From IMG/VR virus record IMGVR_UViG_3300020204_000036, positions 19,771 through 83,770 of that record: a DNA stretch of 64,000 nucleotides. One strand, written 5' to 3'. Below, one piece after another: positions 1 through 64,000 of the stretch. The position numbers were made by a program, and so were the translations under genes. A model generated the notes under the pieces. It saw only the letters and a program-made list of their open reading frames with translations, did not search any database and had not been told where the DNA came from. Every line of letters begins with the position of its first letter. Position 1 is the first letter of the stretch. The DNA is from a virus.

Positions 1-1
1 A

Positions 2-607
2 TCGGCTAAAATTACAGGTTCATTTGAAATGACTGAACCAGCACATTCAGCATTATTTAACAGAAGAGTTGTTGGTGGAGAAATAATGATTGTAAACAAA
101 TACCTCATAAATGACTTTGAAAAAATTGGTATTTGGTCAGAAGACTTAAAAAACGAAATTATTATAAATGAAGGTTCAATTCAAAATATTAATTTTAACA
201 ATTATTTAGACACTGAAGACAAAAATTACAATAAGAAAGTTAAAAGAATTGAACATTTAATTCCTAAATACAAAACAATTTGGGAGATTTCACAAAAGCA
301 ACTTATTGATATGGCATCAGAACGAGCACCATTTATTGACCAATCACAATCAATGAATATATATATGGCAAACCCAACATTATCAAAGATTACATCATCA
401 CATTTTCACTCATGGGAAAGTGGTTTGAAAACACTTTGTTATTATGTTAGGACAAAGGCAATATCAACAGGAGCGAAACATTTGGCCTTAGATATGTCAA
501 AAAAACAAACCCCACCTTCACCAAAACCTGATAGGGTATTTAATGAAGGTATTTTACCTAAAAGACCAACAGATTCTGAATTTGAGTGTTTTGGTTGTTC
601 TTCTTAA
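2..607 (+). CDS. nrdA: Ribonucleoside-diphosphate reductase alpha subunit, class Ia (C-terminal part; 5' end outside window)
   Basis: FIDQSQSMNI, GLKTLCYYVRT and C-terminal CxxC (CFGC); frame is open from position 2 (SAKITGSFEMTEP). Confidence 0.95.
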   Translation, partial: SAKITGSFEMTEPAHSALFNRRVVGGEIMIVNKYLINDFEKIGIWSEDLKNEIIINEGSIQNINFNNYLDTEDKNYNKKVKRIEHLIPKYKTIWEISQKQLIDMASERAPFIDQSQSMNIYMANPTLSKITSSHFHSWESGLKTLCYYVRTKAISTGAKHLALDMSKKQTPPSPKPDRVFNEGILPKRPTDSEFECFGCSS

Positions 608-611
608 ATTT

Positions 612-637
612 AATCCGAGATTACTCTCGGATTTTTT
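612..637 (+). terminator. Intrinsic terminator after nrdA
   Basis: AATCCGAGA-ttac-TCTCGGATT followed by a T run. Confidence 0.85.
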
Positions 638-672
638 GTTTTATGTTATTTAACTAAAAATATTGAATATTA

Positions 673-679
673 TATTTAT
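673..679 (+). promoter_or_regulatory. TATTTAT putative late promoter (representative copy)
   Basis: Recurs 4-30 nt upstream of at least 15 start codons on both strands. Confidence 0.65.
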
Positions 680-684
680 TAAAT

Positions 685-1149
685 ATGGCACAAGGAAATA
701 CTTATGGAGTTATTTTTCCATTTAGAGAAAGTCCTCTAAATTATTACTTCGGTTTGAGTGAAAACGCTGGTGATGAAATTAGAGCTAATCTTCTACATCT
801 ACTATTAACCGCAAAAGGAAGTAGATATTATAATCCTGATTTTGGAACTAGGATATATGAATATATTTTTGACCCACTTGATGGCGAAACTTTTGATGCT
901 ATAAAATCAGAAGTCCAACAGCAAATTGAAAAATACATACCAAACTTAACCATTAATGATATAAGTGTTGTGCCGTATTTGCAGTCTGACGAGGCGCCAG
1001 GAGAATTGAATCAAGATTTATTAGGAACTAGTGAGATATATAAAATTCCTGGTAAAGAAACACAAGAATATACCGCTAAACTTACTATAGATTATACTGA
1101 CGATAATAGTGCTTTTGGTTCAAGGGAATTTATAATACTTAATATATAA
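685..1149 (+). CDS. Baseplate wedge subunit, T4 gp25-like
   Basis: NLLHLLLTAKGSRYYNPDFGTRIYEYIFDP matches the gp25/GPW pattern. Confidence 0.9.
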   Translation: MAQGNTYGVIFPFRESPLNYYFGLSENAGDEIRANLLHLLLTAKGSRYYNPDFGTRIYEYIFDPLDGETFDAIKSEVQQQIEKYIPNLTINDISVVPYLQSDEAPGELNQDLLGTSEIYKIPGKETQEYTAKLTIDYTDDNSAFGSREFIILNI

Positions 1150-1150
1150 T

Positions 1151-2989
1151 ATGGCAACACAAAAAATTAACTATACTAGTAGAGATTTTGATAGTCTAAG
1201 AAAAGACCTGATTAATTACACACAACAATACTACCCCGACATAATCCAAAATTTTAACGACGCTTCAATTTTTTCAGTGTTGATGGATTTAAATGCCGCT
1301 ATAGGTGATAATTTACATTTTCATATTGACAGAAGTATACAAGAAACTGTTTTACAATATGCTCAGCAAAGGTCCTCTATTTTTAATATTGCAAGAACAT
1401 ATGGATTAAAAATTCCAGGTTTTAGACCATCAGTTGCCCTTGCAGACATTTCGATACAAGTTCCGGCATTTGGAGATAATGAAGATACTCGTTATCTTGG
1501 TATCTTAAGAGCAGGTGCTCAGTTTAATGGAGGGGGTCAAACTTTCGAAACGGTTTATGATGTTGATTTTTCAACTCAATATAATAATGAAGGGTTTAAT
1601 AACAGAACTAAAGTTCCTATTTTTGACGCTAACAATAAAATAATTAGTTATATAATGACTAAAAGAGAAGTGGTCGTTAATGGCGTGACTAAAGTTTATA
1701 AACAGGTTGTTAATGCTTCAGACGTTATTCCATTTTATAATTTCTTTTTACCTGAAAAAGATGTGTTGTCTGTGACAACTATAATTCAAAAAGACGGAAC
1801 ACAATATCAATCAACACCAACTAATGCGGAATTTATAACAAGCCCAAATAAATGGTACGAAGTGGATGCTTTAGCAGAAGACACCGTCTTTATCGAAGAC
1901 ACTACAAAACCAATTGATAATGCGGGTATAAAAGTTGGAAGATATATTAAAACAGATAATAGATTTATTTCTGAATACACACCTGAAGGGTATATGAAAA
2001 TTCAATTTGGTGCGGCAACAACAACACCAAATCAACAATTACAACAGTTTGCAAATATTGGAATACCCTTGAAAATACAAAACTACCAAAATAACATAGG
2101 ATTAGGTTTAACTGTAACACCAAATACCACCTTATTTGTTCAATACCGAGTTGGTGGTGGAACGGCGTCAAATGTTGGTGTTGGAGCCATTAATCAAGTA
2201 GGGTTGATTGACTTAGCGGTTAACGGGCCATCACCCCAAATTAATCAAAGCGTTATTCAGTCAATTAAAGTAAATAATGTTACAAGTGCTGTCGGTGGAG
2301 CAAATCAACCAACAATCGAAGAAGCAAGAAATATGGTTGCATTTAATTTTGCGGCACAAAAAAGAGCCGTAACCGTAAATGATTATAAATCCTTGATTGA
2401 CACAATGCCTGGTAAATTTGGAGCGCCGGCAAAAGTTGCAATTACAGAAAATAATAACAAAGTAACCGTTCAAATTTTATCTTACGACGGAGATGGTAAT
2501 TTAACACAAACAGTTCCAAACGCACTTAAAACAAATCTTGCAATTTACCTTTCTAAATATAGAATGATAAATGACTACATATCTATTGATGTCGCTAAAG
2601 TAATTGACTTGGAATTTGAAATTTCAGTTGTGATAGAAAACAATACCGCCCAAAGTCAGATAATTGCCCAAATAATAGACCAAGTTTCTAAATATATGAA
2701 CCCTCAAAACAGGGACTTAGGGCAAAATGTAAATGTTTCAGATGTTAGAAACTTAATACAAAATACTGCCGGTGTCAGTACCTTAACGGATTTGAAAATT
2801 TACAATAAGGTTGGAGGGCAGTATTCTTCATCAGAAACATCACAAAGATACGCCGACATTGAAACAAAACAAATTCTTTTGATTGACGATACTATTTTTG
2901 CAGAACCTGACCAAATTTACCAAATTAGATTTGACTCAAGAGACATCAATGTCAGAGTCAAACAACTAAGAACTGTAGACTTCTACTAA
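1151..2989 (+). CDS. Baseplate wedge protein, T4 gp6/baseplate-J-like
   Basis: N-terminal YTSRDFDSLRKDL, YRVGGG..NV, AQKRAVTVNDY; follows the gp25-like gene. Confidence 0.88.
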   Translation: MATQKINYTSRDFDSLRKDLINYTQQYYPDIIQNFNDASIFSVLMDLNAAIGDNLHFHIDRSIQETVLQYAQQRSSIFNIARTYGLKIPGFRPSVALADISIQVPAFGDNEDTRYLGILRAGAQFNGGGQTFETVYDVDFSTQYNNEGFNNRTKVPIFDANNKIISYIMTKREVVVNGVTKVYKQVVNASDVIPFYNFFLPEKDVLSVTTIIQKDGTQYQSTPTNAEFITSPNKWYEVDALAEDTVFIEDTTKPIDNAGIKVGRYIKTDNRFISEYTPEGYMKIQFGAATTTPNQQLQQFANIGIPLKIQNYQNNIGLGLTVTPNTTLFVQYRVGGGTASNVGVGAINQVGLIDLAVNGPSPQINQSVIQSIKVNNVTSAVGGANQPTIEEARNMVAFNFAAQKRAVTVNDYKSLIDTMPGKFGAPAKVAITENNNKVTVQILSYDGDGNLTQTVPNALKTNLAIYLSKYRMINDYISIDVAKVIDLEFEISVVIENNTAQSQIIAQIIDQVSKYMNPQNRDLGQNVNVSDVRNLIQNTAGVSTLTDLKIYNKVGGQYSSSETSQRYADIETKQILLIDDTIFAEPDQIYQIRFDSRDINVRVKQLRTVDFY

Positions 2990-3063
2990 ATCATTTATTT
3001 TATTTCTTAGATGATTAGTTTTTAATAAAAAACCTAAATTATCTATTTATTTTAAAATAATTA

Positions 3064-6000
3064 ATGACAAAAACATATAGACTTAAGGCTCAACCACTAA
3101 AGGACCAAAATTTAAGAATCAGTGTAACCCAAGATTTTGACTTTTTAGAAATACTTTCTCTCAAATTGAGACAAGAGGATGTATACACTAGATTTTGTGC
3201 CGATTATGGTGTAGTAGCAGGAAGAGTTGTAGTTAACGGTGGTTATGGTGTCCCCAACGCCAATGTGTCAATTTTTGTCCCTTTGGATGTTTTTGATGAA
3301 AACGACCCAATAATATCAACATTATACCCTTACAAAAGACCTGAACAAAAAAACGAAGATGGTTTTAGATATAATCTACTACCATACGTTCAAGAGTATG
3401 GCGGTCACATGCCTACTGGCACGTTCCCAGATGTGGAGGACGTTCTTAAAAGAAAAGAAGTACTACAAATTTACGAAAAATATTATAAATACACCGTCAA
3501 AACAAATGAAAGTGGTGATTTTATGATTGTTGGAGTGCCTTTAGGTATTCAAACTGCTGTATTGGATTTAGATTTATCTAATATTGGTTGTTTTTCATTA
3601 AGACCTTCAGACCTAATAAGATTAGGTCGAGGAAGTTCAGAACAATTTGATGGAGACAAATTTAAATCATCAACCGACTTAGATTCTTTACCACAAATTG
3701 TTGGACAAAAAAAAGACATTGATGTTGCATCTTTTTGGGGTGAAGAAAATATTTGTAATGTTGGTATCACAAGAGTTGATTTTGATTTAAGAGATTTAGG
3801 AATCGAAATAACACCTCAGGCGGTTTTTATGGGGTCTATATTTTCTACAAGTGAAGAGGATTTTCTAAAATCAAACTGTAAACCAAAAAAAGACTCTGGA
3901 AACTTATGTGATTTAGTAACAGGGCAAGGTAGGATTTTAGCCATTAGACAAACAATTAATTATGATGTAAACGGTAGACCCGCTTTGGAACAGTATTCTT
4001 TACCTGAAGGTGGAAAAGTTATTGACGACAACGGGACTTGGTTGGTAAATGTTCCCATGAATTTAGATTATGTTACAACAAATGAATTCGGAGAACAAGT
4101 GTTGTCAACAGACCCGAATGTCGGAATACCAACAAAAGGTAAATATAGATTTAGAATTCAATTCCAAAATGAAGATGGTATGAGGGCTAGTGTATTAAGA
4201 GCCGATTATCTCGTCCCAAACGTAAAAGAATGGGGATGGACAAATGCAAATGTAGATACACCAACAGACCCCGCTGCGCAGTTAAAATCATATGCCTTTA
4301 GTTTAGAGTGGGATGACTACGGAGATGTTAATACCACAATAGGTCAACAAATGATTCAAGAGGCCGTCAATTGTCAAGATAAATTTTACGAGTTGCATTT
4401 CAACAAGGTTTATACTATTTCTAATTTTATTGATAGGTGGAAATGGGGATTTAATAGAAGTAGACACTTGGGAATTAAAGAAATAACAGACAGAAGATGC
4501 ACAACAACAACAAATAGATTTCCAGTCAATGATGGTGTAAGAAACTTTGACTTTATTTTTTTCCTATTTAGTTTATTAACAATTTTAATGACCCCAACGT
4601 TTATAACTTTAATAATTATTTTACATGTATTGGCCTTTTTATATCCGATAATACGAATTATTATAAATTTAATAATACGGTTGATTAATGGTGTCATTTA
4701 TGGTATTTGTTTGGCGATAAGATTTATAACTTTTGGAGCAAGACCGAAAGGTGGTTGTAAAAGAGAGCCGATAAAACCTTTAGATAAAACCAACCCTTTT
4801 AAAAGAATATCCTTACCGATGTTGTCTTATCCTGATTGTGAAGCTTGCTCTTGTACCGATGAACCACTAACAGAAGACGCGACACAATCCCCGTTTGCAC
4901 AGACTGCAAACGCTTCAATATCGTCACAAAATAATAGCTCACTTGGAGACACAAATTCCACAGTTAGTTTCAGCACCTATAATTCGATATTAGCGGCAAA
5001 CTCTAATGATGTTCCTGCTTACAACAATGGGGTTGCACAAGCAATGGCGGGTTACCAATTTCAAAATTTAGGAAATAATGATGATAAACTAATAAAAACA
5101 CCAATTGCTGAAATTCCTGCTCAAGGTGGAATAAAATTTTTAGCAAATGACATTACATTGTCACAATCTTTAAATCTTGCAAATTTAAGACAAAGATATT
5201 TTGATGGGGAAAACCTCATTCAAACCACTGTTAGAAACACAATTCCAAATACAATAACAGTTGATGCGTCACAACCATTTACCGATAGTGTATTAATGTT
5301 ATTTGTCGATAGTGGAACATTCAATGGATTACCACCTGGACAAATATTAACATTCCAAGATGTTAGTAAAATTAATGACCCTAACTTAACAGGAATTACA
5401 AACGCTAATCAATTTAACACTAATAGTATTACAGGCACAACCTTGTTTAACGCATCAAGTTTAGTTACGGTTCCTGTGAATTATATAAATCAATCAGGAA
5501 CACAACAAACCGCAAACTTGAAGTTAAAAATCTCTGAAGATGGAAAAGATTATAAATTTCCTGCCGGTGTCGAATACTTTCAAGTAATTACAGGAGGGAC
5601 TGTAACACAGTTTTCTGGTTTGACAAATACCTCGGGAGGATTATTAAATAAATACCTATTTAAAAAAACACAAAGATTTTGTTATGGTCTGTTACCTCAA
5701 CAGTGTGACTATGTATTCCCAATTAAATTTATTGATGATTTTGCAAATTACGAGGTAATTTTCTTAACAAGAGGAACTGACCCATATACAGAAAAACAAA
5801 ATATCAAATATGACTTATCAAAACTATTTGGTTACAACTTAGGAACTGGACCATTTGTTGAGGGTAGTTATTACTTGAATATACCAATTCAACAAAATAC
5901 GGGTAGTGGTTTGTGGTTTAATGATTATAAAACACCAGAATCACATTTAGTTGCAAATAACACGAACGTTTCTCTTTATCATCCGTCATTTGGATTTACT

Positions 6001-7917
6001 CCTGACGCTACATTATTTTCGGCGTTTACAAATAACAGCCCATATTATTATAACTCGACCGATAAATCACAAAGCACGTTTAAAGCTTATAGTTCAGATG
6101 TTCTTAGTTTGGGGTATTTTACATTACCACAAGGTGTGTATTCTAATATTCAACCAAGTGTTTGGAATAATAGATTAGCATTCCAATGGACAAACGGTGT
6201 TTTAACTCCTCAAGGTAATATTGAAGGTGGTTCATTAATCGCGTCTACTGCAGTTCCTGGAACTCCATTAAACACTACAAATACAACAACAAGAGTTTAC
6301 TCACCAGCCTACCACACAACAGTAAATACAAATATTACAGTATCAAACTCAACAAATATTGTTTTCAGGTCAGATAGATTGCCAACTTCAGATATAACAG
6401 AAGTAAGTGGTAATAGTTCTTTTAGTTTATTTTTAAACGACAACTTTTTTATATACACTGTTGATGGTGGTGGAGGAGTTACTTTAGCTCCCACAACTAA
6501 TGGACCTGGTGATACAACAAACAACGCTCAAGACATTACAGGAGACACACCAAGTCAAATTTCAAATACTATTTTAGCATCATTAAACTGTGAAAATATG
6601 ACAGTATTAAAATGTTACCAAGGTGGAGGAACATCATTTTCAGTTCAAAATCCTTGTAGTGAAAACCCCAACGGTAAAAGAATGTCTGGAGGTTGTTATA
6701 AGTTTGTTGATAACCCACTGATTGTTTCAATACCAAAAGACATAACTTACTTTTTTGAATGGAAGACTAGATTTAGAATGGTATTTGCCGCATGTAGAGG
6801 AATTTTCTCTCACGTATTTCAAAACAATTGGGTTAATGGAACATTATATATGTTTTCATTAAAAAAACAAACAATTTTTAGTATTACAGGACAACCTAAA
6901 AAATATAAGTTTTGTGGAACACCTGATAGTACATTACGACCACATCAAGGACCAATATTTTACACTCGTGGAACTACCAATTCACTTTTCTATAGAAGTG
7001 CAGTATACGATGGAAATAACTTTATTGGTCAAAAACCAAGACAGGGAACATTCTTAAACCCAACATTACAAGATGCTAACTTTAAAGGGATGAATACTCG
7101 TAATCTTTTTTTTCCAACGACAATTATGGATTTGGGGCCAAGAGATGAATTCACAAAACAAATTTGTACTAACCCTAATTTCGAAGGATATTTAATTGAA
7201 ACAATCAAAAGCACATCATATAATGACAGTTCAGAAATTTTACAACTTTTTATCATATCAAGACTTATAAACTCAAACTTTTGGGGACAAGTTTTAGGTT
7301 TAGGAGATGCATCGATAAATAAAATGTTTTCGAGAAGTGAAGATAGAATAGATGGTGATGTTGCACAAATGTTTTCAATAAACTCTGAATACGGTATAGA
7401 AGAATTTGATGAAGACAACTATTCTGACAATGAACTTTATTTAGGAACGGGAGATGCACTTATGGGGATATTTTTTAGTTCTAATACGGTAAACAGACTA
7501 ACCTTGAGTCCAGGTATTCAAACCTTTACACCATCACTAACAAACTTTTTCGGGTATCCAAAAACACAAGTTGTTCCAACATATCAATGGAAATCAGATG
7601 TAACTACAACAATATTTGGTTCAGATAAAAACGATTGGTATACTAACGTATTATCAAGTGGTGGGTTTTATTCACAACCATATCAAAGATTTAGTTTCAA
7701 ACCGCCAACAACACCATATTTTAATTCTTCAACAACAGGAAGAAGAGGTTTTATATACAACCAAACAACACAAGGCTTAGCAAATCCTAATTGGCCCGCA
7801 GGAACACCTCAACAGTATGTTGTTGGTGGTCCAAATCATTTTTATTATGGATTAAATAAAGGTAAAAGTGCGATAAACAGATACATTAAATTATACATTT
7901 TAAATCAAGATGAGTAA
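3064..7917 (+). CDS. Large virion (baseplate/tail-associated) protein with an internal hydrophobic segment
   Basis: 1617-aa ORF in the baseplate cluster; N-terminal beta-sandwich-like region (VAGRVV..GVPNANVSI..KTNESGDF); ~60-aa hydrophobic stretch. Confidence 0.6.
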   Translation: MTKTYRLKAQPLKDQNLRISVTQDFDFLEILSLKLRQEDVYTRFCADYGVVAGRVVVNGGYGVPNANVSIFVPLDVFDENDPIISTLYPYKRPEQKNEDGFRYNLLPYVQEYGGHMPTGTFPDVEDVLKRKEVLQIYEKYYKYTVKTNESGDFMIVGVPLGIQTAVLDLDLSNIGCFSLRPSDLIRLGRGSSEQFDGDKFKSSTDLDSLPQIVGQKKDIDVASFWGEENICNVGITRVDFDLRDLGIEITPQAVFMGSIFSTSEEDFLKSNCKPKKDSGNLCDLVTGQGRILAIRQTINYDVNGRPALEQYSLPEGGKVIDDNGTWLVNVPMNLDYVTTNEFGEQVLSTDPNVGIPTKGKYRFRIQFQNEDGMRASVLRADYLVPNVKEWGWTNANVDTPTDPAAQLKSYAFSLEWDDYGDVNTTIGQQMIQEAVNCQDKFYELHFNKVYTISNFIDRWKWGFNRSRHLGIKEITDRRCTTTTNRFPVNDGVRNFDFIFFLFSLLTILMTPTFITLIIILHVLAFLYPIIRIIINLIIRLINGVIYGICLAIRFITFGARPKGGCKREPIKPLDKTNPFKRISLPMLSYPDCEACSCTDEPLTEDATQSPFAQTANASISSQNNSSLGDTNSTVSFSTYNSILAANSNDVPAYNNGVAQAMAGYQFQNLGNNDDKLIKTPIAEIPAQGGIKFLANDITLSQSLNLANLRQRYFDGENLIQTTVRNTIPNTITVDASQPFTDSVLMLFVDSGTFNGLPPGQILTFQDVSKINDPNLTGITNANQFNTNSITGTTLFNASSLVTVPVNYINQSGTQQTANLKLKISEDGKDYKFPAGVEYFQVITGGTVTQFSGLTNTSGGLLNKYLFKKTQRFCYGLLPQQCDYVFPIKFIDDFANYEVIFLTRGTDPYTEKQNIKYDLSKLFGYNLGTGPFVEGSYYLNIPIQQNTGSGLWFNDYKTPESHLVANNTNVSLYHPSFGFTPDATLFSAFTNNSPYYYNSTDKSQSTFKAYSSDVLSLGYFTLPQGVYSNIQPSVWNNRLAFQWTNGVLTPQGNIEGGSLIASTAVPGTPLNTTNTTTRVYSPAYHTTVNTNITVSNSTNIVFRSDRLPTSDITEVSGNSSFSLFLNDNFFIYTVDGGGGVTLAPTTNGPGDTTNNAQDITGDTPSQISNTILASLNCENMTVLKCYQGGGTSFSVQNPCSENPNGKRMSGGCYKFVDNPLIVSIPKDITYFFEWKTRFRMVFAACRGIFSHVFQNNWVNGTLYMFSLKKQTIFSITGQPKKYKFCGTPDSTLRPHQGPIFYTRGTTNSLFYRSAVYDGNNFIGQKPRQGTFLNPTLQDANFKGMNTRNLFFPTTIMDLGPRDEFTKQICTNPNFEGYLIETIKSTSYNDSSEILQLFIISRLINSNFWGQVLGLGDASINKMFSRSEDRIDGDVAQMFSINSEYGIEEFDEDNYSDNELYLGTGDALMGIFFSSNTVNRLTLSPGIQTFTPSLTNFFGYPKTQVVPTYQWKSDVTTTIFGSDKNDWYTNVLSSGGFYSQPYQRFSFKPPTTPYFNSSTTGRRGFIYNQTTQGLANPNWPAGTPQQYVVGGPNHFYYGLNKGKSAINRYIKLYILNQDE

Positions 7918-9625
7918 TCAAAATGAAATAAGAATAGTTCTCGGCTCTGAAAGAAGTGCTGGTAGTGTCGATAGAGATGTTTTGATACAACCACCATTGA
8001 TTGGGGATAGAAGAGAGTTGATTGAAGGAGATAGAAGTATTTTAGTAAATCAACAAACTGTTTTCAATCAAGAAAGACAATCAAGTGATAAGTTTAGAGT
8101 TGCTGGTAAAATTACAAACCTTTTTGATAACGTAGTTACCGGTAAAACTTCATATACGCCATTTAAAAATTATCTGTATTATACAAATGCCATAACAAAC
8201 GCCACTAATAATTCTAATTTTTGGGAAGGAAATCCACAATTTGATGAATTTACAATGGTAAGAGTGAGTGGTATCACAGGTCATATTCCTTTTGTGACTA
8301 AAAGTGCGTCATCATATAATTGGTCATTTTATATTAGTTATGCGTTTTCTAGCACTACTGCTCAAACAATGTCCTATACTGATGAAAAGTTTGGTGTAAC
8401 AAATAGTGGTTTTTTGGCTGGTAACGGTATACCTTATGTTTTGACTACAGGTAAGTTTAACGGTAAACAACTTGTTTATTTTTATTGTGGGACAATTCAC
8501 AACTTAAAAATTGGAGATTTTGTTGAACTATCGGTCCCGATTAACAATAGAACAATTTTTCAAGTTTATTCTTTAGGTGATGGAACCATTAATTCAGAAG
8601 AAAAAGTTTTTACGATTTATGATTTAAAATACCCACCCGTTGATGTTCAAACAGGTATATATGGAAATTTAAAAAGAATTACTGAAACTTCGAACTCTGC
8701 AGAAACAAAATCAATATACTACGTAAGATTACATAAAATAATAAAAAACAGCGAACAATGTAATATTGCTAAAATTGGTTTTGAAAACAATCCATTTGCT
8801 ATTGATAGAAAATTAGAATATTCAGCACTTACACCTAATCAAATACAAAGAGTTTCGATAAAAAATAATACTCAAAGTTTTTCATTCACATTTGACAAAG
8901 ATATAAAAATTGCCCCTTACATTGACAACAATGGAAAACCAATAACTGAATTATTTTTTACCGTGGTAAACAGAGGATATATGGGATGGTTTAACAAACC
9001 TTTTCCAAATCAAAATGGAACACTTAGCGGTATTGACATTGGATGGAACTTTAACTTTTTAGAAAATTCTGTTGATACTTGGTGGAATCACAGCAGTTCT
9101 TTGAACAAAGATAACATACCAACATTATCTTATTTCTATAACGGTCAAACTTTTTACTATAATGACATATTAAATGAAAATGATGTTATTTTTGGAGATT
9201 TTTGCGAATACAATTATATCGAGCAAAAAGAATATGTTTTGTCAAAAATAGTACATAAATATTCATTTAATGATATATTGTTTCAAACTTCAGGAACTCA
9301 AAACTATCCTGATGGTTATTTATATAACCCCCACCACTCAATACAAATTAGAGCTTTTAGCGATTATGTTGAAAATGGTGATAGACAATCTGTAGATGGT
9401 ATACCAGGATATTCTTGGTTTAGTGAGTTCAATAATAAATGGTTATGGAGAGATTTATATACATATGGGTTTATTGATAGTGACGGTATAGGGGTTAATA
9501 ACCCATTCATAAACGGAGCTCATTATCCATTTCTAAATTGTATATTTTTACAATACCCAATTCAAAGAAATAACAATACATTCTCTAATGAATATCAACA
9601 AATTATAAACGACGATTGTGAATAA
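7910..9625 (+). CDS. Putative virion structural protein
   Basis: 571 aa, overlaps neighbouring genes, aromatic/Asn-rich, inside the tail module. Confidence 0.55.
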   Translation: MSNQNEIRIVLGSERSAGSVDRDVLIQPPLIGDRRELIEGDRSILVNQQTVFNQERQSSDKFRVAGKITNLFDNVVTGKTSYTPFKNYLYYTNAITNATNNSNFWEGNPQFDEFTMVRVSGITGHIPFVTKSASSYNWSFYISYAFSSTTAQTMSYTDEKFGVTNSGFLAGNGIPYVLTTGKFNGKQLVYFYCGTIHNLKIGDFVELSVPINNRTIFQVYSLGDGTINSEEKVFTIYDLKYPPVDVQTGIYGNLKRITETSNSAETKSIYYVRLHKIIKNSEQCNIAKIGFENNPFAIDRKLEYSALTPNQIQRVSIKNNTQSFSFTFDKDIKIAPYIDNNGKPITELFFTVVNRGYMGWFNKPFPNQNGTLSGIDIGWNFNFLENSVDTWWNHSSSLNKDNIPTLSYFYNGQTFYYNDILNENDVIFGDFCEYNYIEQKEYVLSKIVHKYSFNDILFQTSGTQNYPDGYLYNPHHSIQIRAFSDYVENGDRQSVDGIPGYSWFSEFNNKWLWRDLYTYGFIDSDGIGVNNPFINGAHYPFLNCIFLQYPIQRNNNTFSNEYQQIINDDCE

Positions 9626-10460
9626 TAATTATTACAGATTTAGTAATACACCAAATGATACGTTCATTAACATACCTGTTGAAGTGACTTTCGATATGGC
9701 AGGAAGAAATGATGGGATAGTTGAATTTGAAAATAATATATTACAAGATTTAATAAACGGTATTGATGATTTTGAAACCACAAGGTTTGCAAATAAACCT
9801 TATCCACAAACCCCTGATAAAACCGATATAAACTATGATTTTTACTTTTTAGATTCAACCGTTCAAGTTACAATGGCAACTTCAAGTGATTGGTCTGTTG
9901 ATTACGCAAACGCGACATTCAAAGACTCTGAATTATTTTATTTTGCAAATTCATTTAAAGGTAGTTTTTTCAAATTGGATTTTTATGATACTAAAACAAA
10001 TGAAAATCAAAAAGCATATTTCAGTGTAATATTACCAACACAACAAGGACAAACAAGGGTTGGGTTTTTGGGGCCATTAAATAACCAAACACAAGTGAAA
10101 GTAAAAAAACCAAAAATGAAATTGGACTACACAGGCGCAGATAAGGAAGGGTTTTTTATTTATTGGTTAAAAGAAAGAGATTTTATTAACATTACAGAAC
10201 TTTATATGACTGCAAAGTTTTTTAACGCAAAAACAGGTCAATTTGTTAGATTTATGAATGAGCCACAATCCACATTCTCTGCGGGAAATAAATTTAATTT
10301 TGATAAATCACAATATTTTTATTATAAAGTGGAATTAGATTATACAAACTACGAATACCAAGTTTATAAAGAAATACCACAACAGAACCAATCCCCCACA
10401 TTATTTAGAGTTGGCGACACGACAAATGTCATAAAATGGTATGAATACGGAAACCCATAA
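9618..10460 (+). CDS. Putative virion structural protein
   Basis: 280-aa ORF coupled to its neighbours in the tail module. Confidence 0.55.
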   Translation: MNNNYYRFSNTPNDTFINIPVEVTFDMAGRNDGIVEFENNILQDLINGIDDFETTRFANKPYPQTPDKTDINYDFYFLDSTVQVTMATSSDWSVDYANATFKDSELFYFANSFKGSFFKLDFYDTKTNENQKAYFSVILPTQQGQTRVGFLGPLNNQTQVKVKKPKMKLDYTGADKEGFFIYWLKERDFINITELYMTAKFFNAKTGQFVRFMNEPQSTFSAGNKFNFDKSQYFYYKVELDYTNYEYQVYKEIPQQNQSPTLFRVGDTTNVIKWYEYGNP

Positions 10461-11548
10461 TGGAAGCAGAAAAATACTCAATTGTTGTATCTCCCGAAAA
10501 CATTGTATCGGATATTTTTATAAAAACATACAGTGGAGATAGTGGACTTCAAACATTTGGTGTTTATTCAGGTATGTCCTATATTTTAAGTGGTGGAACA
10601 GGTGGGACTTCATTACTTACGGGATTAACAATTCCTATAATGCTAACTCAAACAATGAATGACATTGGTTTTTATAGTGAGTTTGACGGATTATTATTAC
10701 AAAAAGATGTATTAACAAATTTGTTATTTTCTGCAAATACTTTAAGTCCATATGACGTATATTTTTATAATACGTCGGGAGATATTGAAATATCGTTCAT
10801 CAAACTCTCGAATTATTTTGTGGATTGGGGCGACGGTAGTCCCATACAACAAGTTTCAAACCAACAAATAAATCACTTATATCCAACAACTCCTAGTGGA
10901 TATACTATAACTTTTTCAGGTCAAAACACTTTTGGAATGACCGTAATTCAAAAACCTATTTTTGTTCCACTTACTGGCGTAACTATAACAAATTTACAAG
11001 GTAATTTTACTTTTACACCACAAGGTGGTGTGTGGTCAGGAATTCCAATTAGTTATGATTTTATCGCGACAGGTGATTCACAAAACAATGTTGTTTCACA
11101 AATATCAAGTTCATATACAAATGTTCCGTTTCCTGTTTCAGGATTTACAAAATCAAAATTAACTCAAGTAAAAAGATATGGACCTAATCCATACACAATA
11201 GGATACACATTCATAAAAAATGGAGCACCATACGGTCAAATTGATTCAATTACCCCTTCATTTACTTCATACACAATTAATGATATAACATATTACGATT
11301 TTCCAAATGGGCAAACACTTTATTTATTACAAAGTTCAGGATTTACTCAAAATGACTTATTATTTTCTGCCATAACAAAAAATGAATACCTATTAGATTT
11401 TGTTATGGACCCTGAAGTTCAAAGTGATGTTTATATTGAAAGAGGTAAATATACCGCATTTGAACCTTTACAAAGACTGAACGAAGTTGATAATTTAGGT
11501 GACATGATTAGATACGGTTATGGTTATTATAAAATTAATGAAACATAA
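10460..11548 (+). CDS. Putative virion protein with PKD-like domain
   Basis: VDWGDGS..INHLY PKD signature. Confidence 0.6.
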   Translation: MEAEKYSIVVSPENIVSDIFIKTYSGDSGLQTFGVYSGMSYILSGGTGGTSLLTGLTIPIMLTQTMNDIGFYSEFDGLLLQKDVLTNLLFSANTLSPYDVYFYNTSGDIEISFIKLSNYFVDWGDGSPIQQVSNQQINHLYPTTPSGYTITFSGQNTFGMTVIQKPIFVPLTGVTITNLQGNFTFTPQGGVWSGIPISYDFIATGDSQNNVVSQISSSYTNVPFPVSGFTKSKLTQVKRYGPNPYTIGYTFIKNGAPYGQIDSITPSFTSYTINDITYYDFPNGQTLYLLQSSGFTQNDLLFSAITKNEYLLDFVMDPEVQSDVYIERGKYTAFEPLQRLNEVDNLGDMIRYGYGYYKINET

Positions 11549-11580
11549 AAAAAGACATAAACTATTTATAAAATAAAAGA

Positions 11581-12489
11581 ATGGCACTTGGCACATATGG
11601 AATAACAAGACCCGCGGATGTTTCTCCGTCAGATGTTGAAATTATCTTACATTACACAACTTCAAGAGACGTAACTGATAATTTTTTATTAAAAAAATTA
11701 AATACTGCAAATATATTAACACCATATTTTCATAATTCTAACACAGGTGGAAATAACAATGTAGAAATTTTAGGCGGATTATATAATCTCAAATTACCCG
11801 CTACTGAATTTAGTAAGTTAGGAATTTATACTTTATTGATTAGGCCTGCCGAAATAAGAACAAAAATAACTGATTGTGGTGTTTTGTCTGCATTACCAAA
11901 CGTTAAAGGGATAATTATTGACATTAATGGTGTTCCTTCACAATATAGAAACAAGTTTGTAACACAAGGACTTGTTGGGTTTAGAGTTGAATATTTAAAT
12001 TCAGACGGGTCAAAAATACCAAATTTTTATAGAATTGTAACATCTTCATTTTACTGTGAACCGGTTGTTACAGAACAAGTAAACACATCACAAAAGGCAA
12101 TCAGATATAGATACGTCGACAACCCAACAGATTTAATTTTTTGTACTCTGTCACCATCATCATCACCATCCAACAAACCAAACGCAATACCTTTCATTGG
12201 TCAACCAAATCAAAATATAATTATTACAAATACTTTTTTTAATCCAATTACAATAGACATACAAATGGCTGAATACGATATTGATACGTTGGCGATTGCT
12301 CTTTACGGAAATCAAACTAAAAGTATTGAAGATGGTATATACACTTTATACGACACGGCGGGTAATATATACAAACAATACAATCTATTTGAAATTAGAG
12401 ATACGTTTAACGAATTACTTTATGAAGTTAGACAAAATAGAAATAACAATATCGATTACAGTAAAAACTTTACTAATATAATTGAGTAA
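11581..12489 (+). CDS. Putative baseplate/tail structural protein
   Basis: 302 aa, TATTTAT motif upstream, structural context. Confidence 0.5.
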   Translation: MALGTYGITRPADVSPSDVEIILHYTTSRDVTDNFLLKKLNTANILTPYFHNSNTGGNNNVEILGGLYNLKLPATEFSKLGIYTLLIRPAEIRTKITDCGVLSALPNVKGIIIDINGVPSQYRNKFVTQGLVGFRVEYLNSDGSKIPNFYRIVTSSFYCEPVVTEQVNTSQKAIRYRYVDNPTDLIFCTLSPSSSPSNKPNAIPFIGQPNQNIIITNTFFNPITIDIQMAEYDIDTLAIALYGNQTKSIEDGIYTLYDTAGNIYKQYNLFEIRDTFNELLYEVRQNRNNNIDYSKNFTNIIE

Positions 12490-15437
12490 TGGCAAAACAA
12501 ATTTTTAGATATCCGCCAGCACCACCTGTAGGTAATTCAACCGCATTTGATAATATAGTTGGATTTCAATTGGTTACGGGTGGAGGTCTGACTCAAGGTA
12601 ATTTTCAATTTACTACCGCCATATATGAAAAGGTAAATAGAAATTTCGACTTAGGTGTTTTTTCACGACTTTATAATTTAGAAAATTTAAATATTGAAGA
12701 TATTGAACAAACCAAAAAAATAATTCAAAAAAACTTTGCGGTATATCCTAATTTTGATATTTCACAAATAACAAGTTTTACTCTCTATGGTTCGTTACAA
12801 AAAAGGTTGTCAGCATCAATTACAAAAATTATAAGTAATTTTCCAGCGGCATTAGACGTTAGAAATCAAACGCTTTCACTTACATCAGGATATACTGCAG
12901 TAAACATTACTTTCGACCCAATAGAGGATTTAACGACTTTTGATGTTAATGTTCCTTGGATTGTAAACCCATTTGATATTGATTACTCATCAAACGCTAG
13001 AAGAAATTTAGCCGTTAGACCTATCAAAACATCAAATTTTAGGGACCTAACAAATAATTTTGAGTTTTACAGTTTATATTTTTCTAGTGTAACGACAGAA
13101 TACCCGTTGGTTGATTTTATACCATCACAAACACTTACCGCAGGGACGATTACCATGACAGTAGTTGGTAATCCATTTTCAGGTGCAACCGCATCTAAAG
13201 ATAATTTAATTATAAAACCAAACACACAAAAAACCGCTGAGATATTTCAAAATGAATTTGATGAGGTTGAAGATTTTATTTTGAATAGAAATACCCAACC
13301 AAAATATACATCAACATTTCAGTATCCTTATTATGACTCGAACGAAGACTATACTTTAAAAATAGAAAGTGTTACTTGGTTTTTGAATGGTAGTTGGAAC
13401 TTAGATATAGTATCATCTCAGTTTGACACATACTTAGAAAAATTAAGTAGCATTGCTATGTTTTTGGATGATTATAAAACAAATTTAATATCAAGATTTT
13501 TAACTACAGGTTCCCTCAAAGACTTTGACACGCAAGACCAAAGAATGGAAAAAATCTTGCAAATATATGGTAGAAGTTTTGACGAAGTTAAAAAGTTTAT
13601 AGACGCTCTTGCAAATATGAACTCAGTAAACTATGTTGTTGGAAACGATATACCTTCACAACTTTTAGTAAATTTAGCACAAACACTTGGAGTTAATACA
13701 AATATTTCACCAATAAACAATGACCAATTATTAGAAGCGGTATTTAGTTCCCAAACAAACAAAATATATACAGGACAAGCTCAAAATCAAACCCCTTCAG
13801 AATTGAATTATCAATATTATAGAAATGTTATATTAAACTCGGCGTATATGTTTAAATCTAAAGGAACAAGAAATTCTTTAGAATATATAATGAGACTTAT
13901 TGGTGCTCCTGAGGCCATTACAGAATTTAATGAAGTAGTTTATTTAGTTGATTCTAAAATTAATGTCGACCAATTTAAAGAAAATTATGCTAAAATAAGT
14001 GGCGGAACTGTGTATGTTGAAAAACCGGCATTAGACCCAACAAACGTATTTTCAATTCATGGAAAAACATACACAGGTTTTACAACAGATGGAAATGTTG
14101 AAACGGTATCAACCACTTTTAATGATTATGGTATATCAAACGATGGCTACCCAAAATCGCCAAGGCAAACTGATGATTTCTTTTTTCAAAAAGGTTCAGG
14201 ATGGTTTGAGTCAAGCCCAAAACATAGGGCACCTCAAGTTGTTGATTTAGAAAACTCACAGTTAAATCAAAACGTACCAAGTGTTGTTACACAATTACAA
14301 CCACCATCTTTTGGTCAAGAATATTTAGATAGGTTCACAAAATTTCCTTTTTTAACTGAAGGATACACAATAACAAAAATATTTGACAATCAAAAGTCTT
14401 GGTCTGTTGATGACATTGGAAATAGAAAAAATAATTCCAACTTCAATGGTGTTGATTACACAATTACAAGTGATAAGCAAATTATAAATTCCAAAAACAT
14501 TGAATTGAATATCAATATGGGTCAAGGTTTGGTTTACGATGTTTGGGATATGTGTGTAAAATACGATTACCCAATACCAAATTCAGGATTAACTTCACCT
14601 TACCCATATCCTGGAGCCATTGATTGGACTTTTGTAAATCCAAAACCAAAAGAAAAAACCTTTTTTGAATTTGCTCAATCATTTTTTATGAACATGATTA
14701 ATGTTCGGAACAGACAAACAATATTTGACGGTAAGACAGGAGGATACCCAACTTTACAATCGGTATATTGGAAATATCTTCAGTCCCAACAAACCGTAGG
14801 CATTCCATCTAATCAATTTACATATCAAAAAATGATTGATTATACTTTGGGTATTGGTGATTATTGGCAAAGGTTATTGGAGCAATTAGTTCCAGCAACA
14901 ACACTTTGGCTTACGGGTCAAAAAATGGAAAACTCAATATTCCATAGGCAAAAATTTGTTTGGAGAAGACAAAGAGGTTGTCAATTTATTCAAGTAGAAT
15001 GTGTTCCTTGTACGTTCGATGGGCAGTTATTTGGGTATGATTGTATTGACCAAACTCTCTCTTGTGGTTTGAATATACAAAGTCCACAAACTTACTTGAC
15101 TCAAGTTTTAAATTCGGTAATTGCTCAAAGTGGTTATACACAATCAGACTGTGATTTAACAAGTATTGTTTCAGACTGGTTTATAGACTGTAGATTGGAT
15201 AATACCATATTGGTCCAAGAGCAATTTTATACGGGTTATGGATATTACGACACACCAACATTTGTTCAAATATCCGATGCTATTAATAATGAATTGGTTG
15301 GTTTATATAATCATGGTTTAAATTATTATTTTGCTGGTAAAACTTTGGTTATTAGTAATTCCACTTGTTATGATGACTTCACAAATAAAAAACTATACCT
15401 AAATATAGGAATAAACCTTAGCATAAATTGTAATTAA
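12489..15437 (+). CDS. Baseplate wedge protein, P2 gpI/T4 gp7-like
   Basis: IPSQLLVNLAQTLG and FKSKGTRNSLEYIMRLIG resemble the gpI-type KGT motif. Confidence 0.6.
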   Translation: MAKQIFRYPPAPPVGNSTAFDNIVGFQLVTGGGLTQGNFQFTTAIYEKVNRNFDLGVFSRLYNLENLNIEDIEQTKKIIQKNFAVYPNFDISQITSFTLYGSLQKRLSASITKIISNFPAALDVRNQTLSLTSGYTAVNITFDPIEDLTTFDVNVPWIVNPFDIDYSSNARRNLAVRPIKTSNFRDLTNNFEFYSLYFSSVTTEYPLVDFIPSQTLTAGTITMTVVGNPFSGATASKDNLIIKPNTQKTAEIFQNEFDEVEDFILNRNTQPKYTSTFQYPYYDSNEDYTLKIESVTWFLNGSWNLDIVSSQFDTYLEKLSSIAMFLDDYKTNLISRFLTTGSLKDFDTQDQRMEKILQIYGRSFDEVKKFIDALANMNSVNYVVGNDIPSQLLVNLAQTLGVNTNISPINNDQLLEAVFSSQTNKIYTGQAQNQTPSELNYQYYRNVILNSAYMFKSKGTRNSLEYIMRLIGAPEAITEFNEVVYLVDSKINVDQFKENYAKISGGTVYVEKPALDPTNVFSIHGKTYTGFTTDGNVETVSTTFNDYGISNDGYPKSPRQTDDFFFQKGSGWFESSPKHRAPQVVDLENSQLNQNVPSVVTQLQPPSFGQEYLDRFTKFPFLTEGYTITKIFDNQKSWSVDDIGNRKNNSNFNGVDYTITSDKQIINSKNIELNINMGQGLVYDVWDMCVKYDYPIPNSGLTSPYPYPGAIDWTFVNPKPKEKTFFEFAQSFFMNMINVRNRQTIFDGKTGGYPTLQSVYWKYLQSQQTVGIPSNQFTYQKMIDYTLGIGDYWQRLLEQLVPATTLWLTGQKMENSIFHRQKFVWRRQRGCQFIQVECVPCTFDGQLFGYDCIDQTLSCGLNIQSPQTYLTQVLNSVIAQSGYTQSDCDLTSIVSDWFIDCRLDNTILVQEQFYTGYGYYDTPTFVQISDAINNELVGLYNHGLNYYFAGKTLVISNSTCYDDFTNKKLYLNIGINLSINCN

Positions 15438-17743
15438 TGGCTTGTTATACAGGATTAACAGACGGTGTTTATTCTTACGTTGATTGTTGTGGCGTCACAA
15501 GAACAGGGGCGTCTTTAGGTGAAAGTATTTGTTTGGACGGAGCTTTTTCTGGTTCGTCTTTTGGTATATATATTGACGAAACAAGTTCATGTAGTCCTAC
15601 TTGTGAAGAACAACCTTTAGGAATATCATTTTCCGTAACAGGTGTTTGTTCAGACCCAATAGGGTCAGTAACTTTTTCACCTTTTGGTGGTATACCACCA
15701 TATACTATCGATAATGTAATACCTGGTGGTATAAGTGCTCAAACTTCGTCATCACCAATAACATTCACAGGTCTAACTGCTGACACTTATGTTTTTAGAT
15801 TAAACGACTCTTTGGGTTATGAAAATAATGAATTATACATAAATGTTATAATAACAGGTTGTTTTTATACCGATATTATAGAAGTCACAGGAACAAACTG
15901 TGGTGAAAATAACGGAACTTTAACTGTAAGTGCAGATTCACAATCATCGCCTTATACTTTGTTTTTGAAAAATAGTGGCACGACATTACAATCGCAAACA
16001 ACAACTATTTTTCCATATACTTTTACAAATCTTTCTGCGGATACCTATTTTGTTCAAGTTGTTGATTACGGATTATCCACAGCCACAACAGCAAATGCAA
16101 TTATTTCGGGAAGTAGTTCTTTAGATTTTGGTTTTTGGAAAGTAAATACATCAACTTGTGTTATTAACCAAGGTAAATTATCGGTAACTGGAGTCACAGG
16201 AACACCACCATATACATATCTTTGGAGTAATGGAGAAACAGGACAAACAATAACAGGACTTACTTTAGGTGAATATAGTTGCACAGTAACGGATGCGAAT
16301 GGTTGTGTGACAACAAAAAGTGAAACTATAGGTCAGGCCGACCCATTAGGTGTTGGGATTGTAACTTCAGAAAATCCTACATGTTTTTCATCAAATGGCA
16401 GTATAACTTTTACAATCACGGGAGGTAGTGTTCCATATTATTATTCGGCTAGCACTTCACAAGTTGGATACACATTAAGCAATACTTTAACACTTTCAGG
16501 TTTATCAAGTGGAAATTACAATTTAGAAATAACTGACGGTAATTTTTGTAAAGAAACAATAAGTGCTTTCATAAATGCTACAAATTCATTTTTTGTTGTT
16601 GATACGCAAGTTATTAATTCAAACTGTAGTCAACAACTAGGCTCAGTTTCGATTTCACTTCAAGGCTCTAATAACTTTTATACATATATTCTATCAGGAC
16701 AAACTAATGGTTTATACTACACTAATACAACACAAAGTTTAACAAGTTCATTTTCAGGATTAACAAATGACACTTATGATTTGACAATATCGGCAACAGG
16801 AACCAATTGTGCATATACAACTTCATTTATTGTATCTTCAACCGATAAGTTCAGTATAACAACATCAACAACTGGCTCGACTTGTTCTCAAAATGACGGA
16901 ATTTTATACATCGAGGTAAGTAGCGGATATACTTTACCGTTAGATTATATATTAAGTGATGGTCAGTCGGTAATTGATACATCCGCAACGGCATACACCT
17001 TCAATAATTTGGTTGCGGGTAGTTATTCAATAATAATAGTTGATGGCGACGGTTGTCAAATTGAAGAAAGAGTTACCATATCAACAGGAGGTAGTTTATT
17101 GTCTGCAATTTCAACAACACAATGTTATAACGGTCAAAACGGAACTGCTGAAATTTTGATTTATGCGGGAGAACCAACATTTACTTATGATTGGTCAAAT
17201 AATGTACCATCAGGACAAACTGGCTCTACAATATCAGGATTAACCGCCGGAACTTATTCAGTGGAAGTTTTAGATAGTAGCGGGTGTTCACAAATACATG
17301 ATTTTACAATAACTTGCTTTGGAAATAATGTTTCCACTTATTCACTTGTAACTCTTTGTGAAAATACTTTTACGACAACAGTGGGGGATAAACGAGGGTT
17401 TTTAGAAATGTTAAATGAAGGGTATATCGATGTAACAAGTGGATATACAGGTTGTAGTTTGAATACTGCTGAATTCATACTTGAGTTAGATATAAATGGT
17501 TCAGGATACACCCAAACATTTTATACTGCGACAACACTAAATGATGTCCCACAAGATATACTATGGCAATCAACAATAGAAAGTGTTTTAAGTGGTATCA
17601 CAGACATTAGTCTTTATACTATTAGTTTAACTGATAATACAATCCACATTGAGTCAAATTGTGAAGGAGATTATGACCCATTATCTGACGCCAATTTTAC
17701 TTTGGAATTAACAATCGAATACGATGTAACTTGTTTTACTTAG
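15437..17743 (+). CDS. Cys/Thr-rich tail appendage protein with SprB-like repeats
   Basis: Repeated C...G.I...TGGTPPYTY.WSNG..G.TI.GL..G.Y.V.V.D.NGC units. Confidence 0.7.
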   Translation: MACYTGLTDGVYSYVDCCGVTRTGASLGESICLDGAFSGSSFGIYIDETSSCSPTCEEQPLGISFSVTGVCSDPIGSVTFSPFGGIPPYTIDNVIPGGISAQTSSSPITFTGLTADTYVFRLNDSLGYENNELYINVIITGCFYTDIIEVTGTNCGENNGTLTVSADSQSSPYTLFLKNSGTTLQSQTTTIFPYTFTNLSADTYFVQVVDYGLSTATTANAIISGSSSLDFGFWKVNTSTCVINQGKLSVTGVTGTPPYTYLWSNGETGQTITGLTLGEYSCTVTDANGCVTTKSETIGQADPLGVGIVTSENPTCFSSNGSITFTITGGSVPYYYSASTSQVGYTLSNTLTLSGLSSGNYNLEITDGNFCKETISAFINATNSFFVVDTQVINSNCSQQLGSVSISLQGSNNFYTYILSGQTNGLYYTNTTQSLTSSFSGLTNDTYDLTISATGTNCAYTTSFIVSSTDKFSITTSTTGSTCSQNDGILYIEVSSGYTLPLDYILSDGQSVIDTSATAYTFNNLVAGSYSIIIVDGDGCQIEERVTISTGGSLLSAISTTQCYNGQNGTAEILIYAGEPTFTYDWSNNVPSGQTGSTISGLTAGTYSVEVLDSSGCSQIHDFTITCFGNNVSTYSLVTLCENTFTTTVGDKRGFLEMLNEGYIDVTSGYTGCSLNTAEFILELDINGSGYTQTFYTATTLNDVPQDILWQSTIESVLSGITDISLYTISLTDNTIHIESNCEGDYDPLSDANFTLELTIEYDVTCFT

Positions 17744-17953
17744 ATGCCATACTCAATCGACATAACAAGTTTAACAGGAGGAACTACTCCAATTGATTAT
17801 TATGTTTGTGACCAAAACGGTAACAACTGCTCACTTCTTGGGACATCATTAGGTGTTTATGTTTTGAGCGCATATTACAGTAGTGCAAGTTCATTAATAA
17901 TAAGGGCTATTGACAATAATGGTTGTGAAACATTTCATGAAGTAAATTGTTAA
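17744..17953 (+). CDS. Small Cys-containing virion protein (paralog 1 of 3)
   Basis: ITSLTGGTTPIDYYVCD...IDNNGCE, shared with the 17957 and 22047 ORFs. Confidence 0.7.
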   Translation: MPYSIDITSLTGGTTPIDYYVCDQNGNNCSLLGTSLGVYVLSAYYSSASSLIIRAIDNNGCETFHEVNC

Positions 17954-17956
17954 ATT

Positions 17957-18181
17957 ATGATAATAGAAATAACAGGAGTCACAAGCGGAACAAGTCCTTA
18001 TGATGTATATATATGTGACCCAACAAATGTATCTTGTTTTTATGTATCGGGAGTAACATCTATTCCACCAAATGTTGTAATTGATTCATCAATTTTTTTT
18101 CCAAATGAGGATATTGTTTATATAAAAGTCATAACTGCAGATGGATGTCTAGAAGAAATTCAAATAGACTGTAGTAGTTAA
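17957..18181 (+). CDS. Small Cys-containing virion protein (paralog 2 of 3)
   Basis: ITGVTSGTSPYDVYICD...ITADGCL. Confidence 0.7.
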   Translation: MIIEITGVTSGTSPYDVYICDPTNVSCFYVSGVTSIPPNVVIDSSIFFPNEDIVYIKVITADGCLEEIQIDCSS

Positions 18182-18356
18182 CTACTACAAGAAAATGGAT
18201 TTATAATCAAAATAACTTGATAACTTTATAAAATACCAAGCGGCCTCATGAAATGTGTCCGCAATTCTATCTTTAATTGTAACAATAAATAAAGTGAGTT
18301 AATATGTACTTTATTTAGTTTTTTTATTTTTTACTTTTTTACAAAAGTTGTTATTT

Positions 18357-19598
18357 ATGAAAATATTTGTTCAAATTGCGTCATACCGCGACCCCGAACT
18401 ATTACCAACAATTAGAGATTGTATCAATAAAGCAAAACATCCTCAAAATCTAACATTTGGCATATGTTGGCAAAGAGATGAAAATGAATCATTAGAAGAA
18501 TTTCAAAACGACGAAAGGTTCACAATTTTGGACTATCATTGGACTAAAAGTAAAGGTTTATGTTGGGCCAGAAGTCTCATTCAAAAACTATGGAAAGGTG
18601 AAGAGTACACAATGCAATTAGACTCACATCATCGGTTTTTACAAGATTGGGATGTGGAATTAATTGAAATGATGAAATTAACTGGTGTTGAAAAGCCAAT
18701 AATCACTACTTATGCAGGAATGTATGACCCAAAAACTAATACGTTATTAAATGAAGAGCCATATAAATGCACGGCAAGAAAGTTTTCAGAATACGGCACA
18801 ATTTTCTTTTATCCTGAACAAATACCAAATTGGCAAAAATTAGAAAAACCAATACCGGCAAGATTTGTAAGTGGTCATTTCTTTTTTACATTAGGAAAAC
18901 ATTGTGAAGAATACAAGTACGACCCAAATATATATTTCGCGGGAGATGAAATAAGTTTATCAATTAGGTCTTATACGTTAGGTTATGATTTATTCCACCC
19001 TCATAAGACAGTTGTTTGGCATGAATATACAAGAATAGGTAGAATTAAACATTGGGATGATTTTAATGAAGAAAATGTAAAAAAAGGATTAATTGAAAAA
19101 GAATGGCATGTAATTAATTCAGAAGGGTTGGTTAGATTAAGACATATGTTACAAGAAGAAGATAATAATATTGATTTAGGGGAATTTGGTTTAGGTGATG
19201 TAAGGTCGCATAGGGATTATGAGTTATATGCTGGTATTGATTTTAAAAAAAGAAGATTACACCCCAAAACATTAAAAGGAACCGACCCACCAATAAACGA
19301 CGACTCAAATTGGTTTGAAACTAAACTAAATAAATTCACATACAATATAGTTGTACCAAGAATTGAGGCGCCAGTTGATGATTATGATTTTTGGGCCGTT
19401 TCATTTTTAGATGAATTCGGTGGGGAAATATTTAGACAAGATGCCGATGAAGAAGAATTAAAGACTTGTTACGCAGTTAAAGGTGATTACGTTCAAATTA
19501 AAAGAACTTTTATGGTTGATGATTCTGCAAAATCTTGGTCGATATGGTTACACCATAAAGAAAACGGTTGGGTTAAACAAATAACAGGAGAAATATGA
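18357..19598 (+). CDS. GT60-like (Skp1/polypeptide alpha-GlcNAc transferase-like) glycosyltransferase with a C-terminal extension
   Basis: IFVQIASYRDPEL..T, SKGLCWAR, MQLDSHHRF, YDPNIYFAGDEISLSIRSYTLGYDLFHP; ATG at 18357. Confidence 0.85.
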   Translation: MKIFVQIASYRDPELLPTIRDCINKAKHPQNLTFGICWQRDENESLEEFQNDERFTILDYHWTKSKGLCWARSLIQKLWKGEEYTMQLDSHHRFLQDWDVELIEMMKLTGVEKPIITTYAGMYDPKTNTLLNEEPYKCTARKFSEYGTIFFYPEQIPNWQKLEKPIPARFVSGHFFFTLGKHCEEYKYDPNIYFAGDEISLSIRSYTLGYDLFHPHKTVVWHEYTRIGRIKHWDDFNEENVKKGLIEKEWHVINSEGLVRLRHMLQEEDNNIDLGEFGLGDVRSHRDYELYAGIDFKKRRLHPKTLKGTDPPINDDSNWFETKLNKFTYNIVVPRIEAPVDDYDFWAVSFLDEFGGEIFRQDADEEELKTCYAVKGDYVQIKRTFMVDDSAKSWSIWLHHKENGWVKQITGEI

Positions 19599-20392
19599 AA
19601 ATAGGTGCATTTTATCAATCGGGGCATAAACTTGTTGCTTGTTATAAAGCACTAGAACAATTAAGAAATATTTATCCAAAAATTCCAATCGTATTATATG
19701 AAGATGGTTCTGAAATATTGGAACCTGTTGCAAAAAAATTTAATTGTGATTATAATTGGATTGAACAACAAGGATTTAATTATCCTCACTCTGGTAGGGT
19801 ATTTTCAAGTGAAAACGGACCTTTAGATTGGTTAAAAAGAATTTATGACGCTTGTATAACAACATTAAAAGATGTGGATTGGGTTATACATTATGAAGAT
19901 GATGTTTGGTGTAAACGTGAAATAACAAAACCACCAACATTCGATATTGCAGGAGCAAATGGACCTATGTACACACCTGAACTTTACAAGTATTTAAAAA
20001 ATAAATTCAATATAACAGACGAATCACGACATTATTGGAGTGAGATTGGTTCATTAGAAGGTTATGGTGCTTGTGGGGGTGCAATATTCAATCGTAAAAA
20101 ATTTATCGAAATATATCACAGATTGAACGAAGTCCCGTGGGGTGAAATATATCACTTAGATACAAGACCAATTGAGTGGTGTGATGCAACACTTTCATTT
20201 CTTTTTCAATTTTTCGGTTACACAAGCGGTGTTTGGGATGATTGGGCAGAATACGATTCAAAAAATCAAGGAGATTGGTGGGATAAAAGTGGTTGGTCAA
20301 TACCTATGGAAAAACAACCTGATGTTGCTTTTATTCATGCGTATAAACACTTTTATAACTATCTCCCTGAAGAAATAAACCTTGAGTTGTAA
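19595..20392 (+). CDS. GT-A fold glycosyltransferase
   Basis: IVLYEDGS, DWVIHYEDDV (DxD-like), ACGGAIFN, WCDATLSFLF, AFIHAYK. Confidence 0.7.
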   Translation: MKIGAFYQSGHKLVACYKALEQLRNIYPKIPIVLYEDGSEILEPVAKKFNCDYNWIEQQGFNYPHSGRVFSSENGPLDWLKRIYDACITTLKDVDWVIHYEDDVWCKREITKPPTFDIAGANGPMYTPELYKYLKNKFNITDESRHYWSEIGSLEGYGACGGAIFNRKKFIEIYHRLNEVPWGEIYHLDTRPIEWCDATLSFLFQFFGYTSGVWDDWAEYDSKNQGDWWDKSGWSIPMEKQPDVAFIHAYKHFYNYLPEEINLEL

Positions 20393-20437
20393 ATAAAATA
20401 AACATAAGCTTATTTATATTATAAAGTTAATTTTTCT

Positions 20438-22045
20438 ATGGCAGATATTCTTTTAGAAAGTTGTTGTTATCCTGGGTTACAATATTATACCGATGAGTCA
20501 AATTGGACGGGAGCCACTTCTGCAGTGACAACGGTTTTTTCTGTTACTTATGATTCTGTCGTAGTTTCAGGTTGTTATACAATAGTATCTGCGTTCACTT
20601 CCGGATTTACATCAACTAGCATAGTCCCTGATGGGGTATATACTCAAGTAACAGGATGCACAGACCCATTTTGTGCAACAGGACAATGTTGTTCAAATGA
20701 GTATTGTGTTCAAATTAACGATGTAAATTTTTCAGCATATAGTGGTAGTTATGTTGTGGCCGGAAGTTATAATTCCTTACCTTTTTTTACAGGTGGAACA
20801 CAACCTGGATACATTTATAAAGGACCAACAAAATGGTGTTTAGGAACTTCTGCAGGCACAGGTTGTTATTTCTTTGGGCAAGACCCAACTCTATCACCTT
20901 GTCCAAATTTATACACGGACTTGTTTTATGAAGGTCCTTGTGGAACACCACTACCAACTCCAACGCCCGTTTGTGATATATTTGATTTTGAAGTTGACGT
21001 GTTATGTGTGACACCAACTCCGACTCCAACACCAACACCAACACCAACTCCGACCCCTACACCCACACCATCACCAACACCTGATATATGTTCAGGATTT
21101 ACTGTTGATATTACGGTTAGTGGAACAACACCAACTCCTACGCCAACACCTACTCCCACCCCTACTCCAACGCCAACAATTAATTTAACGGGAGAAACGG
21201 TAACATTTACAATAGATGATGGAAACTTTGTATGTTTTAGAGTTAAAGAGTTAAGAGATTGTAATGAAAACGTAACTTATTATGTTTCGGGTTCTTTAGA
21301 TATATCAGGAACACCAATAACAACAGGTCAGACGTTCTTAGGAGTTATTAATGACCAATTGAAATGTGCAACTTACATACAAGATACAACTGCAAGTCCA
21401 AATGCTACAATTAAACTTGTTGTTTCGGCATACACAGGATGTACGGTTTGTCCAACACCAACACCTACACCAACACCTACACCAACTCCCACACCAACTC
21501 CGACACCTACACCAACTCCAACGCCTACATTCGCGCCAGGAACTTACTTTGTGTTTACATCTTGTACTACAACATCGATGATTACACAAACAGCTTATCC
21601 ACCAACTAATCTTGACCCAGGAGAAGTAATTAGAGATTATTCTGGAAATTGTTATAGTTATGTAGGATATTTTATAAATTATATTCCACCTTCAGGTTAT
21701 ATTGTGGTAAATGAAGACAGATTTACAGCGACAACAGCAACAACATACGTTGATTGTGCTGAATGTTTATTAGTCGAACCGCTAGTTGTAACATTTAATA
21801 CTTGGATTGGAAGTGGGGCATATTCGGTAAATTGCCCTGGATGCCAATTAACTAACTTTGGTCTACAAACAATATTCTATACACACCCATCGGTTAATCA
21901 AATACAAACAGGAGTGACCGTGTATAGTAATTCGTCATTGTTATATCCGTTAACAATTGACTATATCAGATACGGAAATAAAATTTATAGTGTTAATAAT
22001 AGTGGTGTTATCACTGAGTTTTGCACAGTAAACGGAGTTTGTTAA
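20438..22045 (+). CDS. Cys-rich virion protein with three (Thr-Pro)n mucin-like linkers
   Basis: TPTPTP tracts separate Cys-rich modules; TATTTAT upstream. Confidence 0.75.
   Translation: MADILLESCCYPGLQYYTDESNWTGATSAVTTVFSVTYDSVVVSGCYTIVSAFTSGFTSTSIVPDGVYTQVTGCTDPFCATGQCCSNEYCVQINDVNFSAYSGSYVVAGSYNSLPFFTGGTQPGYIYKGPTKWCLGTSAGTGCYFFGQDPTLSPCPNLYTDLFYEGPCGTPLPTPTPVCDIFDFEVDVLCVTPTPTPTPTPTPTPTPTPTPSPTPDICSGFTVDITVSGTTPTPTPTPTPTPTPTPTINLTGETVTFTIDDGNFVCFRVKELRDCNENVTYYVSGSLDISGTPITTGQTFLGVINDQLKCATYIQDTTASPNATIKLVVSAYTGCTVCPTPTPTPTPTPTPTPTPTPTPTPTPTFAPGTYFVFTSCTTTSMITQTAYPPTNLDPGEVIRDYSGNCYSYVGYFINYIPPSGYIVVNEDRFTATTATTYVDCAECLLVEPLVVTFNTWIGSGAYSVNCPGCQLTNFGLQTIFYTHPSVNQIQTGVTVYSNSSLLYPLTIDYIRYGNKIYSVNNSGVITEFCTVNGVC
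21011..21529 (+). repeat. Three degenerate ACN-CCN coding tandem repeats (~21011-21082, ~21128-21178, ~21452-21529)
   Basis: 6-bp period with variable third positions, i.e. a protein-level TP repeat. Confidence 0.9.
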
Positions 22046-22046
22046 T

Positions 22047-22337
22047 ATGCCAACAATTGTCACAATAAATACAATAACTTCAGGAACAAGCCCATATGAT
22101 GTTTGGGTGTGTGATGCATGTGGAATTTATGGCACTTGTCAATATATAGACACATTTATAACAACACCCTATTCATTTACATTACCTGTTTCCTTTGAAT
22201 CTATGGATAGTTATGTTGTTAAAGTAATTGATGATAATGGTTGTGAATTCTGTTATGATGGACTTTGTAATTATAAACAGTTTCAAGACTTAATATGTTT
22301 TGAATTCGAAGACGGAATACCTTATGATTTTCAATAA
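22047..22337 (+). CDS. Small Cys-containing virion protein (paralog 3 of 3)
   Basis: INTITSGTSPYDVWVCD...VIDDNGCE. Confidence 0.7.
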   Translation: MPTIVTINTITSGTSPYDVWVCDACGIYGTCQYIDTFITTPYSFTLPVSFESMDSYVVKVIDDNGCEFCYDGLCNYKQFQDLICFEFEDGIPYDFQ

Positions 22338-22362
22338 ACTATGATATATATAAAATAAAAAA

Positions 22363-23940
22363 ATGGCAACTTTAACATCGAGGACATTGACTACTGGGGC
22401 ATCACTAAATGACCTTATACACATTGTAATAACGGGAGACACATCACAAAGTCCAAGTGGCTCATCATATAAGGCATCATTAAGTCAGTTGGTGCCTTTG
22501 TTTGGAGGGTCACCTGACGTATATTTAACAGGGGGGACTGCGGTTTCTTCAGGAGGAACAATTACGTTTACAAATAGTACAGGTGGAACCTTTACAGTTT
22601 CAGGGCTTACAACACCATTTACAGGTGGTTCGGGAAATTGTATTACAAGTTTTTACACTGAAAATATTCATGCATGTGTTGATGAAATAACAGTACATAA
22701 TAGAGTTCAATCAACAGGTTCTGACGCTCAATCACTTTTAAGTTTTGCTTTTGGTGGAAATGTTCAGGCTTTAAACAGATACACACATGCCGAAGGAATT
22801 GATACTATAGCCTCTGGAGATACTTCACATGCCGAGGGCTCAGGAACTAAATCATTTGGACAATTTTCACATAGTGAAGGTACTGATACAAGAGCAGGTA
22901 CAAACACTGCATATTTGGCGACAGGTTTAACTTCAGGTGTTTTTTATTTGGACAGTACCTACGGTAATGTTAGCGCAAACTTTACCTCTGATTTATTTAT
23001 ATGGATTCACGATTTACCATTTGGTGGTTCTTTGACAGATAGCTTTAAAAAAGTGTCAGGAAGTACCTTTAGTGGCGGTCAAACTTTAGTTTATTTGTAC
23101 GATACAGGTTTGACTGCAACAAATAACTTATACATAGGAGATACTGCAATACCTGATTTGTGGCAGGGTAATGAGACTGCTGGAGGTAGAAGTGCATCTG
23201 TTAAAGGTTTTGCGTCAGGTGCTATTGGCACAAACTCATTTGCTTCAGGACAAGGTAGTTTTTCAATGGGTTGGAATTCATTTACGGCTAATAAAGGGAA
23301 TAAGGCGTTTGGAAATGCATCGACAGCTTTTGGAACATCAAATAATGTCTACGGAACAAGTTCAGTCTCTTTTGGAGACTCAAACATATTGGAAGGAGCG
23401 TCTTCAATAACAACAGGAAATAGTAATGAAGTATATGGTGATTTTTCATTCGCAGGCGGTGCTGACAATATTATAAATGGACAAACATCTTTTGTATTTG
23501 GTCAACAAAATACAACAAATAATGAACAAGGTGCTATTTTAGCGGGCAATAATAATCTTGTACAGAGCGGAGACACTACCAATTCAACAATTTTAGGTGG
23601 GAAAAATAACACAATAACTGGCTTGGCACCAAGTGACCCCGTATATGACTCTTCAGTAATAGGTGGTTCGGGCAACACTGTACAATCTTATAGTTCGGTG
23701 ATTGTTGGAGGTGAAGGAAATACTTTGACAGGTAGTAGAAGCGTTGTCCTTGGTGGTACTGGAATAAGTGCTACCGCATCAGACACAGCATACGCCCCAA
23801 ATATTGTTTTAGCATTTTCAGGAACCCCATCAGGTAGTTTAGACACATTAGGAGAACCTGGTTCTTTACTATGGGACGATAGTTATTTTTACTATAAAGA
23901 CAACACAGGTTGGAAAAGATTAAGCGGAGCAACTTGGTAA
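22363..23940 (+). CDS. Tail fibre/adhesin with YadA-head-like beta-roll repeats
   Basis: SHAEG..T.A.G repeats, S.I.GG..N repeats, C-terminal G.LLWDDSYFYY...GWKR. Confidence 0.75.
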   Translation: MATLTSRTLTTGASLNDLIHIVITGDTSQSPSGSSYKASLSQLVPLFGGSPDVYLTGGTAVSSGGTITFTNSTGGTFTVSGLTTPFTGGSGNCITSFYTENIHACVDEITVHNRVQSTGSDAQSLLSFAFGGNVQALNRYTHAEGIDTIASGDTSHAEGSGTKSFGQFSHSEGTDTRAGTNTAYLATGLTSGVFYLDSTYGNVSANFTSDLFIWIHDLPFGGSLTDSFKKVSGSTFSGGQTLVYLYDTGLTATNNLYIGDTAIPDLWQGNETAGGRSASVKGFASGAIGTNSFASGQGSFSMGWNSFTANKGNKAFGNASTAFGTSNNVYGTSSVSFGDSNILEGASSITTGNSNEVYGDFSFAGGADNIINGQTSFVFGQQNTTNNEQGAILAGNNNLVQSGDTTNSTILGGKNNTITGLAPSDPVYDSSVIGGSGNTVQSYSSVIVGGEGNTLTGSRSVVLGGTGISATASDTAYAPNIVLAFSGTPSGSLDTLGEPGSLLWDDSYFYYKDNTGWKRLSGATW

Positions 23941-23941
23941 T

Positions 23942-25516
23942 ATGGGATTATTAAGTGGAAATAGTTGTAATATAATAACACTCCTACCTTTGGGGTTAGA
24001 TTGTGACAGCATTAATGCATCAACACCCGATTCCACAAATGGTCTTATAACTCTTTATGTTACAGGAGGAACACCACCATATAATATTTCTTGGAGCAAT
24101 GGGGCCCAAGGGTCTTTAATAACAAACTTACTACCTGGCGATTATACCGCAACCGTTATAGATTATTATGGTGATTTTACAGGAAGGACAACTTGTAGTG
24201 TTGACTATGATAGTTTTTACTTAGAACAATTTGAAGATTGCCAAAATTCAGGAAACTTTGTTTATTATGTTGCAGATTTACCATCTACTTTTGTTGATGG
24301 TAAAGTTTATAGTTTAACAACACAAACAGGTTGTTGGACACATAGTGGTCAAACACTTTATACAGGACAATCATATGTAAATAATTTTGCAGTCGTGTCA
24401 ACAGGGCCATTTGATACTTGTTCAGATTGTTTACCACCACCAGTACCACCTCCGGTTTATCCACAAAATCTTTGTTTTGAATATACACCATCACCGAATA
24501 CAACTTATTTAACTACCTACTCGAGTGGGTCTACAATTAATGGTTATCCATCTTGGACAAGTTCAACTACAACAATGTATTATAATACAGGAAACACAAG
24601 ATGGGAAATTAGTGGATGGACTAATTCAGGAGTTCCTGCATTACTTCAACCCACAACACCACCAACAGGTAATTGGTCACTACTTGGAACACTACCTGCA
24701 ACGATATTTGTTAGCACAGGAGTTTGTACAACACCACCACTTACATTATCAGTAACAACAACACAACCGACTTGTTCAAATACAAGTAATGGTGTGATAA
24801 ACGTTACAGGTTATGGTGGAGTTCCTTCATACACTTACTCAATAAATGGGGTAAATTATCAAGTATCAAATGTATTTTTAGGTTTGGGGGCTGGAAATTA
24901 TACAGTTTACATTAAAGATACTAACAATACGGTAACAGCACAATCGGTTACGTTGACGCCTCAAAACGCATTCACTAATTACGTTTTGAATTTAAGTTTG
25001 ACGCCTTTGGCAAATCAAATAAATGTTGGTACAACGGTAACGAAAACTTGGTATTATCAAATAAATGTAACGCCAACACTTCCAGCAGGTCGAACAGTAA
25101 ATTTCACAATTAATACAGCGGTTGGTTTCACGGGGAAAACATTCATAACAAACTTACCAATAATTACAAACTCAATAACAGCAACAACTACAGGAAGTGC
25201 AACATTAAGCTCTCCTGTTAACTCAACTGTTATATCAACAGGATTAAGTAGACCATCTTGTTTAACTTCATTTATTTATTACAGTTCTTACACAAATACT
25301 TATACTGCGACCATTTCATCGGGAGGTATTATTAATGGAGTTATCACACAATTTATTGATACACCAACAATGGAGTTTAGAGGATGTGAATTAGAAGGAT
25401 ATATATTGGATTCCGTTTCAATTACAAATGTTACTATAACTCCATCAACATGTAGTGGTATAAGTGTAAATGGTTCGCCTAAAACAATGCCTTTACAAAA
25501 AATAGGTTTGTCTTAA
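23942..25516 (+). CDS. Tail appendage protein with SprB-like repeats
   Basis: VTGGTPPYNISWSNG..ITNLLPGDYTATVID; GGVPSYTYSING...FLGLGAGNYTVYIKD. Confidence 0.7.
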   Translation: MGLLSGNSCNIITLLPLGLDCDSINASTPDSTNGLITLYVTGGTPPYNISWSNGAQGSLITNLLPGDYTATVIDYYGDFTGRTTCSVDYDSFYLEQFEDCQNSGNFVYYVADLPSTFVDGKVYSLTTQTGCWTHSGQTLYTGQSYVNNFAVVSTGPFDTCSDCLPPPVPPPVYPQNLCFEYTPSPNTTYLTTYSSGSTINGYPSWTSSTTTMYYNTGNTRWEISGWTNSGVPALLQPTTPPTGNWSLLGTLPATIFVSTGVCTTPPLTLSVTTTQPTCSNTSNGVINVTGYGGVPSYTYSINGVNYQVSNVFLGLGAGNYTVYIKDTNNTVTAQSVTLTPQNAFTNYVLNLSLTPLANQINVGTTVTKTWYYQINVTPTLPAGRTVNFTINTAVGFTGKTFITNLPIITNSITATTTGSATLSSPVNSTVISTGLSRPSCLTSFIYYSSYTNTYTATISSGGIINGVITQFIDTPTMEFRGCELEGYILDSVSITNVTITPSTCSGISVNGSPKTMPLQKIGLS

Positions 25517-25549
25517 AATAAATTTATAAAAAAAATATATTTATAAAAT

Positions 25550-27763
25550 ATGTCATATATAATCAAAAATACCTCAGCGTTAATTAACACCATAATCACT
25601 GACGCGGCCAGAAAAAAAATATCGCAAGGTAAATTTGACATTTCTTATTTTGAATTAGGTGATAGTGAAGTTTGTTATAATTGTACAAGTAATACGGATT
25701 ATGTCCAACTTAATGTTTTGATGCCCCAATACAACGCACAAAACTTAGCTCCGATTCCTGAAAAAAATAGAATGCAAGTTAAATATCCATTGTTTGTGGA
25801 CTCAACATCAGGTAGCACCTTGGGAGTTCCATTTGATGCGTCTTACATAGATAATGTATTTAATAGTGCTGCTCCTCGTGGATTCTTAACAGGTTCAACA
25901 GGCTCTCCTGTTGTTTTTAGTGCCTATACATCTTCAGCATATACGATTAATCCTAATTTTCTTGTTTCTAATTCGGCGGTAACTTCGGGAGATGTATTAA
26001 CATTAACATATTCAAGTATTGACCCAACAGTTTCAGGCACAGTTACAAATGGAATGTTTTTATTTTTATTTGGAACAGATAACATACAACCATTTACAGG
26101 AGCTGCGCCAATTTTTAGTTATGTTGTAGTTGGTGTAACAGGTGATACATCTACAGCGACCACTGTAAATATTCAAGTGGATAGACAATTACCTAACTTT
26201 AGTGGGATGGGATATACTGGTGACTCGAGAGTTATCTTCTATCCATCAGGTATGACAGTAATTTATGACTCTTTTACTCCTGAACCTTATTGGCATCCAA
26301 ATGTCTTCAATTTTGAAACAAATTGTGATGTTTCACAAAATGATGTTAAAGTTTGGAATATGAACATTCCTTGGACAGAATCACCTGCAGGAATATTCAA
26401 CACTGTGAATCAAGATTTTAACCAATTTGCATCTACAGGATATACAGGTTCTAAAGAATATTTGGGTTACTATTCCGATAGTGGTCAAACAGATACAGAT
26501 TCGGTATATTTTTATAATTCATTTTCTGAAAAAATAACTCTAAAACCATCTGAACAAAAGGCCATTGCGATTGTACATTATACAAATCAAGCGATTGATA
26601 ACTATTATGGTGAAAAGTTTGCAATGCAAGATTTTGACGCAAATAATCCAGGGAATACAGGTCAAGCAAGAAACTTTAAACTTTCCATTCCGTGGTTAAT
26701 GTGGCACAAAAACCCAAGTGGTACAACAGGTGAAGTATTTTACACAGACCCATCAGGTTTTACTAGTTTAAATTTATTTACACCTCATTACATTGAGTCT
26801 AAAAAAAGTATAAACTTTAATGCCCCTGGTTTAAGATACTACCATCTTTGGGACACTCACCCAAATACAAATGGAATACCTAATAGAATTGGTAAAGTTT
26901 TCACTGATTTGAAAATTATAGTTTTTGATGATGATGAAATAGTGGCAGCACTTAATTACAAGTCAAATAGAAGTTGGACTTTACCGGCACCTAAATTGGG
27001 GTTAGTAACTCCTAATACCTTTAGTGGTGTTTTAGGTGGGGTTCAGGGATTATTAACAGGAAATACTGAAACATTATTTTTAACATATAGATTTAATAAC
27101 TCAGCATTTACAAATTCACTTCACTGTAATTACTACCAAACAATCACAGGGAACGACCAAAGTTTATTACCGGGAGCTTCTGATATTCTTGTTAGATTCG
27201 GGAATGAGTTTCCATTTTTACAAGTTCCTTCAGTTGGATTACCTTCAGGATTTACTGCAAATGAAATTAAGTTATTGGCTCAAAAAGTCACAACTGCAAC
27301 AACAAGACCCGATGTGACCCAATGGAGAGAAATTGATGTAACATCACAATTATCAGCAACAACCGTTGGTGGTTATTTAACGGTAACAGGTTTAACTGGA
27401 ACAACCTTGCAGTTAACCAAAAACATGTATGACACTGCACCAATATATGACCTTAATGATTATATAACGTTACCCGTATTAAATCAAACAGGAATAACCT
27501 TAAACTTTGGTGGTGAATTCTTCTTTTTTGGGACAATTGAAACAGATATTCAAGCAACAATATATGTTATGAACTTCTTATGTAATTTAGGTCAAACACA
27601 ATTCTTCGATTCTTCAAACCCAACTTGGGACGGAACAACACCACCTTACGTTACTGAAGTTGCACTTTACAATGCAAACAAAGAACTTATGGTTATTTCT
27701 AAGATACAATCACCTGAAAAAAGACAAGGTGTCCAGCAGTATCCTATTAAGTACGATTTTTAA
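25550..27763 (+). CDS. Tail-fibre attachment (tail-collar-fibre-like) protein
   Basis: N-terminal IITDAARKKISQGKFDISYFELGD and C-terminal YVTEVALYNANKELMVISK flank a long insert. Confidence 0.6.
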   Translation: MSYIIKNTSALINTIITDAARKKISQGKFDISYFELGDSEVCYNCTSNTDYVQLNVLMPQYNAQNLAPIPEKNRMQVKYPLFVDSTSGSTLGVPFDASYIDNVFNSAAPRGFLTGSTGSPVVFSAYTSSAYTINPNFLVSNSAVTSGDVLTLTYSSIDPTVSGTVTNGMFLFLFGTDNIQPFTGAAPIFSYVVVGVTGDTSTATTVNIQVDRQLPNFSGMGYTGDSRVIFYPSGMTVIYDSFTPEPYWHPNVFNFETNCDVSQNDVKVWNMNIPWTESPAGIFNTVNQDFNQFASTGYTGSKEYLGYYSDSGQTDTDSVYFYNSFSEKITLKPSEQKAIAIVHYTNQAIDNYYGEKFAMQDFDANNPGNTGQARNFKLSIPWLMWHKNPSGTTGEVFYTDPSGFTSLNLFTPHYIESKKSINFNAPGLRYYHLWDTHPNTNGIPNRIGKVFTDLKIIVFDDDEIVAALNYKSNRSWTLPAPKLGLVTPNTFSGVLGGVQGLLTGNTETLFLTYRFNNSAFTNSLHCNYYQTITGNDQSLLPGASDILVRFGNEFPFLQVPSVGLPSGFTANEIKLLAQKVTTATTRPDVTQWREIDVTSQLSATTVGGYLTVTGLTGTTLQLTKNMYDTAPIYDLNDYITLPVLNQTGITLNFGGEFFFFGTIETDIQATIYVMNFLCNLGQTQFFDSSNPTWDGTTPPYVTEVALYNANKELMVISKIQSPEKRQGVQQYPIKYDF

Positions 27764-27769
27764 TTTTAT

Positions 27770-28375
27770 ATGGGAACAAAATCAGATTTAAAGAACTCAC
27801 CAAAAGTTCTTGGCTTAGACATATCAACAAAAACAATCGGGTGGTCTTTATTTGACATTCAATCAAAAGAATTATTAGAATTAACACATTTTTCACCAAT
27901 AATAAAACCTAAACCTGAAGATAAAATTCAAGAATTATTGTTGAAAGTTGTTTCTTTCGAAGAAAAACTTCAAAATTACAGAAACCTTGGAATAACTAAA
28001 GTTGTTATTGAAGAACCATTATTAAATTCAAATAACGTATGGACGGTAGGAACACTACTTAGATATAATTCAATGATTACAAAATCCATATACGATGTAT
28101 TAGGAATTGTCCCAAATTATATTTCAACATATAACTCAAGAAAATACGCTTGGTCTGATTTGGTTCAAAAAAACGACAAAGACAAGTTTGTATTATTTGG
28201 TGGATTACCAAAAGATGTCGATAAAAAAGAAATTATTTGGAAAAAAGTTTCAGATAAAGAACCACAAATTACATGGCAACTTACAAGAAATAATACTTTA
28301 AAAAAAGAGTGTTATGATATGGCCGATTCTTATACTTGTGTTCTTGGTTATATGAAAGAACAAAAAATTTGGTAA
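27770..28375 (+). CDS. RuvC-like Holliday junction resolvase
   Basis: VLGLDISTKTIGW, VVIEEP, YDMADS catalytic pattern. Confidence 0.8.
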   Translation: MGTKSDLKNSPKVLGLDISTKTIGWSLFDIQSKELLELTHFSPIIKPKPEDKIQELLLKVVSFEEKLQNYRNLGITKVVIEEPLLNSNNVWTVGTLLRYNSMITKSIYDVLGIVPNYISTYNSRKYAWSDLVQKNDKDKFVLFGGLPKDVDKKEIIWKKVSDKEPQITWQLTRNNTLKKECYDMADSYTCVLGYMKEQKIW

Positions 28376-28452
28376 ACTAAATTTTATTTATCGTTTTATT
28401 AGCCGATAATATTACATTTGACAAACCCACCCTATACACCTATCTTTTAAGG

Positions 28453-29370
28453 GTGGAAGCAGAAGAACTAATCATAGACCTTATAACAAACATTTTTGGA
28501 GAACCAAAGATGATAAATGAAATCAGAGGACAAATCTCTGTTGATTGTCCTGTATGTTCGCACGAGATAAAAGGATTAGATAAAGGCGATGGTAAAGGTA
28601 ACCTTGAAATAAATTACCAACAACACATATTCAAATGTTGGTCTTGCGGTGAAACTCACGGAACTCACGGACATTTAGGAAAACTTATTGATAAGTTTGG
28701 TTCAAAAAAAGACAAGAAAATCTATAAGTTAATTAGACCTGATGAATTTGAAAAAAAAGAAAAAGTCTATAAAAAACTTGAATTACCAAAAGAGTACAAA
28801 AAGTTTGATGAGGTCCACCCACTTCATATTCCAAGAAAAGAAGCCATAAATTACCTACATAAACGGGGAATTTCCGATTATATAATCGAAAAATATCAAA
28901 TTGGTTTTTGTTTGGAAGGTGAATATGCTGGAAGAATAGTAGTTCCTTCGTTTGATAAAAAAGGAGAACTCAATTTCTTTGTTTCAAGGTCTTGGAACCT
29001 AAGAAGTAAATTAAAATACAAAAACCCTGAAGCATCAAAAGACTTTTTAATTTTTAATGAAAGTTTAATTGATTGGAAAAAAGACATTTATTTAGTTGAA
29101 GGTGTATTTGATAGTTTCTTTTTAGATAACTCCATTTGTTTATTAGGAAAGTTTCTAAATGACAACCTTTGGGAAAAATTATACACAAAAGCAAAAAAAA
29201 ATATAATAGTTTGTTTGGATGGTGATGCATACACCGATGCAAAAAACTTATATGATAAACTAAACGGCGGTGTACTTTACAATAGAGTGAAGTTAGTAAA
29301 ACTACCAAAAGATAAAGATGTCTGTGATTTAAAAGGAGACATAGAAAAATATTACGTAGAATTCAAATGA
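28453..29370 (+). CDS. DNA primase (Zn-binding + TOPRIM)
   Basis: CPVC..CWSC, YLHKRGI, RIVVP, KYKNP, LVEGVFD, CLDGDA, KDVCD. Confidence 0.9.
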   Translation: MEAEELIIDLITNIFGEPKMINEIRGQISVDCPVCSHEIKGLDKGDGKGNLEINYQQHIFKCWSCGETHGTHGHLGKLIDKFGSKKDKKIYKLIRPDEFEKKEKVYKKLELPKEYKKFDEVHPLHIPRKEAINYLHKRGISDYIIEKYQIGFCLEGEYAGRIVVPSFDKKGELNFFVSRSWNLRSKLKYKNPEASKDFLIFNESLIDWKKDIYLVEGVFDSFFLDNSICLLGKFLNDNLWEKLYTKAKKNIIVCLDGDAYTDAKNLYDKLNGGVLYNRVKLVKLPKDKDVCDLKGDIEKYYVEFK

Positions 29371-30236
29371 TTGATTTAAAAGAAGTTGCAAAAGAAATAA
29401 GAGAAATAATAACACAAAAACAAAGTGAGTTTCAATTAACTTTCGAAGAAGACAAACACAAGTACACCATGGTAGATACTAATGGTGAAGTAAGAGATGA
29501 TTTTCCATCTGTATCTAAAGTCATGAAATTGTTTTATGATGAGTTTCCAACTGAAGATGTTGCAAGACAAATGGCTAAAGGGAGCCCATATGTAATGCAT
29601 ACACTATTAGAAGAGTGGAAACAAAGTGGTATTATATCTACAAACATGGGTAGTAGGGTCCACTATGAGTTGGAATTAGAAACAATCAATAAATTCAAAA
29701 TTGATAAAGAAGTAAGACAACCAGTTTTTGATTGTGATTTAAAATTAATCACAAAAAGTGATAAAATGATTAAGGGTGGTAAAAAGTTTTTACAATTAAT
29801 GGAGGAAAGAGGGGCGGTTTTACTTGATACAGAGATAGTATTAGGTCATCCAGAACTTGGATACACCGGTCAACCCGATAAGGTTTGGATAATGCTCAAC
29901 AAACAAAAAACAGGTTTTGGATTTGTTATTACTGATTGGAAAACAAATAAGAAAAAAAACATGGAGGTTAATGATTATACAAAACCCATGAAAGAACCAT
30001 TTCAAAATCTACCAAATAATGCTCTTGGTCACTACAACACCCAACTACCATTTTACGGTAAACTACTTTTAAAAATGTTGGAAGGAACAAAATATGAAAA
30101 TATCCCGTTGTTAGGTGGGGTTATTGTTCACTTATCAGAAGATACCGAATTCAAAGAATATAGAATACCAAAAGAAATTGTTGATACAATTTTAAAAATG
30201 GATATGACAAAGTATTTGACAAAAACAAATCAATAA
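29367..30236 (+). CDS. PD-(D/E)XK exonuclease
   Basis: PSVS, GSRVH, GQPDKV, ITDWKT, YNTQLPFY. Confidence 0.8.
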   Translation: MIDLKEVAKEIREIITQKQSEFQLTFEEDKHKYTMVDTNGEVRDDFPSVSKVMKLFYDEFPTEDVARQMAKGSPYVMHTLLEEWKQSGIISTNMGSRVHYELELETINKFKIDKEVRQPVFDCDLKLITKSDKMIKGGKKFLQLMEERGAVLLDTEIVLGHPELGYTGQPDKVWIMLNKQKTGFGFVITDWKTNKKKNMEVNDYTKPMKEPFQNLPNNALGHYNTQLPFYGKLLLKMLEGTKYENIPLLGGVIVHLSEDTEFKEYRIPKEIVDTILKMDMTKYLTKTNQ

Positions 30237-30249
30237 GTTATATTTTAAT

Positions 30250-30342
30250 ATGGAAAAAAATATTACACTATTATGGTATACCAACACTAGTTGGGACAAT
30301 TTAATGAAGTTAAAATTAAACGTTAATTATATAATCAAATGA
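30250..30342 (+). CDS. Small hypothetical protein (30 aa)
   Basis: MEKNITLLWYTNTSW...; follows a promoter and overlaps the next ATG (ATGA). Confidence 0.4.
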   Translation: MEKNITLLWYTNTSWDNLMKLKLNVNYIIK

Positions 30343-30557
30343 GTAAAGAAATCATCAGCCCAAAAATAGACTTACGACAACAAGAAACCGTTAAGTGTGA
30401 AAAGTGCAAATCAACATACTTTAAAGAAATTACTTTATTAAAAAAAGTTTCGAAATTATTAACAGGAAGTCACGAAGACACCATTGTCCCTTTTCCAACA
30501 TACATGTGTAATGATTGTGGACATGTAAACAAAGACTTACAATTATTTGATAAATAA
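30339..30557 (+). CDS. Small zinc-ribbon protein
   Basis: CEKC...CNDC. Confidence 0.7.
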   Translation: MSKEIISPKIDLRQQETVKCEKCKSTYFKEITLLKKVSKLLTGSHEDTIVPFPTYMCNDCGHVNKDLQLFDK

Positions 30558-30703
30558 TGGAAATAGGTAAAATGACAGTATCACAAGCATATCCACACCT
30601 AAAAACCGTGGCCTTAGCTTATGGATTAAAATTAAACAGAGCTAAAGAATTTAAGTTCGCAAGAATTGTATTAGTAAACCTTTATTGTAGAGAATTATGT
30701 TAA
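30557..30703 (+). CDS. Small hypothetical protein (48 aa)
   Basis: MEIGKMTVSQAYPHL...; fills the gap and overlaps both neighbours. Confidence 0.55.
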   Translation: MEIGKMTVSQAYPHLKTVALAYGLKLNRAKEFKFARIVLVNLYCRELC

Positions 30704-30939
30704 GTTATAAAGAATTTTATATTTGGTTGGAAGGTTACCTATATGGTAAACTTGAAAATAAACATATTGACATCACACCAATTGTTGAAAAAATGGGGCA
30801 AGTTAAGGATGAACCAAAGATTAACATTGCAGAACCATACCGAGTACCAATACCAATTAACCCTTTTCCAAAAAATGATGACCCATATAAACCACCATTC
30901 GAAGTATATTGTGGAAATAAAACACAATTAAACGATTAA
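30697..30939 (+). CDS. Hypothetical protein
   Basis: 80 aa, FYIWLEGY N-terminus, coupled to neighbours. Confidence 0.6.
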   Translation: MLSYKEFYIWLEGYLYGKLENKHIDITPIVEKMGQVKDEPKINIAEPYRVPIPINPFPKNDDPYKPPFEVYCGNKTQLND

Positions 30940-30940
30940 A

Positions 30941-31162
30941 ATGCAAACATTAATTTTTAACACAACAACAAAAGATGTAACCTTGTTAGAAGGTTCAATA
31001 GGAAAATCAAATGTATTATTAACTTTTGAAAATATATCAACCGTTAAGTGTAGTGAACTTGGTTTTTACGAAGTCATGAAAAAAGTTGACGAGGACTCAT
31101 ACACGTCAATTCCTGTGTTCAGAGCACCAATCGCAAATACAAATATGAGAATTGAAAAATAA
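30941..31162 (+). CDS. Hypothetical protein
   Basis: 73-aa ORF in operon. Confidence 0.6.
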   Translation: MQTLIFNTTTKDVTLLEGSIGKSNVLLTFENISTVKCSELGFYEVMKKVDEDSYTSIPVFRAPIANTNMRIEK

Positions 31163-31163
31163 T

Positions 31164-31943
31164 ATGATTAAAAAACTAATTCACTTTTCTGATTTACATA
31201 TTCGTCTTTTCAAAGACCACGACCTTTATAGGTCAATTTTGGAAGACGCAATCAACCAATGGAGAGAGTTGGAGCCCGATAGAATTATTTTCACTGGTGA
31301 CCTTGTTCATTCTAAAAATCAAATGACACCTGAACTTATTGAAATGGTTAGTTGGATTTTAACTGAATGTTCGTTTATTGCAAAAACAATTATTATCCCT
31401 GGTAACCACGACTTCTTGGTAAATAATACGGAAAGATTAGATGCTCTTACGCCAATTATCAATTCACTAAATAGTAAAAATATTGTTTACTACAAAGATA
31501 GAGGTGTCTACGAAGATGAAAATATTAGTTGGTGTGTGTATTCGCAGTACCAAGGAAATATTCCACCTGACATCACAGAGTCGAAGGGGACTAGAATTGG
31601 ATTATTTCATGGACCAATACAAGGAATGAAAACTGACCTTGGGTTTGACTTTGGTGAAGAGGCATACGATGTTGAAAAGTTTGATGGTCTTGAAACTGTT
31701 TTGTGTGGAGATATTCACAAACGACAAGAGTTTAAGTTTAAAACCGGTAAAGGTTATATGATTGGAAGTCCAATTCAACAAAACATAGGTGAAAGTATTA
31801 AAAGACATGGTTATGGAATTTATGATGTTGAAACAAAAGAATATTCTTATGTTGATTTGCAAAATCCAAAACCTTTTTTAAAGTTTTCCATAAAATCGTT
31901 TGAAGATATTGAAAATGGAACAGAAAAACTCCAAAATCTTTAG
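31164..31943 (+). CDS. Mre11/SbcD-like metallophosphoesterase (T4 gp47-like)
   Basis: HFSDLH, FTGDLVH, PGNHD, LFHG, CGDIH, GSPIQQN; start may be upstream at 31152. Confidence 0.9.
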   Translation: MIKKLIHFSDLHIRLFKDHDLYRSILEDAINQWRELEPDRIIFTGDLVHSKNQMTPELIEMVSWILTECSFIAKTIIIPGNHDFLVNNTERLDALTPIINSLNSKNIVYYKDRGVYEDENISWCVYSQYQGNIPPDITESKGTRIGLFHGPIQGMKTDLGFDFGEEAYDVEKFDGLETVLCGDIHKRQEFKFKTGKGYMIGSPIQQNIGESIKRHGYGIYDVETKEYSYVDLQNPKPFLKFSIKSFEDIENGTEKLQNL

Positions 31944-32559
31944 TAAGGAAATAATGCAGACGGTGTCTGCATTTTGTGAAGATGAAAATATTAAAGATAT
32001 TGACAACTTCATGTATCTATGTTTTAAACAAGGGTTTGATATTAAAAGATATGGACTTTTGGGAAAAACACTTAATGAAGGTGAAAAAGACTCAAAAATA
32101 GGTAGTGAAGGAGAAAAACAAGTGGAAATTGAGGTAATTGTTGAAAAACGAGTAGAAATACCGGTTGAAGTAATAAAAGAGGTAGAGAAAATTGTTGAGG
32201 TCATTAAAGAAGTTGAAAAGATTGTTGAAGTTCCTGTTGAAAAAGTTGTCACAAAAATAGAATATATTAGTGACAAAACAACAGAAGATGAACTTGGCGA
32301 AATAATTGTCAAGTTGGAAAATGAAATGTCTAAAAAAAATGAAGAATTAGACAAACTAAGACAAAGTTTAGACATTTCTAAACAAAATGTGGGTGATGAT
32401 AGAGTGGCTCTGTTTCAACAAACAATACAAAAATTGAATGAAGAGATAAGAGAATTAAAAATTAAAAATAAAGAATTAGAAAAAAAATTATCGGAACAAC
32501 CAAAAGACACGGGGTTTTTAAGGGCTAGGTTTCACGGGAGTTCCAATCTAAACAGTTAA
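31914..32559 (+). CDS. Coiled-coil protein with VEVIKE/VEVPVE repeats (start approximate)
   Basis: EIPVEVIKEVEKIVEVIKEVEKIVEVPVEKVV followed by heptads. Confidence 0.6.
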
Positions 32560-32570
32560 AAAATAAAAAT

Positions 32571-32912
32571 ATGAGTATTGTAGTTTGGTTTATTTTAAGT
32601 TATGGTTTAATGAACATAATGGTTTATGGTTCAATCTTTCGAGGATTAAGGAATTTTTTCAATAAATGGGGTGAAAACAAGGATGCACCTTTAAATTCTT
32701 TAGGTGAGTTTATATCAGGAATAATATCTTGCCCTATGTGTTTTTCTACTTGGGGAGGTTTTGTGCTATCCTTATTGATTTATTCACCAACAAATGCTAC
32801 TTTTAACACACCCTTATGGTGTTCTTGGTTTTTTGACGGAATACTATCATCAGGGGCAGTTTGGGCAATCAACGCAATTGTTGAGTGGTTCGAACAAAAT
32901 AGACCAAAATGA
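32571..32912 (+). CDS. Membrane protein with CPMC motif (DUF1360-like)
   Basis: Hydrophobic segments; IISCPMCFSTW. Confidence 0.65.
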   Translation: MSIVVWFILSYGLMNIMVYGSIFRGLRNFFNKWGENKDAPLNSLGEFISGIISCPMCFSTWGGFVLSLLIYSPTNATFNTPLWCSWFFDGILSSGAVWAINAIVEWFEQNRPK

Positions 32913-33061
32913 AAAAAGTAAAGTTTGTATATTCGGATACAATCCAAGAATCAATTATTTTTTATGATGATTTATTCTTAGGTGGGAAAAAAGTTGTGCA
33001 AATTTTTGAAAATGGCATTACTGGTTATACCTCAGTGAAACTTGTAAAAATTATAAATTAA
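32909..33061 (+). CDS. Small hypothetical protein (50 aa)
   Basis: ATGA overlap; fills the gap. Confidence 0.5.
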   Translation: MKKVKFVYSDTIQESIIFYDDLFLGGKKVVQIFENGITGYTSVKLVKIIN

Positions 33062-33066
33062 ATAAC

Positions 33067-33327
33067 ATGGGAAAAAAAGCAAAAGAACACAGAGCAAAAG
33101 TTCAAAAAAGAAATCAGAGAGTAGAACAAGAAAAAAACATTTTAAAAAAAAAATGGAATGAAATGTTTGAAAAAAAAATGGGAGAGTTACAAGAAAGTTT
33201 TTCTGAAATGAGTGGAGACACTGAATCAAATGAAGAGGAGTCGGCAAAAATAAACAAAGAATTTGAACCTGAGTATGATAGTGCGGGTTTCACAATCGAA
33301 GACAGAGAATTACCGACTGAAGAATAA
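33067..33327 (+). CDS. Hypothetical protein with basic N-half and acidic C-half
   Basis: 86-aa ORF in operon. Confidence 0.6.
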   Translation: MGKKAKEHRAKVQKRNQRVEQEKNILKKKWNEMFEKKMGELQESFSEMSGDTESNEEESAKINKEFEPEYDSAGFTIEDRELPTEE

Positions 33328-33329
33328 AA

Positions 33330-35702
33330 ATGGATTTATTCAATCCACCAAAACAGTACAATTACAATATTATGATTAAAGACATTGATTTTTCAAAGTT
33401 TGCAAATCCTACTATACAAGTGGTTTGGGAAGACTTTCCTGAAAACTTCACACAAGATAAAATCAAGTCAGTTAAACACTATTTCACAAAGAAATATAAC
33501 ACAAACAATGTGAATGTTTTAACAAAGGCTAAAACAACAAATGAAGAAGAAACACAAAGTATCGATGTTTCAGTTAATATATCTGACGAAAACTATCAAT
33601 TGGGGTTAATTAAACAATTTATAGACATTAAAGAATTATCATGTAATTTGGATGATGTGTTAACCATCAATAGGATTGTTGAAAATAAAATAGTAGAAAA
33701 ACAAGAAGAAACCACAAAATTTAAAAAGTGGTATATTAAAAACATTGAGTTTTCAAACTTTTTATCTTACGGAGAAAATCAAAAATTAAATTTTGAAAAA
33801 CTTAATGGTATTGTAGTTGTTGAGTCAGACCCACCTAACTTTGGTGGCAAGACCGTTTTATCTGTGGACCTATTAATGTTTTTGTTTTTTAATGAAACCA
33901 CAAAAACAACAAAGGCTGAAGAAATATTCAACAGGTTTACGACAAAAGATAAAGTCCATGTTAGAGGCGAAGTTTCAATTGATGGTGAAGATTATATCAT
34001 CATTAGAAATATTGAACGAAAGATTTCCAAAAAATGTGAATGGAATGTTAAAACCGATTTAGACTTTTTTAAAAAACTATCTGATGGAAGTTTGCAAAAC
34101 TTTACAGGAGAACAAAGAAGAGAAACTGAAGCGTTTATAAAATCATCTATTGGAACAAAAGAAGATTTTTTGATGACCATTCTCACAACAGCATCAAATC
34201 TTGAAGAATTGTTGGAAGCAAAACCAACAGCAAGAGGTCAAGTCTTATCAAGATTTATGGGTCTTGAGTTTTTAAAAAAGAAAGAAGAGGTCGCCAAGGA
34301 AGTCTATAGTGAGTTTTCTAAATCTAAAATGTCTAATGTTTATTCTTCACAACAATTAAAAGATGATATTATCTCAAGTGAAGAAAAGATAAAAGAAATT
34401 AAAAGTCGAATTGAAGAAAAAGTTTTAGAACTACAAAGTGTAGAAGATGCCATTACAAAAGGAAAAACTTATCGCGATGACATGTTAAAAAAAAAACATT
34501 CCAATATAGACAAAGAACTATTACTTTTAAATCCAACCAAAACCCAAGAAGAAATCAACACAATTGATTTCGAAAAAAAGGGTTATATTTCCAAAATCAA
34601 CGAACTTAAAGTTGTTCAACCAAGTGAGTTTTATAACGAAGACAAACACGATGAGGTTAAAGAACAACACAACAAAGTTTATAAAGAGACTGTTCAAATT
34701 GATACAGAAATTACATCAATAAACAAATTAAAATGTGAAGTGGAAGGTGGAATTAAATGTGAACACTGCGGAATTGAGTTAATGAGTGCTGCAATTACAA
34801 ACGCTAAAATTGCAGAATTAGATGGGTTAATCGTGCAAAAAACCACAAAAACAACACTTATGAAAGATTTATTCGGTAAAGAACAAAGTTTTGTTCAACT
34901 AAAAAAAGAGTTTGATGAATATGAAAAAAACAAACTAATTAGAGAAAAGTATGAAGTAAGTGTGGAGTCTTGTGATTTAAAAATTGAAAACCTTAAACAA
35001 AAAATTAAAAGTTGGGAAGAAGTTCAAGATAAGATACAAGAAAATCAAAAAATTGAGTCTATGTTAATAAAGGCCGATTTAAGATTAGATGAACTTGAAA
35101 CACAAAAAAATAATATAAATAATACAATATCCAACAACAAATTCAGTATCAATTCTATTGACGAAAAAATAGAAAACAACAAAAAATTGATAATAAGAAT
35201 TCGAGAAGAAGAAGAAAAAGAAAAAATATACAAAATATATTTGGAGTTATTCGGTAAAAATGGTATTTCAAAAATGATAATGAAAACCATGATGCCACTA
35301 ATAAATTCAGAACTTCAAAGGTTAATGGAGGATAGTTCATACTTCAAACTTGAAATTAGAATTTCAGATAAAAATGAAGTAGAGTTTGTTATGATTGATA
35401 ACGGAACAGGTATTGAAAAATTGATGGTTTCTGGTTCAGGATTTGAAAGAACAATTGCGGCGCTTGCTCTTCGTTCGGTGTTAAGTAAGATATGTAGCCT
35501 ACCCAAGCCCAACGTGATTGTGTTCGATGAGGTATTTGGAAAGATTTCTAATGATAACCTTGAGATGGTTTCTGAGTTTTTTATTAAAATTAAAGAATAC
35601 TTTGATAAAATTTTTATTATAACTCATAATCCACTCGTGAATCAATGGAGTGATAGTGTTGTGAAAATAAAAAAAGAAAATAATGTGTCGAAAGTTTTGT
35701 AA
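33330..35702 (+). CDS. Rad50/SbcC-like ATPase (T4 gp46-like)
   Basis: IEFSNFLSYG, NFGGKT Walker A, CEHC zinc hook, SGFE signature, VFDEVFG, IITH. Confidence 0.9.
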   Translation: MDLFNPPKQYNYNIMIKDIDFSKFANPTIQVVWEDFPENFTQDKIKSVKHYFTKKYNTNNVNVLTKAKTTNEEETQSIDVSVNISDENYQLGLIKQFIDIKELSCNLDDVLTINRIVENKIVEKQEETTKFKKWYIKNIEFSNFLSYGENQKLNFEKLNGIVVVESDPPNFGGKTVLSVDLLMFLFFNETTKTTKAEEIFNRFTTKDKVHVRGEVSIDGEDYIIIRNIERKISKKCEWNVKTDLDFFKKLSDGSLQNFTGEQRRETEAFIKSSIGTKEDFLMTILTTASNLEELLEAKPTARGQVLSRFMGLEFLKKKEEVAKEVYSEFSKSKMSNVYSSQQLKDDIISSEEKIKEIKSRIEEKVLELQSVEDAITKGKTYRDDMLKKKHSNIDKELLLLNPTKTQEEINTIDFEKKGYISKINELKVVQPSEFYNEDKHDEVKEQHNKVYKETVQIDTEITSINKLKCEVEGGIKCEHCGIELMSAAITNAKIAELDGLIVQKTTKTTLMKDLFGKEQSFVQLKKEFDEYEKNKLIREKYEVSVESCDLKIENLKQKIKSWEEVQDKIQENQKIESMLIKADLRLDELETQKNNINNTISNNKFSINSIDEKIENNKKLIIRIREEEEKEKIYKIYLELFGKNGISKMIMKTMMPLINSELQRLMEDSSYFKLEIRISDKNEVEFVMIDNGTGIEKLMVSGSGFERTIAALALRSVLSKICSLPKPNVIVFDEVFGKISNDNLEMVSEFFIKIKEYFDKIFIITHNPLVNQWSDSVVKIKKENNVSKVL

Positions 35703-35757
35703 ATGAATTTATTTTAGGTAAGTTTGTTTCATATTAAAACAACGTCAAAAGATATTT

Positions 35758-36348
35758 ATGATAAAGAAAAAAACAGAAATGAAGTCAGAAGGAAAACAAT
35801 ATATGTTATTCATGTTTGGTGATTTTGCAGACAACGAAACCTTTGTTACTGACGTATCATATCAACTAGTCACAGTTGTGAGTTCTAAATTTATGAAGTT
35901 TAACTATGGTGAGTTTGGTATGGTTATTAATTTCAGAACAAAAGAAACTTTTGAAGACTTAAAGGAGTATATTGATATGTGTATGAATGAAGTGGTTGAA
36001 CAATACTTCTTAATGGAAGTTACTGCAAACATGGACATAAAAATGGACCAAAAATTGAAGAGAGATTTTTTAAATATAGACGGAGTAAAAAAACCAACCA
36101 AAACTAAAGGAGTAAGTAAAGATGATATATCAGAAGAAAAAAAGAAAAGAATAAGCGGAATGATGGAATTTATTTTCCCTCTAACAGAGGACATGATTAA
36201 ATTCCCATTTTACAGAGAAGAAAAAAAAGAGAAACCGACAGTAGACCAGATTTTAGATAAAATATCAGAAAAAGGAATAGAGTCATTAACTGAGGAAGAA
36301 AAACAAATATTAGACAATTATGGAAAGAGAGAAGACCGAGGAAATTAA
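35758..36348 (+). CDS. Hypothetical protein with C-terminal VDQILDKI..G.ESLT.EEK domain (DUF6576-like)
   Basis: The C-terminal motif resembles tails seen on Bacteroidota rhomboid-family proteins. Confidence 0.6.
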   Translation: MIKKKTEMKSEGKQYMLFMFGDFADNETFVTDVSYQLVTVVSSKFMKFNYGEFGMVINFRTKETFEDLKEYIDMCMNEVVEQYFLMEVTANMDIKMDQKLKRDFLNIDGVKKPTKTKGVSKDDISEEKKKRISGMMEFIFPLTEDMIKFPFYREEKKEKPTVDQILDKISEKGIESLTEEEKQILDNYGKREDRGN

Positions 36349-37135
36349 ATCCACAAATCCAATTAACCAAGACGAAATTCAACTGTATCTAAAAGACATC
36401 CGAAAATTAAAAGTAATGACACCTGAAAGGGAAAAGTTGCTTTCACAAAAAATTTCAGATGAAAGTTGTACAGAAAGAGAAAAAGAGTTAATCTATAAAG
36501 AACTCTTAGAAGGTAATTTACGATTTGTTATTACCGTTGCTAAACAATATCAAAATCAAGGAATTGACCTATCTGATTTAATTGCTGAGGGTAATTATGG
36601 TTTGTTAAAGGCAATTAAGAATTTTGATTGGACAAAAAATAATAGATTTATTTCATATGCCGTTTGGTGGATTAAACAATCAATTTTACAATCCTTAAAT
36701 GACAATTCAAGAACGATTAGACTTCCGGTCAATGTTGTTCAAGACATGCATAAAGAGAAAAAAGAATTGGAAAAAACAAATGGTGAACTATCCGCTAAAT
36801 TTGCATCACTTCCAAAGATTGTTGACTTAGATATGCACATTAATGAAGATGGTGATACTTTAATTGATGTTATTAAAAATGACGGAGCGTCATTACCTGA
36901 TGAAATATTTTCAACACAAGACACATTAAAACAGAAAATGAATGACATTATGTCAATGTTAGATTCAAGAGAAAAAATAATTGTTGAAGATTATTATGGT
37001 ATTTCAGGAACACCAAGAACTTTGGAAGACATCGGTTCAGATTTTGGTTTAACTAAAGAAAGAGTTCGTCAAATTAAAGAAAAGGCTCTTCGTAAACTTA
37101 GAAATGAATGTTCATATTTATTTGAATATTTATGA
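36320..37135 (+). CDS. Sigma-70 family factor, short Bacteroidota RpoD-like
   Basis: YLKDIRK, NLRFVITVAKQYQNQG, FISYAVWWIKQSI, TLEDIG..FGLTKERVRQIKEKALRKL; no region 1.1. Confidence 0.93.
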   Translation: MEREKTEEIKSTNPINQDEIQLYLKDIRKLKVMTPEREKLLSQKISDESCTEREKELIYKELLEGNLRFVITVAKQYQNQGIDLSDLIAEGNYGLLKAIKNFDWTKNNRFISYAVWWIKQSILQSLNDNSRTIRLPVNVVQDMHKEKKELEKTNGELSAKFASLPKIVDLDMHINEDGDTLIDVIKNDGASLPDEIFSTQDTLKQKMNDIMSMLDSREKIIVEDYYGISGTPRTLEDIGSDFGLTKERVRQIKEKALRKLRNECSYLFEYL

Positions 37136-37142
37136 TAAAATG

Positions 37143-37174
37143 TTTGGCAAATGCCAACTTTTATATTATCTTTG
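37143..37174 (+). promoter_or_regulatory. Bacteroidota-type -33/-7 promoter (representative copy)
   Basis: TTTG-N20-TATCTTTG; TAnnTTTG also at 35719, 50320, 50645, 62184, 62424, 63477, 63944. Confidence 0.75.
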
Positions 37175-37179
37175 TATCA

Positions 37180-37290
37180 CAAACGACGAGAGATATCCTC
37201 AAGTTTGTCGGGAAGCTTACTCCTGGGGTCGTAAGTCGTCGAGACACCGCGGTTAGTGTGTCGGGTTTAAAATCCTCAAGTCGTACTGAA
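37180..37290 (+). ncRNA. Candidate small structured RNA
   Basis: GC-rich island between a TTTG/TATCTTTG promoter and a terminator; closing helix plus two hairpins. Confidence 0.55.
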
Positions 37291-37295
37291 AAATT

Positions 37296-37323
37296 AAAGG
37301 GTGAGTTTTTCTCACCCTTTTTG
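37296..37323 (+). terminator. Intrinsic terminator
   Basis: AAAGGGTGAG-ttttt-CTCACCCTTT plus T run. Confidence 0.85.
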
Positions 37324-37335
37324 TATTTATATAGT

Positions 37336-37872
37336 ATGAAACTATTATTCACATTAAAGAATATAATTATAAACGAGCAAAATAACAAACCTAGAGGAAC
37401 TACGATATTTTCTACAGTATCAAACGATAAACTTATACAGTTAAAATCGACTTACCACCAAAGAAATGAAAGACATGGAAATGAAACATATAAAGAAATA
37501 GTTGATAAATACAACGATTTTTTATATACCAAGAAATCAAAGTTTAGACAACCACCAAGATTTGCGGTTCCTGATACCATGATTAAAAATTTTTTCAGTG
37601 ATAATGTTGATAAAATATATGGAGCATTTGAAAACGAACAACCAAAAAATAATAAAATCATTTTTGTTCACAAAAGAAAAAACAACGAAGATGAAGAAAA
37701 TTTTGACTTTATTGAAGTTCTATTACAAAAAGACGGTAATTTTTTTAATATCATCACTTCATCATTTTCTAAAGATGGTCAATTTTTGAAAACTAAAAGA
37801 GAAGATGATAACGCGCAAAGAGTAAGAGTTGAACAAAAAAGAATTGATAATTATATTGTGATATATATTTAA
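37336..37872 (+). CDS. Hypothetical protein with N-terminal IIxE leader (likely start 37336, not 37132)
   Basis: TATTTAT at 37324-37330, then MKLLFTLKNIIINEQ; the upstream part of the listed ORF spans an RNA and a terminator. Confidence 0.65.
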   Translation: MKLLFTLKNIIINEQNNKPRGTTIFSTVSNDKLIQLKSTYHQRNERHGNETYKEIVDKYNDFLYTKKSKFRQPPRFAVPDTMIKNFFSDNVDKIYGAFENEQPKNNKIIFVHKRKNNEDEENFDFIEVLLQKDGNFFNIITSSFSKDGQFLKTKREDDNAQRVRVEQKRIDNYIVIYI

Positions 37873-37874
37873 AA

Positions 37875-37970
37875 TATGGGTTGAACCGAGATTACCCATA
37901 CAACTCGGCGGAATGGGACACGAAGCTCTCTGGGTGAAAATCCCCAATTCTACATGAATGATAGAATGAA
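37875..37970 (+). ncRNA. Candidate structured RNA with a possible pseudoknot
   Basis: TATGGGT/ACCCATA stem, loop CCGAG complementary to downstream CTCGG, two further hairpins. Confidence 0.45.
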
Positions 37971-37978
37971 ACCACACT

Positions 37979-38008
37979 ACCCCCATTGGCGCTCGTGGGG
38001 GTTTTTAT
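37979..38008 (+). terminator. Intrinsic terminator
   Basis: ACCCCCAT...GTGGGGGT plus T run. Confidence 0.75.
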
Positions 38009-38042
38009 TTATCTTTAGTATTTATTAATTATAGTTGATGTT

Positions 38043-39197
38043 ATGAAAGATAAAATGTTACCTTGGTTTTTACTATTTTGTGCGATTGGATTATCAGGAA
38101 CTGCGGCCTATTATAGTGTGGTCGGTTTATCTGTGGTTTTTGTTGGTGTTGCAATTCCTGTAATTATTTTGGGTTCATTTTTGGAACTATCTAAAATTGC
38201 AATTGCTACATATCTTCACGACAAGTGGAAAGAAACATATGGAGGGTTAAAAATATATATGACAATTGCTCTTATAACTTTATCAATTATTACATCTTTA
38301 GGGATTTATGGATTACTTAGCACAGGTTTTTCTGCTAACATTTCTAAATTGGAAATTAATGGTAAAAAAATTAAAAACATCGAAATAAAAAAACAAAGAT
38401 TTGAAGAAATCAAAAAAGAATACCAATCTGAAAAAACCATTTTAGATAAAGATATAACAAATCTAAGAAACGCTCTATCATCAAACACCACTACACAATC
38501 AATTGATAGGAACTCAGGTCAAGTCATTACAAGAGCAAATGCCGGAAACAGAAAAGCTTTTGAAACACAACTCAAAGTTGCTCAACAAAATAGGGACATT
38601 GTGTCCAATAAAATCGAATCATTAAATGACAGTATCACAAACTTAGAGATTGAAATATTAAATTTAGAGTCTGCTGAAATATCAGGAAACGAACTTGGGA
38701 CAATTAAATACATGAGTGAGTTACTAGATTGGGATATTAAAAAAACTGCAAATTTATTCATATTAATATTAATCTTTGTTTTTGACCCATTGGCGATTAC
38801 TTTAGTTATTGCAACAAATCAAGCTTTTAAATCAAATAAAAAAAACGAAGAGACCCCTCAAGTCACCCCTCAAGTTCAAGAAGATATGAATGACCCTTTT
38901 GAGGAATATTTTGAAAAACACATAGACTTTATGGATGAAGACATCTACGAAGATGACTACGACGAAAATATCGATTATTTAGATGAAAATTTTTACCAAA
39001 GAAGTGAAGAATCAGTAGAAAATGATGAAATCATTAATGTAGATAACGATTATGGTATTTTCGATGATTATAAGCCAAACACCGTTGAAACTGAAAATGT
39101 AGTTGAAAACAAAACACCACAACCAAACCCTGTAATTAACAGAAGACTTTCTTATACAAAAAATGATACAGGAAATTTCAAAATTAATAGAATATAA
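38043..39197 (+). CDS. Multi-pass membrane protein with coiled coil and acidic tail
   Basis: Three N-terminal TM segments, heptads, FILILIFVFDPLAI. Confidence 0.7.
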   Translation: MKDKMLPWFLLFCAIGLSGTAAYYSVVGLSVVFVGVAIPVIILGSFLELSKIAIATYLHDKWKETYGGLKIYMTIALITLSIITSLGIYGLLSTGFSANISKLEINGKKIKNIEIKKQRFEEIKKEYQSEKTILDKDITNLRNALSSNTTTQSIDRNSGQVITRANAGNRKAFETQLKVAQQNRDIVSNKIESLNDSITNLEIEILNLESAEISGNELGTIKYMSELLDWDIKKTANLFILILIFVFDPLAITLVIATNQAFKSNKKNEETPQVTPQVQEDMNDPFEEYFEKHIDFMDEDIYEDDYDENIDYLDENFYQRSEESVENDEIINVDNDYGIFDDYKPNTVETENVVENKTPQPNPVINRRLSYTKNDTGNFKINRI

Positions 39198-39771
39198 CGT
39201 CTTGTTTCAAAACGACAACAAACGTCAAATAATATTGGCTGACACTAAAAGGCCCTACAAAAATTATATACAGTCATTAATCAACAGATATAATAAAAAA
39301 AATCCCTACTTACCAAATTATATAATAAATAAAAAAGGTGAGATTTTTATGGTTACAGAACCAAACACGTATTCTAAATTCATGAACAATCAAAGTTTAG
39401 ATAAAAATTCAATAGTAATAGTTTTAGAAAATCTTACTTGGTTAAAAAAAATACCAATAGAACTTCAATATTTAAACTGGATAGGTGATATTTATAAAGA
39501 GAAAGTTTTTGAAAAAAAATGGAGAGACCAATTTTTTTGGGACCCCTATAGTCAAAAACAAATTGAAAGTTTGGTTTTATTAACACATGATATATGTGAA
39601 AACTTTGGCATAGAAAAACAAACAACAAAAACAAATGTCAAGTTACATGGTGTTGAAAACTTCAATGGAGTTACAACAAAAAGTAATCACATATCTAATT
39701 GTAAGGATATAAACCCTTCTTTTGATTTTAAAAATTTTGAAAAATTATTAAACGAGTATGAACCAATATGA
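39163..39771 (+). CDS. Amidase_2/PGRP-fold protein, apparently degenerate
   Basis: PNYIINKKGEI, NSIVIVLEN, YSQKQIESLVLL, DINPSFDF; Zn-ligand positions altered. Confidence 0.65.
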   Translation: MIQEISKLIEYNVLFQNDNKRQIILADTKRPYKNYIQSLINRYNKKNPYLPNYIINKKGEIFMVTEPNTYSKFMNNQSLDKNSIVIVLENLTWLKKIPIELQYLNWIGDIYKEKVFEKKWRDQFFWDPYSQKQIESLVLLTHDICENFGIEKQTTKTNVKLHGVENFNGVTTKSNHISNCKDINPSFDFKNFEKLLNEYEPI

Positions 39772-40297
39772 TGAAATTAAAACGTTGTTGAAAAGGTCAA
39801 GACTTTTACAAGAACAAGTGGGCCCCACAAATTTGGCAAAAAGCATTGAAGACAACATCGTACAAGACGAAGAAAAAGAAATTGATGTTGATAAAGTTAA
39901 AAAAGACAAAAGCAAAACCTATAGAATATCAGGAGGTCTTTTAACTCTTCACGGAAAAGATAAAAAAGATTTGGAACTTACAAGTGATGAAAAACAATCT
40001 TACCAAGAAACAATGGAAGAGTTTGTTGCAGAAGTGTCTGACCTTTCTGACTTTGGTGTTTTAAATGTATATAATAACTCTGTGCAGTGGAGCGGTAAAA
40101 TAGTTGATGCCGACATTGAGTTTTTCTATTCTATTGGTGAAAATAATGGTGTTTATATAAATGGAGATATGATAAAACTAGACCAAGAATTGGTAGATTT
40201 AACAACTAAGTTAAAATCTTTTTTTGAAAAGTTTAAAAGTAAATGGGCTAAAATTATTTCAGTAAGAAAGAAAACTAAATTTACAGAAGAAGAATAG
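39758..40297 (+). CDS. Hypothetical protein, N-terminal EIKTLLKRSRLLQE
   Basis: 179-aa ORF in operon. Confidence 0.6.
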   Translation: MNQYDEIKTLLKRSRLLQEQVGPTNLAKSIEDNIVQDEEKEIDVDKVKKDKSKTYRISGGLLTLHGKDKKDLELTSDEKQSYQETMEEFVAEVSDLSDFGVLNVYNNSVQWSGKIVDADIEFFYSIGENNGVYINGDMIKLDQELVDLTTKLKSFFEKFKSKWAKIISVRKKTKFTEEE

Positions 40298-40298
40298 T

Positions 40299-40649
40299 AT
40301 GGAATATATAAAAAAATATTGGAAATGGGTTGTTGGTATTATTTTGTCGATACTTGTTTTATACCTTGTTGTTTATTTGGCAACTCCAAAACCACAAATG
40401 TCAGAATTAGACAAGTATAAAATAGACCAACTTAATAAAAAAATTGAAGAATTAAAAAACCTTCAAAAAAGTTTGAACGACTCCCTTAATGTTTACCAAC
40501 AAAAAATAGATAAAATTGATGACAAAATATCGAACATTAAGATTGAAAAAAAAGAGGTAAATAATTATTACACACAAAAAAAAGAAGAAATAAAAACCGC
40601 AGATAAAAAACAAGTGGATAGTCTGTTGAGAAAAAGATATAATTTTTAA
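40299..40649 (+). CDS. Membrane-anchored coiled coil (i-spanin-like)
   Basis: One N-terminal TM segment followed by heptads. Confidence 0.5.
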   Translation: MEYIKKYWKWVVGIILSILVLYLVVYLATPKPQMSELDKYKIDQLNKKIEELKNLQKSLNDSLNVYQQKIDKIDDKISNIKIEKKEVNNYYTQKKEEIKTADKKQVDSLLRKRYNF

Positions 40650-40652
40650 ATT

Positions 40653-41069
40653 ATGAAAAAAATTGTTTTGTTTACATTAGTGATGTTAGTTAGTTTTTTT
40701 GGAATGACTCAAAAAATAAAACCAACTGACACATCAGAATTATGCATACCATATCATGTTGCACAAAAAATATTATTGGACCTTAATGATTACGACAGAT
40801 TAAAAGAACTATCCAAGTTAGATAAAGAAGAAATAAAACAATTGAATAACAAAATTTATTTTTTAGATAAAAGTATTCTTGTTTGGAAAGAAAAAGATTC
40901 ATTGAGTAATAAAATAGTTAATAATACGGAAGAAAAATTTAAAATAATTTCTGACCAAAATGATGAGTTGAGAAAAGAAGTTAAAAAATTAAAAGTTAGA
41001 AATACAATGACTCAAATAATTAGTGGGGTTCTTATAACAACATTAACGGTATTTAGTATTATGAAATAA
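40653..41069 (+). CDS. Signal peptide, coiled coil and C-terminal TM (spanin-like)
   Basis: MKKIVLFTLVMLVSFFG..., hydrophobic C-terminus. Confidence 0.5.
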   Translation: MKKIVLFTLVMLVSFFGMTQKIKPTDTSELCIPYHVAQKILLDLNDYDRLKELSKLDKEEIKQLNNKIYFLDKSILVWKEKDSLSNKIVNNTEEKFKIISDQNDELRKEVKKLKVRNTMTQIISGVLITTLTVFSIMK

Positions 41070-41320
41070 TGGCACTTTCTCAAACAGATAAGAAAGAAGT
41101 TGAAAGAATTATAAAAAAAGAAATACAAAACTTTTTTAATTCAAACACATTGAAACAATTTGAAAATCAGATGGTTGAATTAATAAAAAAAGAAATACAA
41201 AAAGGAAAGTTAAGAGGAGACATTACTGAGTTTATTTCCAAAGCATTCACTGAATTTTACTTTGAACTTTATAGACAAAGAGCTAATTGGACCGGTACAA
41301 TTAAAAATTTAAAATTATAA
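41069..41320 (+). CDS. Hypothetical protein
   Basis: 83 aa, coupled to the previous gene. Confidence 0.6.
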   Translation: MALSQTDKKEVERIIKKEIQNFFNSNTLKQFENQMVELIKKEIQKGKLRGDITEFISKAFTEFYFELYRQRANWTGTIKNLKL

Positions 41321-41322
41321 TT

Positions 41323-41892
41323 ATGAGAAATATAAGTCCAGAAAAATTAATAGAAAACGCACTCAAAGAAATTTTACAAGAAAAATCGGCAACAATCAGT
41401 AGACCTATATTTAGTTTATTTTCAAAAGACGAAAAGGCAAAAAAAGAATATAAAAGAATAAAAAAAGAACCAAAAGAAGGTATGGGTGCAAGCTCCGCAG
41501 GTAGTTTTTCACCGGCAATTAGTTTTAGTGAAGAAGAAGATGAGGGTCAAAAAATTGAAGCAACTGAAGCTACCGGGGCATCGTCTTCAGGTTCTTATGA
41601 GGGAGCCTCTTTTTTGGCTAAAAACCTTGATAATTGGGGGCCATCAAAAAAAACACAACTACCTGGCGGTATGTTTGTAAAACCAAAAGAAAAATGTAAG
41701 ACTTTTCCGTACTGTAACCAAGGGGATATCAATTCATTAGATTTTAGTAAAACAGGTGATTTTGGCTTTAAACTAACAAAAAAAACTCCAAAAAAGAAAA
41801 AATCGAAACTAAAAGAGGCCATTATAAATGTTTCATATAGAACTGGTTTAACTGAAGAAAAAATACTAAAAATCCTTATTGATAATATTTAA
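41323..41892 (+). CDS. Hypothetical protein, possibly a processed head protein
   Basis: LKEILQE leader; duplicated E-xxGASSxGS motif; CKTFPYC. Confidence 0.55.
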   Translation: MRNISPEKLIENALKEILQEKSATISRPIFSLFSKDEKAKKEYKRIKKEPKEGMGASSAGSFSPAISFSEEEDEGQKIEATEATGASSSGSYEGASFLAKNLDNWGPSKKTQLPGGMFVKPKEKCKTFPYCNQGDINSLDFSKTGDFGFKLTKKTPKKKKSKLKEAIINVSYRTGLTEEKILKILIDNI

Positions 41893-41924
41893 GGTTTTTT
41901 TCTTTAACACTAATATTTATTAAT

Positions 41925-43568
41925 ATGGATGATTATATAAAAAACGTTACAAAACAAATAATATCTGAGGAATTAGATAAAAGGATTTTAAGTATAAAAA
42001 ATAAAATATTTGAAAATAAAGACATGAAAAAACAAATGTGCTCAGAGTGCGGAAGTAAGATGTACGAAGGAGAATGTATAGAATGTGGAGATAAGTACGA
42101 AGGAAATATTCAAGAATTAGGAGGAATGGATGACGGACATCCATTATTTGGTGATTTAAATTTTTCCAACATGAACCCCGAAAAAAGAAAAAAAATTAAT
42201 AAGTACCTTGGTATGGAAGATGAATATTCTGATTTTGATGATGAAGATGATAAGTGGAACGCCCCATCACCTGACGAAGATAATAAAGACAAAGGTGGTT
42301 TGGATGAAACTTTCAAATACAAAGGAAGAATAGGGAAACTTAAAACTAAAATGTATCCCAACAAGTTAAAACATGGGGTTACTGAAACAGGTGAGGATGA
42401 AATCTCAGATGGTTGGATGCATGAAGATGACTACGAGGGTTTTACGGATGGTAGAAGAAAAATTGATAAAGCCAAACCATACGGAAAAATTACAGGTGCA
42501 GATTTTAAAGCTCTAAGCTCTATGAAAAAAGAAGTTGAAGAAACTTTATATGAATTAGATTTAGAAGAAGAAGATGTTGAAGAAGGTAACGCATTTTCAG
42601 GAGCATTATCATCGGCACGTGAAAGAGGTTATAAAACTTTTAAGGTTGGTGGTAAAACATATCCTGTTGAAGAATCTTACATCACTGAAAAATGGAAAGG
42701 AGATGTTGAGGTAAAACAAACTGGTGAATATGCCGACATGACTATTGAAGAAGTTGATTCAGCAATTAAAAAATTAAAGAAAAGAAACGCCGAACTCAAA
42801 AGATTGGGCAAAAAAGTACCGAGTTCAAGTAGAGAAAAAATGGGACAACTTTATTTTGCTAAAAGAGCAAAAAAAGATTGGCCAGGAAAAGGTAAAGCAA
42901 AAGTCGAGGAATCTAGATTAATTTTTACTGAAAGTGAAATCATTAACATAATTGAATCAATTGTTATGGAAGAAAAAAGAAAAAAATCAATAAAGGCCGA
43001 TACATACTTAAAATCTTCACTTGAACAATCAAAAAAACAAGAAAAGGATTATATTGATAGTGTTGTTAAAAAAATGAAAGATTACCTTAAAACAGGTTCT
43101 AAAGGTAAATACGAAATGTCACCCAAAGGGTTTCCCAAAGGTAATGGAGAACTTGTTAAAATGGATAAAATGGCTTATGTCCCATCTAAGACTGTTGATG
43201 AGTATATAACAAACTATACCGCATTTTCTTTAGAGAATTTAGATTACGATACTTTCGAACCAAACGATGAGAGAGTTTCTAAGTACATTAAGGGGTCATC
43301 TGAAACAGGAAATAACCCTAAGTGGGCAAATGCTGTTGAAACTCCTGTTAACGACATTAGAGATAAAGTACGTAAAAATAATTATTTAGCTAAACTCAAG
43401 AAAAAGGCTTATAACAAAGCACCGCAACCTGTGGTTTCAGATAAGAGCGGTTCTGAGTCGGGCGCTAATAAAATTATGATGAAATTAGAGTCAGTTAATG
43501 GTAGTGAAGTTATCACTGAAATGGAAAAAATGAAAAGTTTAATTGGTTATAGTAGGAAAACACAATAA
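41925..43568 (+). CDS. Acidic low-complexity protein, putative internal head/core protein
   Basis: TATTTAT promoter, QIISEE leader, CSEC..CIEC, many [ILV]xE sites. Confidence 0.55.
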   Translation: MDDYIKNVTKQIISEELDKRILSIKNKIFENKDMKKQMCSECGSKMYEGECIECGDKYEGNIQELGGMDDGHPLFGDLNFSNMNPEKRKKINKYLGMEDEYSDFDDEDDKWNAPSPDEDNKDKGGLDETFKYKGRIGKLKTKMYPNKLKHGVTETGEDEISDGWMHEDDYEGFTDGRRKIDKAKPYGKITGADFKALSSMKKEVEETLYELDLEEEDVEEGNAFSGALSSARERGYKTFKVGGKTYPVEESYITEKWKGDVEVKQTGEYADMTIEEVDSAIKKLKKRNAELKRLGKKVPSSSREKMGQLYFAKRAKKDWPGKGKAKVEESRLIFTESEIINIIESIVMEEKRKKSIKADTYLKSSLEQSKKQEKDYIDSVVKKMKDYLKTGSKGKYEMSPKGFPKGNGELVKMDKMAYVPSKTVDEYITNYTAFSLENLDYDTFEPNDERVSKYIKGSSETGNNPKWANAVETPVNDIRDKVRKNNYLAKLKKKAYNKAPQPVVSDKSGSESGANKIMMKLESVNGSEVITEMEKMKSLIGYSRKTQ

Positions 43569-43607
43569 TTAAATTCATTTTTATTAAACTTATGTTATAT
43601 TTTTCCC

Positions 43608-44102
43608 ATGTCGTTATCTAATAACATGGGGAATTTTTTTGATTGGTTAGCCAAACCAATGGAAAAAGAAGACGTTGTTGCTTGGTATTTGGCAAATAAT
43701 ATCATACCAGAGTATACAGAACTATTCAGAGATTTTTGTTTTTCTTTTTATGGTTTAATTAAAATCACATATTTGGGTGATGACCATAACGAACCTACAG
43801 AAACCAAAATTGGAATGACAGAACAACAAAATAAAGAACATTTCAATTGGTGTTTAAGCAAAACAGTAGAAAGTTTTAAAAAAGAAAATATTCAATTCAA
43901 TTTAAGTGATAAAGACATTATTTTTTTCGAAAGTTTTTTCTTTGATACTTTTTATAACCAAAAAGATGAAAAAGTAAAAGAAACAATTGATAAATTTTTC
44001 AATCAAATGTTTGATTTAGACACACCTAAAAGTAAATCTGACATTGAAATTTTTACAGAAATATATAAGATGTTGGAAAGGTCTGTAAATCTTATAGACT
44101 AG
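43608..44102 (+). CDS. Hypothetical protein
   Basis: 164-aa ORF. Confidence 0.6.
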   Translation: MSLSNNMGNFFDWLAKPMEKEDVVAWYLANNIIPEYTELFRDFCFSFYGLIKITYLGDDHNEPTETKIGMTEQQNKEHFNWCLSKTVESFKKENIQFNLSDKDIIFFESFFFDTFYNQKDEKVKETIDKFFNQMFDLDTPKSKSDIEIFTEIYKMLERSVNLID

Positions 44103-44163
44103 TGTTTACAATATTTAACCAGTGGTTAAATTAGAAAATAAATAAATGAATAAAAACTTATGA

Positions 44164-44346
44164 ATGGAAACTTTAGAACAAATTAAAGCATTAGTTGAAG
44201 AACTATCAGTCGACACTACAAAATTTTACAATGGAAATAAGTCTGCAGGTATAAGAGCTAGAAAAACTTGCCAACAATTAAAAAGTTTATCACAGATACT
44301 TAGAACTGAAATTTTAAATAGCGGCAAAAAAGAAAAGAATGATTAA
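44164..44346 (+). CDS. Histone H1-like Hc1-family nucleoid protein
   Basis: D..KFYNGNKSAGIRARKTCQQLK...LR signature. Confidence 0.8.
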   Translation: METLEQIKALVEELSVDTTKFYNGNKSAGIRARKTCQQLKSLSQILRTEILNSGKKEKND

Positions 44347-44524
44347 TTATCTATTAATATATTGTTTTATTTTTTGTATATTACTATTATTAAGATTCGT
44401 ATTCAATTTTTACCGGTCTGTTTTTTCTAACCCACCAATACCTTATGAGTTTAAAAAATACGAACAACTATATTATGGTTTATCAATATCATATATATTA
44501 ACTTATTTAATAATGATTTTATGA
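44339..44524 (+). CDS. Small 2-TM membrane protein
   Basis: Two hydrophobic segments. Confidence 0.6.
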   Translation: MINYLLIYCFIFCILLLLRFVFNFYRSVFSNPPIPYEFKKYEQLYYGLSISYILTYLIMIL

Positions 44525-44988
44525 TTTATAGCAACTTTATAAACAAAACGGAAAAATACCTCAAATCAGTTAGGGTTTTGAGAAACTATATAACTTTTGA
44601 TATGACTTTTCCAACAACATGGTCAATGTTAAAAAAAGCACCTGAAAGTGTAGAGATTTTACAAAATCAAGATAATGATTCGAACTTAGTTACATCATTT
44701 GTTTGTGAAAACAATCCTTCTCTTATTGATATTATTGAAAAAACTATCGATTTAGTTGTATCAACAAATTTAGAGAGAGAAGAAAAAGAAAGATTATTTA
44801 AATTAAAAGTTACCGAGCTAAAAAATATTTTTGAAAGCGGTGATATTGACACACTAAGGACTTTAAAATTTGACACTAACGAATTAACAACTTTAAACAC
44901 CAATGGAACAAAACAAAAACTTACATCCGTTACTCAAGGAAATGAAATCACTGAAGGAGGAAGTAGAAAAGTCCAACAAGATAAATGA
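44521..44988 (+). CDS. Hypothetical protein
   Basis: 155 aa, coupled to the previous gene. Confidence 0.6.
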   Translation: MIYSNFINKTEKYLKSVRVLRNYITFDMTFPTTWSMLKKAPESVEILQNQDNDSNLVTSFVCENNPSLIDIIEKTIDLVVSTNLEREEKERLFKLKVTELKNIFESGDIDTLRTLKFDTNELTTLNTNGTKQKLTSVTQGNEITEGGSRKVQQDK

Positions 44989-45115
44989 AGACTTAAAAAA
45001 AAAGTTTTCTTCAGAAATTAAGAATTTCAAACCGTCAGAAATAAAGAATACAATATTCGTAACAAAAAAATTAACCTTATGGGAGAGAATCAAAAGGGCT
45101 TTAGGGACGACTTAG
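44903..45115 (+). CDS. Hypothetical protein
   Basis: 70 aa ending LTLWERIKRALG. Confidence 0.55.
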   Translation: MEQNKNLHPLLKEMKSLKEEVEKSNKINEDLKKKFSSEIKNFKPSEIKNTIFVTKKLTLWERIKRALGTT

Positions 45116-45300
45116 AAAAATTGGCACAAGTTTCAGATTTAATTGAAAGTTCTTTCATAAAAAATGAAAAAGTTGAAGTAAAGGTGTCTTTAGATGAGGG
45201 CACCTTTTCTAATCTATTACAACATCTAATGATTAATCAAAACGAAAAAAAATGTGTGATTCAAATATCTAATTTAGAGTTTACCTTTTTGAAAAAGTAG
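45079..45300 (+). CDS. Hypothetical protein
   Basis: 73 aa. Confidence 0.5.
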   Translation: MGENQKGFRDDLEKLAQVSDLIESSFIKNEKVEVKVSLDEGTFSNLLQHLMINQNEKKCVIQISNLEFTFLKK

Positions 45301-45922
45301 TTTTGTGTCTGTACAAATTTCTTTTACTGTGCCCTTTTTCTGTTAAAACATTATAAACCCATTTTCTTTGGGTAATAGAAACATCCCTTACAAAAATGGC
45401 ATCATTTCTTGAGTTTTGATAAAATAATTTTTCTAAAATGTCCAAAAACCTATGACATTCTTCAATTTCTTTTGTTGAAAAAATGGAAATTTCTTCATTT
45501 ACCTGAACACAAATTTTATTGTTCAAAGTAAAAATGTTTTTAAGTTCACTGTTTTTACAATAAGTGTTTAAAAATTCGTCAAAACCTATTTTAGTTTTAC
45601 TTTGATAATCATAAATTTTTTCTTCTAACTTATAATTGTTAATTTTTAAAAAAACATAATTTTCATTATCCAACTTTGCAACGTTGTTACGACCCATATC
45701 ATCAACAAAATATAAAGTATCTTGAACGTTTGTTTTATTTGTTAGAAGAGCAATATGAAATGAAGATGGGGTTGCGTTTTCTACTTTTTTATCAAAAAGT
45801 ATTTTTGTATTTTTATTTATTAAAACTTTATAAAAGTCGGTTGCTTTTTTTTCTGTGGAATAACGTTTGATAATTTTTCTTTTTTTCCTATTTTTAAAAA
45901 GTACTATTATAAAATTAGACAT
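45281..45922 (-). CDS. Hypothetical basic protein
   Basis: 213-aa minus-strand ORF; local base skew flips. Confidence 0.7.
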
Positions 45923-45923
45923 T

Positions 45924-46889
45924 ATGAAAAACTATTACCAAATTTTAGAGGTTGACGAAAACGCAACACAAGACGATATAAAAAAAACATATAAAAAATT
46001 AAGTAAGAAATACCATCCAGATGTAAACTCTAAGGGTGAGGAAAAATTTAAAGAATTGTCTGAAGCTTATGAAGTGTTAGGTGACGAAAGAAAAAGACAA
46101 AACTACGATACAAAAAGAAAAAACCCTTTTGGGGGTGGTGACTTTGATTTTGGGTCAATATTTGAAGAAATGATGGGTCAAGGTAGAAGAAAACCAAAAC
46201 CTGCTGATAAAATTGTTGATATTGTTGTAACGGCAGAAGAATCTTACAAGGGGGTTGAAAAAACAATCGAAGTAGATATAAATCAATCTTGTAATACTTG
46301 TAATGGGACTGGTGGAAATAAAAAAACTTGTAATAGATGTGCAGGTAGAGGATTCATCATTCAAACAGTCGGTACTGGTTTTTTTAAAACACAAATACAA
46401 GCGACCTGTACGGATTGTAAAGGTGTTGGTGAATTTTTGATAAATCCATGTCAGGTTTGTTACGGAAATGGAGTAGTATCAAACACCACAAAGTTTAACG
46501 TCCAAATTCCTAAAAATGTTGATAATGGAGATTTTATGAGAATGAAATATAGTGGTGACGAAATTCCAAAGTTTGGTAGAGGAGATTTAATTTTGAAAGT
46601 TATTTGTGTTAAAAATAATAATTTTGAAAAATCTCAAAACGATTTAATATATTATTATAAAATGAATGTTGTTGATTTTTTAACTAATAAAGAATTAGAA
46701 ATACCACATCCAGACGGAACACTTAAGATAAATTTACCTGAAAATTTTGACACAGACAAACCTCTTAGATTAATTGGTAAGGGGTATAAAATGAGTAATG
46801 GGGTAGGTAATTTATACGTTAAGTTAAGTGTTAATAATGTTATAATCACAAACGAACAAAAAGAACAAATAGAAAATATTTTAAAATAA
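45924..46889 (+). CDS. dnaJ: DnaJ co-chaperone (type I)
   Basis: [13 protein letters not shown]-domain, four CxxCxGxG repeats, C-terminal domain; ATG at 45924. Confidence 0.93.
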
Positions 46890-47036
46890 AGAAACAATAT
46901 TTTTAATAATTTCAATAGTCCCATAAACTGCGGCAATCAACATATAAACCGCCAATACTGTAATCCATTTTTGTGAGCCTGACATTCCTTTTTTACATGC
47001 ACTACATCCTACTTCTGTTGCTTTTTCTTTTTTCAT
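46881..47036 (-). CDS. Small CxxC plus TM protein (51 aa)
   Basis: [17 protein letters not shown]...[16 protein letters not shown]; TATTTAT upstream on the minus strand. Confidence 0.6.
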
Positions 47037-47130
47037 ACCTATAATTTAATTATGTGTTAGTTGAAAATAAATATCAAAAAAATATTTATTTTTTGACGCA
47101 CTTTTTTATATTAATTGATATTTATATAAT

Positions 47131-47289
47131 ATGGGTAAACCAGGAAGACCAAAAAAAAATGAAGAAAATAAAAAAGTAAAATACGGTATTAGTATTGACC
47201 GATATCTTTTTGATAAAATGAAAAATGAAGAAATAAGTATTTCTAAATTTATACAAGAATTAGTAAAAAAACATTATGAGAAAATATAA
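47131..47289 (+). CDS. Small ribbon-helix-helix-like DNA-binding protein (52 aa)
   Basis: MGKPGRPKK...KYGISID..LFDKM...SISKFIQELV. Confidence 0.65.
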   Translation: MGKPGRPKKNEENKKVKYGISIDRYLFDKMKNEEISISKFIQELVKKHYEKI

Positions 47290-48040
47290 TTTTAATGAAT
47301 ATTTTTTTCACGAGTTGAATGAAAAATCATCATATTGGTTAGGGTTTTTATATGCCGATGGATATACTAGAATGAAAGATGGTAAAAGTGGTGAATTAAA
47401 ATTAAAACTTAAAGATACCGATAAAAATCATATTGAATTGTTTCTTAAAGATTTGGGATGTAATAAATTTATAAAATGTGGAGTTGATAATAAATCTAAA
47501 TTTTGTTCTGTGACAGTTTATTCGAATATAATGGTCAAAAAACTTTTTGAACTCGGATGTGTAAATAACAAAACGTTTAAAATATTACTTCCCGAATTGA
47601 ATGATGAAATTATGTGTCATTTCATCAGAGGATATTTTGATGGTGACGGATGTATTAGTAAAATTAAAGGTAAATGGGATAAAGTGTCAATTGTTGGAAA
47701 TCAAAATTTTATAGAATCCTTAGAAAAATATTTACTTAAGTTTGATATTTCTAAGATTAATATTTATAGTCAAGGTAAAATAAAAATTCTATCAATCACT
47801 AACATAAGTGATATCATCAAATTCAAAAAAATTATTTATAATAACGATACTATTTCTTTAGAAAGAAAAAAAAATAAATTTGACAAAATCAATTATAACT
47901 TTGTGAGTAAAGATGAGTTTTTAAAATTGATTAAGGAAAATAATTTAACTACATTTGGTAAATACGTGAGTTATATTGCATTTAATAAATTATCAAGGTT
48001 TCCAAGAAACCCTGAATCTGAATATAAATTTAAATTTTGA
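47276..48040 (+). CDS. Free-standing LAGLIDADG homing endonuclease
   Basis: YWLGFLYADG and HFIRGYFDGDG motifs. Confidence 0.88.
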   Translation: MRKYNFNEYFFHELNEKSSYWLGFLYADGYTRMKDGKSGELKLKLKDTDKNHIELFLKDLGCNKFIKCGVDNKSKFCSVTVYSNIMVKKLFELGCVNNKTFKILLPELNDEIMCHFIRGYFDGDGCISKIKGKWDKVSIVGNQNFIESLEKYLLKFDISKINIYSQGKIKILSITNISDIIKFKKIIYNNDTISLERKKNKFDKINYNFVSKDEFLKLIKENNLTTFGKYVSYIAFNKLSRFPRNPESEYKFKF

Positions 48041-48044
48041 AAGT

Positions 48045-48884
48045 ATGTTAAGTTGGATAGGAGGTAAATCAAAAATTGGCCGCTGGATTGTCGAATTTTA
48101 CCCAAAAAATATGGAAATATATACCGAGGGATTTGGGGGTATGATGTGGTGTTATTTTAATATGGATTTAAAGCGGTTCCCTAATTTAAAAAGAGTTGTC
48201 TATAATGATTTCAATAATCTCAACTATAATTTATTTAAATGTGTTCAGAATCCACATGAATTGTTGAGAGCAATCAACTCTATTGAGTGTCAACAACAAG
48301 GGGTTGAGAACACCCCTATTCATCTTAAAGAACAATTTATTAACTTTCAGTCCGAAATATTTAACAAAGATTTCAGCGTGACCGATTACGATTATGAAAC
48401 CGCAGCTAAATATGTTTACATTGTTACACAAGTATTTTCAGGGTCCAAACCTGAGACATCATCATATATCGATTTAAAAGGTAAATACAAATCAAAATAT
48501 TTAACCTTTAGAGATAAATTAAATAAACCTGATTGGATTGAACATTTTTTAAATATAACTGATGTTGAAAACATGGATTTTGCCGACGTTATTACTAAAT
48601 ATGATAGTGAAAATACGTTCCATTATATAGACGCCCCCTACTGGAAAACTGAAAACTACTATTCCAATCATGATTTCGATAGACAAGACCATGAGCGTTT
48701 GGCTAATGTTTTGAAAGAAGTAAATGGTAAGTTTGGTATGTCTTACTATAATTTCCCCTTATTATCTGAATGGTTTCCTGAAGACCAATACACTTGGGTT
48801 AAAAAAGAGTTTGCAAAAGCGGCAGCAGCTAAGAAAGGTGAAAAACAAAACATGGGTGAAGAATTACTAATAATGAACTATTAA
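48045..48884 (+). CDS. Dam/D12-class N6-adenine DNA methyltransferase
   Basis: SWIGGKS, EGFGG, VYND, FHYIDAPY, MSYY, EELLIMNY; ATG at 48045. Confidence 0.88.
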   Translation: MLSWIGGKSKIGRWIVEFYPKNMEIYTEGFGGMMWCYFNMDLKRFPNLKRVVYNDFNNLNYNLFKCVQNPHELLRAINSIECQQQGVENTPIHLKEQFINFQSEIFNKDFSVTDYDYETAAKYVYIVTQVFSGSKPETSSYIDLKGKYKSKYLTFRDKLNKPDWIEHFLNITDVENMDFADVITKYDSENTFHYIDAPYWKTENYYSNHDFDRQDHERLANVLKEVNGKFGMSYYNFPLLSEWFPEDQYTWVKKEFAKAAAAKKGEKQNMGEELLIMNY

Positions 48885-48930
48885 TTTTGATTTTCTAAAA
48901 TTCATAATATTTATATATAAAATAATTAAA

Positions 48931-50292
48931 ATGGCTATTAGATTTACCAATATTTTAAGAGATATAATTCTTGAAAGTTCAAGATTTCAAGTTCTTTTTG
49001 ACAAATACGTTAAACCAAAGGAAAGAGGGCAAAAAGGAATGATGCCTTTACAAGTATTATTCAAAATTATTGCAGGAGACCCCACATCAAAAATTCCTGA
49101 TGGTATGACTGAAGATAATGTAACTGTTGAAAAAATGGACAACGTTAAAATTGGTAAGTACACCCAATGGTTGTTGAAAAATTTTGTATCACCAAAAATT
49201 GAATTCGAAAGTGCTATTACCGACCCTAATAGTCCTGCAGTCAAAAAAGCAATTAAGGAATGGCAAGATTTGTTTTTAGAAGATTTGTATAAAACAACTC
49301 AAGATTTGATGAAGTTTGAAAGAAATAAAAACAAATTACCTCAAGAATATAGAGACATCAATAAGTTAACACCAGAAACACTTTACGACCAAGTAAAAGA
49401 TTTCAGCCTAGAAAAAACCAAAGCGTCTAAAGAAGAGAAAAAAGAAGCCTCACAAACATATTCACATCCTGGCGCTGATAATGTTACAAGACTTTCCAAT
49501 TGGACGGTAGTAAAAATTACAAGAACTGATGATTTAGGTAAAGATGCCGCTTGTTTTTATGGTGGTTCCCACAACGAACCAAGTAAAGGTGAAACAAGAT
49601 GGTGTACCTCTTCACCTGGTCTTAGTTATTGGAAATCTTATTTATCAAGAGGGCCACTGTATGTTGTTATTCCAAATTCGCCAACTCCATTTAAAAATTT
49701 TGGTAAAGAATTAGGTGATGTATCAGGATTACCGGCAAACAGATATCAATTCCATTTCCAAGACAAACAGTTTATGGATGCGGATGACAGGCAAATTGAC
49801 CTTGTTGAGTTTTTGAAAAATAATGAAGATTTGAAAGGATATTTCAAACCTGAAATGATGGAAAATATTTTGCAAGGTGTTGATAAAAACAAGGCCACTG
49901 TTGATTACCCAAGAGACCCGGCATCCAAATTTATGGCACTATATGGAACCGAAGAATTTATTAACAGTTTACCTAAAACCATTACGAGACTTGAAATTAT
50001 AGCTAGAGGCTCAGAATTAAAATTCAAATTTCCACAAATGATTGGTGAATTAACAAATCTTACGGCTATTCACTTAGTTGGATGTGTTATATCGTTACCT
50101 GATTCAATTTGTAATCTAAAAAAACTACAATTCTTGTCTTTACCTGATAATCCAGAGTTACAAAAATTACCTAATTGTATTGCAGATTTACCAAGACTTT
50201 CAATTATTAACCTTAAAGGAAGTAATAAAGACGCATTACCTGAAAGTTTACAAAATATCGGAGAAGACTCATCATTACATATTTTTAATTAA
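48931..50292 (+). CDS. Protein with IILE leader and C-terminal leucine-rich repeats
   Basis: LPDSICNLKKLQFLSL, LPNCIADLPRLSIINL; central AACFYG..TRWCT region. Confidence 0.75.
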   Translation: MAIRFTNILRDIILESSRFQVLFDKYVKPKERGQKGMMPLQVLFKIIAGDPTSKIPDGMTEDNVTVEKMDNVKIGKYTQWLLKNFVSPKIEFESAITDPNSPAVKKAIKEWQDLFLEDLYKTTQDLMKFERNKNKLPQEYRDINKLTPETLYDQVKDFSLEKTKASKEEKKEASQTYSHPGADNVTRLSNWTVVKITRTDDLGKDAACFYGGSHNEPSKGETRWCTSSPGLSYWKSYLSRGPLYVVIPNSPTPFKNFGKELGDVSGLPANRYQFHFQDKQFMDADDRQIDLVEFLKNNEDLKGYFKPEMMENILQGVDKNKATVDYPRDPASKFMALYGTEEFINSLPKTITRLEIIARGSELKFKFPQMIGELTNLTAIHLVGCVISLPDSICNLKKLQFLSLPDNPELQKLPNCIADLPRLSIINLKGSNKDALPESLQNIGEDSSLHIFN

Positions 50293-50332
50293 AAATTTCA
50301 CAATTAAGTAAAGTTTAACTAACTTTGTCTTT

Positions 50333-50620
50333 ATGAGTAACGTTGATATTGAAATCTATATGGCAAACCTTGTCAATTTTTTTGACAAAAATCCCGAACA
50401 ATTAAAAATACTTATTGGTGACATCAACAGTGATGTTTTTTTTCAAAAAGTAAGAAAAGTCTGCGAATTAAATGATAAAGATAAAAAAGAATTGGCACCA
50501 ACAAGAAAACAAATGATTGAAATCATTCTTCAAATAAAAAAAGGACCTGACAAAAAAAATATAGAAAAAAACGTCACACTTTTTATGCACCACCATATGG
50601 GTAAAGTATTTCTAAATTAA
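50333..50620 (+). CDS. Hypothetical protein
   Basis: 95 aa behind a TAACTTTG promoter. Confidence 0.6.
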   Translation: MSNVDIEIYMANLVNFFDKNPEQLKILIGDINSDVFFQKVRKVCELNDKDKKELAPTRKQMIEIILQIKKGPDKKNIEKNVTLFMHHHMGKVFLN

Positions 50621-50657
50621 GTTGTTTTTCATTTAGAAATTATATACATTTGTAATT

Positions 50658-52391
50658 ATGCTACAAGTAGAAGGTAAAACATTTCATAAGTTTGTTGAAA
50701 TCAAAACATTCAATACAAGAGTTTTCAAAAACTACTGTCCGATTGAACCCATAGATAATTTTGATAACTTTTTCGATAACTTTATTACAAAAAAAAATTT
50801 AAAATATTTTGATGATTATCAGTCTTTTGATGAGGCGGACTACGAAAAAAATTATGGCAATTTAATGGCGGAACTGCACTTCCAACGTAAAAGAATATAT
50901 GTTGAAGAAGGCGAAGATTCAATTTCCTTAAAGTCTCAGTCTTACGTACGTTATAGGATTTTATCTAATCGGTATTTTGTGGTTAGAAAACAAACTAACT
51001 TTTTGACATTCAATTTCAAAACAAAATTGTTCTATCTTGGAACTTTTAATGGTAAAAACAAAAAGAAAATTGGAACATCAATGAAAGTGAATCCAACTAG
51101 TAATAATATGTATAATATAATTTATGCTTTAAAAATTCATGAAACAATTGATGCCCAAAGCTACCTGTATTTCTTTTTAGGGAAAATTTGGGAAAAGTTA
51201 GAACTAAAAAACCCTCAAAACTTCAAAACAAATAGTGCTTTTTCATTTTATAGTTTGACAAAATACCTAATACAAGGTGTTAAATTACCAAACGAATGGA
51301 TTAAACTTTCCGGCACTTTTGTATCTATTAAAGATTTAAGAAAAAATAATATGAATCTTGTAGATACATTTATGAGTTTATTGAAAATCAAAGGAAGTAA
51401 AGCCAAAAAAATACTAAATGAGGTTAAGTGTTTAGAGTTTGAAAGAATGGTATATTTATATCGAATTTTAGGAATTGATAGATTCAATAAATTGGATGTA
51501 AAAATTTTTGAGGAAACATTAAAAAGACAGTTAAAACCTGAAGATATTGATTCACCATCTGATTGTTATCATCTAACACAACCACATCAAGATAATTATT
51601 TATTTAAAGGTTTAGAATTAACAGATAAAGAAAAAGATAGGATTGTTTTGTTATGTGAAAATATGGACAATTACTTGTTTTCAACATTATGTGAACACAT
51701 TAATTTCAAAAGAAAATTAAAAAAACTTGGTGAAAATGTAAAAATGAAATTTAATTCTATTCACGAGTTTAATGCTGAACACGAAGAATGGAGTAGATTA
51801 ATTCAGTCTTATAGAACAGGCGAAATTGAAAGGTTCTACGGAGACATTGATAGTTTAGAATCACCAATACCACACCAAGGTGAAATATATTATCCAGTTT
51901 TGTTAAAAACATCTTGGGATTATGAAAAAGAATCGCAACATCAAAAAAATTGCGTGAGAACATACGTTGAAAGAGCTGACAGCATAATTTTTTCTATTAG
52001 AAAAGACTCTAAAGATGGGGAGGACAGAATTACGGTTGAATATCAATTCAGAAGTGATGAAGTATTGAATGTTCAAGAAAGAGCTAAATACAACTACCAA
52101 CCGTCATTAGAATTTTCAGAAGTGGCAAATATACAATTGGCAAATATTAACCTTCTTTATAAGTTGAAAACTTTAAAACTACCTACTATGGTTAAAAAGT
52201 ATAGAAACGGAAAAGTTATTGAACAAGTATCCGCATTCCAAATCGCGGAAAATTCAAAAACAAAAATAGTTAACCTTTTACCAAAATGGGAAAATGAAAC
52301 TGAAGAATTAAATACATGGCAACACCAAATTTTAGAACAAGACTATTTACCAGTTGGAGATAACAATTTTTTTGAAGATTTACTTCCATAA
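50658..52391 (+). CDS. PcfJ-like domain protein
   Basis: EHEEW...LKTSWDYEKESQHQKNCVRTY...IFSIR...RITVEY. Confidence 0.7.
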   Translation: MLQVEGKTFHKFVEIKTFNTRVFKNYCPIEPIDNFDNFFDNFITKKNLKYFDDYQSFDEADYEKNYGNLMAELHFQRKRIYVEEGEDSISLKSQSYVRYRILSNRYFVVRKQTNFLTFNFKTKLFYLGTFNGKNKKKIGTSMKVNPTSNNMYNIIYALKIHETIDAQSYLYFFLGKIWEKLELKNPQNFKTNSAFSFYSLTKYLIQGVKLPNEWIKLSGTFVSIKDLRKNNMNLVDTFMSLLKIKGSKAKKILNEVKCLEFERMVYLYRILGIDRFNKLDVKIFEETLKRQLKPEDIDSPSDCYHLTQPHQDNYLFKGLELTDKEKDRIVLLCENMDNYLFSTLCEHINFKRKLKKLGENVKMKFNSIHEFNAEHEEWSRLIQSYRTGEIERFYGDIDSLESPIPHQGEIYYPVLLKTSWDYEKESQHQKNCVRTYVERADSIIFSIRKDSKDGEDRITVEYQFRSDEVLNVQERAKYNYQPSLEFSEVANIQLANINLLYKLKTLKLPTMVKKYRNGKVIEQVSAFQIAENSKTKIVNLLPKWENETEELNTWQHQILEQDYLPVGDNNFFEDLLP

Positions 52392-52411
52392 ATAAAAAAC
52401 TATTCCTTATT

Positions 52412-52753
52412 ATGGAAAAAGAAGAATTTGTGCCAGACTATGTTTATGATATTTTTGAATCATTGTTTAAAAACAATTTAAGACCAAATTGTGTAAAAAC
52501 AAAAAATATAACAAATGATGGGTTAAACCAATTAATAACGAAAGGTAGTCTTGTATGGTCTAACTCATTGTATGATTCAAAACATCAATATATTGAAGGT
52601 GCAATTAGATGGAGTAAACACGAAATTCTAATATATTTTCAAAAAAATAAAAACGAAAAAACCTATAAAATAAATATCTTAACAGATAACTTATCTAAAA
52701 TTGATATGTTATTAGTTGGTCTTAATAAATTTTTTACAATAGATAGTATATGA
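52412..52753 (+). CDS. Hypothetical protein
   Basis: 113 aa. Confidence 0.6.
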   Translation: MEKEEFVPDYVYDIFESLFKNNLRPNCVKTKNITNDGLNQLITKGSLVWSNSLYDSKHQYIEGAIRWSKHEILIYFQKNKNEKTYKINILTDNLSKIDMLLVGLNKFFTIDSI

Positions 52754-53040
52754 AACTTGTGATTTTATTTAGTATGAAAGGTTGTCCACATTGTGTTCAC
52801 TTGAAAGAATTGTTCGAAAAAAACAATATAATATATATTGATAGAGATATACATGAATATGAGGAAGAATATGAAGCGTTTGCCGAAGCTAAAAATAATG
52901 AGTTTGTTCCTGCACTTATGTTAATGACTTTAGAAGAAAATCAAGAAGATTACTCAAACGTTAAACTTTTAGCCCCTGATGATGATTATGAAGGTATCAC
53001 AGAGGCTTTAGAGTTAGTTAACAAATATTTGTCAGAATAA
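52750..53040 (+). CDS. Glutaredoxin-like protein
   Basis: FSMKGCPHC, FVPAL. Confidence 0.85.
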   Translation: MKLVILFSMKGCPHCVHLKELFEKNNIIYIDRDIHEYEEEYEAFAEAKNNEFVPALMLMTLEENQEDYSNVKLLAPDDDYEGITEALELVNKYLSE

Positions 53041-53883
53041 TATAAGTTCATTAATTAAATCAAGTTCTTCAGTTTTTGTTTCTAAATTTTCTTCAGAAAA
53101 AGTATCTAATAATGAATTTTTATCAAACGGGAAAACGTCAAGAACTAATGATTCTAACCATTCTGTTTTTACAATATGGTCACCATTAGTTATTTTAAAA
53201 ATAATGTTTTCTGAATTAATATCTTCATAGTTTTCATTACTATACATACAAAATTCTAAATTGTTAGATATTGACTTACTAAATAAGTGATTTGAAATGT
53301 AGTCCCCCAAATAATGGTATAGTTTTTCAGACCCAAACGACAAACCATATTTTTTATCAGAACAATATTCGATATTTTCAAAATTATATTTTATCAATTC
53401 AAAGTCGGGATAAATAGTTTTTATTTGTTCAATAAACAAAGAATCATCATCCGAACATTGATAAAAAATTACATTACTTTCTAAATCAATTTTTAAATTA
53501 GTTTTTAATCCTTTATTAAAAAAATCATCTACTAATGTTGTTAGTTTTTTTTCAGTATTAACACAACTTTTGTTGTAGTTAAAATTTATATTAAGGGGAT
53601 TTACTACTAAAACATCGACAAATTTTATAACATCAATTACTTTGATAGTTTCAAATAACTTGTCATTAAAGTTTTTTAAATAATCTTTGAATGTTTCGGC
53701 AATGTTTATTGTTTTAGTTGATGTTGTAAAACCATTAACAATAAAAAAACTCCTGTGATTAAATACCGTTATTTCAGTTTTACATTTAGGAGTTATTTCT
53801 TCTAATTTTTTAACAACAATTTCTGCTAAAGTATTACATAATCTTTTCCCATCTAAAGGGTTGTTGATTTCAATTTGTGACAT
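53032..53883 (-). CDS. Degenerate S-adenosylmethionine synthetase (MetK)-like protein
   Basis: N- and C-terminal segments follow the MetK pattern but catalytic motifs are missing. Confidence 0.45.
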   Translation of the reverse strand: MSQIEINNPLDGKRLCNTLAEIVVKKLEEITPKCKTEITVFNHRSFFIVNGFTTSTKTINIAETFKDYLKNFNDKLFETIKVIDVIKFVDVLVVNPLNINFNYNKSCVNTEKKLTTLVDDFFNKGLKTNLKIDLESNVIFYQCSDDDSLFIEQIKTIYPDFELIKYNFENIEYCSDKKYGLSFGSEKLYHYLGDYISNHLFSKSISNNLEFCMYSNENYEDINSENIIFKITNGDHIVKTEWLESLVLDVFPFDKNSLLDTFSEENLETKTEELDLINELILF

Positions 53884-53948
53884 TTTTAATATTTAACCTT
53901 TTTATTTTTTACAATCTTATGTAAAAAAAAAATTAAGTTAAATACTAA

Positions 53949-54083
53949 TTACTTTTTACTGTAATACTTTTCAACAATTTTTGTCACAGCACTTTTAACA
54001 GTTTGTGTTGACTGTTGTGCTTGTGTTTGAGTTTGTTGAGTCTGTGTTTGAGTTTGGTTGTTTTTGCATCCACATCCTGCCAT
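53949..54083 (-). CDS. Small GCGC / Gln-Thr-rich protein (44 aa)
   Basis: MAGCGCKNNQTQTQTQQ...IVEKYYSKK; TATTTAT upstream on the minus strand. Confidence 0.65.
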   Translation of the reverse strand: MAGCGCKNNQTQTQTQQTQTQAQQSTQTVKSAVTKIVEKYYSKK

Positions 54084-54188
54084 GGCTAAAATTTTTAATT
54101 AGTTTAGTTTATTATAAATATCTTTGATTACTACTTTAAATCAATAATTTAATTAATCAATTCTATTTTTTTAAATATTTATAAAAAT

Positions 54189-55388
54189 ATGTCTTACAAA
54201 AATATTATAAGAAAAATTATTTTAGAAAATGAGCAAGATGAAGTAGTTATTTCAGCTAGTGAATTGATAGAACTATTGAAGTATGTAAATTATGATGTTT
54301 CAAATATTCTCAGATTACCTCAATATAGAAATAAAAGAATCATAATTGACGGAAATTTGAATCTCAGTTACAATAGAGACATTCAAAATCTTAATTTAAT
54401 ATCAAAGATAAATGGAGATTTAGATATATCATATTCCAACGTTGACGTTTTTGACGAAGATAAAGCTAAAAGTATTAGAGACTATGGAAGTAGAAGAGAA
54501 ATTATTAGAAAACAAAAAGAACTACGAAAAAAACTCAATTATTTAGATGAATTAAGAAAAGAAGACGCTTGGAATATAAATAATAGAAAATTAATATCTT
54601 ACCAAACAGAGGCGTTATATGAATACTTAGAAGATAAGAAGTACCCCCAAGAAATTGAAGAAGACGGTGAAATAGTTTTGGAAGACAAATATAATATATA
54701 TCCTAACAATTATAACCATTATGGTGGCAAATCATTTACGTGGTTAGGAGAAGAGGGTATGGAAAATGAATACATAGTTTTTGATTCGAGAACAATCGAA
54801 CAAGACGCACGAGAAGCTATTGAATCTAGAATTGATGAATTAGGTTATGATGCATTTGCAAGTTGGGTATGGGAAGACCACCTTGACACAGATGCAGTTA
54901 GAAATTGGTTACGATGGTATATAGAAGAACCCGTTAGAGATAGTCCTGAAGATTATGGATTAGAAGAAAAACTTACAAAAGAACAAGAAAATTATCTTAG
55001 AACTTATGAAGAAAAAATATCTAAATTACAATACAGAATTGATAACGAAGATTTGGATGAAGAAACAATAGATAGTTTAGAAGAAGAAGTATCTGATTTA
55101 GAAGAACTTATTGAAGATATTAAAGAAAATCCAAAAGGTGGTTTTGACGAAAATGAAATTGAAGAGGCTATTGAAATGTGGGTAGATGATAATGAAGATG
55201 AATTTTTATCTTATTTTAAAGATACTGGTCTTGATAAGAGTGATATTTTGGATTATGTCGACCAAGGAGCTGTTATTAATTATATAATCAACCATGATAG
55301 TTGGGGTGATATATTTGGAAGTTATGATGGTGACCACGACGAAGTGATTGTGAAAGAACTTAATTTTGTTATCTTTAGATACAATTAA
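54189..55388 (+). CDS. Acidic protein with IILE leader and short L-domain/LRR-like repeats
   Basis: IIRKIILENE; IDGNLNLSY / INGDLDISY. Confidence 0.65.
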   Translation: MSYKNIIRKIILENEQDEVVISASELIELLKYVNYDVSNILRLPQYRNKRIIIDGNLNLSYNRDIQNLNLISKINGDLDISYSNVDVFDEDKAKSIRDYGSRREIIRKQKELRKKLNYLDELRKEDAWNINNRKLISYQTEALYEYLEDKKYPQEIEEDGEIVLEDKYNIYPNNYNHYGGKSFTWLGEEGMENEYIVFDSRTIEQDAREAIESRIDELGYDAFASWVWEDHLDTDAVRNWLRWYIEEPVRDSPEDYGLEEKLTKEQENYLRTYEEKISKLQYRIDNEDLDEETIDSLEEEVSDLEELIEDIKENPKGGFDENEIEEAIEMWVDDNEDEFLSYFKDTGLDKSDILDYVDQGAVINYIINHDSWGDIFGSYDGDHDEVIVKELNFVIFRYN

Positions 55389-55428
55389 TTTATTTACAGG
55401 TTAGGAACTTTTTCTTACATTTTTAAGT

Positions 55429-56181
55429 ATGGAAACAAATTGGCCGTTTCAAGAACCTATTGATTTAGAACACAAACAATATGTTTTATTGAGTTATCTA
55501 CAAAAAATTGATAAAGATTTAGAAAACTTTAAATTATACCCTAATTTTCAACTTTTATCTCTACATTTGGCAAACATTAATTTAATAATTCAAAAGGGTC
55601 AGTTTTTAAGTCTAACAAAAAAAATAAAAGAAAAAGATGAAGAAATATTAATCTCAGATTTAGTTGCTCAAGAAATTCCACCTTTGACTCAAGAAGATAT
55701 ATTAGAACTTTATAGAATTTGTAAATTTTCATCTTATAAGTTGCAAGATTTTTTTGACCAAGCAAAGGCAATATGGGAATTAGTAAATGATAGTGTTTCT
55801 CTTAGTGTTATTAATAATTTAAAAAGTTTTGATAAAAAAGAAGGATTATTTGTTATTGAAAATAACGGTAAAAATTTTTTATATGAATTTCATATAAAAG
55901 AAATTAAAAAAAACACGTCAGATTTAAAATGTCAAATTAAAAAAATATGTGAAATTAATGATTACAATTTATCTTCAGATTTATTTGAAGGTAAAAAAAC
56001 ATTAATTAAAAATTTACAAGAACCATCAATTCACAATAATTTAATATTTTTCAAAGTTAACCACGATAACAACTTTCCCTTCAACGAAACCCTTCTTCCA
56101 ATATCTAAAAGAAAAATACTAAATTATATACAACAGTCTAAAATCTTAAGTAAACCTAGTTTGACAAAAAGTGATAAATAA
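55429..56181 (+). CDS. Hypothetical protein
   Basis: 250 aa; IDLEHKQYVLLSYLQ. Confidence 0.6.
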   Translation: METNWPFQEPIDLEHKQYVLLSYLQKIDKDLENFKLYPNFQLLSLHLANINLIIQKGQFLSLTKKIKEKDEEILISDLVAQEIPPLTQEDILELYRICKFSSYKLQDFFDQAKAIWELVNDSVSLSVINNLKSFDKKEGLFVIENNGKNFLYEFHIKEIKKNTSDLKCQIKKICEINDYNLSSDLFEGKKTLIKNLQEPSIHNNLIFFKVNHDNNFPFNETLLPISKRKILNYIQQSKILSKPSLTKSDK

Positions 56182-56189
56182 GTTATAAT
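56161..56189 (+). promoter_or_regulatory. TTGACA-N17-TATAAT promoter
   Basis: Perfect consensus; similar sites at 28418 and 30216. Confidence 0.65.
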
Positions 56190-56194
56190 TTATT

Positions 56195-56317
56195 ATGAAA
56201 AAAAAAGAGTTAGTCAAAGAAATAAAAAATCTAATAGAAAAATATCCTAACGATACAGAATTGGGATGTGAAATTAGAAAGTTATATATAAGTCTAAAAG
56301 AAAAAAAACAAAAATGA
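56195..56317 (+). CDS. Small hypothetical protein (40 aa)
   Basis: EKYPNDTELG.EIR; follows a promoter, ATGA overlap. Confidence 0.55.
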   Translation: MKKKELVKEIKNLIEKYPNDTELGCEIRKLYISLKEKKQK

Positions 56318-57384
56318 AAGTTACATTAGAATACGTTTGGTTAGATGGATACACGCCAGAACCAAATCTTAGAAGCAAAGTTAAAGTGGAAGAAATGGAT
56401 TTAAATTCAATAGAATTTAAATTTCCTGAATGGGGCTTTGATGGTTCATCTACAATGCAAGCAGATACTGATAACTCAGATATAATTCTTAAACCTGTTA
56501 AATATTACTCGCAAAAATCATTTCCTTTAGAAAATAGTAGAATTTATGTTTTATGTGAAGTAATGAATCCTGACGGAACACCACATGAATCAAACATGAG
56601 GTCCAAAATCGATGACCAAAGTGATGTTTGGTTTGGATTTGAACAGGAATATTTCATTAAAAACAAAAAAACAAATGAAATATTAGGACACGACACAGGT
56701 TTTAGATTAGAACCACAAGGTAAATATTATTGCGGAGTTGGTCACAATGTTGTTGGTCGTAGTTTTGCAGAAGAACATATGCGTTTATGTATGTTATATG
56801 GTATTGAAATTACTGGTATAAATGCAGAAGTTGCTCTTGGACAATGGGAATACCAAATTTTTTCAAAAGGGAGTTTGAACGCAGCTGATGATTTATGGAT
56901 GAGTAGATATTTCTTGTACAGATTGTCTGAAAACTTTAACTATGAAATAGTATTACACCCAAAACCAATTAATGGTGATTGGAATGGTTCAGGAATGCAC
57001 ACAAACTTTTCAAGTGATAGAATGAGAACATTAGGAGGTTATGAATATTTTCAATCTATTTTTAACACTTTTGGTTCTAGACACGAAGACCACATCAGAG
57101 AATATGGTTCAAGTAATGAAATGAGACTTACGGGTAAACACGAAACACAAAGTATTAATAAATATTCTTATGGTGTTGGAGATAGAGGTGCTTCCATAAG
57201 AATACCCAAAACTACTGCAGAAAATTGGAAAGGTTATTTAGAAGATAGAAGACCAGCATCAAATGCCGATTCTTACAGAGTTGTTAATCAGGTTTTAAAA
57301 TCTTTGAATGCTGCCGAAGAACTCATGGAAATCACAATGAAAATGAATTCAAAAGTTGATATAAAAAGTTTGGATGGTAAATAA
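56314..57384 (+). CDS. glnII: Glutamine synthetase type II
   Basis: LEYVWLDG, LRSK, WGFDGSST, FEQEY, GINAEVALGQWEYQ, DWNGSGMHTNFS, RLTGKHET, DRGASIRIP, YLEDRRPASN. Confidence 0.95.
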   Translation: MKVTLEYVWLDGYTPEPNLRSKVKVEEMDLNSIEFKFPEWGFDGSSTMQADTDNSDIILKPVKYYSQKSFPLENSRIYVLCEVMNPDGTPHESNMRSKIDDQSDVWFGFEQEYFIKNKKTNEILGHDTGFRLEPQGKYYCGVGHNVVGRSFAEEHMRLCMLYGIEITGINAEVALGQWEYQIFSKGSLNAADDLWMSRYFLYRLSENFNYEIVLHPKPINGDWNGSGMHTNFSSDRMRTLGGYEYFQSIFNTFGSRHEDHIREYGSSNEMRLTGKHETQSINKYSYGVGDRGASIRIPKTTAENWKGYLEDRRPASNADSYRVVNQVLKSLNAAEELMEITMKMNSKVDIKSLDGK

Positions 57385-57437
57385 GGAACAAGACCTGCAG
57401 ATGAATTATTAAAAGAATATAGATAAGAGGAATAATA

Positions 57438-57662
57438 ATGGAACATGTTAATCACCCATTACATTACGGAGGAAAAAATAATGAATACGAGGTAATCAAA
57501 GTGATTGATGCTTGGGATTTAGGATTTAGTTTAGGAAATACAATAAAATATATATCACGTGCAGGAAAAAAAGGAAAAGATAAAGAACTCGAGGACCTCA
57601 GAAAAGCTCTCTGGTACCTTGAACACTACATCAAAACAATTGAAGAAAAAAACAGGAATTAA
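57438..57662 (+). CDS. DUF3310 family phage protein
   Basis: VNHPLHY, GFSLGNTIKYISRAGKK, EDLRKALWYL. Confidence 0.85.
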   Translation: MEHVNHPLHYGGKNNEYEVIKVIDAWDLGFSLGNTIKYISRAGKKGKDKELEDLRKALWYLEHYIKTIEEKNRN

Positions 57663-57954
57663 TAAAGAAATTACAGTTTGGGATGCACTCACAACTCCCA
57701 AAGAATTACTTAGAGAAACTTTTATAAATTTTTCTTGGGGATTTTTAGGTAACTCTGTTGTTGTATTTGTTGCAAAAGAACTGGACTTTATGGTTTTAAT
57801 TAATTATATTGTTTATTACATACTAATATCTTACATTGTAAATAGGAAAAAATACGACACAATATTAGGTAAATTTATAGTATTACCCGGTTCAGCTGCG
57901 GTTGGAGCATTCACAGGATATAAGTTGGCACAAATAATAGTTAATATTTTATAG
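57640..57954 (+). CDS. Membrane protein (start uncertain)
   Basis: Several hydrophobic segments. Confidence 0.5.
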   Translation: MKKKTGINKEITVWDALTTPKELLRETFINFSWGFLGNSVVVFVAKELDFMVLINYIVYYILISYIVNRKKYDTILGKFIVLPGSAAVGAFTGYKLAQIIVNIL

Positions 57955-57956
57955 AG

Positions 57957-58055
57957 ATGAAAACAGGATTTAGAGTGACCGCATTAATCATAGTAGTAGT
58001 TTGGTTAATAATGGTATGGACATTAGTATATGAATTGATAAAAATGATATTTTAA
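57957..58055 (+). CDS. Small single-TM protein (32 aa)
   Basis: MKTGFRVTALIIVVVWLIMVW...; fills the gap exactly. Confidence 0.5.
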   Translation: MKTGFRVTALIIVVVWLIMVWTLVYELIKMIF

Positions 58056-58056
58056 A

Positions 58057-58905
58057 ATGATAGAAACAGGAAAAATAATAAATGGTGATTGTATTGAAGT
58101 AATGAAAACACTTCCCGAAGGTAGTGTTGACCTTGTTGTTACTAGTTGTCCTTATGGTGTTGGTATTGATTATGATGTTCACGATGATGATGTTGAATTT
58201 GAGGATTATAAAATTTTCAGTCGTGATTGGTTAATGCAGGTTTATCGTGTATTAAAAGATGATGGTAGAATTGCTCTTAACATTCCTTATGAAATTAACA
58301 GACAGAAAAAAGGTGGACGTATCTTTTTTGTTTCAGAGATGTGGCAAATTATGAAAGAGATTGGTTATGGGTTCTTTGGTATTGTTGACCTTGAAGAACA
58401 ATCACCACATAGAAGTAAGACCACAGCATGGGGTTCTTGGATGAGTCCATCTTCACCCTACATATATAACCCAAAAGAATGTGTTATTTTAGCTTATAAA
58501 AAACATCATATTAAAAAAGTAAAAGGAGAACCTCAGTGGAAAGGTGTTCCTACAGAAATAGAACAAGAAGACGGAACAATAAAGAAAAAAACAGTATATG
58601 ATGAATCAGACAAAAAAGAATTTATTGAACTTGTTTATGGTCAGTGGAATTACTTTGCGGATACTAAGTCACTCACCAAGGCTACGTTCTCGATGGACAT
58701 ACCAACAAAGGCGATTAAGATATTATCCTACAAAAACGATGTAGTGTTAGACCCATTTGCGGGAAGTGGTACTAGTTTAGTGGCAGCCGAAGTATTAGGT
58801 AGAAGATGGTTAGGAATAGAACTATCACCAAACTATTCTGAAATTGCAAAAACAAGAGTTGAATATTTCAAAACAATGAAAGAAATTAAAAACCAAGAAT
58901 TATGA
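58057..58905 (+). CDS. Beta-class N4-C/N6-A DNA methyltransferase
   Basis: GDCIEVM, DLVVTSCPY, VLKDDG, VLDPFAGSGT, GIEL. Confidence 0.9.
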   Translation: MIETGKIINGDCIEVMKTLPEGSVDLVVTSCPYGVGIDYDVHDDDVEFEDYKIFSRDWLMQVYRVLKDDGRIALNIPYEINRQKKGGRIFFVSEMWQIMKEIGYGFFGIVDLEEQSPHRSKTTAWGSWMSPSSPYIYNPKECVILAYKKHHIKKVKGEPQWKGVPTEIEQEDGTIKKKTVYDESDKKEFIELVYGQWNYFADTKSLTKATFSMDIPTKAIKILSYKNDVVLDPFAGSGTSLVAAEVLGRRWLGIELSPNYSEIAKTRVEYFKTMKEIKNQEL

Positions 58906-59502
58906 TGGAAATTGTGGCGGAGGAGTGCCACTGTTCAAGCAGTTCTCCGTCTGTTTGTTCCATCTTATGATTGACTTTCCTTTTTCTTCACCGTTAATCC
59001 TGTCTTCATTCATAAAAAAGTTTGCATTTTTAAAAATATCATCCCAATCCTTTCTGTCTTCTTCATTTTCAGGTTTATTAAAAGGATTTAATATTGATTT
59101 ACCTTCCTTTTCTCTTTTTTTATTTTCTAAATCCCAAAATTTTTGAATGTCTTCATCAATATCTTGTAATTGGTTACCATCATAAAATTTACCTGGTGGT
59201 ATTTTTTCACATTCACCACTGTCCCTATTAAAATATTCGTCATCGGCACAAATTTTTTCACAACCAAATCCTGATACAAATACCTCATCAGGACCACATG
59301 AACTACATACTTCCGAATAATAATCCAAACGTTGACCGTCAGGGCACGTTATACATTTGTTTTTTTTGTAAGACCAATAACAATTAGCACCGGTATCTCT
59401 TTTTTTATCACACTCTTCTTCTGTTTTTGGGTCTTCTTCTTCTAATATTATACCCATCATTTTTTTCATACGATACAATTCTGTTTCAAGTAAAAGTTTC
59501 AT
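58900..59502 (-). CDS. Cys-rich repeat protein with N-terminal IILEE leader
   Basis: ELYRMKKMMGIILEE followed by CxxCP.G-type repeats. Confidence 0.7.
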   Translation of the reverse strand: MKLLLETELYRMKKMMGIILEEEDPKTEEECDKKRDTGANCYWSYKKNKCITCPDGQRLDYYSEVCSSCGPDEVFVSGFGCEKICADDEYFNRDSGECEKIPPGKFYDGNQLQDIDEDIQKFWDLENKKREKEGKSILNPFNKPENEEDRKDWDDIFKNANFFMNEDRINGEEKGKSIIRWNKQTENCLNSGTPPPQFPS

Positions 59503-59583
59503 AAATTATCTAATTTATTATATAAATATATTACAGAATATATAAAAAAACTGAATTTCATTTTTTAAAGGTATTTATATGTT

Positions 59584-60567
59584 ATGAAAACTCTAATAGT
59601 AGAAATATCAAGGATTAGACAAATGATGGGTATTATTGAAAGTATAGAAGATGATAAAAAAATATCAGACGAATATATGAGTTATCTTAGAAACACATCA
59701 ATTGATGACCAATTAAAACAAACAAATGATAAGAATTATCAAGAATTAAGAACAAAAGCTGTCGAAGCAGGGGGTAGACTTGCTCAATATGAAAAAATAG
59801 AAAATGCAACATCTTTAGATGAATTAATAAATTTATTTTCAAAAGACTGGGAGTTTAAGGATTATGTAAGAAATAATTTTTGTGGTGATGAAGAAATTGA
59901 TGGAATAATAGAAGTTTTATGTATTTTCAGTGGGGGGTCTAATGAAGAGTATTTAGGAAAAGAAAGATGTAATTGGCATAGAAGTGTATTTTCTAATTTA
60001 ACAATTGACACCAATTTACTTGACTTAATACCAGGACTTAAAGAAAAGGCATTAAAATTAAAAAGAATAAGTAGTACAAATAAAATAAAATCAAATTTTG
60101 AAACTACTCGGCCAAACATTGAAAAAAACAAACAAAGTATTAGTGCTGACCAATACATATCAAAACTAAACTACAGTGATGTTGGTTACAATAATGTCGA
60201 TACTGGTGGTAGTATGAGAAAATACGCCGAAGCGATATCAAAAGAAGACCCAAATGAAGTTGAATCGTTGGTAAAAAGTTTAATTAGTAGGTTTAAAGAC
60301 TTAATGACAACTAAAGTGAATAAAGAAATTAGCCGAGCCGGCATGAGTGAAAGTTGGGCATATTGGGATGTTGGTAAACAACTTTATTTTTATAATAATC
60401 CTGAAGAAAGTAATTATAAACTTGGAAATCCTTTAACCGATGAATCGATACAACAAACTATTATAAACAGAATGATTGGTTGGGAAGTTACAAATGGTGG
60501 GAAAAAACCTAATGGGGATAAATATTCTTCTAAAGAATTAGCAAATATTGGAGAAACTTATATATGA
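59584..60567 (+). CDS. Hypothetical protein with EISRIRQMMGIIE leader
   Basis: 327 aa; TATTTAT at 59572. Confidence 0.7.
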   Translation: MKTLIVEISRIRQMMGIIESIEDDKKISDEYMSYLRNTSIDDQLKQTNDKNYQELRTKAVEAGGRLAQYEKIENATSLDELINLFSKDWEFKDYVRNNFCGDEEIDGIIEVLCIFSGGSNEEYLGKERCNWHRSVFSNLTIDTNLLDLIPGLKEKALKLKRISSTNKIKSNFETTRPNIEKNKQSISADQYISKLNYSDVGYNNVDTGGSMRKYAEAISKEDPNEVESLVKSLISRFKDLMTTKVNKEISRAGMSESWAYWDVGKQLYFYNNPEESNYKLGNPLTDESIQQTIINRMIGWEVTNGGKKPNGDKYSSKELANIGETYI

Positions 60568-62081
60568 AAATCATAATCACAGAAAATCAACTAAAGTCTC
60601 TTATTTCAGAATCAGGTATTAGAAACATAAATGATTTATTAAATAGATATAAAAAGGCTAAAATATATTTTCATCAAGATTTAGATGGTGTTGCAACGGC
60701 AATTGCAATGAAAAAATATCTAGAAAACCAAGGTTTCAAAGTTGTTGATTGTGAGGTTATCCAATATGGTGAAAAAGAATGGGCAATAAAGAGAGCAGAC
60801 ATTAGTGATGATGCTCGTGGAGAAATAATGCCAGTACTTGTAGATTTTGCACACGGGAAACCTATGTTTGAAATTCATACTGACCACCACGACAGTCAAG
60901 TTGGTGTTGAAAAAGAAACATCAACCAGTTTTAAAAGTGCTAGGTCAAATGTAGAAACAATATCACAAACAGTATCACCAAAAGAGTTATTCACCGCTAC
61001 CGATTTATCTATTATTTCAATGGTGGATTCAGCTAACTATGCAACACATGACATAACCCCCAAAATGGTAATGAATTTTATATATAAATTTGATGAAAGT
61101 AAAACAAGTCGAGATAATATGATTATGTTGGGTTTAGTAACTAACAAATTACTGTTAGCTTATAAAAACTATCCGAATTTTATGGAAGATTTGGTTATGA
61201 GAGCCGAACCTTCTATAAAAAATATCTACAATATCATAAAAGAATTTGCTATAGAGAGAAACTATGTAGATATCGATACTATGATTAAAAATCAAGAAAA
61301 ATACTTAATAGATAGAAAAGAAGGGACTAAAAGTAATTCTGGTGTTGAAGTGGTTGGTAATATTTTAACACAGATGGATTTGGGGTCCATGAAAAAAGGT
61401 TCATATGATAGATATGTTCCATTTGAACTATATCCCGATGCAGACTTTTTGGTCACAGGTTTAGGAGGTCAAGTAGGTATGGTTCAAGCTTCTTGTAATC
61501 CATATAAAAAAGAGAGAGCGTTAAAAGGAATTGATTTAGGTAAAATTAAAGATGAAGTTTTAGATTTTTTCAAACCTGAACTAGAAAATGAAATATTGAC
61601 ATATGAAATAATTAAAAAAATTGCAGAAAAAAAGGCAACAGATGAATCTGTTGGTTTTACAACAAGAGATTTTGAAGCCATTTATGGTGGGTTACCGTCA
61701 TTTGAAAATAACTCAATAAATGCTTACGATTTTTTAAAGGCAAACTCAGGAGGACACAAATGTATTACAAATGTATCAGGAATTAATTATGTATATAGTG
61801 GTTACGATAAACCATATACAAAAGATTTACCTGAAGAATTGTTACCAATTGCAAATTATGATGGTGATAATAATTTTGTTAATGATATTAAAAAACAACT
61901 TTTAAGGTTTAGAAGATTATCTGAAAAACAGGTAGAAGCGGCCATAAGACAATTAAAAAAAGAAAACAAATTTAATTCAGATTACGTAGAAACTTCAAGT
62001 TCAAGAACCAGTAGAGATTTGGTAATTGATATGAGAAATAAGTTTATTAATATTCTACAAAGAAAAATTGATAAAAATTAA
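60564..62081 (+). CDS. DHH-family phosphoesterase with IITE..LISE leader
   Basis: FHQDLDG, LVDF, TDHH, SGGH. Confidence 0.75.
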   Translation: MKIIITENQLKSLISESGIRNINDLLNRYKKAKIYFHQDLDGVATAIAMKKYLENQGFKVVDCEVIQYGEKEWAIKRADISDDARGEIMPVLVDFAHGKPMFEIHTDHHDSQVGVEKETSTSFKSARSNVETISQTVSPKELFTATDLSIISMVDSANYATHDITPKMVMNFIYKFDESKTSRDNMIMLGLVTNKLLLAYKNYPNFMEDLVMRAEPSIKNIYNIIKEFAIERNYVDIDTMIKNQEKYLIDRKEGTKSNSGVEVVGNILTQMDLGSMKKGSYDRYVPFELYPDADFLVTGLGGQVGMVQASCNPYKKERALKGIDLGKIKDEVLDFFKPELENEILTYEIIKKIAEKKATDESVGFTTRDFEAIYGGLPSFENNSINAYDFLKANSGGHKCITNVSGINYVYSGYDKPYTKDLPEELLPIANYDGDNNFVNDIKKQLLRFRRLSEKQVEAAIRQLKKENKFNSDYVETSSSRTSRDLVIDMRNKFINILQRKIDKN

Positions 62082-62239
62082 AAAGATTTAACAACTTTTT
62101 GTAATCATTGATATATTTATACTTATCTCAAAAATTTTTAATAAATTTTTATTGTTTTATTTGACTAATCGAAATATTAGTTTTAAATTTGTAAAACAAT
62201 TGGGAAACGTCCCGTTGTATAATTTGAAAAATTGAAAAT

Positions 62240-62383
62240 ATGAGTGAAGATTTAATCACCACTTCAGAGATTTTCTATTACTTTGATGATAAAGGAAAAA
62301 AACTTTATACGTCAAATGAAGTCTTTGCAAGTATAAGAGCAAACTACCACGGAACGGTAAAAGTTTTTGTAGAAAATATTTAA
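62240..62383 (+). CDS. Small hypothetical protein (47 aa)
   Basis: MSEDLITTSEIFYYFDDKGKKLYTSN...; own promoter and 5' hairpin. Confidence 0.55.
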   Translation: MSEDLITTSEIFYYFDDKGKKLYTSNEVFASIRANYHGTVKVFVENI

Positions 62384-62436
62384 AAAAAATTCACAGAGAC
62401 TTGTTTTTTTAAAATAAAAGACATAACTTTGTAAAA

Positions 62437-62495
62437 CATTTGAAACCTGAAGGAGATGAAAGATACTCGGTATTCAAATGGTAAGTTCTTTGAAA
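62437..62495 (+). promoter_or_regulatory. rrn-leader-like hairpin plus boxA-like element
   Basis: CATTTGAA/TTCAAATG stem (62437-62480), then AGTTCTTTGAAA (62484-62495). Confidence 0.55.
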
Positions 62496-62579
62496 TTCTA
62501 ACGAACAAATTGTTCAAACAAAATTTGAAATAAAAGATTAACCCCCTTTTCTTTAAAATTTGTGAAACAAAGAGTTCAA

Positions 62580-63395
62580 TGGGCCGTGTATGGTCCACTA
62601 AAATAAACCATGAAAGTGGGATAAAGTAAGTCAGAAGTGTAACTGATTTGCGTCTTGATTGTCTTCGGACAATCGAGGTCGAGTACACAAGCGGGAAACC
62701 GTTTAACCTTGAGTACTGAGGGCAACGCTGTAAGAAAAGTGGTTAAATGATTGGGCGATGTGGGTCGTCTGATTGAGGTGGGAACACCAATAGGAATAAC
62801 CCGTAGGAATATTTGCAAAAAATGAAGTTATCCAATTTCATTATTGCGTTTTCCAATATTAAAGGATACTTAAAACTGAAAGGTATGTTAAAGTACGAGT
62901 GGTGTCGTTATTAACCTTAATGAGTCTTTACCAAAAGATTTGTTTCGAAGTAGTCTTGAAATATGGAAATGGGGACATTTCACGGAGTAGTTGAGTATTG
63001 ACTTGTTCAAAAGATAGGTCAGCTCGGGTGGCGGACCACTACTTCGACAATCCACAACACAAAAACTTATTATTATAATTAATAACCATTAAGAATAAAT
63101 TAAGGAAAAGTGTCCGTCAGGTTTGAATGAAAGGTGACTACATAGTAATGAGCCGTTCATTGCACACGAAGGTCCCAAGCTGACGTGTAATTATCCGAAA
63201 AACCTTTAGTCCCGCAAGGACGAATTGGGGAGGCATCCTCAAAAAGAGTCAAGTAAGATGAGAGTAATTCAAACCTCAAGGAATGGTAAACCTAAAAGAC
63301 CGTCACTGAGAAATACTTCTCAAAAGGAAGTGGATAAGAGTAGAAACGATAATGACTCTAAAGGTTCTCACAACAAACGTGTAATCTCAGCGTTT
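62580..63395 (+). ncRNA. Giant ornate structured RNA, GOLLD-like (family unconfirmed)
   Basis: ~815-nt GC-elevated region without a credible ORF; UUCG- and GNRA-capped hairpins; long-range 10-bp helix; promoter upstream, terminator downstream. Confidence 0.7.
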
Positions 63396-63426
63396 TTTTT
63401 AATGGAGCCCACCGGTAAAAAATTTG

Positions 63427-63456
63427 ATGGATAAGGAAAAACTTATCCATTTTTTT
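63427..63456 (+). terminator. Intrinsic terminator
   Basis: ATGGATAAG-gaaaaa-CTTATCCAT plus T run. Confidence 0.85.
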
Positions 63457-63488
63457 GTGCGTTTAATTTTTTTTACTATCTTTGTTGT

Positions 63489-63914
63489 ATGGAAAACGCA
63501 TATAAAACAGGATACGTACTAAAAGACAAAGACATTAAGTTTATAAAAAATTACTGTAAAACCTTAGAAATAAAAACTAATGGATACCCTTATCATGGGT
63601 ATCCTGATACATGGGCAGTCTTAATTAATTCAACAATAAAAATTACTTCAATTAGAAAATATAAAAACCGGTATACTTGGGTAAAAAAAGATTTTGTCTA
63701 TGAAGTTGATGTTGAAATTGATGTTAAAAATAGCAAGTATATGGAACAAAACAAATGTTCCCAATGGTATATTAGACAAGATTTTATTCGTGGAGTCAAA
63801 AGAATGAACCGAAGATATAGAGATGCGATTACCACTTACATTTATAATGAATTAAAATACATGAATGTTGATGATGCACTTACTTTATCAAAAATTAAAT
63901 GGATAATTGAATAA
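63489..63914 (+). CDS. Hypothetical protein (probably early)
   Basis: 141 aa behind TTTG-N19-TATCTTTG. Confidence 0.65.
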   Translation: MENAYKTGYVLKDKDIKFIKNYCKTLEIKTNGYPYHGYPDTWAVLINSTIKITSIRKYKNRYTWVKKDFVYEVDVEIDVKNSKYMEQNKCSQWYIRQDFIRGVKRMNRRYRDAITTYIYNELKYMNVDDALTLSKIKWIIE

Positions 63915-63958
63915 AAAAATTTGGTTTATTAAAAAAAAACAATTACATTTGTAAACAT

Positions 63959-64000
63959 ATGGCAACAGTAAAAAACATACTTCTTGTTCACCCAAAATAT
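63959..64000 (+). CDS. 5' fragment of the next gene
   Basis: ATG after TACATTTG promoter; open to window end. Confidence 0.5.
   Translation, partial: MATVKNILLVHPKY

Follow-up and report, generated by a model that had tools for sequence, protein, structure and literature searches.

A candidate phage-encoded O-glycosylation cassette pairing a GT60-family glycosyltransferase with a Thr-Pro-tract protein in the fibre module of a jumbo phage

Giant viruses of eukaryotes glycosylate themselves, and the capsid glycans of chloroviruses and the fibrils of mimivirus are produced in the cytoplasm by virus-encoded enzymes on virion surface proteins. The glycosyltransferase (GT) family GT60 includes Gnt1 of Dictyostelium and Toxoplasma, which acts on the hydroxyproline (Hyp) of Skp1, and the pp-alphaGlcNAcTs of T. 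cruzi and Dictyostelium, which act on Thr/Ser of mucin-like domains. In mycobacteriophages, the work of Freeman et al. in 2023 reportedly found that phage GTs of other families modify capsid and tail-tube subunits at their C-terminal ends. Glycans at these ends of capsid and tail-tube proteins are also mentioned, as cited work, in the available part of PMC12619734. GT60 members are described as polypeptide and Hyp-Skp1 alpha-GlcNAc-transferases in the available parts of two sources (PMC6939170, PMC8724618). Finally, virions of the Xanthomonas jumbo phage XacN1 reportedly contain ‘at least two glycoproteins’, and phage GTs were suggested as their makers; the main text of that paper contains no occurrence of ORF325 and names neither GT60 nor Thr-Pro (TP) tracts (PMC5852040).

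The window analysed here is the whole stretch of 64,000 nucleotides from positions 19,771 to 83,770 of the 83.8-kb virus record IMGVR_UViG_3300020204_000036, a fragment of a jumbo phage. Three genes, GT1, GT2 and TP535, occupy positions 18357-22045 in that order, inside the baseplate/fibre module of the phage. Baseplate-wedge genes are located upstream (685-2989), proteins with SprB repeats flank the cassette on both sides (15437-17743 and 23942-25516), and the downstream side holds a RuvC-like gene and a primase. The two GT genes are therefore placed among structural genes, with the wedge upstream and SprB-repeat/fibre-like proteins on either side, and this synteny is kept in relatives. The hosts are aquatic and, judging from the SprB repeats, probably Bacteroidota.

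GT1 (18357..19598, plus strand) encodes 413 amino acids from the ATG at 18357, a length that matches that of its closest homologues; an alternative TTG start at 18348 would give 416 amino acids. The protein matches the GT60 model PF11397 (‘GlcNAc’) with an E-value of 1.8e-64 and 218.9 bits (cut-off 21), aligning to profile positions 95-351 and through an N-terminal stretch. A six-frame search of its own genome agrees with this assignment, and phrog_24687 ‘glycosyltransferase’ is matched at 1.1e-105. The N-terminal ~325 residues form a GT-A catalytic domain, which is followed by a C-terminal beta-rich domain (~328-415). When the AF2 model (pLDDT 94.6) was searched with Foldseek, the best 45 or so matches listed were all ppGalNAc-Ts, and VIA-align gave Z scores of 22.3 for mGalNAc-T1 (278 residues aligned, rmsd 3.5) and 20.4 for TgGalNAc-T3, the next match being at 16.1. 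Three residues, D92 and H94 in a DSH motif and, further on, H225 (numbering of the 416-aa form), are invariant in an alignment of 40 sequences; in GT27 the metal is bound by a DxH motif and a downstream His, and the same role may be assumed for GT1. No ricin-type lectin domain was detected in GT1 and no transmembrane-like segment was found in GT1 or GT2. GT1 belongs to the GT60 family, and its predicted fold comes nearest to that of the mucin-initiating ppGalNAc-Ts, a relationship that a preliminary description of this DNA had anticipated from the letters alone. GT1 is proposed to be an initiating polypeptide HexNAc-transferase.

The start of GT2 (19595..20392, plus strand) shares 4 bp (ATGA) with the stop of GT1, an overlap that would couple its translation to that of GT1. 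The 265-aa product belongs to a family of GT-A glycosyltransferases without a Pfam model: no match was obtained against Pfam (E ≤ 0.01), including the GT31 models Galactosyl_T and Fringe, or against PHROG, and none of the 120 homologues listed (124 found) contains a Pfam domain. Residues E36, E101 and D103 (EDDVW motif), H248 and K251 are invariant. The AF2 model (pLDDT 92.2) retrieved 363 PDB matches at E ≤ 0.001 in Foldseek, and those listed are GT-A enzymes, with GT6 first; the model shows a Rossmann-like GT-A fold and carries an acidic motif of the DXD type, in agreement with the class proposed earlier for the second enzyme. The best VIA matches were of the GT31 type, namely CHSY3 (Z 14.3), C1GalT1 (12.8) and B3GalT5 (12.1-12.3), followed by Fringe (11.9-12.0) and B3GNT2 (~11.6). 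Outside GT31, HAS scored 11.6-12.1, LgtC 11.4-11.7 and other GT-A enzymes 11-12, and the model leans weakly towards GT31, with Z margins of just 1-2. GT2 accompanies GT1 in 24 of 45 GT1-centred loci and is proposed as an extending enzyme that is optional among relatives.

The third gene, TP535 (20438..22045, plus strand), encodes a protein of 535 amino acids with 28 Cys, 25.6% Ser+Thr and three (TP)n tracts located between globular parts; the two overlapping GT genes upstream of a Cys-rich, three-tract protein in the tail/fibre module are present as originally described. The tracts, all on the plus strand and all detected by TRF, correspond to 21011..21082 (residues 192-215, TPTPTPTPTPTPTPTPTPTPSPTP), 21128..21178 (residues 231-247) and 21452..21529 (residues 339-364). 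Synonymous codons are mixed within them, tract 1 included, and they are therefore not a pure DNA microsatellite. Because TP535 is the sole ORF of the record with a ([ST]P)≥4 tract and directly follows the GT pair, their adjacency in this record is more than chance. In syntenic relatives, a TP535 homologue comes directly after GT1/GT2 and the three tracts are kept with varying lengths; in more distant relatives, TP535-homologous domains are found within proteins of 900-2100 amino acids. In other phages, the TP-tract neighbours of GT60 match virion-structural, tail, ConA-like lectin and crAss muzzle families. TP535 is proposed as the acceptor and as a putative fibre or appendage protein.

The preliminary description suggested testing whether GT60 and TP-repeat genes go together in related phages; they do, whether the comparison starts from GT60 or from the tracts and across several unrelated gene arrangements, and the linkage exceeds chance. 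Starting from GT1, a (TP)≥4 tract was present within 3 kb in 41 of the 45 viral loci; the others were L035 and three contigs of 4.5-6.2 kb. Among 80 loci anchored on p737, GT1 occurred in 53, every one of which had a TP tract, although most syntenic loci are relatives of one another and their counts are therefore not independent. The TP tracts found in five large related genomes (214-295 kb, two of them near-complete) were all within about 8 kb of GT1. In G004 (292 kb, 99% complete), all 27 (TP)5 matches fall at 60.8-64.3 kb, where GT1 occupies 62.8-63.9 kb, and the same clustering was seen in G005, G006 and G007. In G008 (295 kb, 98% complete), GT1 is located about 170 kb from the p737 fibre module, and the only (TP)4 match of the genome falls in a 1314-aa Cys-rich ORF directly upstream of GT1. 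Starting from the tracts, a GT60 homologue was found in 9 of 120 (TP)8 viral loci and in none of 120 (AP)8 controls (Fisher p=0.0033; median GC 0.41 and 0.47, respectively). In eight of the nine it was on the same strand, 0.2-2.8 kb away, and the nine loci represent at least six lineages with an identity between them of at most 49%. The pairing of GT60 with a TP protein recurs in many unrelated phages.

The pairing is not strict in either direction. In class-B phages (L058, L059, L065, L066, L076-L078), GT1-GT2 lies between FolE/QueC/QueE-like genes and a DNA polymerase, the flanks contain no TP tract, and the genomes have few TP tracts or none. No ([ST]P)4 match exists in G001 (97 kb, 58% complete), the TP proteins of G002 are about 70 kb away, and the TP5 matches of Xoo-sp13 are more than 115 kb from the GT. 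In G009, GT1 adjoins Ser/Thr-rich proteins and no (TP)4 tract exists in 165 kb. Conversely, GT1 is absent from the 30-kb contigs L112, L113 and L122, whose TP535 homologues reach 11 repeats, and from G010 (89 kb), which has a giant TP protein; short tracts also exist in relatives whose GT1 is not adjacent. GT60 was absent from 111 of the 120 (TP)8 loci within the stretch examined, which indicates that TP tracts do not need GT60. In another reading, the virion proteins are glycosylated at other Ser/Thr-rich stretches, of TP535 or of appendage proteins encoded nearby, or at host-hydroxylated prolines, with the TP tracts acting as plain linkers. This explanation would fit G009, G011 and G012, where GT1 adjoins proteins with 22-29% Ser+Thr whose ORFs lack a (TP)4 tract, the scarcity of tracts in class-B genomes, and the C-terminal glycans of mycobacteriophage capsid and tail-tube proteins (available part of PMC12619734). 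We consider it unlikely, however, because tracts of at least eight repeats go with GT1 (40 of 53 p737 loci with the gene against 3 of 27 without it, one of the three having GT1 just outside) and because TP tracts are what the neighbours of GT60, otherwise unrelated to one another, have in common.

The position of the class-B genes raises another possibility, that GT1 and GT2 glycosylate phage DNA, as hypermodified bases that counter restriction, and that the adjacency of TP535 is incidental. Phage GTs, those of the GT-A type included, do hypermodify DNA (available part of bioRxiv 10.1101/2023.12.21.572611), in class-B and Xanthomonas jumbo phages GT1 is near DNA polymerase, RNase H, NUDIX, dCTP-deaminase-like or 7-deazaguanine genes, and G004 carries a PF00303 (ThyA/hydroxymethylase family) gene. 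That gene, however, is about 227 kb from GT1, and PF00303 is absent from G000, G005, G006 and also G008, where the GT1 cluster is present. In the window, neither a ThyA-family hydroxymethylase nor a 5mC dioxygenase with a C5-MT is found next to GT1, and TET/JBP (PF12851) gave no match in five records in a search without a positive control. The predicted fold of GT1 is that of a polypeptide GalNAc-transferase and not of T4 beta-GT, and the TarP/JGT-like class, DNA-type in the literature as far as available, scores lower (TarP Z 14.8, below the 22.3 of ppGalNAc-T). Since DNA modification would also leave the two-way TP linkage and the co-located prolyl hydroxylases unexplained, it is highly improbable.

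These hydroxylases were found among the companions of GT60. A PF13640 oxygenase shares the locus in six of the seven GT60 loci outside the clade of the window (L212, L242, L271, L279, L297 and L304), and a prolyl-4-hydroxylase homologue is present in 6/9 of the GT60-bearing (TP)8 loci. PF13640-type oxygenases occurred in 11 of 120 (TP)8 loci against 0 of 120 (AP)8 loci. The phage enzymes have homologues among prolyl 4-hydroxylases of known structure (E 1.5e-27 to 8e-28) and match the PBCV-1 prolyl 4-hydroxylase structure 5c5t. PF13640 gave no match in the record of the window, G004, G005 or G006. The second gene after GT60 varies: it can be GT2, an HtrL-like or GT34-like gene, HtrL+GT2, a carbamoyltransferase, the set GT10+GT11+GT25+GT61, or nothing, and GT60-HtrL fusions also exist. 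GT1 is the constant partner, and the gene after it may be exchanged for another, missing or joined by further ones, an arrangement that fits the suggestion that the first enzyme primes and the second extends.

A similar cluster exists in XacN1 (385 kb, complete), whose ORF334 has a full-length identity of 37.9% with GT1. The single (TP)5 match of this genome falls in the giant ORF325; the GT60 homologue is 9 kb away, and the seven genes between the two include an annotated GT9 glycosyltransferase and a carbamoyltransferase, together with five without an assigned function. Such companions can also be read differently, as GT25, GT9, GT11, HtrL/YibB and carbamoyltransferases are from families common in LPS/polysaccharide synthesis. 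The GTs would then build or alter a non-protein glycan. This could be a polysaccharide or LPS of the host envelope, changed so as to exclude superinfection or mask receptors, or a glycan that is free or bound to lipid, and the TP proteins would be mere neighbours in a variable fibre region where accessory genes gather. The PHROGs category of the GT1 family, ‘moron, auxiliary metabolic gene and host takeover’, is in line with this, and fibre modules are known hot spots of gene exchange. Yet GT1 and GT2 are without membrane segments, neither a flippase nor a polymerase was noticed among the genes of the clusters inspected, and in G008 GT1 adjoins a TP protein outside the p737 fibre module. The empty (AP)8 control, the co-located prolyl 4-hydroxylases, which act on proteins, and the glycoproteins of XacN1 virions (PMC5852040, main text) also argue against a non-protein glycan, which we regard as quite unlikely.

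Phage-encoded O-glycosylation of fibre proteins is probable, and we place the probability that GT1-GT2-TP535 is a cassette for the O-glycosylation of the phage's own fibre/appendage proteins at about 0.68; the preliminary interpretation, taken as a whole, is partly supported. The family of GT1, the predicted folds of both GTs, the order of the genes and their genomic linkage are established here; what follows on acceptor, donor, linkage, place in the virion and benefit is our inference. The cassette would act in the host cytoplasm, before or during assembly of the fibre/appendage proteins. GT1, as a soluble retaining GT-A enzyme of GT60 with a ppGalNAc-T fold, would use UDP-HexNAc (GlcNAc by family precedent) to prime the Thr-Pro tracts of TP535 and probably also other Ser/Thr/Pro-rich neighbours, and GT2, perhaps most like the beta-1,3 transferases of GT31, would add a second sugar. 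In the clade of the window, a Thr-O linkage would be likelier than a Hyp-O linkage because a prolyl-hydroxylase-type gene was not found; in lineages with GT60 and a prolyl 4-hydroxylase by TP-tract proteins, glycosylation is likely to be Hyp-O, as in Skp1. Receptor-binding structures would be expected to bear extended linkers covered by glycans and resistant to proteases (‘mucin-like stalks’), and the glycan would differ from phage to phage owing to the exchange of extending enzymes.

Among known systems, metazoan mucin-type O-glycosylation, in which a GT27 ppGalNAc-T is followed by the GT31 enzyme C1GalT1, has a similar two-step logic: GT1 resembles ppGalNAc-T1, C1GalT1 is among the best matches of GT2, and the proposed phage acceptor is also rich in Thr and Pro. 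In contrast, the phage process would be cytoplasmic and not in the Golgi, GT1 belongs to GT60 and not GT27, and GT2 has no Pfam GT31 match and leans weakly towards GT31 in fold. Chloroviruses and mimivirus, unlike the phage, infect eukaryotes and use other GT families. The GT60 alpha-GlcNAc-transferases share with GT1 the PF11397 domain, the soluble GT-A type and the DxH motif, and a GT27 ppGalNAc-T as nearest solved fold is expected for GT60 (available part of PMC8724618). Contrary to the eukaryotic members, GT1 is phage-encoded, its jumbo-phage form adds a C-terminal beta domain of ~90 residues, and long (TP)n tracts of a putative virion protein would be its acceptor. The combination of GT60 and prolyl 4-hydroxylase in some phage lineages recalls PhyA and Gnt1 (available part of PMC6939170); the clade of the window differs from this Skp1 Hyp-GlcNAc pathway in having no hydroxylase, a feature met in the other phage lineages. 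XacN1 (ORF334/ORF328) has in common with the window a GT1 homologue, a nearby TP protein and virion glycoproteins ascribed to phage GTs, and differs in that the companion enzyme is a carbamoyltransferase in place of GT2. With the mycobacteriophages, as far as the available text describes them, the likeness lies in phage-encoded GTs acting on the phage's own structural proteins, whereas here the initiator is GT60/ppGalNAc-T-like, TP tracts of fibre-like proteins would serve as acceptors and the hosts come from aquatic habitats. Phage virion glycosylation is already known, and a GT60-type initiator together with TP tracts would be a variant of it.

The evidence points, with a probability of about 0.68, to a role of GT1, a glycosyltransferase of the GT60 family (PF11397), in glycosylating virion proteins that carry Thr-Pro (TP) tracts or, more broadly, that are rich in Ser, Thr and Pro. 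The candidate acceptor in the window is TP535, a putative virion protein of 535 aa. Three co-oriented genes lie between positions 18357 and 22045. The first, GT1 (18357-19598, with an upstream TTG at 18348 likewise open), matches PF11397 and phrog_24687, and its stop codon overlaps through an ATGA with the start of GT2 (19595-20392), the following GT-A enzyme. The third, TP535 (20438-22045), encodes 28 Cys, 25.6% Ser plus Thr and Thr-Pro tracts at residues 192-215, 231-247 and 339-364. The preliminary description, which had recognised an overlapping glycosyltransferase pair next to a Cys-rich protein with three TP tracts, turned out to be correct in all particulars. Synonymous codons are mixed within the tracts, which led us to reject their origin as a pure DNA microsatellite. 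Comparison of the 3.7-kb region by blastn with 50,697 phage records gave no match. Between 17700 and 22500, neither sigma-70 promoters (34 versus 24.6±6.3 in shuffles) nor terminators (3 versus 2.3) were in excess, and for this reason transcript boundaries are not claimed.

The window covers the final 64 kb of an 83.8-kb record whose completeness, estimated by CheckV at 29%, implies a jumbo phage of about 290 kb; close relatives reach up to 292 kb and 99% completeness. Baseplate-wedge genes and large unassigned proteins are located upstream of the cassette, and the module is followed by a RuvC-like gene and a primase. Two tail-module proteins of 768 and 524 aa that flank the cassette (15437-17743 and 23942-25516) contain SprB repeats (E 8.4e-15 and 1.4e-08), which are known from a gliding-motility adhesin of Bacteroidota. 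Their presence hints at a Flavobacteria-type host and adhesin-like fibres and, together with a GC content of 30-37%, suggests that the host belongs to the Bacteroidota. The phage may be included in the moraphage lineage as far as this is outlined in the available text of PMC12619734. Three small paralogous Cys-containing proteins of 69, 74 and 96 aa (17744-17953, 17957-18181 and 22047-22337), with an N-terminal motif common to all of them, also flank the cassette. Their homologues in relatives are sometimes 172-570 aa long and then have TP tracts of their own (for example, 14 TP units in locus L020 and 16 in L070).

The GT60-like and GT-A assignments proposed from the sequence for GT1 and GT2 were borne out by profile and structure searches. 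GT1 matches the Pfam family PF11397 'GlcNAc' with an E value of 1.8e-64 (218.9 bits, cut-off 21) and phrog_24687 over its full length, and phmmer found no PDB sequence at E<=1. In a Foldseek search with a model built from a 40-sequence alignment (pLDDT 94.6), the first ~45 rows among the matches listed were all polypeptide GalNAc-transferases. A search independent of Foldseek placed mouse GalNAc-T1 (Z 22.3 over 278 residues, rmsd 3.5) and Toxoplasma GalNAc-T3 (Z 20.4) ahead of other GT-A enzymes (<=16.1), so that the fold is nearest to that of the ppGalNAc-Ts. Residues D92, H94 and H225 are invariant in the alignment, and by analogy with GT27 we regard them as the likely metal ligands (DxH motif and downstream His). 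The model of the jumbo-phage form contains an additional beta-rich domain at about residues 328-415. According to the available text of PMC6939170 and PMC8724618, GT60 comprises protist polypeptide alpha-GlcNAc-transferases related to GT27. Among GenBank phage records, only 4 of 50,697 gave a tblastn match to GT1. Proteins of 1600-2460 aa with three or four tandem GT60 domains were also observed (P0241-P0243, P0249 and P0256).

GT2 has no match in Pfam or PHROG, and phmmer against PDB sequences returned chance-level rows only. Its family comprises at least 124 proteins, mostly metagenomic, and a Pfam domain was found in none of the 120 listed. E36, E101, D103, H248 and K251 are invariant, and the model (pLDDT 92.2) shows a GT-A fold. 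The top VIA-align rows are of GT31 type: the N-terminal domain of CHSY3 (14.3), Drosophila C1GalT1 (12.8) and B3GalT5 (12.1-12.3), with Manic Fringe (~12) and B3GalT6 and B3GNT2 (~11.6) further down. Because hyaluronan synthase and LgtC score 11.4-12.1, the modelled leaning towards GT31 is only a lead. A search of the ESM Atlas retrieved unnamed clusters and, as a weak lead, one viral cluster with PF00535 in 22% of its members.

The association between GT60 enzymes and TP tracts, which the preliminary description had offered as a check in related phages, was found from both sides. Starting from GT1, a (TP)>=4 tract was present in 41 of 45 viral loci with a homologue of 52-97% identity, in every case <3 kb from GT1. 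The other four were L035, whose tracts lie ~10 kb off, and three contigs of 4.5-6.2 kb. These counts are not independent since most of the loci share the synteny of the window, in which GT1, in some cases GT2, and TP535 stand between the genes for the small 74- and 96-aa proteins. Unrelated gene arrangements therefore matter more. In L031, L042 and L046, unrelated TP-rich proteins are encoded directly upstream of GT1, and in L038 one is encoded downstream in convergent orientation. In G008 (295 kb, 98% complete), GT1 is located at 79 kb, ~170 kb from the fibre module anchored by the protein p737, and the sole (TP)4 match of the genome falls in the 1314-aa, 20-Cys reading frame directly upstream of it; G017 has a 1472-aa, 49-Cys TP protein in the same position. 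The Xanthomonas jumbo phage XacN1 (385 kb, complete) encodes a GT1 homologue 37.9% identical, and its single (TP)5 match falls in the reading frame of ORF325 (3313 aa), 9 kb away; of the seven genes in between, one is annotated as GT9, one as carbamoyltransferase and five are without assigned function. In the genome-wide scans of G004, G005, G006 and G007, all (TP)5 matches (27, 19, 22 and 1, respectively) were located within ~8 kb of GT1, and a reversed-pattern control gave zero matches.

From the TP side, viral contigs were scanned for (TP)8 and (AP)8, yielding samples of at least 120 stretches each with uneven flanks (1-15 kb). An HMM built from the GT1 alignment detected a GT60 homologue in 9 of the 120 listed (TP)8 stretches versus none of the 120 listed (AP)8 stretches (Fisher p=0.0033). 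Eight of the nine have their nearest tract on the same strand at a distance of 0.2-2.8 kb. At least six lineages, with a mutual identity of <=49%, are represented among the nine, and seven of the enzymes are only 26-35% identical to GT1 of the window. The TP-tract neighbours of GT60 elsewhere match PHROGs of virion-structural proteins, families of minor tail and tail-fibre proteins, a ConA-like lectin domain and the C-terminal domain of the crAss muzzle, and in distant relatives TP535-like domains are found within proteins of 900-2100 aa. Modification of host envelope glycans is conceivable but fits poorly with the GT60-TP linkage and with soluble enzymes; a membrane-like segment was found in neither GT1 nor GT2.

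The association is not a strict rule. In seven phages (L058, L059, L065, L066 and L076-L078), GT1-GT2 is located between GTP-cyclohydrolase/QueC/QueE-like genes and DNA polymerase, close to Hsp20 and GroEL, and no TP tract was found in the 8-kb flanks. Of two genomes of this class, no ([ST]P)4 match was obtained in G001 (97 kb, 58% complete), and G002 encodes TP3-4 proteins 70 kb from GT1. GT1 of G009 adjoins Ser/Thr-rich proteins without TP tracts, and in the phage Xoo-sp13 the TP5 matches are >115 kb from the glycosyltransferase. Conversely, TP535 homologues with long tracts occur without GT1 on the 30-kb contigs of L112, L113 and L122, and the 89 kb of G010 include a gene for a giant TP protein and none for GT1; as these are fragments 10-30% complete, GT1 may lie elsewhere in them. 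The lack of GT60 in 111 of the 120 listed (TP)8 loci, within the stretch examined, implies that in many cases TP tracts either are simple linkers or are acted on by other enzymes. In a milder rival reading, the glycans of the virion proteins would sit outside the TP tracts. The 7-deazaguanine genes are just upstream of GT1-GT2 in L066 (2120-5856), L058 (2207-5259) and also L035 (2347-5407), QueC and QueE being called by reading-frame motif only and FolE by PHROG. In L066 (8861-12492), the DNA polymerase is split into 575- and 297-aa reading frames with 229- and 99-aa frames between them, and in its relative L058 (9488-12061) it is a single 857-aa frame; the split may reflect the insertion of a mobile element or an interruption similar to that by an intein.

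Further evidence for a protein substrate came from neighbouring genes. Outside the clade of the window, a PF13640 2OG-Fe(II) oxygenase is also encoded in six of the seven GT60 loci, accompanied in four of the six by a radical-SAM/SPASM enzyme, and L297 adds an NAD-dependent epimerase. The L279 oxygenase matches Bacillus anthracis prolyl 4-hydroxylase (P4H) with E values of 1.5e-27 to 8e-28, and the phage oxygenases also match the solved enzymes human C-P4H alpha-2, Chlamydomonas and PBCV-1. Oxygenase homologues were found in 11 of the 120 listed (TP)8 loci versus none of the 120 listed (AP)8 loci. The proximity of P4H, GT60 and Pro-rich repeats would be difficult to account for if the repeat protein were not the substrate. 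Glycosylation of DNA by GT1 and GT2, the main alternative for a phage glycosyltransferase, leaves both the TP and the P4H linkage unexplained. Described DNA-modifying GT-A enzymes are TarP/JGT-like and cluster with hydroxymethylases or with TET and C5-MT, according to the available text of bioRxiv 10.1101/2023.12.21.572611, whereas the GT1 fold is ppGalNAc-T-like and G008 has no ThyA-family gene; a search for TET/JBP gave no match but lacked a positive control and so carries little weight. Within protein glycosylation, a hydroxyproline linkage was set aside for the clade of the window because PF13640 is absent from the phage's own record and from the 99%-complete G004 (G005 and G006 likewise gave no match); a host enzyme is conceivable, and direct Thr-O linkage is the better guess for a clade without a PF13640 gene.

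The position after GT1 is variable. It is occupied by GT2 in 24 of the 45 loci, is empty in, for example, L015-L017, and elsewhere contains an HtrL/YibB-family protein (L116), a GT34-like protein of 567 aa (L194), an HtrL+GT2 fusion (L193), a carbamoyltransferase (L192, XacN1 and Xoo-sp13) or, in G008, a run of GT10-like, GT11, GT25 and GT61 genes with a uridine-kinase-like gene. GT60 is also fused to HtrL/YibB in the polypeptides P0278 and P0282. A constant GT1 with a variable partner is the pattern expected of a conserved initiator and a diversifying extension. The G008 run (L189, G008:C1:70000-89999; locus 1460-9970, minus strand) comprises GT10-like, weakly DUF1647-like, GT11, GT25, 291-aa unknown and GT61 genes together with a 482-aa protein with a uridine-kinase/PRK domain; it forms a glycan cluster rich in fucosyltransferases within this genome of 295 kb (98% complete). 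A second GT1 subtype (411-416 aa, 41-51% identical to that of the window) takes the place of the first in relatives whose gene order is otherwise conserved (L098, L114, L116, L120, L127, L129, L135-L143, L148 and L156). It is mostly followed by a gap of ~0.8 kb, which holds a 260-272-aa gene in the four loci read (L098, L116, L129 and L136), HtrL/YibB-like in L116, the only one scanned; L139 has several genes in the gap, and in L114, L120, L135, L137 and L148 the TP535 homologue comes directly after GT1. In these loci, the enzyme cassette has been exchanged and the acceptor gene retained.

A wider reading, to which we give somewhat less than an even chance, is that tailed phages carry a portable, modular protein O-glycosylation toolkit homologous to the mucin-type and Skp1 hydroxyproline pathways of eukaryotes. 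It would consist of a GT60 initiator, with or without P4H and a radical-SAM enzyme, and swappable extenders (GT31-like, HtrL, GT34, GT10/GT11 fucosyltransferase-like and carbamoyltransferase). Through this toolkit, the (TP)n linkers in receptor-binding fibres would become hypervariable, mucin-like stalks of glycan. Arms-race selection would then act on the glycan besides the protein tip, and the glycan would help to set host range or shield the fibre from proteases and defences. Phages would thus be a large overlooked reservoir of polypeptide HexNAc-transferases.

To our knowledge, protein glycosylation by phage-encoded enzymes has been documented for very few phages. Cases in mycobacteriophages are cited in the available text of PMC12619734, and that of PMC5852040 reports at least two virion glycoproteins in the cultured XacN1 and suggests phage-encoded glycosylation. 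No literature linking GT60/PF11397 with phage TP or PT tracts was found in a search with limited coverage of subscription journals. What appears to be new is the use of a ppGalNAc-T-like initiator of the GT60 lineage, the rule that the acceptors are TP tracts of fibre-like proteins, and the occurrence in a broad range of phage lineages, with swappable extenders and, in some of them, a prolyl hydroxylase. If the cassette works in this way, many abundant aquatic phages, including the ~290-kb phages of the clade, Xanthomonas/Stenotrophomonas jumbo phages and several small phages, put O-glycans on their host-recognition fibres. A GT60 gene with a TP tract would be a simple sequence rule for predicting glycosylated virion proteins, and the variation of extender glycosyltransferases among close relatives would be explained. 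Glyco-engineers would gain soluble enzymes of the bacterial cytoplasm for the possible glycosylation of short, repetitive tags.

The enzyme lineage would be the one with which protists and animals initiate mucin glycosylation; in some phages it would act in the hydroxylase-then-GT60 order of the Skp1 oxygen-sensing pathway. The small-phage operons from the (TP)8 scan (L279:484-4208, L297:5350-9619, L242:838-5801, L304:3291-6341 and L271:763-4099) encode a TP-tract protein, one or two P4H homologues, often a radical-SAM/SPASM enzyme and a short GT60 (~290-330 aa). This set looks like a phage version of the Skp1-type hydroxyproline-GlcNAc pathway. In the available text of PMC6939170 and PMC8724618, the GT60 member Gnt1 acts on a hydroxyproline of Skp1 after PhyA, and the former gives beta-1,3-Gal and then alpha-1,2-Fuc as the next steps of the glycan. 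The phage set of P4H, GT60 and Pro-rich repeat has the same enzyme order, and the GT31-like GT2 and the GT11 gene of G008 echo, by analogy only, the beta-1,3-Gal and alpha-1,2-Fuc steps.

Follow-up and report, generated by a model that had tools for sequence, protein, structure and literature searches.

A full-length two-domain GOLLD RNA with a probable boxA leader in a fragment of a large uncultured phage

The locus and its features

The window which we have analysed is a stretch of 64,000 nt (positions 19,771 to 83,770) of the IMG/VR virus record IMGVR_UViG_3300020204_000036. The whole record has 83,770 b and is rated 29% complete. It is a fragment of the genome of a large AT-rich phage from a lake, and Bacteroidota are its probable hosts. 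The largest gap between ORFs of at least 90 aa in the window is found at 62082-63488 (1407 nt); the next largest has 915 nt. A structured RNA of 818 nt lies in this gap. Its G+C content is 0.39, versus 0.307 for the whole window. An initial annotation, made from the letters alone, had called it the largest non-coding stretch with raised GC, which is correct on both counts, and all the sequence strings that it quoted are found where it placed them. The six frames of the stretch are all rich in stops, with a longest open run of 83 codons. Its 5' part overlaps with two minus-strand ORFs (102 aa and 80 aa), and the four longest ORFs which overlap the stretch match no Pfam family. Nearby genes encode an SbcC-like nuclease and a DNA methylase. 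Most of the proteins which flank the RNA have no family; a DHH match is below the cut-off.

The features of the locus are the following, in order:

62400-62431 (+): promoter-like site resembling those of Bacteroidota, in which 20 nt separate CTTG from TAACTTTG (62424-62431); read from the sequence
62437-62480 (+): leader hairpin in a boxB-like position, between promoter and boxA-like word; predicted fold
62485-62495 (+): boxA-like word GTTCTTTGAAA, the sole intergenic one of three occurrences in the window
62496-62577 (+): variable spacer from the boxA-like word to the GOLLD core, ~7 to ~100 nt long among relatives
62578-62982 (+): GOLLD 5' domain, with nhmmer matches in 66 of 118 loci and 21 covarying helices
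62760-62764 (+): hairpin loop GUGGG of the 5' domain, pairing with 63051-63055; covariation
62983-63046 (+): first hairpin of the 3' region, where the Rfam model starts; Rfam alignment and covariation
63047-63118 (+): single-stranded junction, presumably J13/15, with an AT-rich variable linker at ~63056-63100; the Rfam model is unpaired and poorly conserved there
63119-63393 (+): conserved core of the GOLLD 3' domain; Rfam alignment and covarying helices
63171-63181 (+): hairpin with loop CC at 63175-76, presumably L20, which covaries with junction 63103-04 (GG)
63209-63221 (+): hairpin GUCC-CGCAA-GGAC, presumably P21a/L21a, with a self-complementary kissing loop; covariation
63228-63239 (+): hairpin with a GGCA loop, presumably P21b/L21b; no listed variant loses the GC of the loop
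63393-63400 (+): run of eight T right after the last GOLLD hairpin (63377-80/63390-93); read from the sequence
63426-63458 (+): terminator-like hairpin of 10 pairs, then TTTTTTG; pattern match only

Family identity of the RNA

The Rfam family GOLLD (RF02032) is matched at 62983-63393 on the plus strand with 315.8 bits, while the gathering score is 150 (E 1.4e-89). The match covers positions 1-416 of the 416 in the model, end to end. This agrees with the "GOLLD-like" label given in the initial annotation; the size of 818 nt and the origin in a virus record also agree with what it stated for these RNAs. We have no practical doubt that 62578-63395 (+) is a GOLLD RNA. It is a fresh example of a known family, and a standard Rfam scan detects such a GOLLD at once.

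Two other identities have been considered. The size and dense structure of the RNA could also suit a self-splicing intron, RNase P, ROOL or OLE RNA, and the two minus-strand ORFs could suggest a protein-coding gene. In a permissive Rfam scan of 62100-63600, GOLLD is the sole family above threshold; introns, RNase P, ROOL and OLE do not reach it, and just two further families, both eukaryotic, appear at E <=1, with scores far under their cut-offs. A protein gene is opposed by the lack of Pfam matches in the overlapping ORFs, by the stops in all frames and by the substitutions among relatives, which keep base pairs and not frames. We give practically no weight to any of these identities.

The second one is a new class of giant structured RNA which merely resembles GOLLD, as the initial annotation had allowed. 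It might be argued from the fact that the Rfam model represents the 3' half only, which leaves the 5' half (62578-62982) outside every family of the database. However, the match of the 3' half spans the complete GOLLD model, with a score double the gathering value, and among 118 viral loci there are 66 in which a GOLLD 3' domain is attached to this 5' half, which aligns from end to end. A conserved 3' region together with a less conserved 5' region is also the published description of GOLLD (PMC12286853). The hedge is thus not upheld, and a new class appears extremely improbable. The overall explanation which fits best, and which we consider very likely, is a full-length two-domain GOLLD RNA.

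Relatives

The 118 other related loci all come from viral contigs. With nhmmer the 3' half is matched in 111 of them; the matches of the 5' half reach 316.6 bits. These proportions fit the published two-region picture, with the domain border at 62982/62983. For the alignment we have used 51 distinct full-length relatives (769-839 nt), which together with the window make 52 rows.

A search of a phage database gave eight records, all partial and limited to the 3' half: one uncultured phage of 635 kb and seven Acinetobacter phage records. A pattern scan of genomes gave 40 matches, mostly due to chance; only one short contig has the 5'-domain type found here. It is binned as Flavobacterium sp., a weak hint as to the host.

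Secondary structure

The fold is strongly supported by comparison. Among the 180 predicted consensus pairs, 133 keep pairing through double changes in the 52 aligned sequences, so that covariation among homologs, which the initial annotation had proposed as a check, is indeed found. There are 34 covarying helices, and all but one form in full in the sequence of the window itself. Folded as a single sequence, the RNA has z = -5.53, and none of 20 shuffles folds as well. Helix 63119-28/63267-76 has compensatory changes in nine of its ten pairs. Helix 62983-91/63038-46 is 99.8% paired, with five of nine pairs compensatory, and none of 500 shuffles is as good.

The stems which had been proposed from the single sequence have had a different fate. 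Those at 62777-88 and 62966-81 are paired in 100% of the 52 aligned GOLLDs and show double changes in every pair. The GCAA-capped stem at 63209-21 is also present, 86% paired in the 52 rows, as a stem of 4 bp with a CGCAA loop. In the stem at 62654-77 the base is supported, but the tip is an insertion found in about 22 of the 52 rows. The stem at 62689-62704 is only 76% paired; we have dropped it in favour of two helices of longer range which displace it, 62691-95/62800-04 and 62700-08/62741-49. The long-range helix 62945-54/63038-47 does consist of exact reverse complements, but it is not a native pairing: it is 78.8% paired, none of its ten pairs has changed on both sides and it is no better than shuffles. 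The native partner of 63038-46 is 62983-91 instead of 62945-54, and 62948-56 pairs with 62863-71.

Linker, loop contacts and the cage

The AT-rich linker which had been noted is real. It has a G+C content of 0.18 and its length varies among the aligned rows. However, it does not mark the border between the two domains, as had been assumed: it is found inside the 3' region, after its first hairpin. The solved homologue env-38 has a disordered linker at nt 497-538 (PMC12286853), which maps by offset to 63059-63100.

A loop of the 5' domain (62760-64) contacts the junction beside the linker (63051-55). This contact of 5 bp is 98.5% paired, four of its five pairs have changed on both sides and none of 500 shuffles is as good; slid controls reach at most 45.2% pairing. 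No mention of it is found in the available text of the published GOLLD work, whose figures may contain it.

Other contacts correspond to those which hold the solved cage together. Its L20-J13/15 kissing loop is an intermolecular bridge, and a switch between GC and CG is described for L21a (PMC12286853). In the 52 rows a junction with GG, GC or UCG always goes with a loop CC, GC or UCG, respectively. In the L21a-type loop 38 rows have GC and 13 have CG. GOLLDs of the 14-mer type are described as having P21b, and those of the Streptococcus type as lacking it (PMC12990946). The window has all the elements of bridge type: the GG/CC pair of junction and loop, the CGCAA loop and the GGCA loop. The names J13/15, L20 and L21a/b have been assigned by offset from published numbers, and not from a figure or from the env-38 sequence.

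The published structure of the env-38 type of GOLLD is a homo-14-mer cage (Kretsch et al. 2025, PMC12286853), in which the 5' domain forms the cap. The RNA of the window resembles it, as far as it is described there, in its length of ~800 nt, its two domains and its 3' region of 413 nt (env-38 residues 421-833). It also has a variable linker at the same place, loops of the L20, L21a and L21b types with the described covariation, and a phage origin in an aquatic sample. It differs, in this comparison by description, by its surroundings: env-38 is found downstream of a tRNA-Met, whereas there is no tRNA near the GOLLD of the window. The GOLLD of Streptococcus agalactiae and Lactobacillales, with a 3' domain which forms a decamer (PMC12990946), shares the conserved 3' domain; it is described as lacking P9, P11a-c and P21b, whereas the window has a P21b-type hairpin and a 5' domain. 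The 3' half gives weak matches to Streptococcus loci (E 6.5e-07 to 6.4e-04), and the 5' domain has no match in any of them.

By analogy with these structures, the 5' domain would fold as a cap and the 3' domain as a ring, and copies of the RNA would self-assemble into a closed cage made only of RNA, with the AT-rich linker inside. We consider this architecture reasonably probable. It would most likely be of the 14-mer type, because P21b and the full 5' domain are both present.

The leader

Upstream of the core we find, in this order, a promoter-like site, a hairpin and a boxA-like word. The same order, followed by GOLLD, is found in 29 distinct related leaders. The promoter-like site contains TAnnTTTG, which we take to be the Bacteroidota -7 box. 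In most related loci this box lies ~35 nt before the 9-mer GTTCTTTGA; in the window the distance is 61 nt. Its frequency is 1.70 per kb in intergenic regions versus 0.90 per kb in coding regions, which is suggestive only. A second promoter at 62551-62569 (TTTGTRAAACA) is not claimed: its TGAAAC part is common in the approach to the core among relatives. This motif has five matches in the window versus 0.78 expected.

In the 29 related leaders the hairpin at this position is shorter, and its pairing persists through changes on both arms. The hairpin of the window is unlike this common one, and its whole-leader fold is no better than shuffles (z -1.14). The spacer at 62496-62577 has no consensus structure across 40 loci. 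A frame of 25 codons (62455-62532), with a purine-rich stretch before it, overlaps GTTCTTTGAAA.

The word itself is more conserved than its surroundings. Of 50 related GOLLD loci, 48 have the 9-mer GTTCTTTGA on the same strand, at most 200 nt upstream; the other two lack it. As controls, it is found in none of the 50 on the opposite strand and in five of the 50 downstream. Its flanks differ between clades, while the 9-mer stays exact. It is also found in ribosomal leaders: 14 of 24 distinct Bacteroidota 16S leaders have the exact 9-mer, 85-217 nt before the 16S 5' end, with a chance expectation of about 0.001 per leader. The other ten do not have it; three more leaders have variants with one or two letters changed. 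These leaders were sampled from the phylum of a Fulvivirga genome (Bacteroidota), together with one Saprospiraceae leader. In four loci the 9-mer precedes a phage tRNA by 23-30 nt.

The word GTTCTTTGAAA at 62485-95 is probably a boxA antitermination leader word, since it lies upstream of 48/50 GOLLD loci and is also found in 14/24 Bacteroidota 16S leaders. Bacterial rrn leaders have a promoter, a boxB hairpin and boxA; the antitermination complex contains NusA/B/E/G, SuhB and S4, and boxA is described as necessary and sufficient for it (PMC10250234). The locus resembles such a leader in the order of its elements, in the identical word and in its product, a long untranslated structured RNA. It differs by its cargo, which is a phage RNA and not rRNA, and the binding of Nus factors is here putative; also, no boxC or leader-trailer helix was identified, a complement of GTTCTTTGAAA having been sought by eye downstream of GOLLD and not seen. 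Our literature search found no paper which connects GOLLD to boxA or antitermination; a search for the word itself gave only unrelated papers.

The word could have another role: a processing site, a target to which a phage protein binds, a piece of the frame 62455-62532, or a sequence inherited with the promoter region. Such a role would agree with the leader fold, which is not significant, with the fact that no boxC or leader-trailer helix was identified and with the 25 of 85 distinct occurrences of GTTCTTTGA in the loci which precede neither GOLLD nor tRNA. Against it stand the conservation of the exact word in surroundings which differ between clades, its presence in ribosomal leaders far above chance, its position before phage tRNAs and the order of elements, which is that of rrn leaders (PMC10250234). 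We find a role outside antitermination unlikely, while giving it some weight.

Under the antitermination reading, transcription of GOLLD as an untranslated stable RNA would start from the host-type promoter at ~62400-62431 and proceed through the hairpin and GTTCTTTGAAA. The boxA word would load host NusB/NusE and their partners on the RNA polymerase. The untranslated transcript of 0.9 kb would thereby escape Rho and fold while being made. Judged from the sequence, the chances are slightly better than even that promoter and word would act in this way, giving NusB/NusE-loaded and Rho-resistant transcription of GOLLD. We are inclined to the same degree towards a more general proposal: large Bacteroidota phages may make GOLLD as their host makes rRNA, with promoter, hairpin, boxA, antitermination and perhaps help in folding.

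Sequences in RNA libraries

Related GOLLD sequences occur in RNA libraries. Contigs related to GOLLD are found in the four metatranscriptome runs compared (from three studies), placed on 62540-63427 and 88-99% alike. One contig spans 62217-62627, through the leader into the core. All these contigs come from relatives and possibly include DNA; neither strand and ends nor level and timing can be read from them, and their depth cannot be ranked. There is no contig on 61800-62169 or 63428-64000, which is uninformative on the limits of the transcript, because the runs were found via GOLLD itself and the flanks of relatives would not map.

Function and tRNA context

GOLLD RNAs are often, but not obligatorily, found near tRNA genes. 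Of 112 GOLLD loci, 30 have a tRNA at a distance of up to about 1.5 kb, and tRNAs are sometimes embedded in the linker (PMC12286853, PMC12990946). Both facts agree with a role of the cage in tRNA biology, such as storing or protecting tRNAs which are embedded in GOLLD or adjacent to it, which has been proposed for GOLLDs in tRNA arrays. However, there are no tRNA genes in the window or in the rest of the 83.8-kb record, which represents only ~29% of the genome, and the linker holds none. For the RNA studied here a tRNA role appears quite improbable. In Lactobacillus brevis, phage production has been described as not requiring a GOLLD (PMC7567579). Our best guess, in which we place little confidence, is that late in infection the cage may hold or shield an RNA or ribonucleoprotein of the host or the phage.

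Significance

The RNA at 62578-63395 is valuable as a clean full-length two-domain GOLLD from a large uncultured lake phage. The corrected pairing map and the well-supported contact of 5 bp between a loop of the 5' domain and the junction beside the linker go beyond its assignment to a family. If boxA works here, it would explain how a long untranslated phage RNA passes Rho, and it would tie GOLLD to the stable-RNA machinery of the host. The synthesis of GOLLD would then rely on the machinery which transcribes rRNA, for which it may also compete. This would give a first experimental handle on GOLLD, an RNA of unknown function since 2009.

Identity of the RNA

The evidence supports the assignment of the region 62580–63395 to GOLLD, a family of giant phage RNAs. 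The initial annotation had proposed a GOLLD-like RNA of about 815 nt here, with an Rfam scan as a check. At gathering thresholds the only match in the whole window is GOLLD (RF02032), at 62983–63393 on the + strand: it scores 315.8 bits (cut-off 150, E 1.4e-89) and covers model positions 1–416 of 416. The extra matches in a permissive scan of 62100–63600 are two eukaryotic families, far under their cut-offs. ROOL, OLE, introns and RNase P are ruled out as far as Rfam scans can tell.

The Rfam model spans only the conserved 3' region, so the 5' half was tested separately by homology. At least 118 viral contig stretches were collected with a two-part pattern from the conserved 3' end. Among the matches listed, nhmmer finds the 3' half of the window in 111 of the 118 loci and the 5' half (62560–62985) in 66 of them, with up to 316.6 bits; the 5' matches are mostly full length, from query position ~19 (window 62578). 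Both halves lie side by side in at least 58 loci, at least 51 of them distinct. Our alignment joins 51 distinct loci among the matches listed with the window: it has 52 rows of 769–839 nt and a mean column identity of 72%.

The region has 39% G+C vs 30.7% in the whole window, where no gap between ORFs of at least 90 aa is larger than the one around it (62082–63488). Stops are abundant in its six frames, and a Pfam search with the ORFs that overlap it matched no family. Its single-sequence fold has a z score of -5.53; none of 20 shuffles was as stable.

GOLLD RNAs have been known since 2009 and a cage structure has been determined for them, so that their presence in a lake phage is expected. 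According to the accessible text of PMC7567579, the GOLLD of Lactobacillus brevis builds up during lytic growth and is dispensable for phage production. The viral contigs which carry GOLLD are often very large, 250 to 483 kb (L067, L035, L072, L053, L038, L045, L080, L039 and L017), and the type found in the window seems to be common in jumbo phages. The window itself corresponds to bases 19771–83770 of a virus record in IMG/VR. This record has 83,770 b and a CheckV completeness of 29%, from which the whole phage genome would be about 290 kb. Acinetobacter phages of ~98 kb (KM672662.1/NC_027332.1 at 16761–17051, MW316733.1, OR180307.1 and others) have a stretch with ~75% identity to part of the window's GOLLD 3' domain. 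No feature is annotated in it, and it is probably an unannotated GOLLD.

Secondary structure

RNAalifold predicts 180 pairs from the 52 rows, 133 of which have at least one sequence changed on both sides with the pair kept. They form 34 helices, all but one fully formed in the window's own sequence. The initial annotation is confirmed in the main: every string it quoted is found at its place, two of its pairings are wrong and its domain border is misplaced. Pairing is complete (100%) in the stems 62777–88 and 62966–81, and each of their pairs has double changes. At 62654–77 the base of the proposed stem is supported; fewer than half of the rows have its tip, which is an insertion. The stem at 63209–21, described as GCAA-capped, is present; its loop is CGCAA on a 4-bp stem.

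A long-range helix 62945–54/63038–47 had been considered perfect, but only 78.8% of its cells are paired, it has no double-change pairs and it is no better than shuffled partners. The true partner of 63038–46 is 62983–91 (99.8% paired, five of nine pairs compensatory, 0/500 shuffles as good); the Rfam GOLLD model begins with this helix. The segment 62948–56 pairs instead with 62863–71 and closes a junction of the 5' domain. The perfect but non-native helix is due to the near-repeat GAAGTAGT/GGAGTAGT. The other incorrect stem, 62689–62704, is 76% paired and is displaced by 62691–95/62800–04 and 62700–08/62741–49.

A hairpin loop of the 5' domain, 62760–64 (GUGGG), pairs with 63051–55, just 5' of the linker. 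This contact is 98.5% paired, with double changes in four of its five pairs and 24 compensatory cells vs 2.4 in shuffles, none of 500 being as good; slid registers pair at most 45.2%. It is not mentioned in the accessible text of PMC12286853 and PMC12990946, whose figures may show it.

Comparison with the solved GOLLD cage

The GOLLD cage RNA env-38 has 833 nt (this and the following env-38 features are from the accessible text of Kretsch et al. 2025, PMC12286853). Its 5' region, 1–420, is the cap, and its 3' region, 421–833, forms the ring of each half-shell in a D7 14-mer. The 3' region has 413 nt both in env-38 and in the window (62983–63395). The env-38 linker 497–538 is disordered and directed into the cage; by simple offset it falls at 63059–63100, the AT-rich stretch which had been taken to split the RNA into two domains. 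It thus does not separate the two domains: the border lies at 62982/62983.

The junction GG (63103–04) and the loop CC (63175–76) co-vary in all 52 rows: GG is found with CC, GC with GC and UCG with UCG. This fits the L20–J13/15 kissing loop which bridges chains in the solved cage, with names placed by offset from the numbers in the text. The loop of 63209–21 has GC in 38 of the 52 rows and CG in 13, the same switch given for the self-pairing loop L21a of env-38, whose nucleotides 656–657 fall by offset at most 4 nt from it. In the next hairpin, 63228–39, the loop GC is kept, as it is in L21b, a name also assigned by offset. The Streptococcus type of GOLLD has no P21b, according to the accessible text of a 2026 review (PMC12990946); the window has a hairpin of the P21b type and is therefore of the env-38 kind. 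All these names (J13/15, L20, L21a, L21b) are inferred from numbers in the published text.

Neighbouring genes and relatives in RNA libraries

The following ORFs are found 5' of the RNA:
56314–57384, glutamine-synthetase-like ORF, both Pfam domains matched
58057–58905, N6/N4 DNA methylase ORF
60564–62081, 505-aa ORF immediately 5' of the RNA locus, DHH match below threshold
62240–62383, + strand, 47-aa ORF of no family, preceded by its own TAAATTTG box and a GAAA-loop hairpin

The motif TTTGTRAAACA has five matches in the whole window vs 0.78 expected. Three of them are intergenic, on the + strand within 400 nt (62188–62198, 62428–62438 and 62559–62569); the first two overlap the TAnnTTTG promoter-like boxes 5' of the 47-aa ORF and of the GOLLD leader.

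An index search with the GOLLD stretch gave six metatranscriptome rows, each with 0.21–0.24 of its words, and 14 lake-water DNA rows with half or more of them. RNA contigs from four runs of three studies (lake, river and marine) were placed on 61800–64000; in all four runs, contigs that are 88–99% alike fall on 62540–63427. Two contigs reach into the leader, from the metatranscriptome runs X17 (62217–62627) and X15 (62226–62494). RNA libraries thus contain close relatives of the GOLLD RNA and of its leader, in contigs which show neither strand, ends or level nor transcription of the phage itself. The 47-aa ORF is covered by contigs of two libraries, starting near 62217–62226.

The leader and its boxA-like word

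The leader of the window has these elements:
62400–62431, + strand, promoter-like site CTTG-N20-TAACTTTG
62437–62480, + strand, leader hairpin
62455–62532, + strand, 25-codon frame with AAGGAG before it, read by eye, overlapping the hairpin and the boxA-like word
62485–62495, + strand, boxA-like word GTTCTTTGAAA
82 nt, + strand, spacer between the word and GOLLD

The boxA-like word, the 9-mer GTTCTTTGA, is found upstream of most GOLLD relatives. Fifty aligned loci among the matches listed extend 100 nt or more upstream. In 48 of these the 9-mer occurs unaltered on the GOLLD strand, no more than 200 nt upstream; none has it on the other strand of the upstream region, and five have it downstream. 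The distance from the TAnnTTTG box to the word is ~35 nt in most loci; in the window it is 61 nt. The arms of a short hairpin between them change together across 29 distinct leaders among the matches listed; the sequence flanking the word varies between clades. Seven GOLLD loci with another type of 5' domain (L021, L005, L104, L051, L040, L049 and L093) also have the word; their 3' domain begins ~390–560 nt after it.

The two other copies in the window are both inside long ORFs. Among the matches listed, 55 of the 85 copies with distinct context precede GOLLD, five are at most 400 nt before a same-strand tRNA (four of them at 23–30 nt) and 25 precede neither. The four at 23–30 nt belong to phage tRNA genes for Gln, Asn, Leu and Leu (L023, L050, L069 and L089); from their position, its use by these phages seems to extend to stable RNAs in general. 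In ~30 related leaders, a further short conserved word (GATTATCC or a near variant) lies ~15–25 nt 3' of the first; it could be a boxC-like element. The window has GATTAACC instead, at ~62533–62540.

The same word is found before ribosomal RNA. Our 16S sample contains the genomes reached via related loci and 46 genomes from the phylum of a Fulvivirga genome (Bacteroidota); leaving out seven loci with too little upstream DNA and one duplicate, it gives 24 distinct leaders. The exact 9-mer is present in 14 of them, 85–217 nt before the 16S 5' end. Variants of one or two letters are found in three more leaders, two of the 24 and that of Winogradskyella (L161), whose upstream stretch is too short for the count.

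The host is probably a member of Bacteroidota, as indicated indirectly by the TAnnTTTG boxes, which we take to be the -7 box of this phylum, by the Bacteroidota rrn word and by a single short contig, assigned by binning to Flavobacterium sp., which carries the window's 5'-domain type.

According to the accessible text of PMC10250234, boxA is both necessary and sufficient for the rrn antitermination complex to form. Several features count against such a role in the window: the fold of its leader does not reach significance, no consensus structure emerges for the spacer, no boxC or leader–trailer helix was identified by eye at this locus and the 25-codon frame overlaps the word. We found no link of GOLLD with boxA or antitermination in the openly accessible literature searched; boxA, Nus and antiterminat* are absent from the text of Kretsch et al. 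2025 (PMC12286853). As a hypothesis, use of the host's rRNA-type antitermination by the phage for GOLLD is well grounded in sequence: the word is found both before GOLLD and in 16S leaders, and boxA has this role in rrn. The interest of the GOLLD locus in this window lies mostly in its rRNA-style leader.
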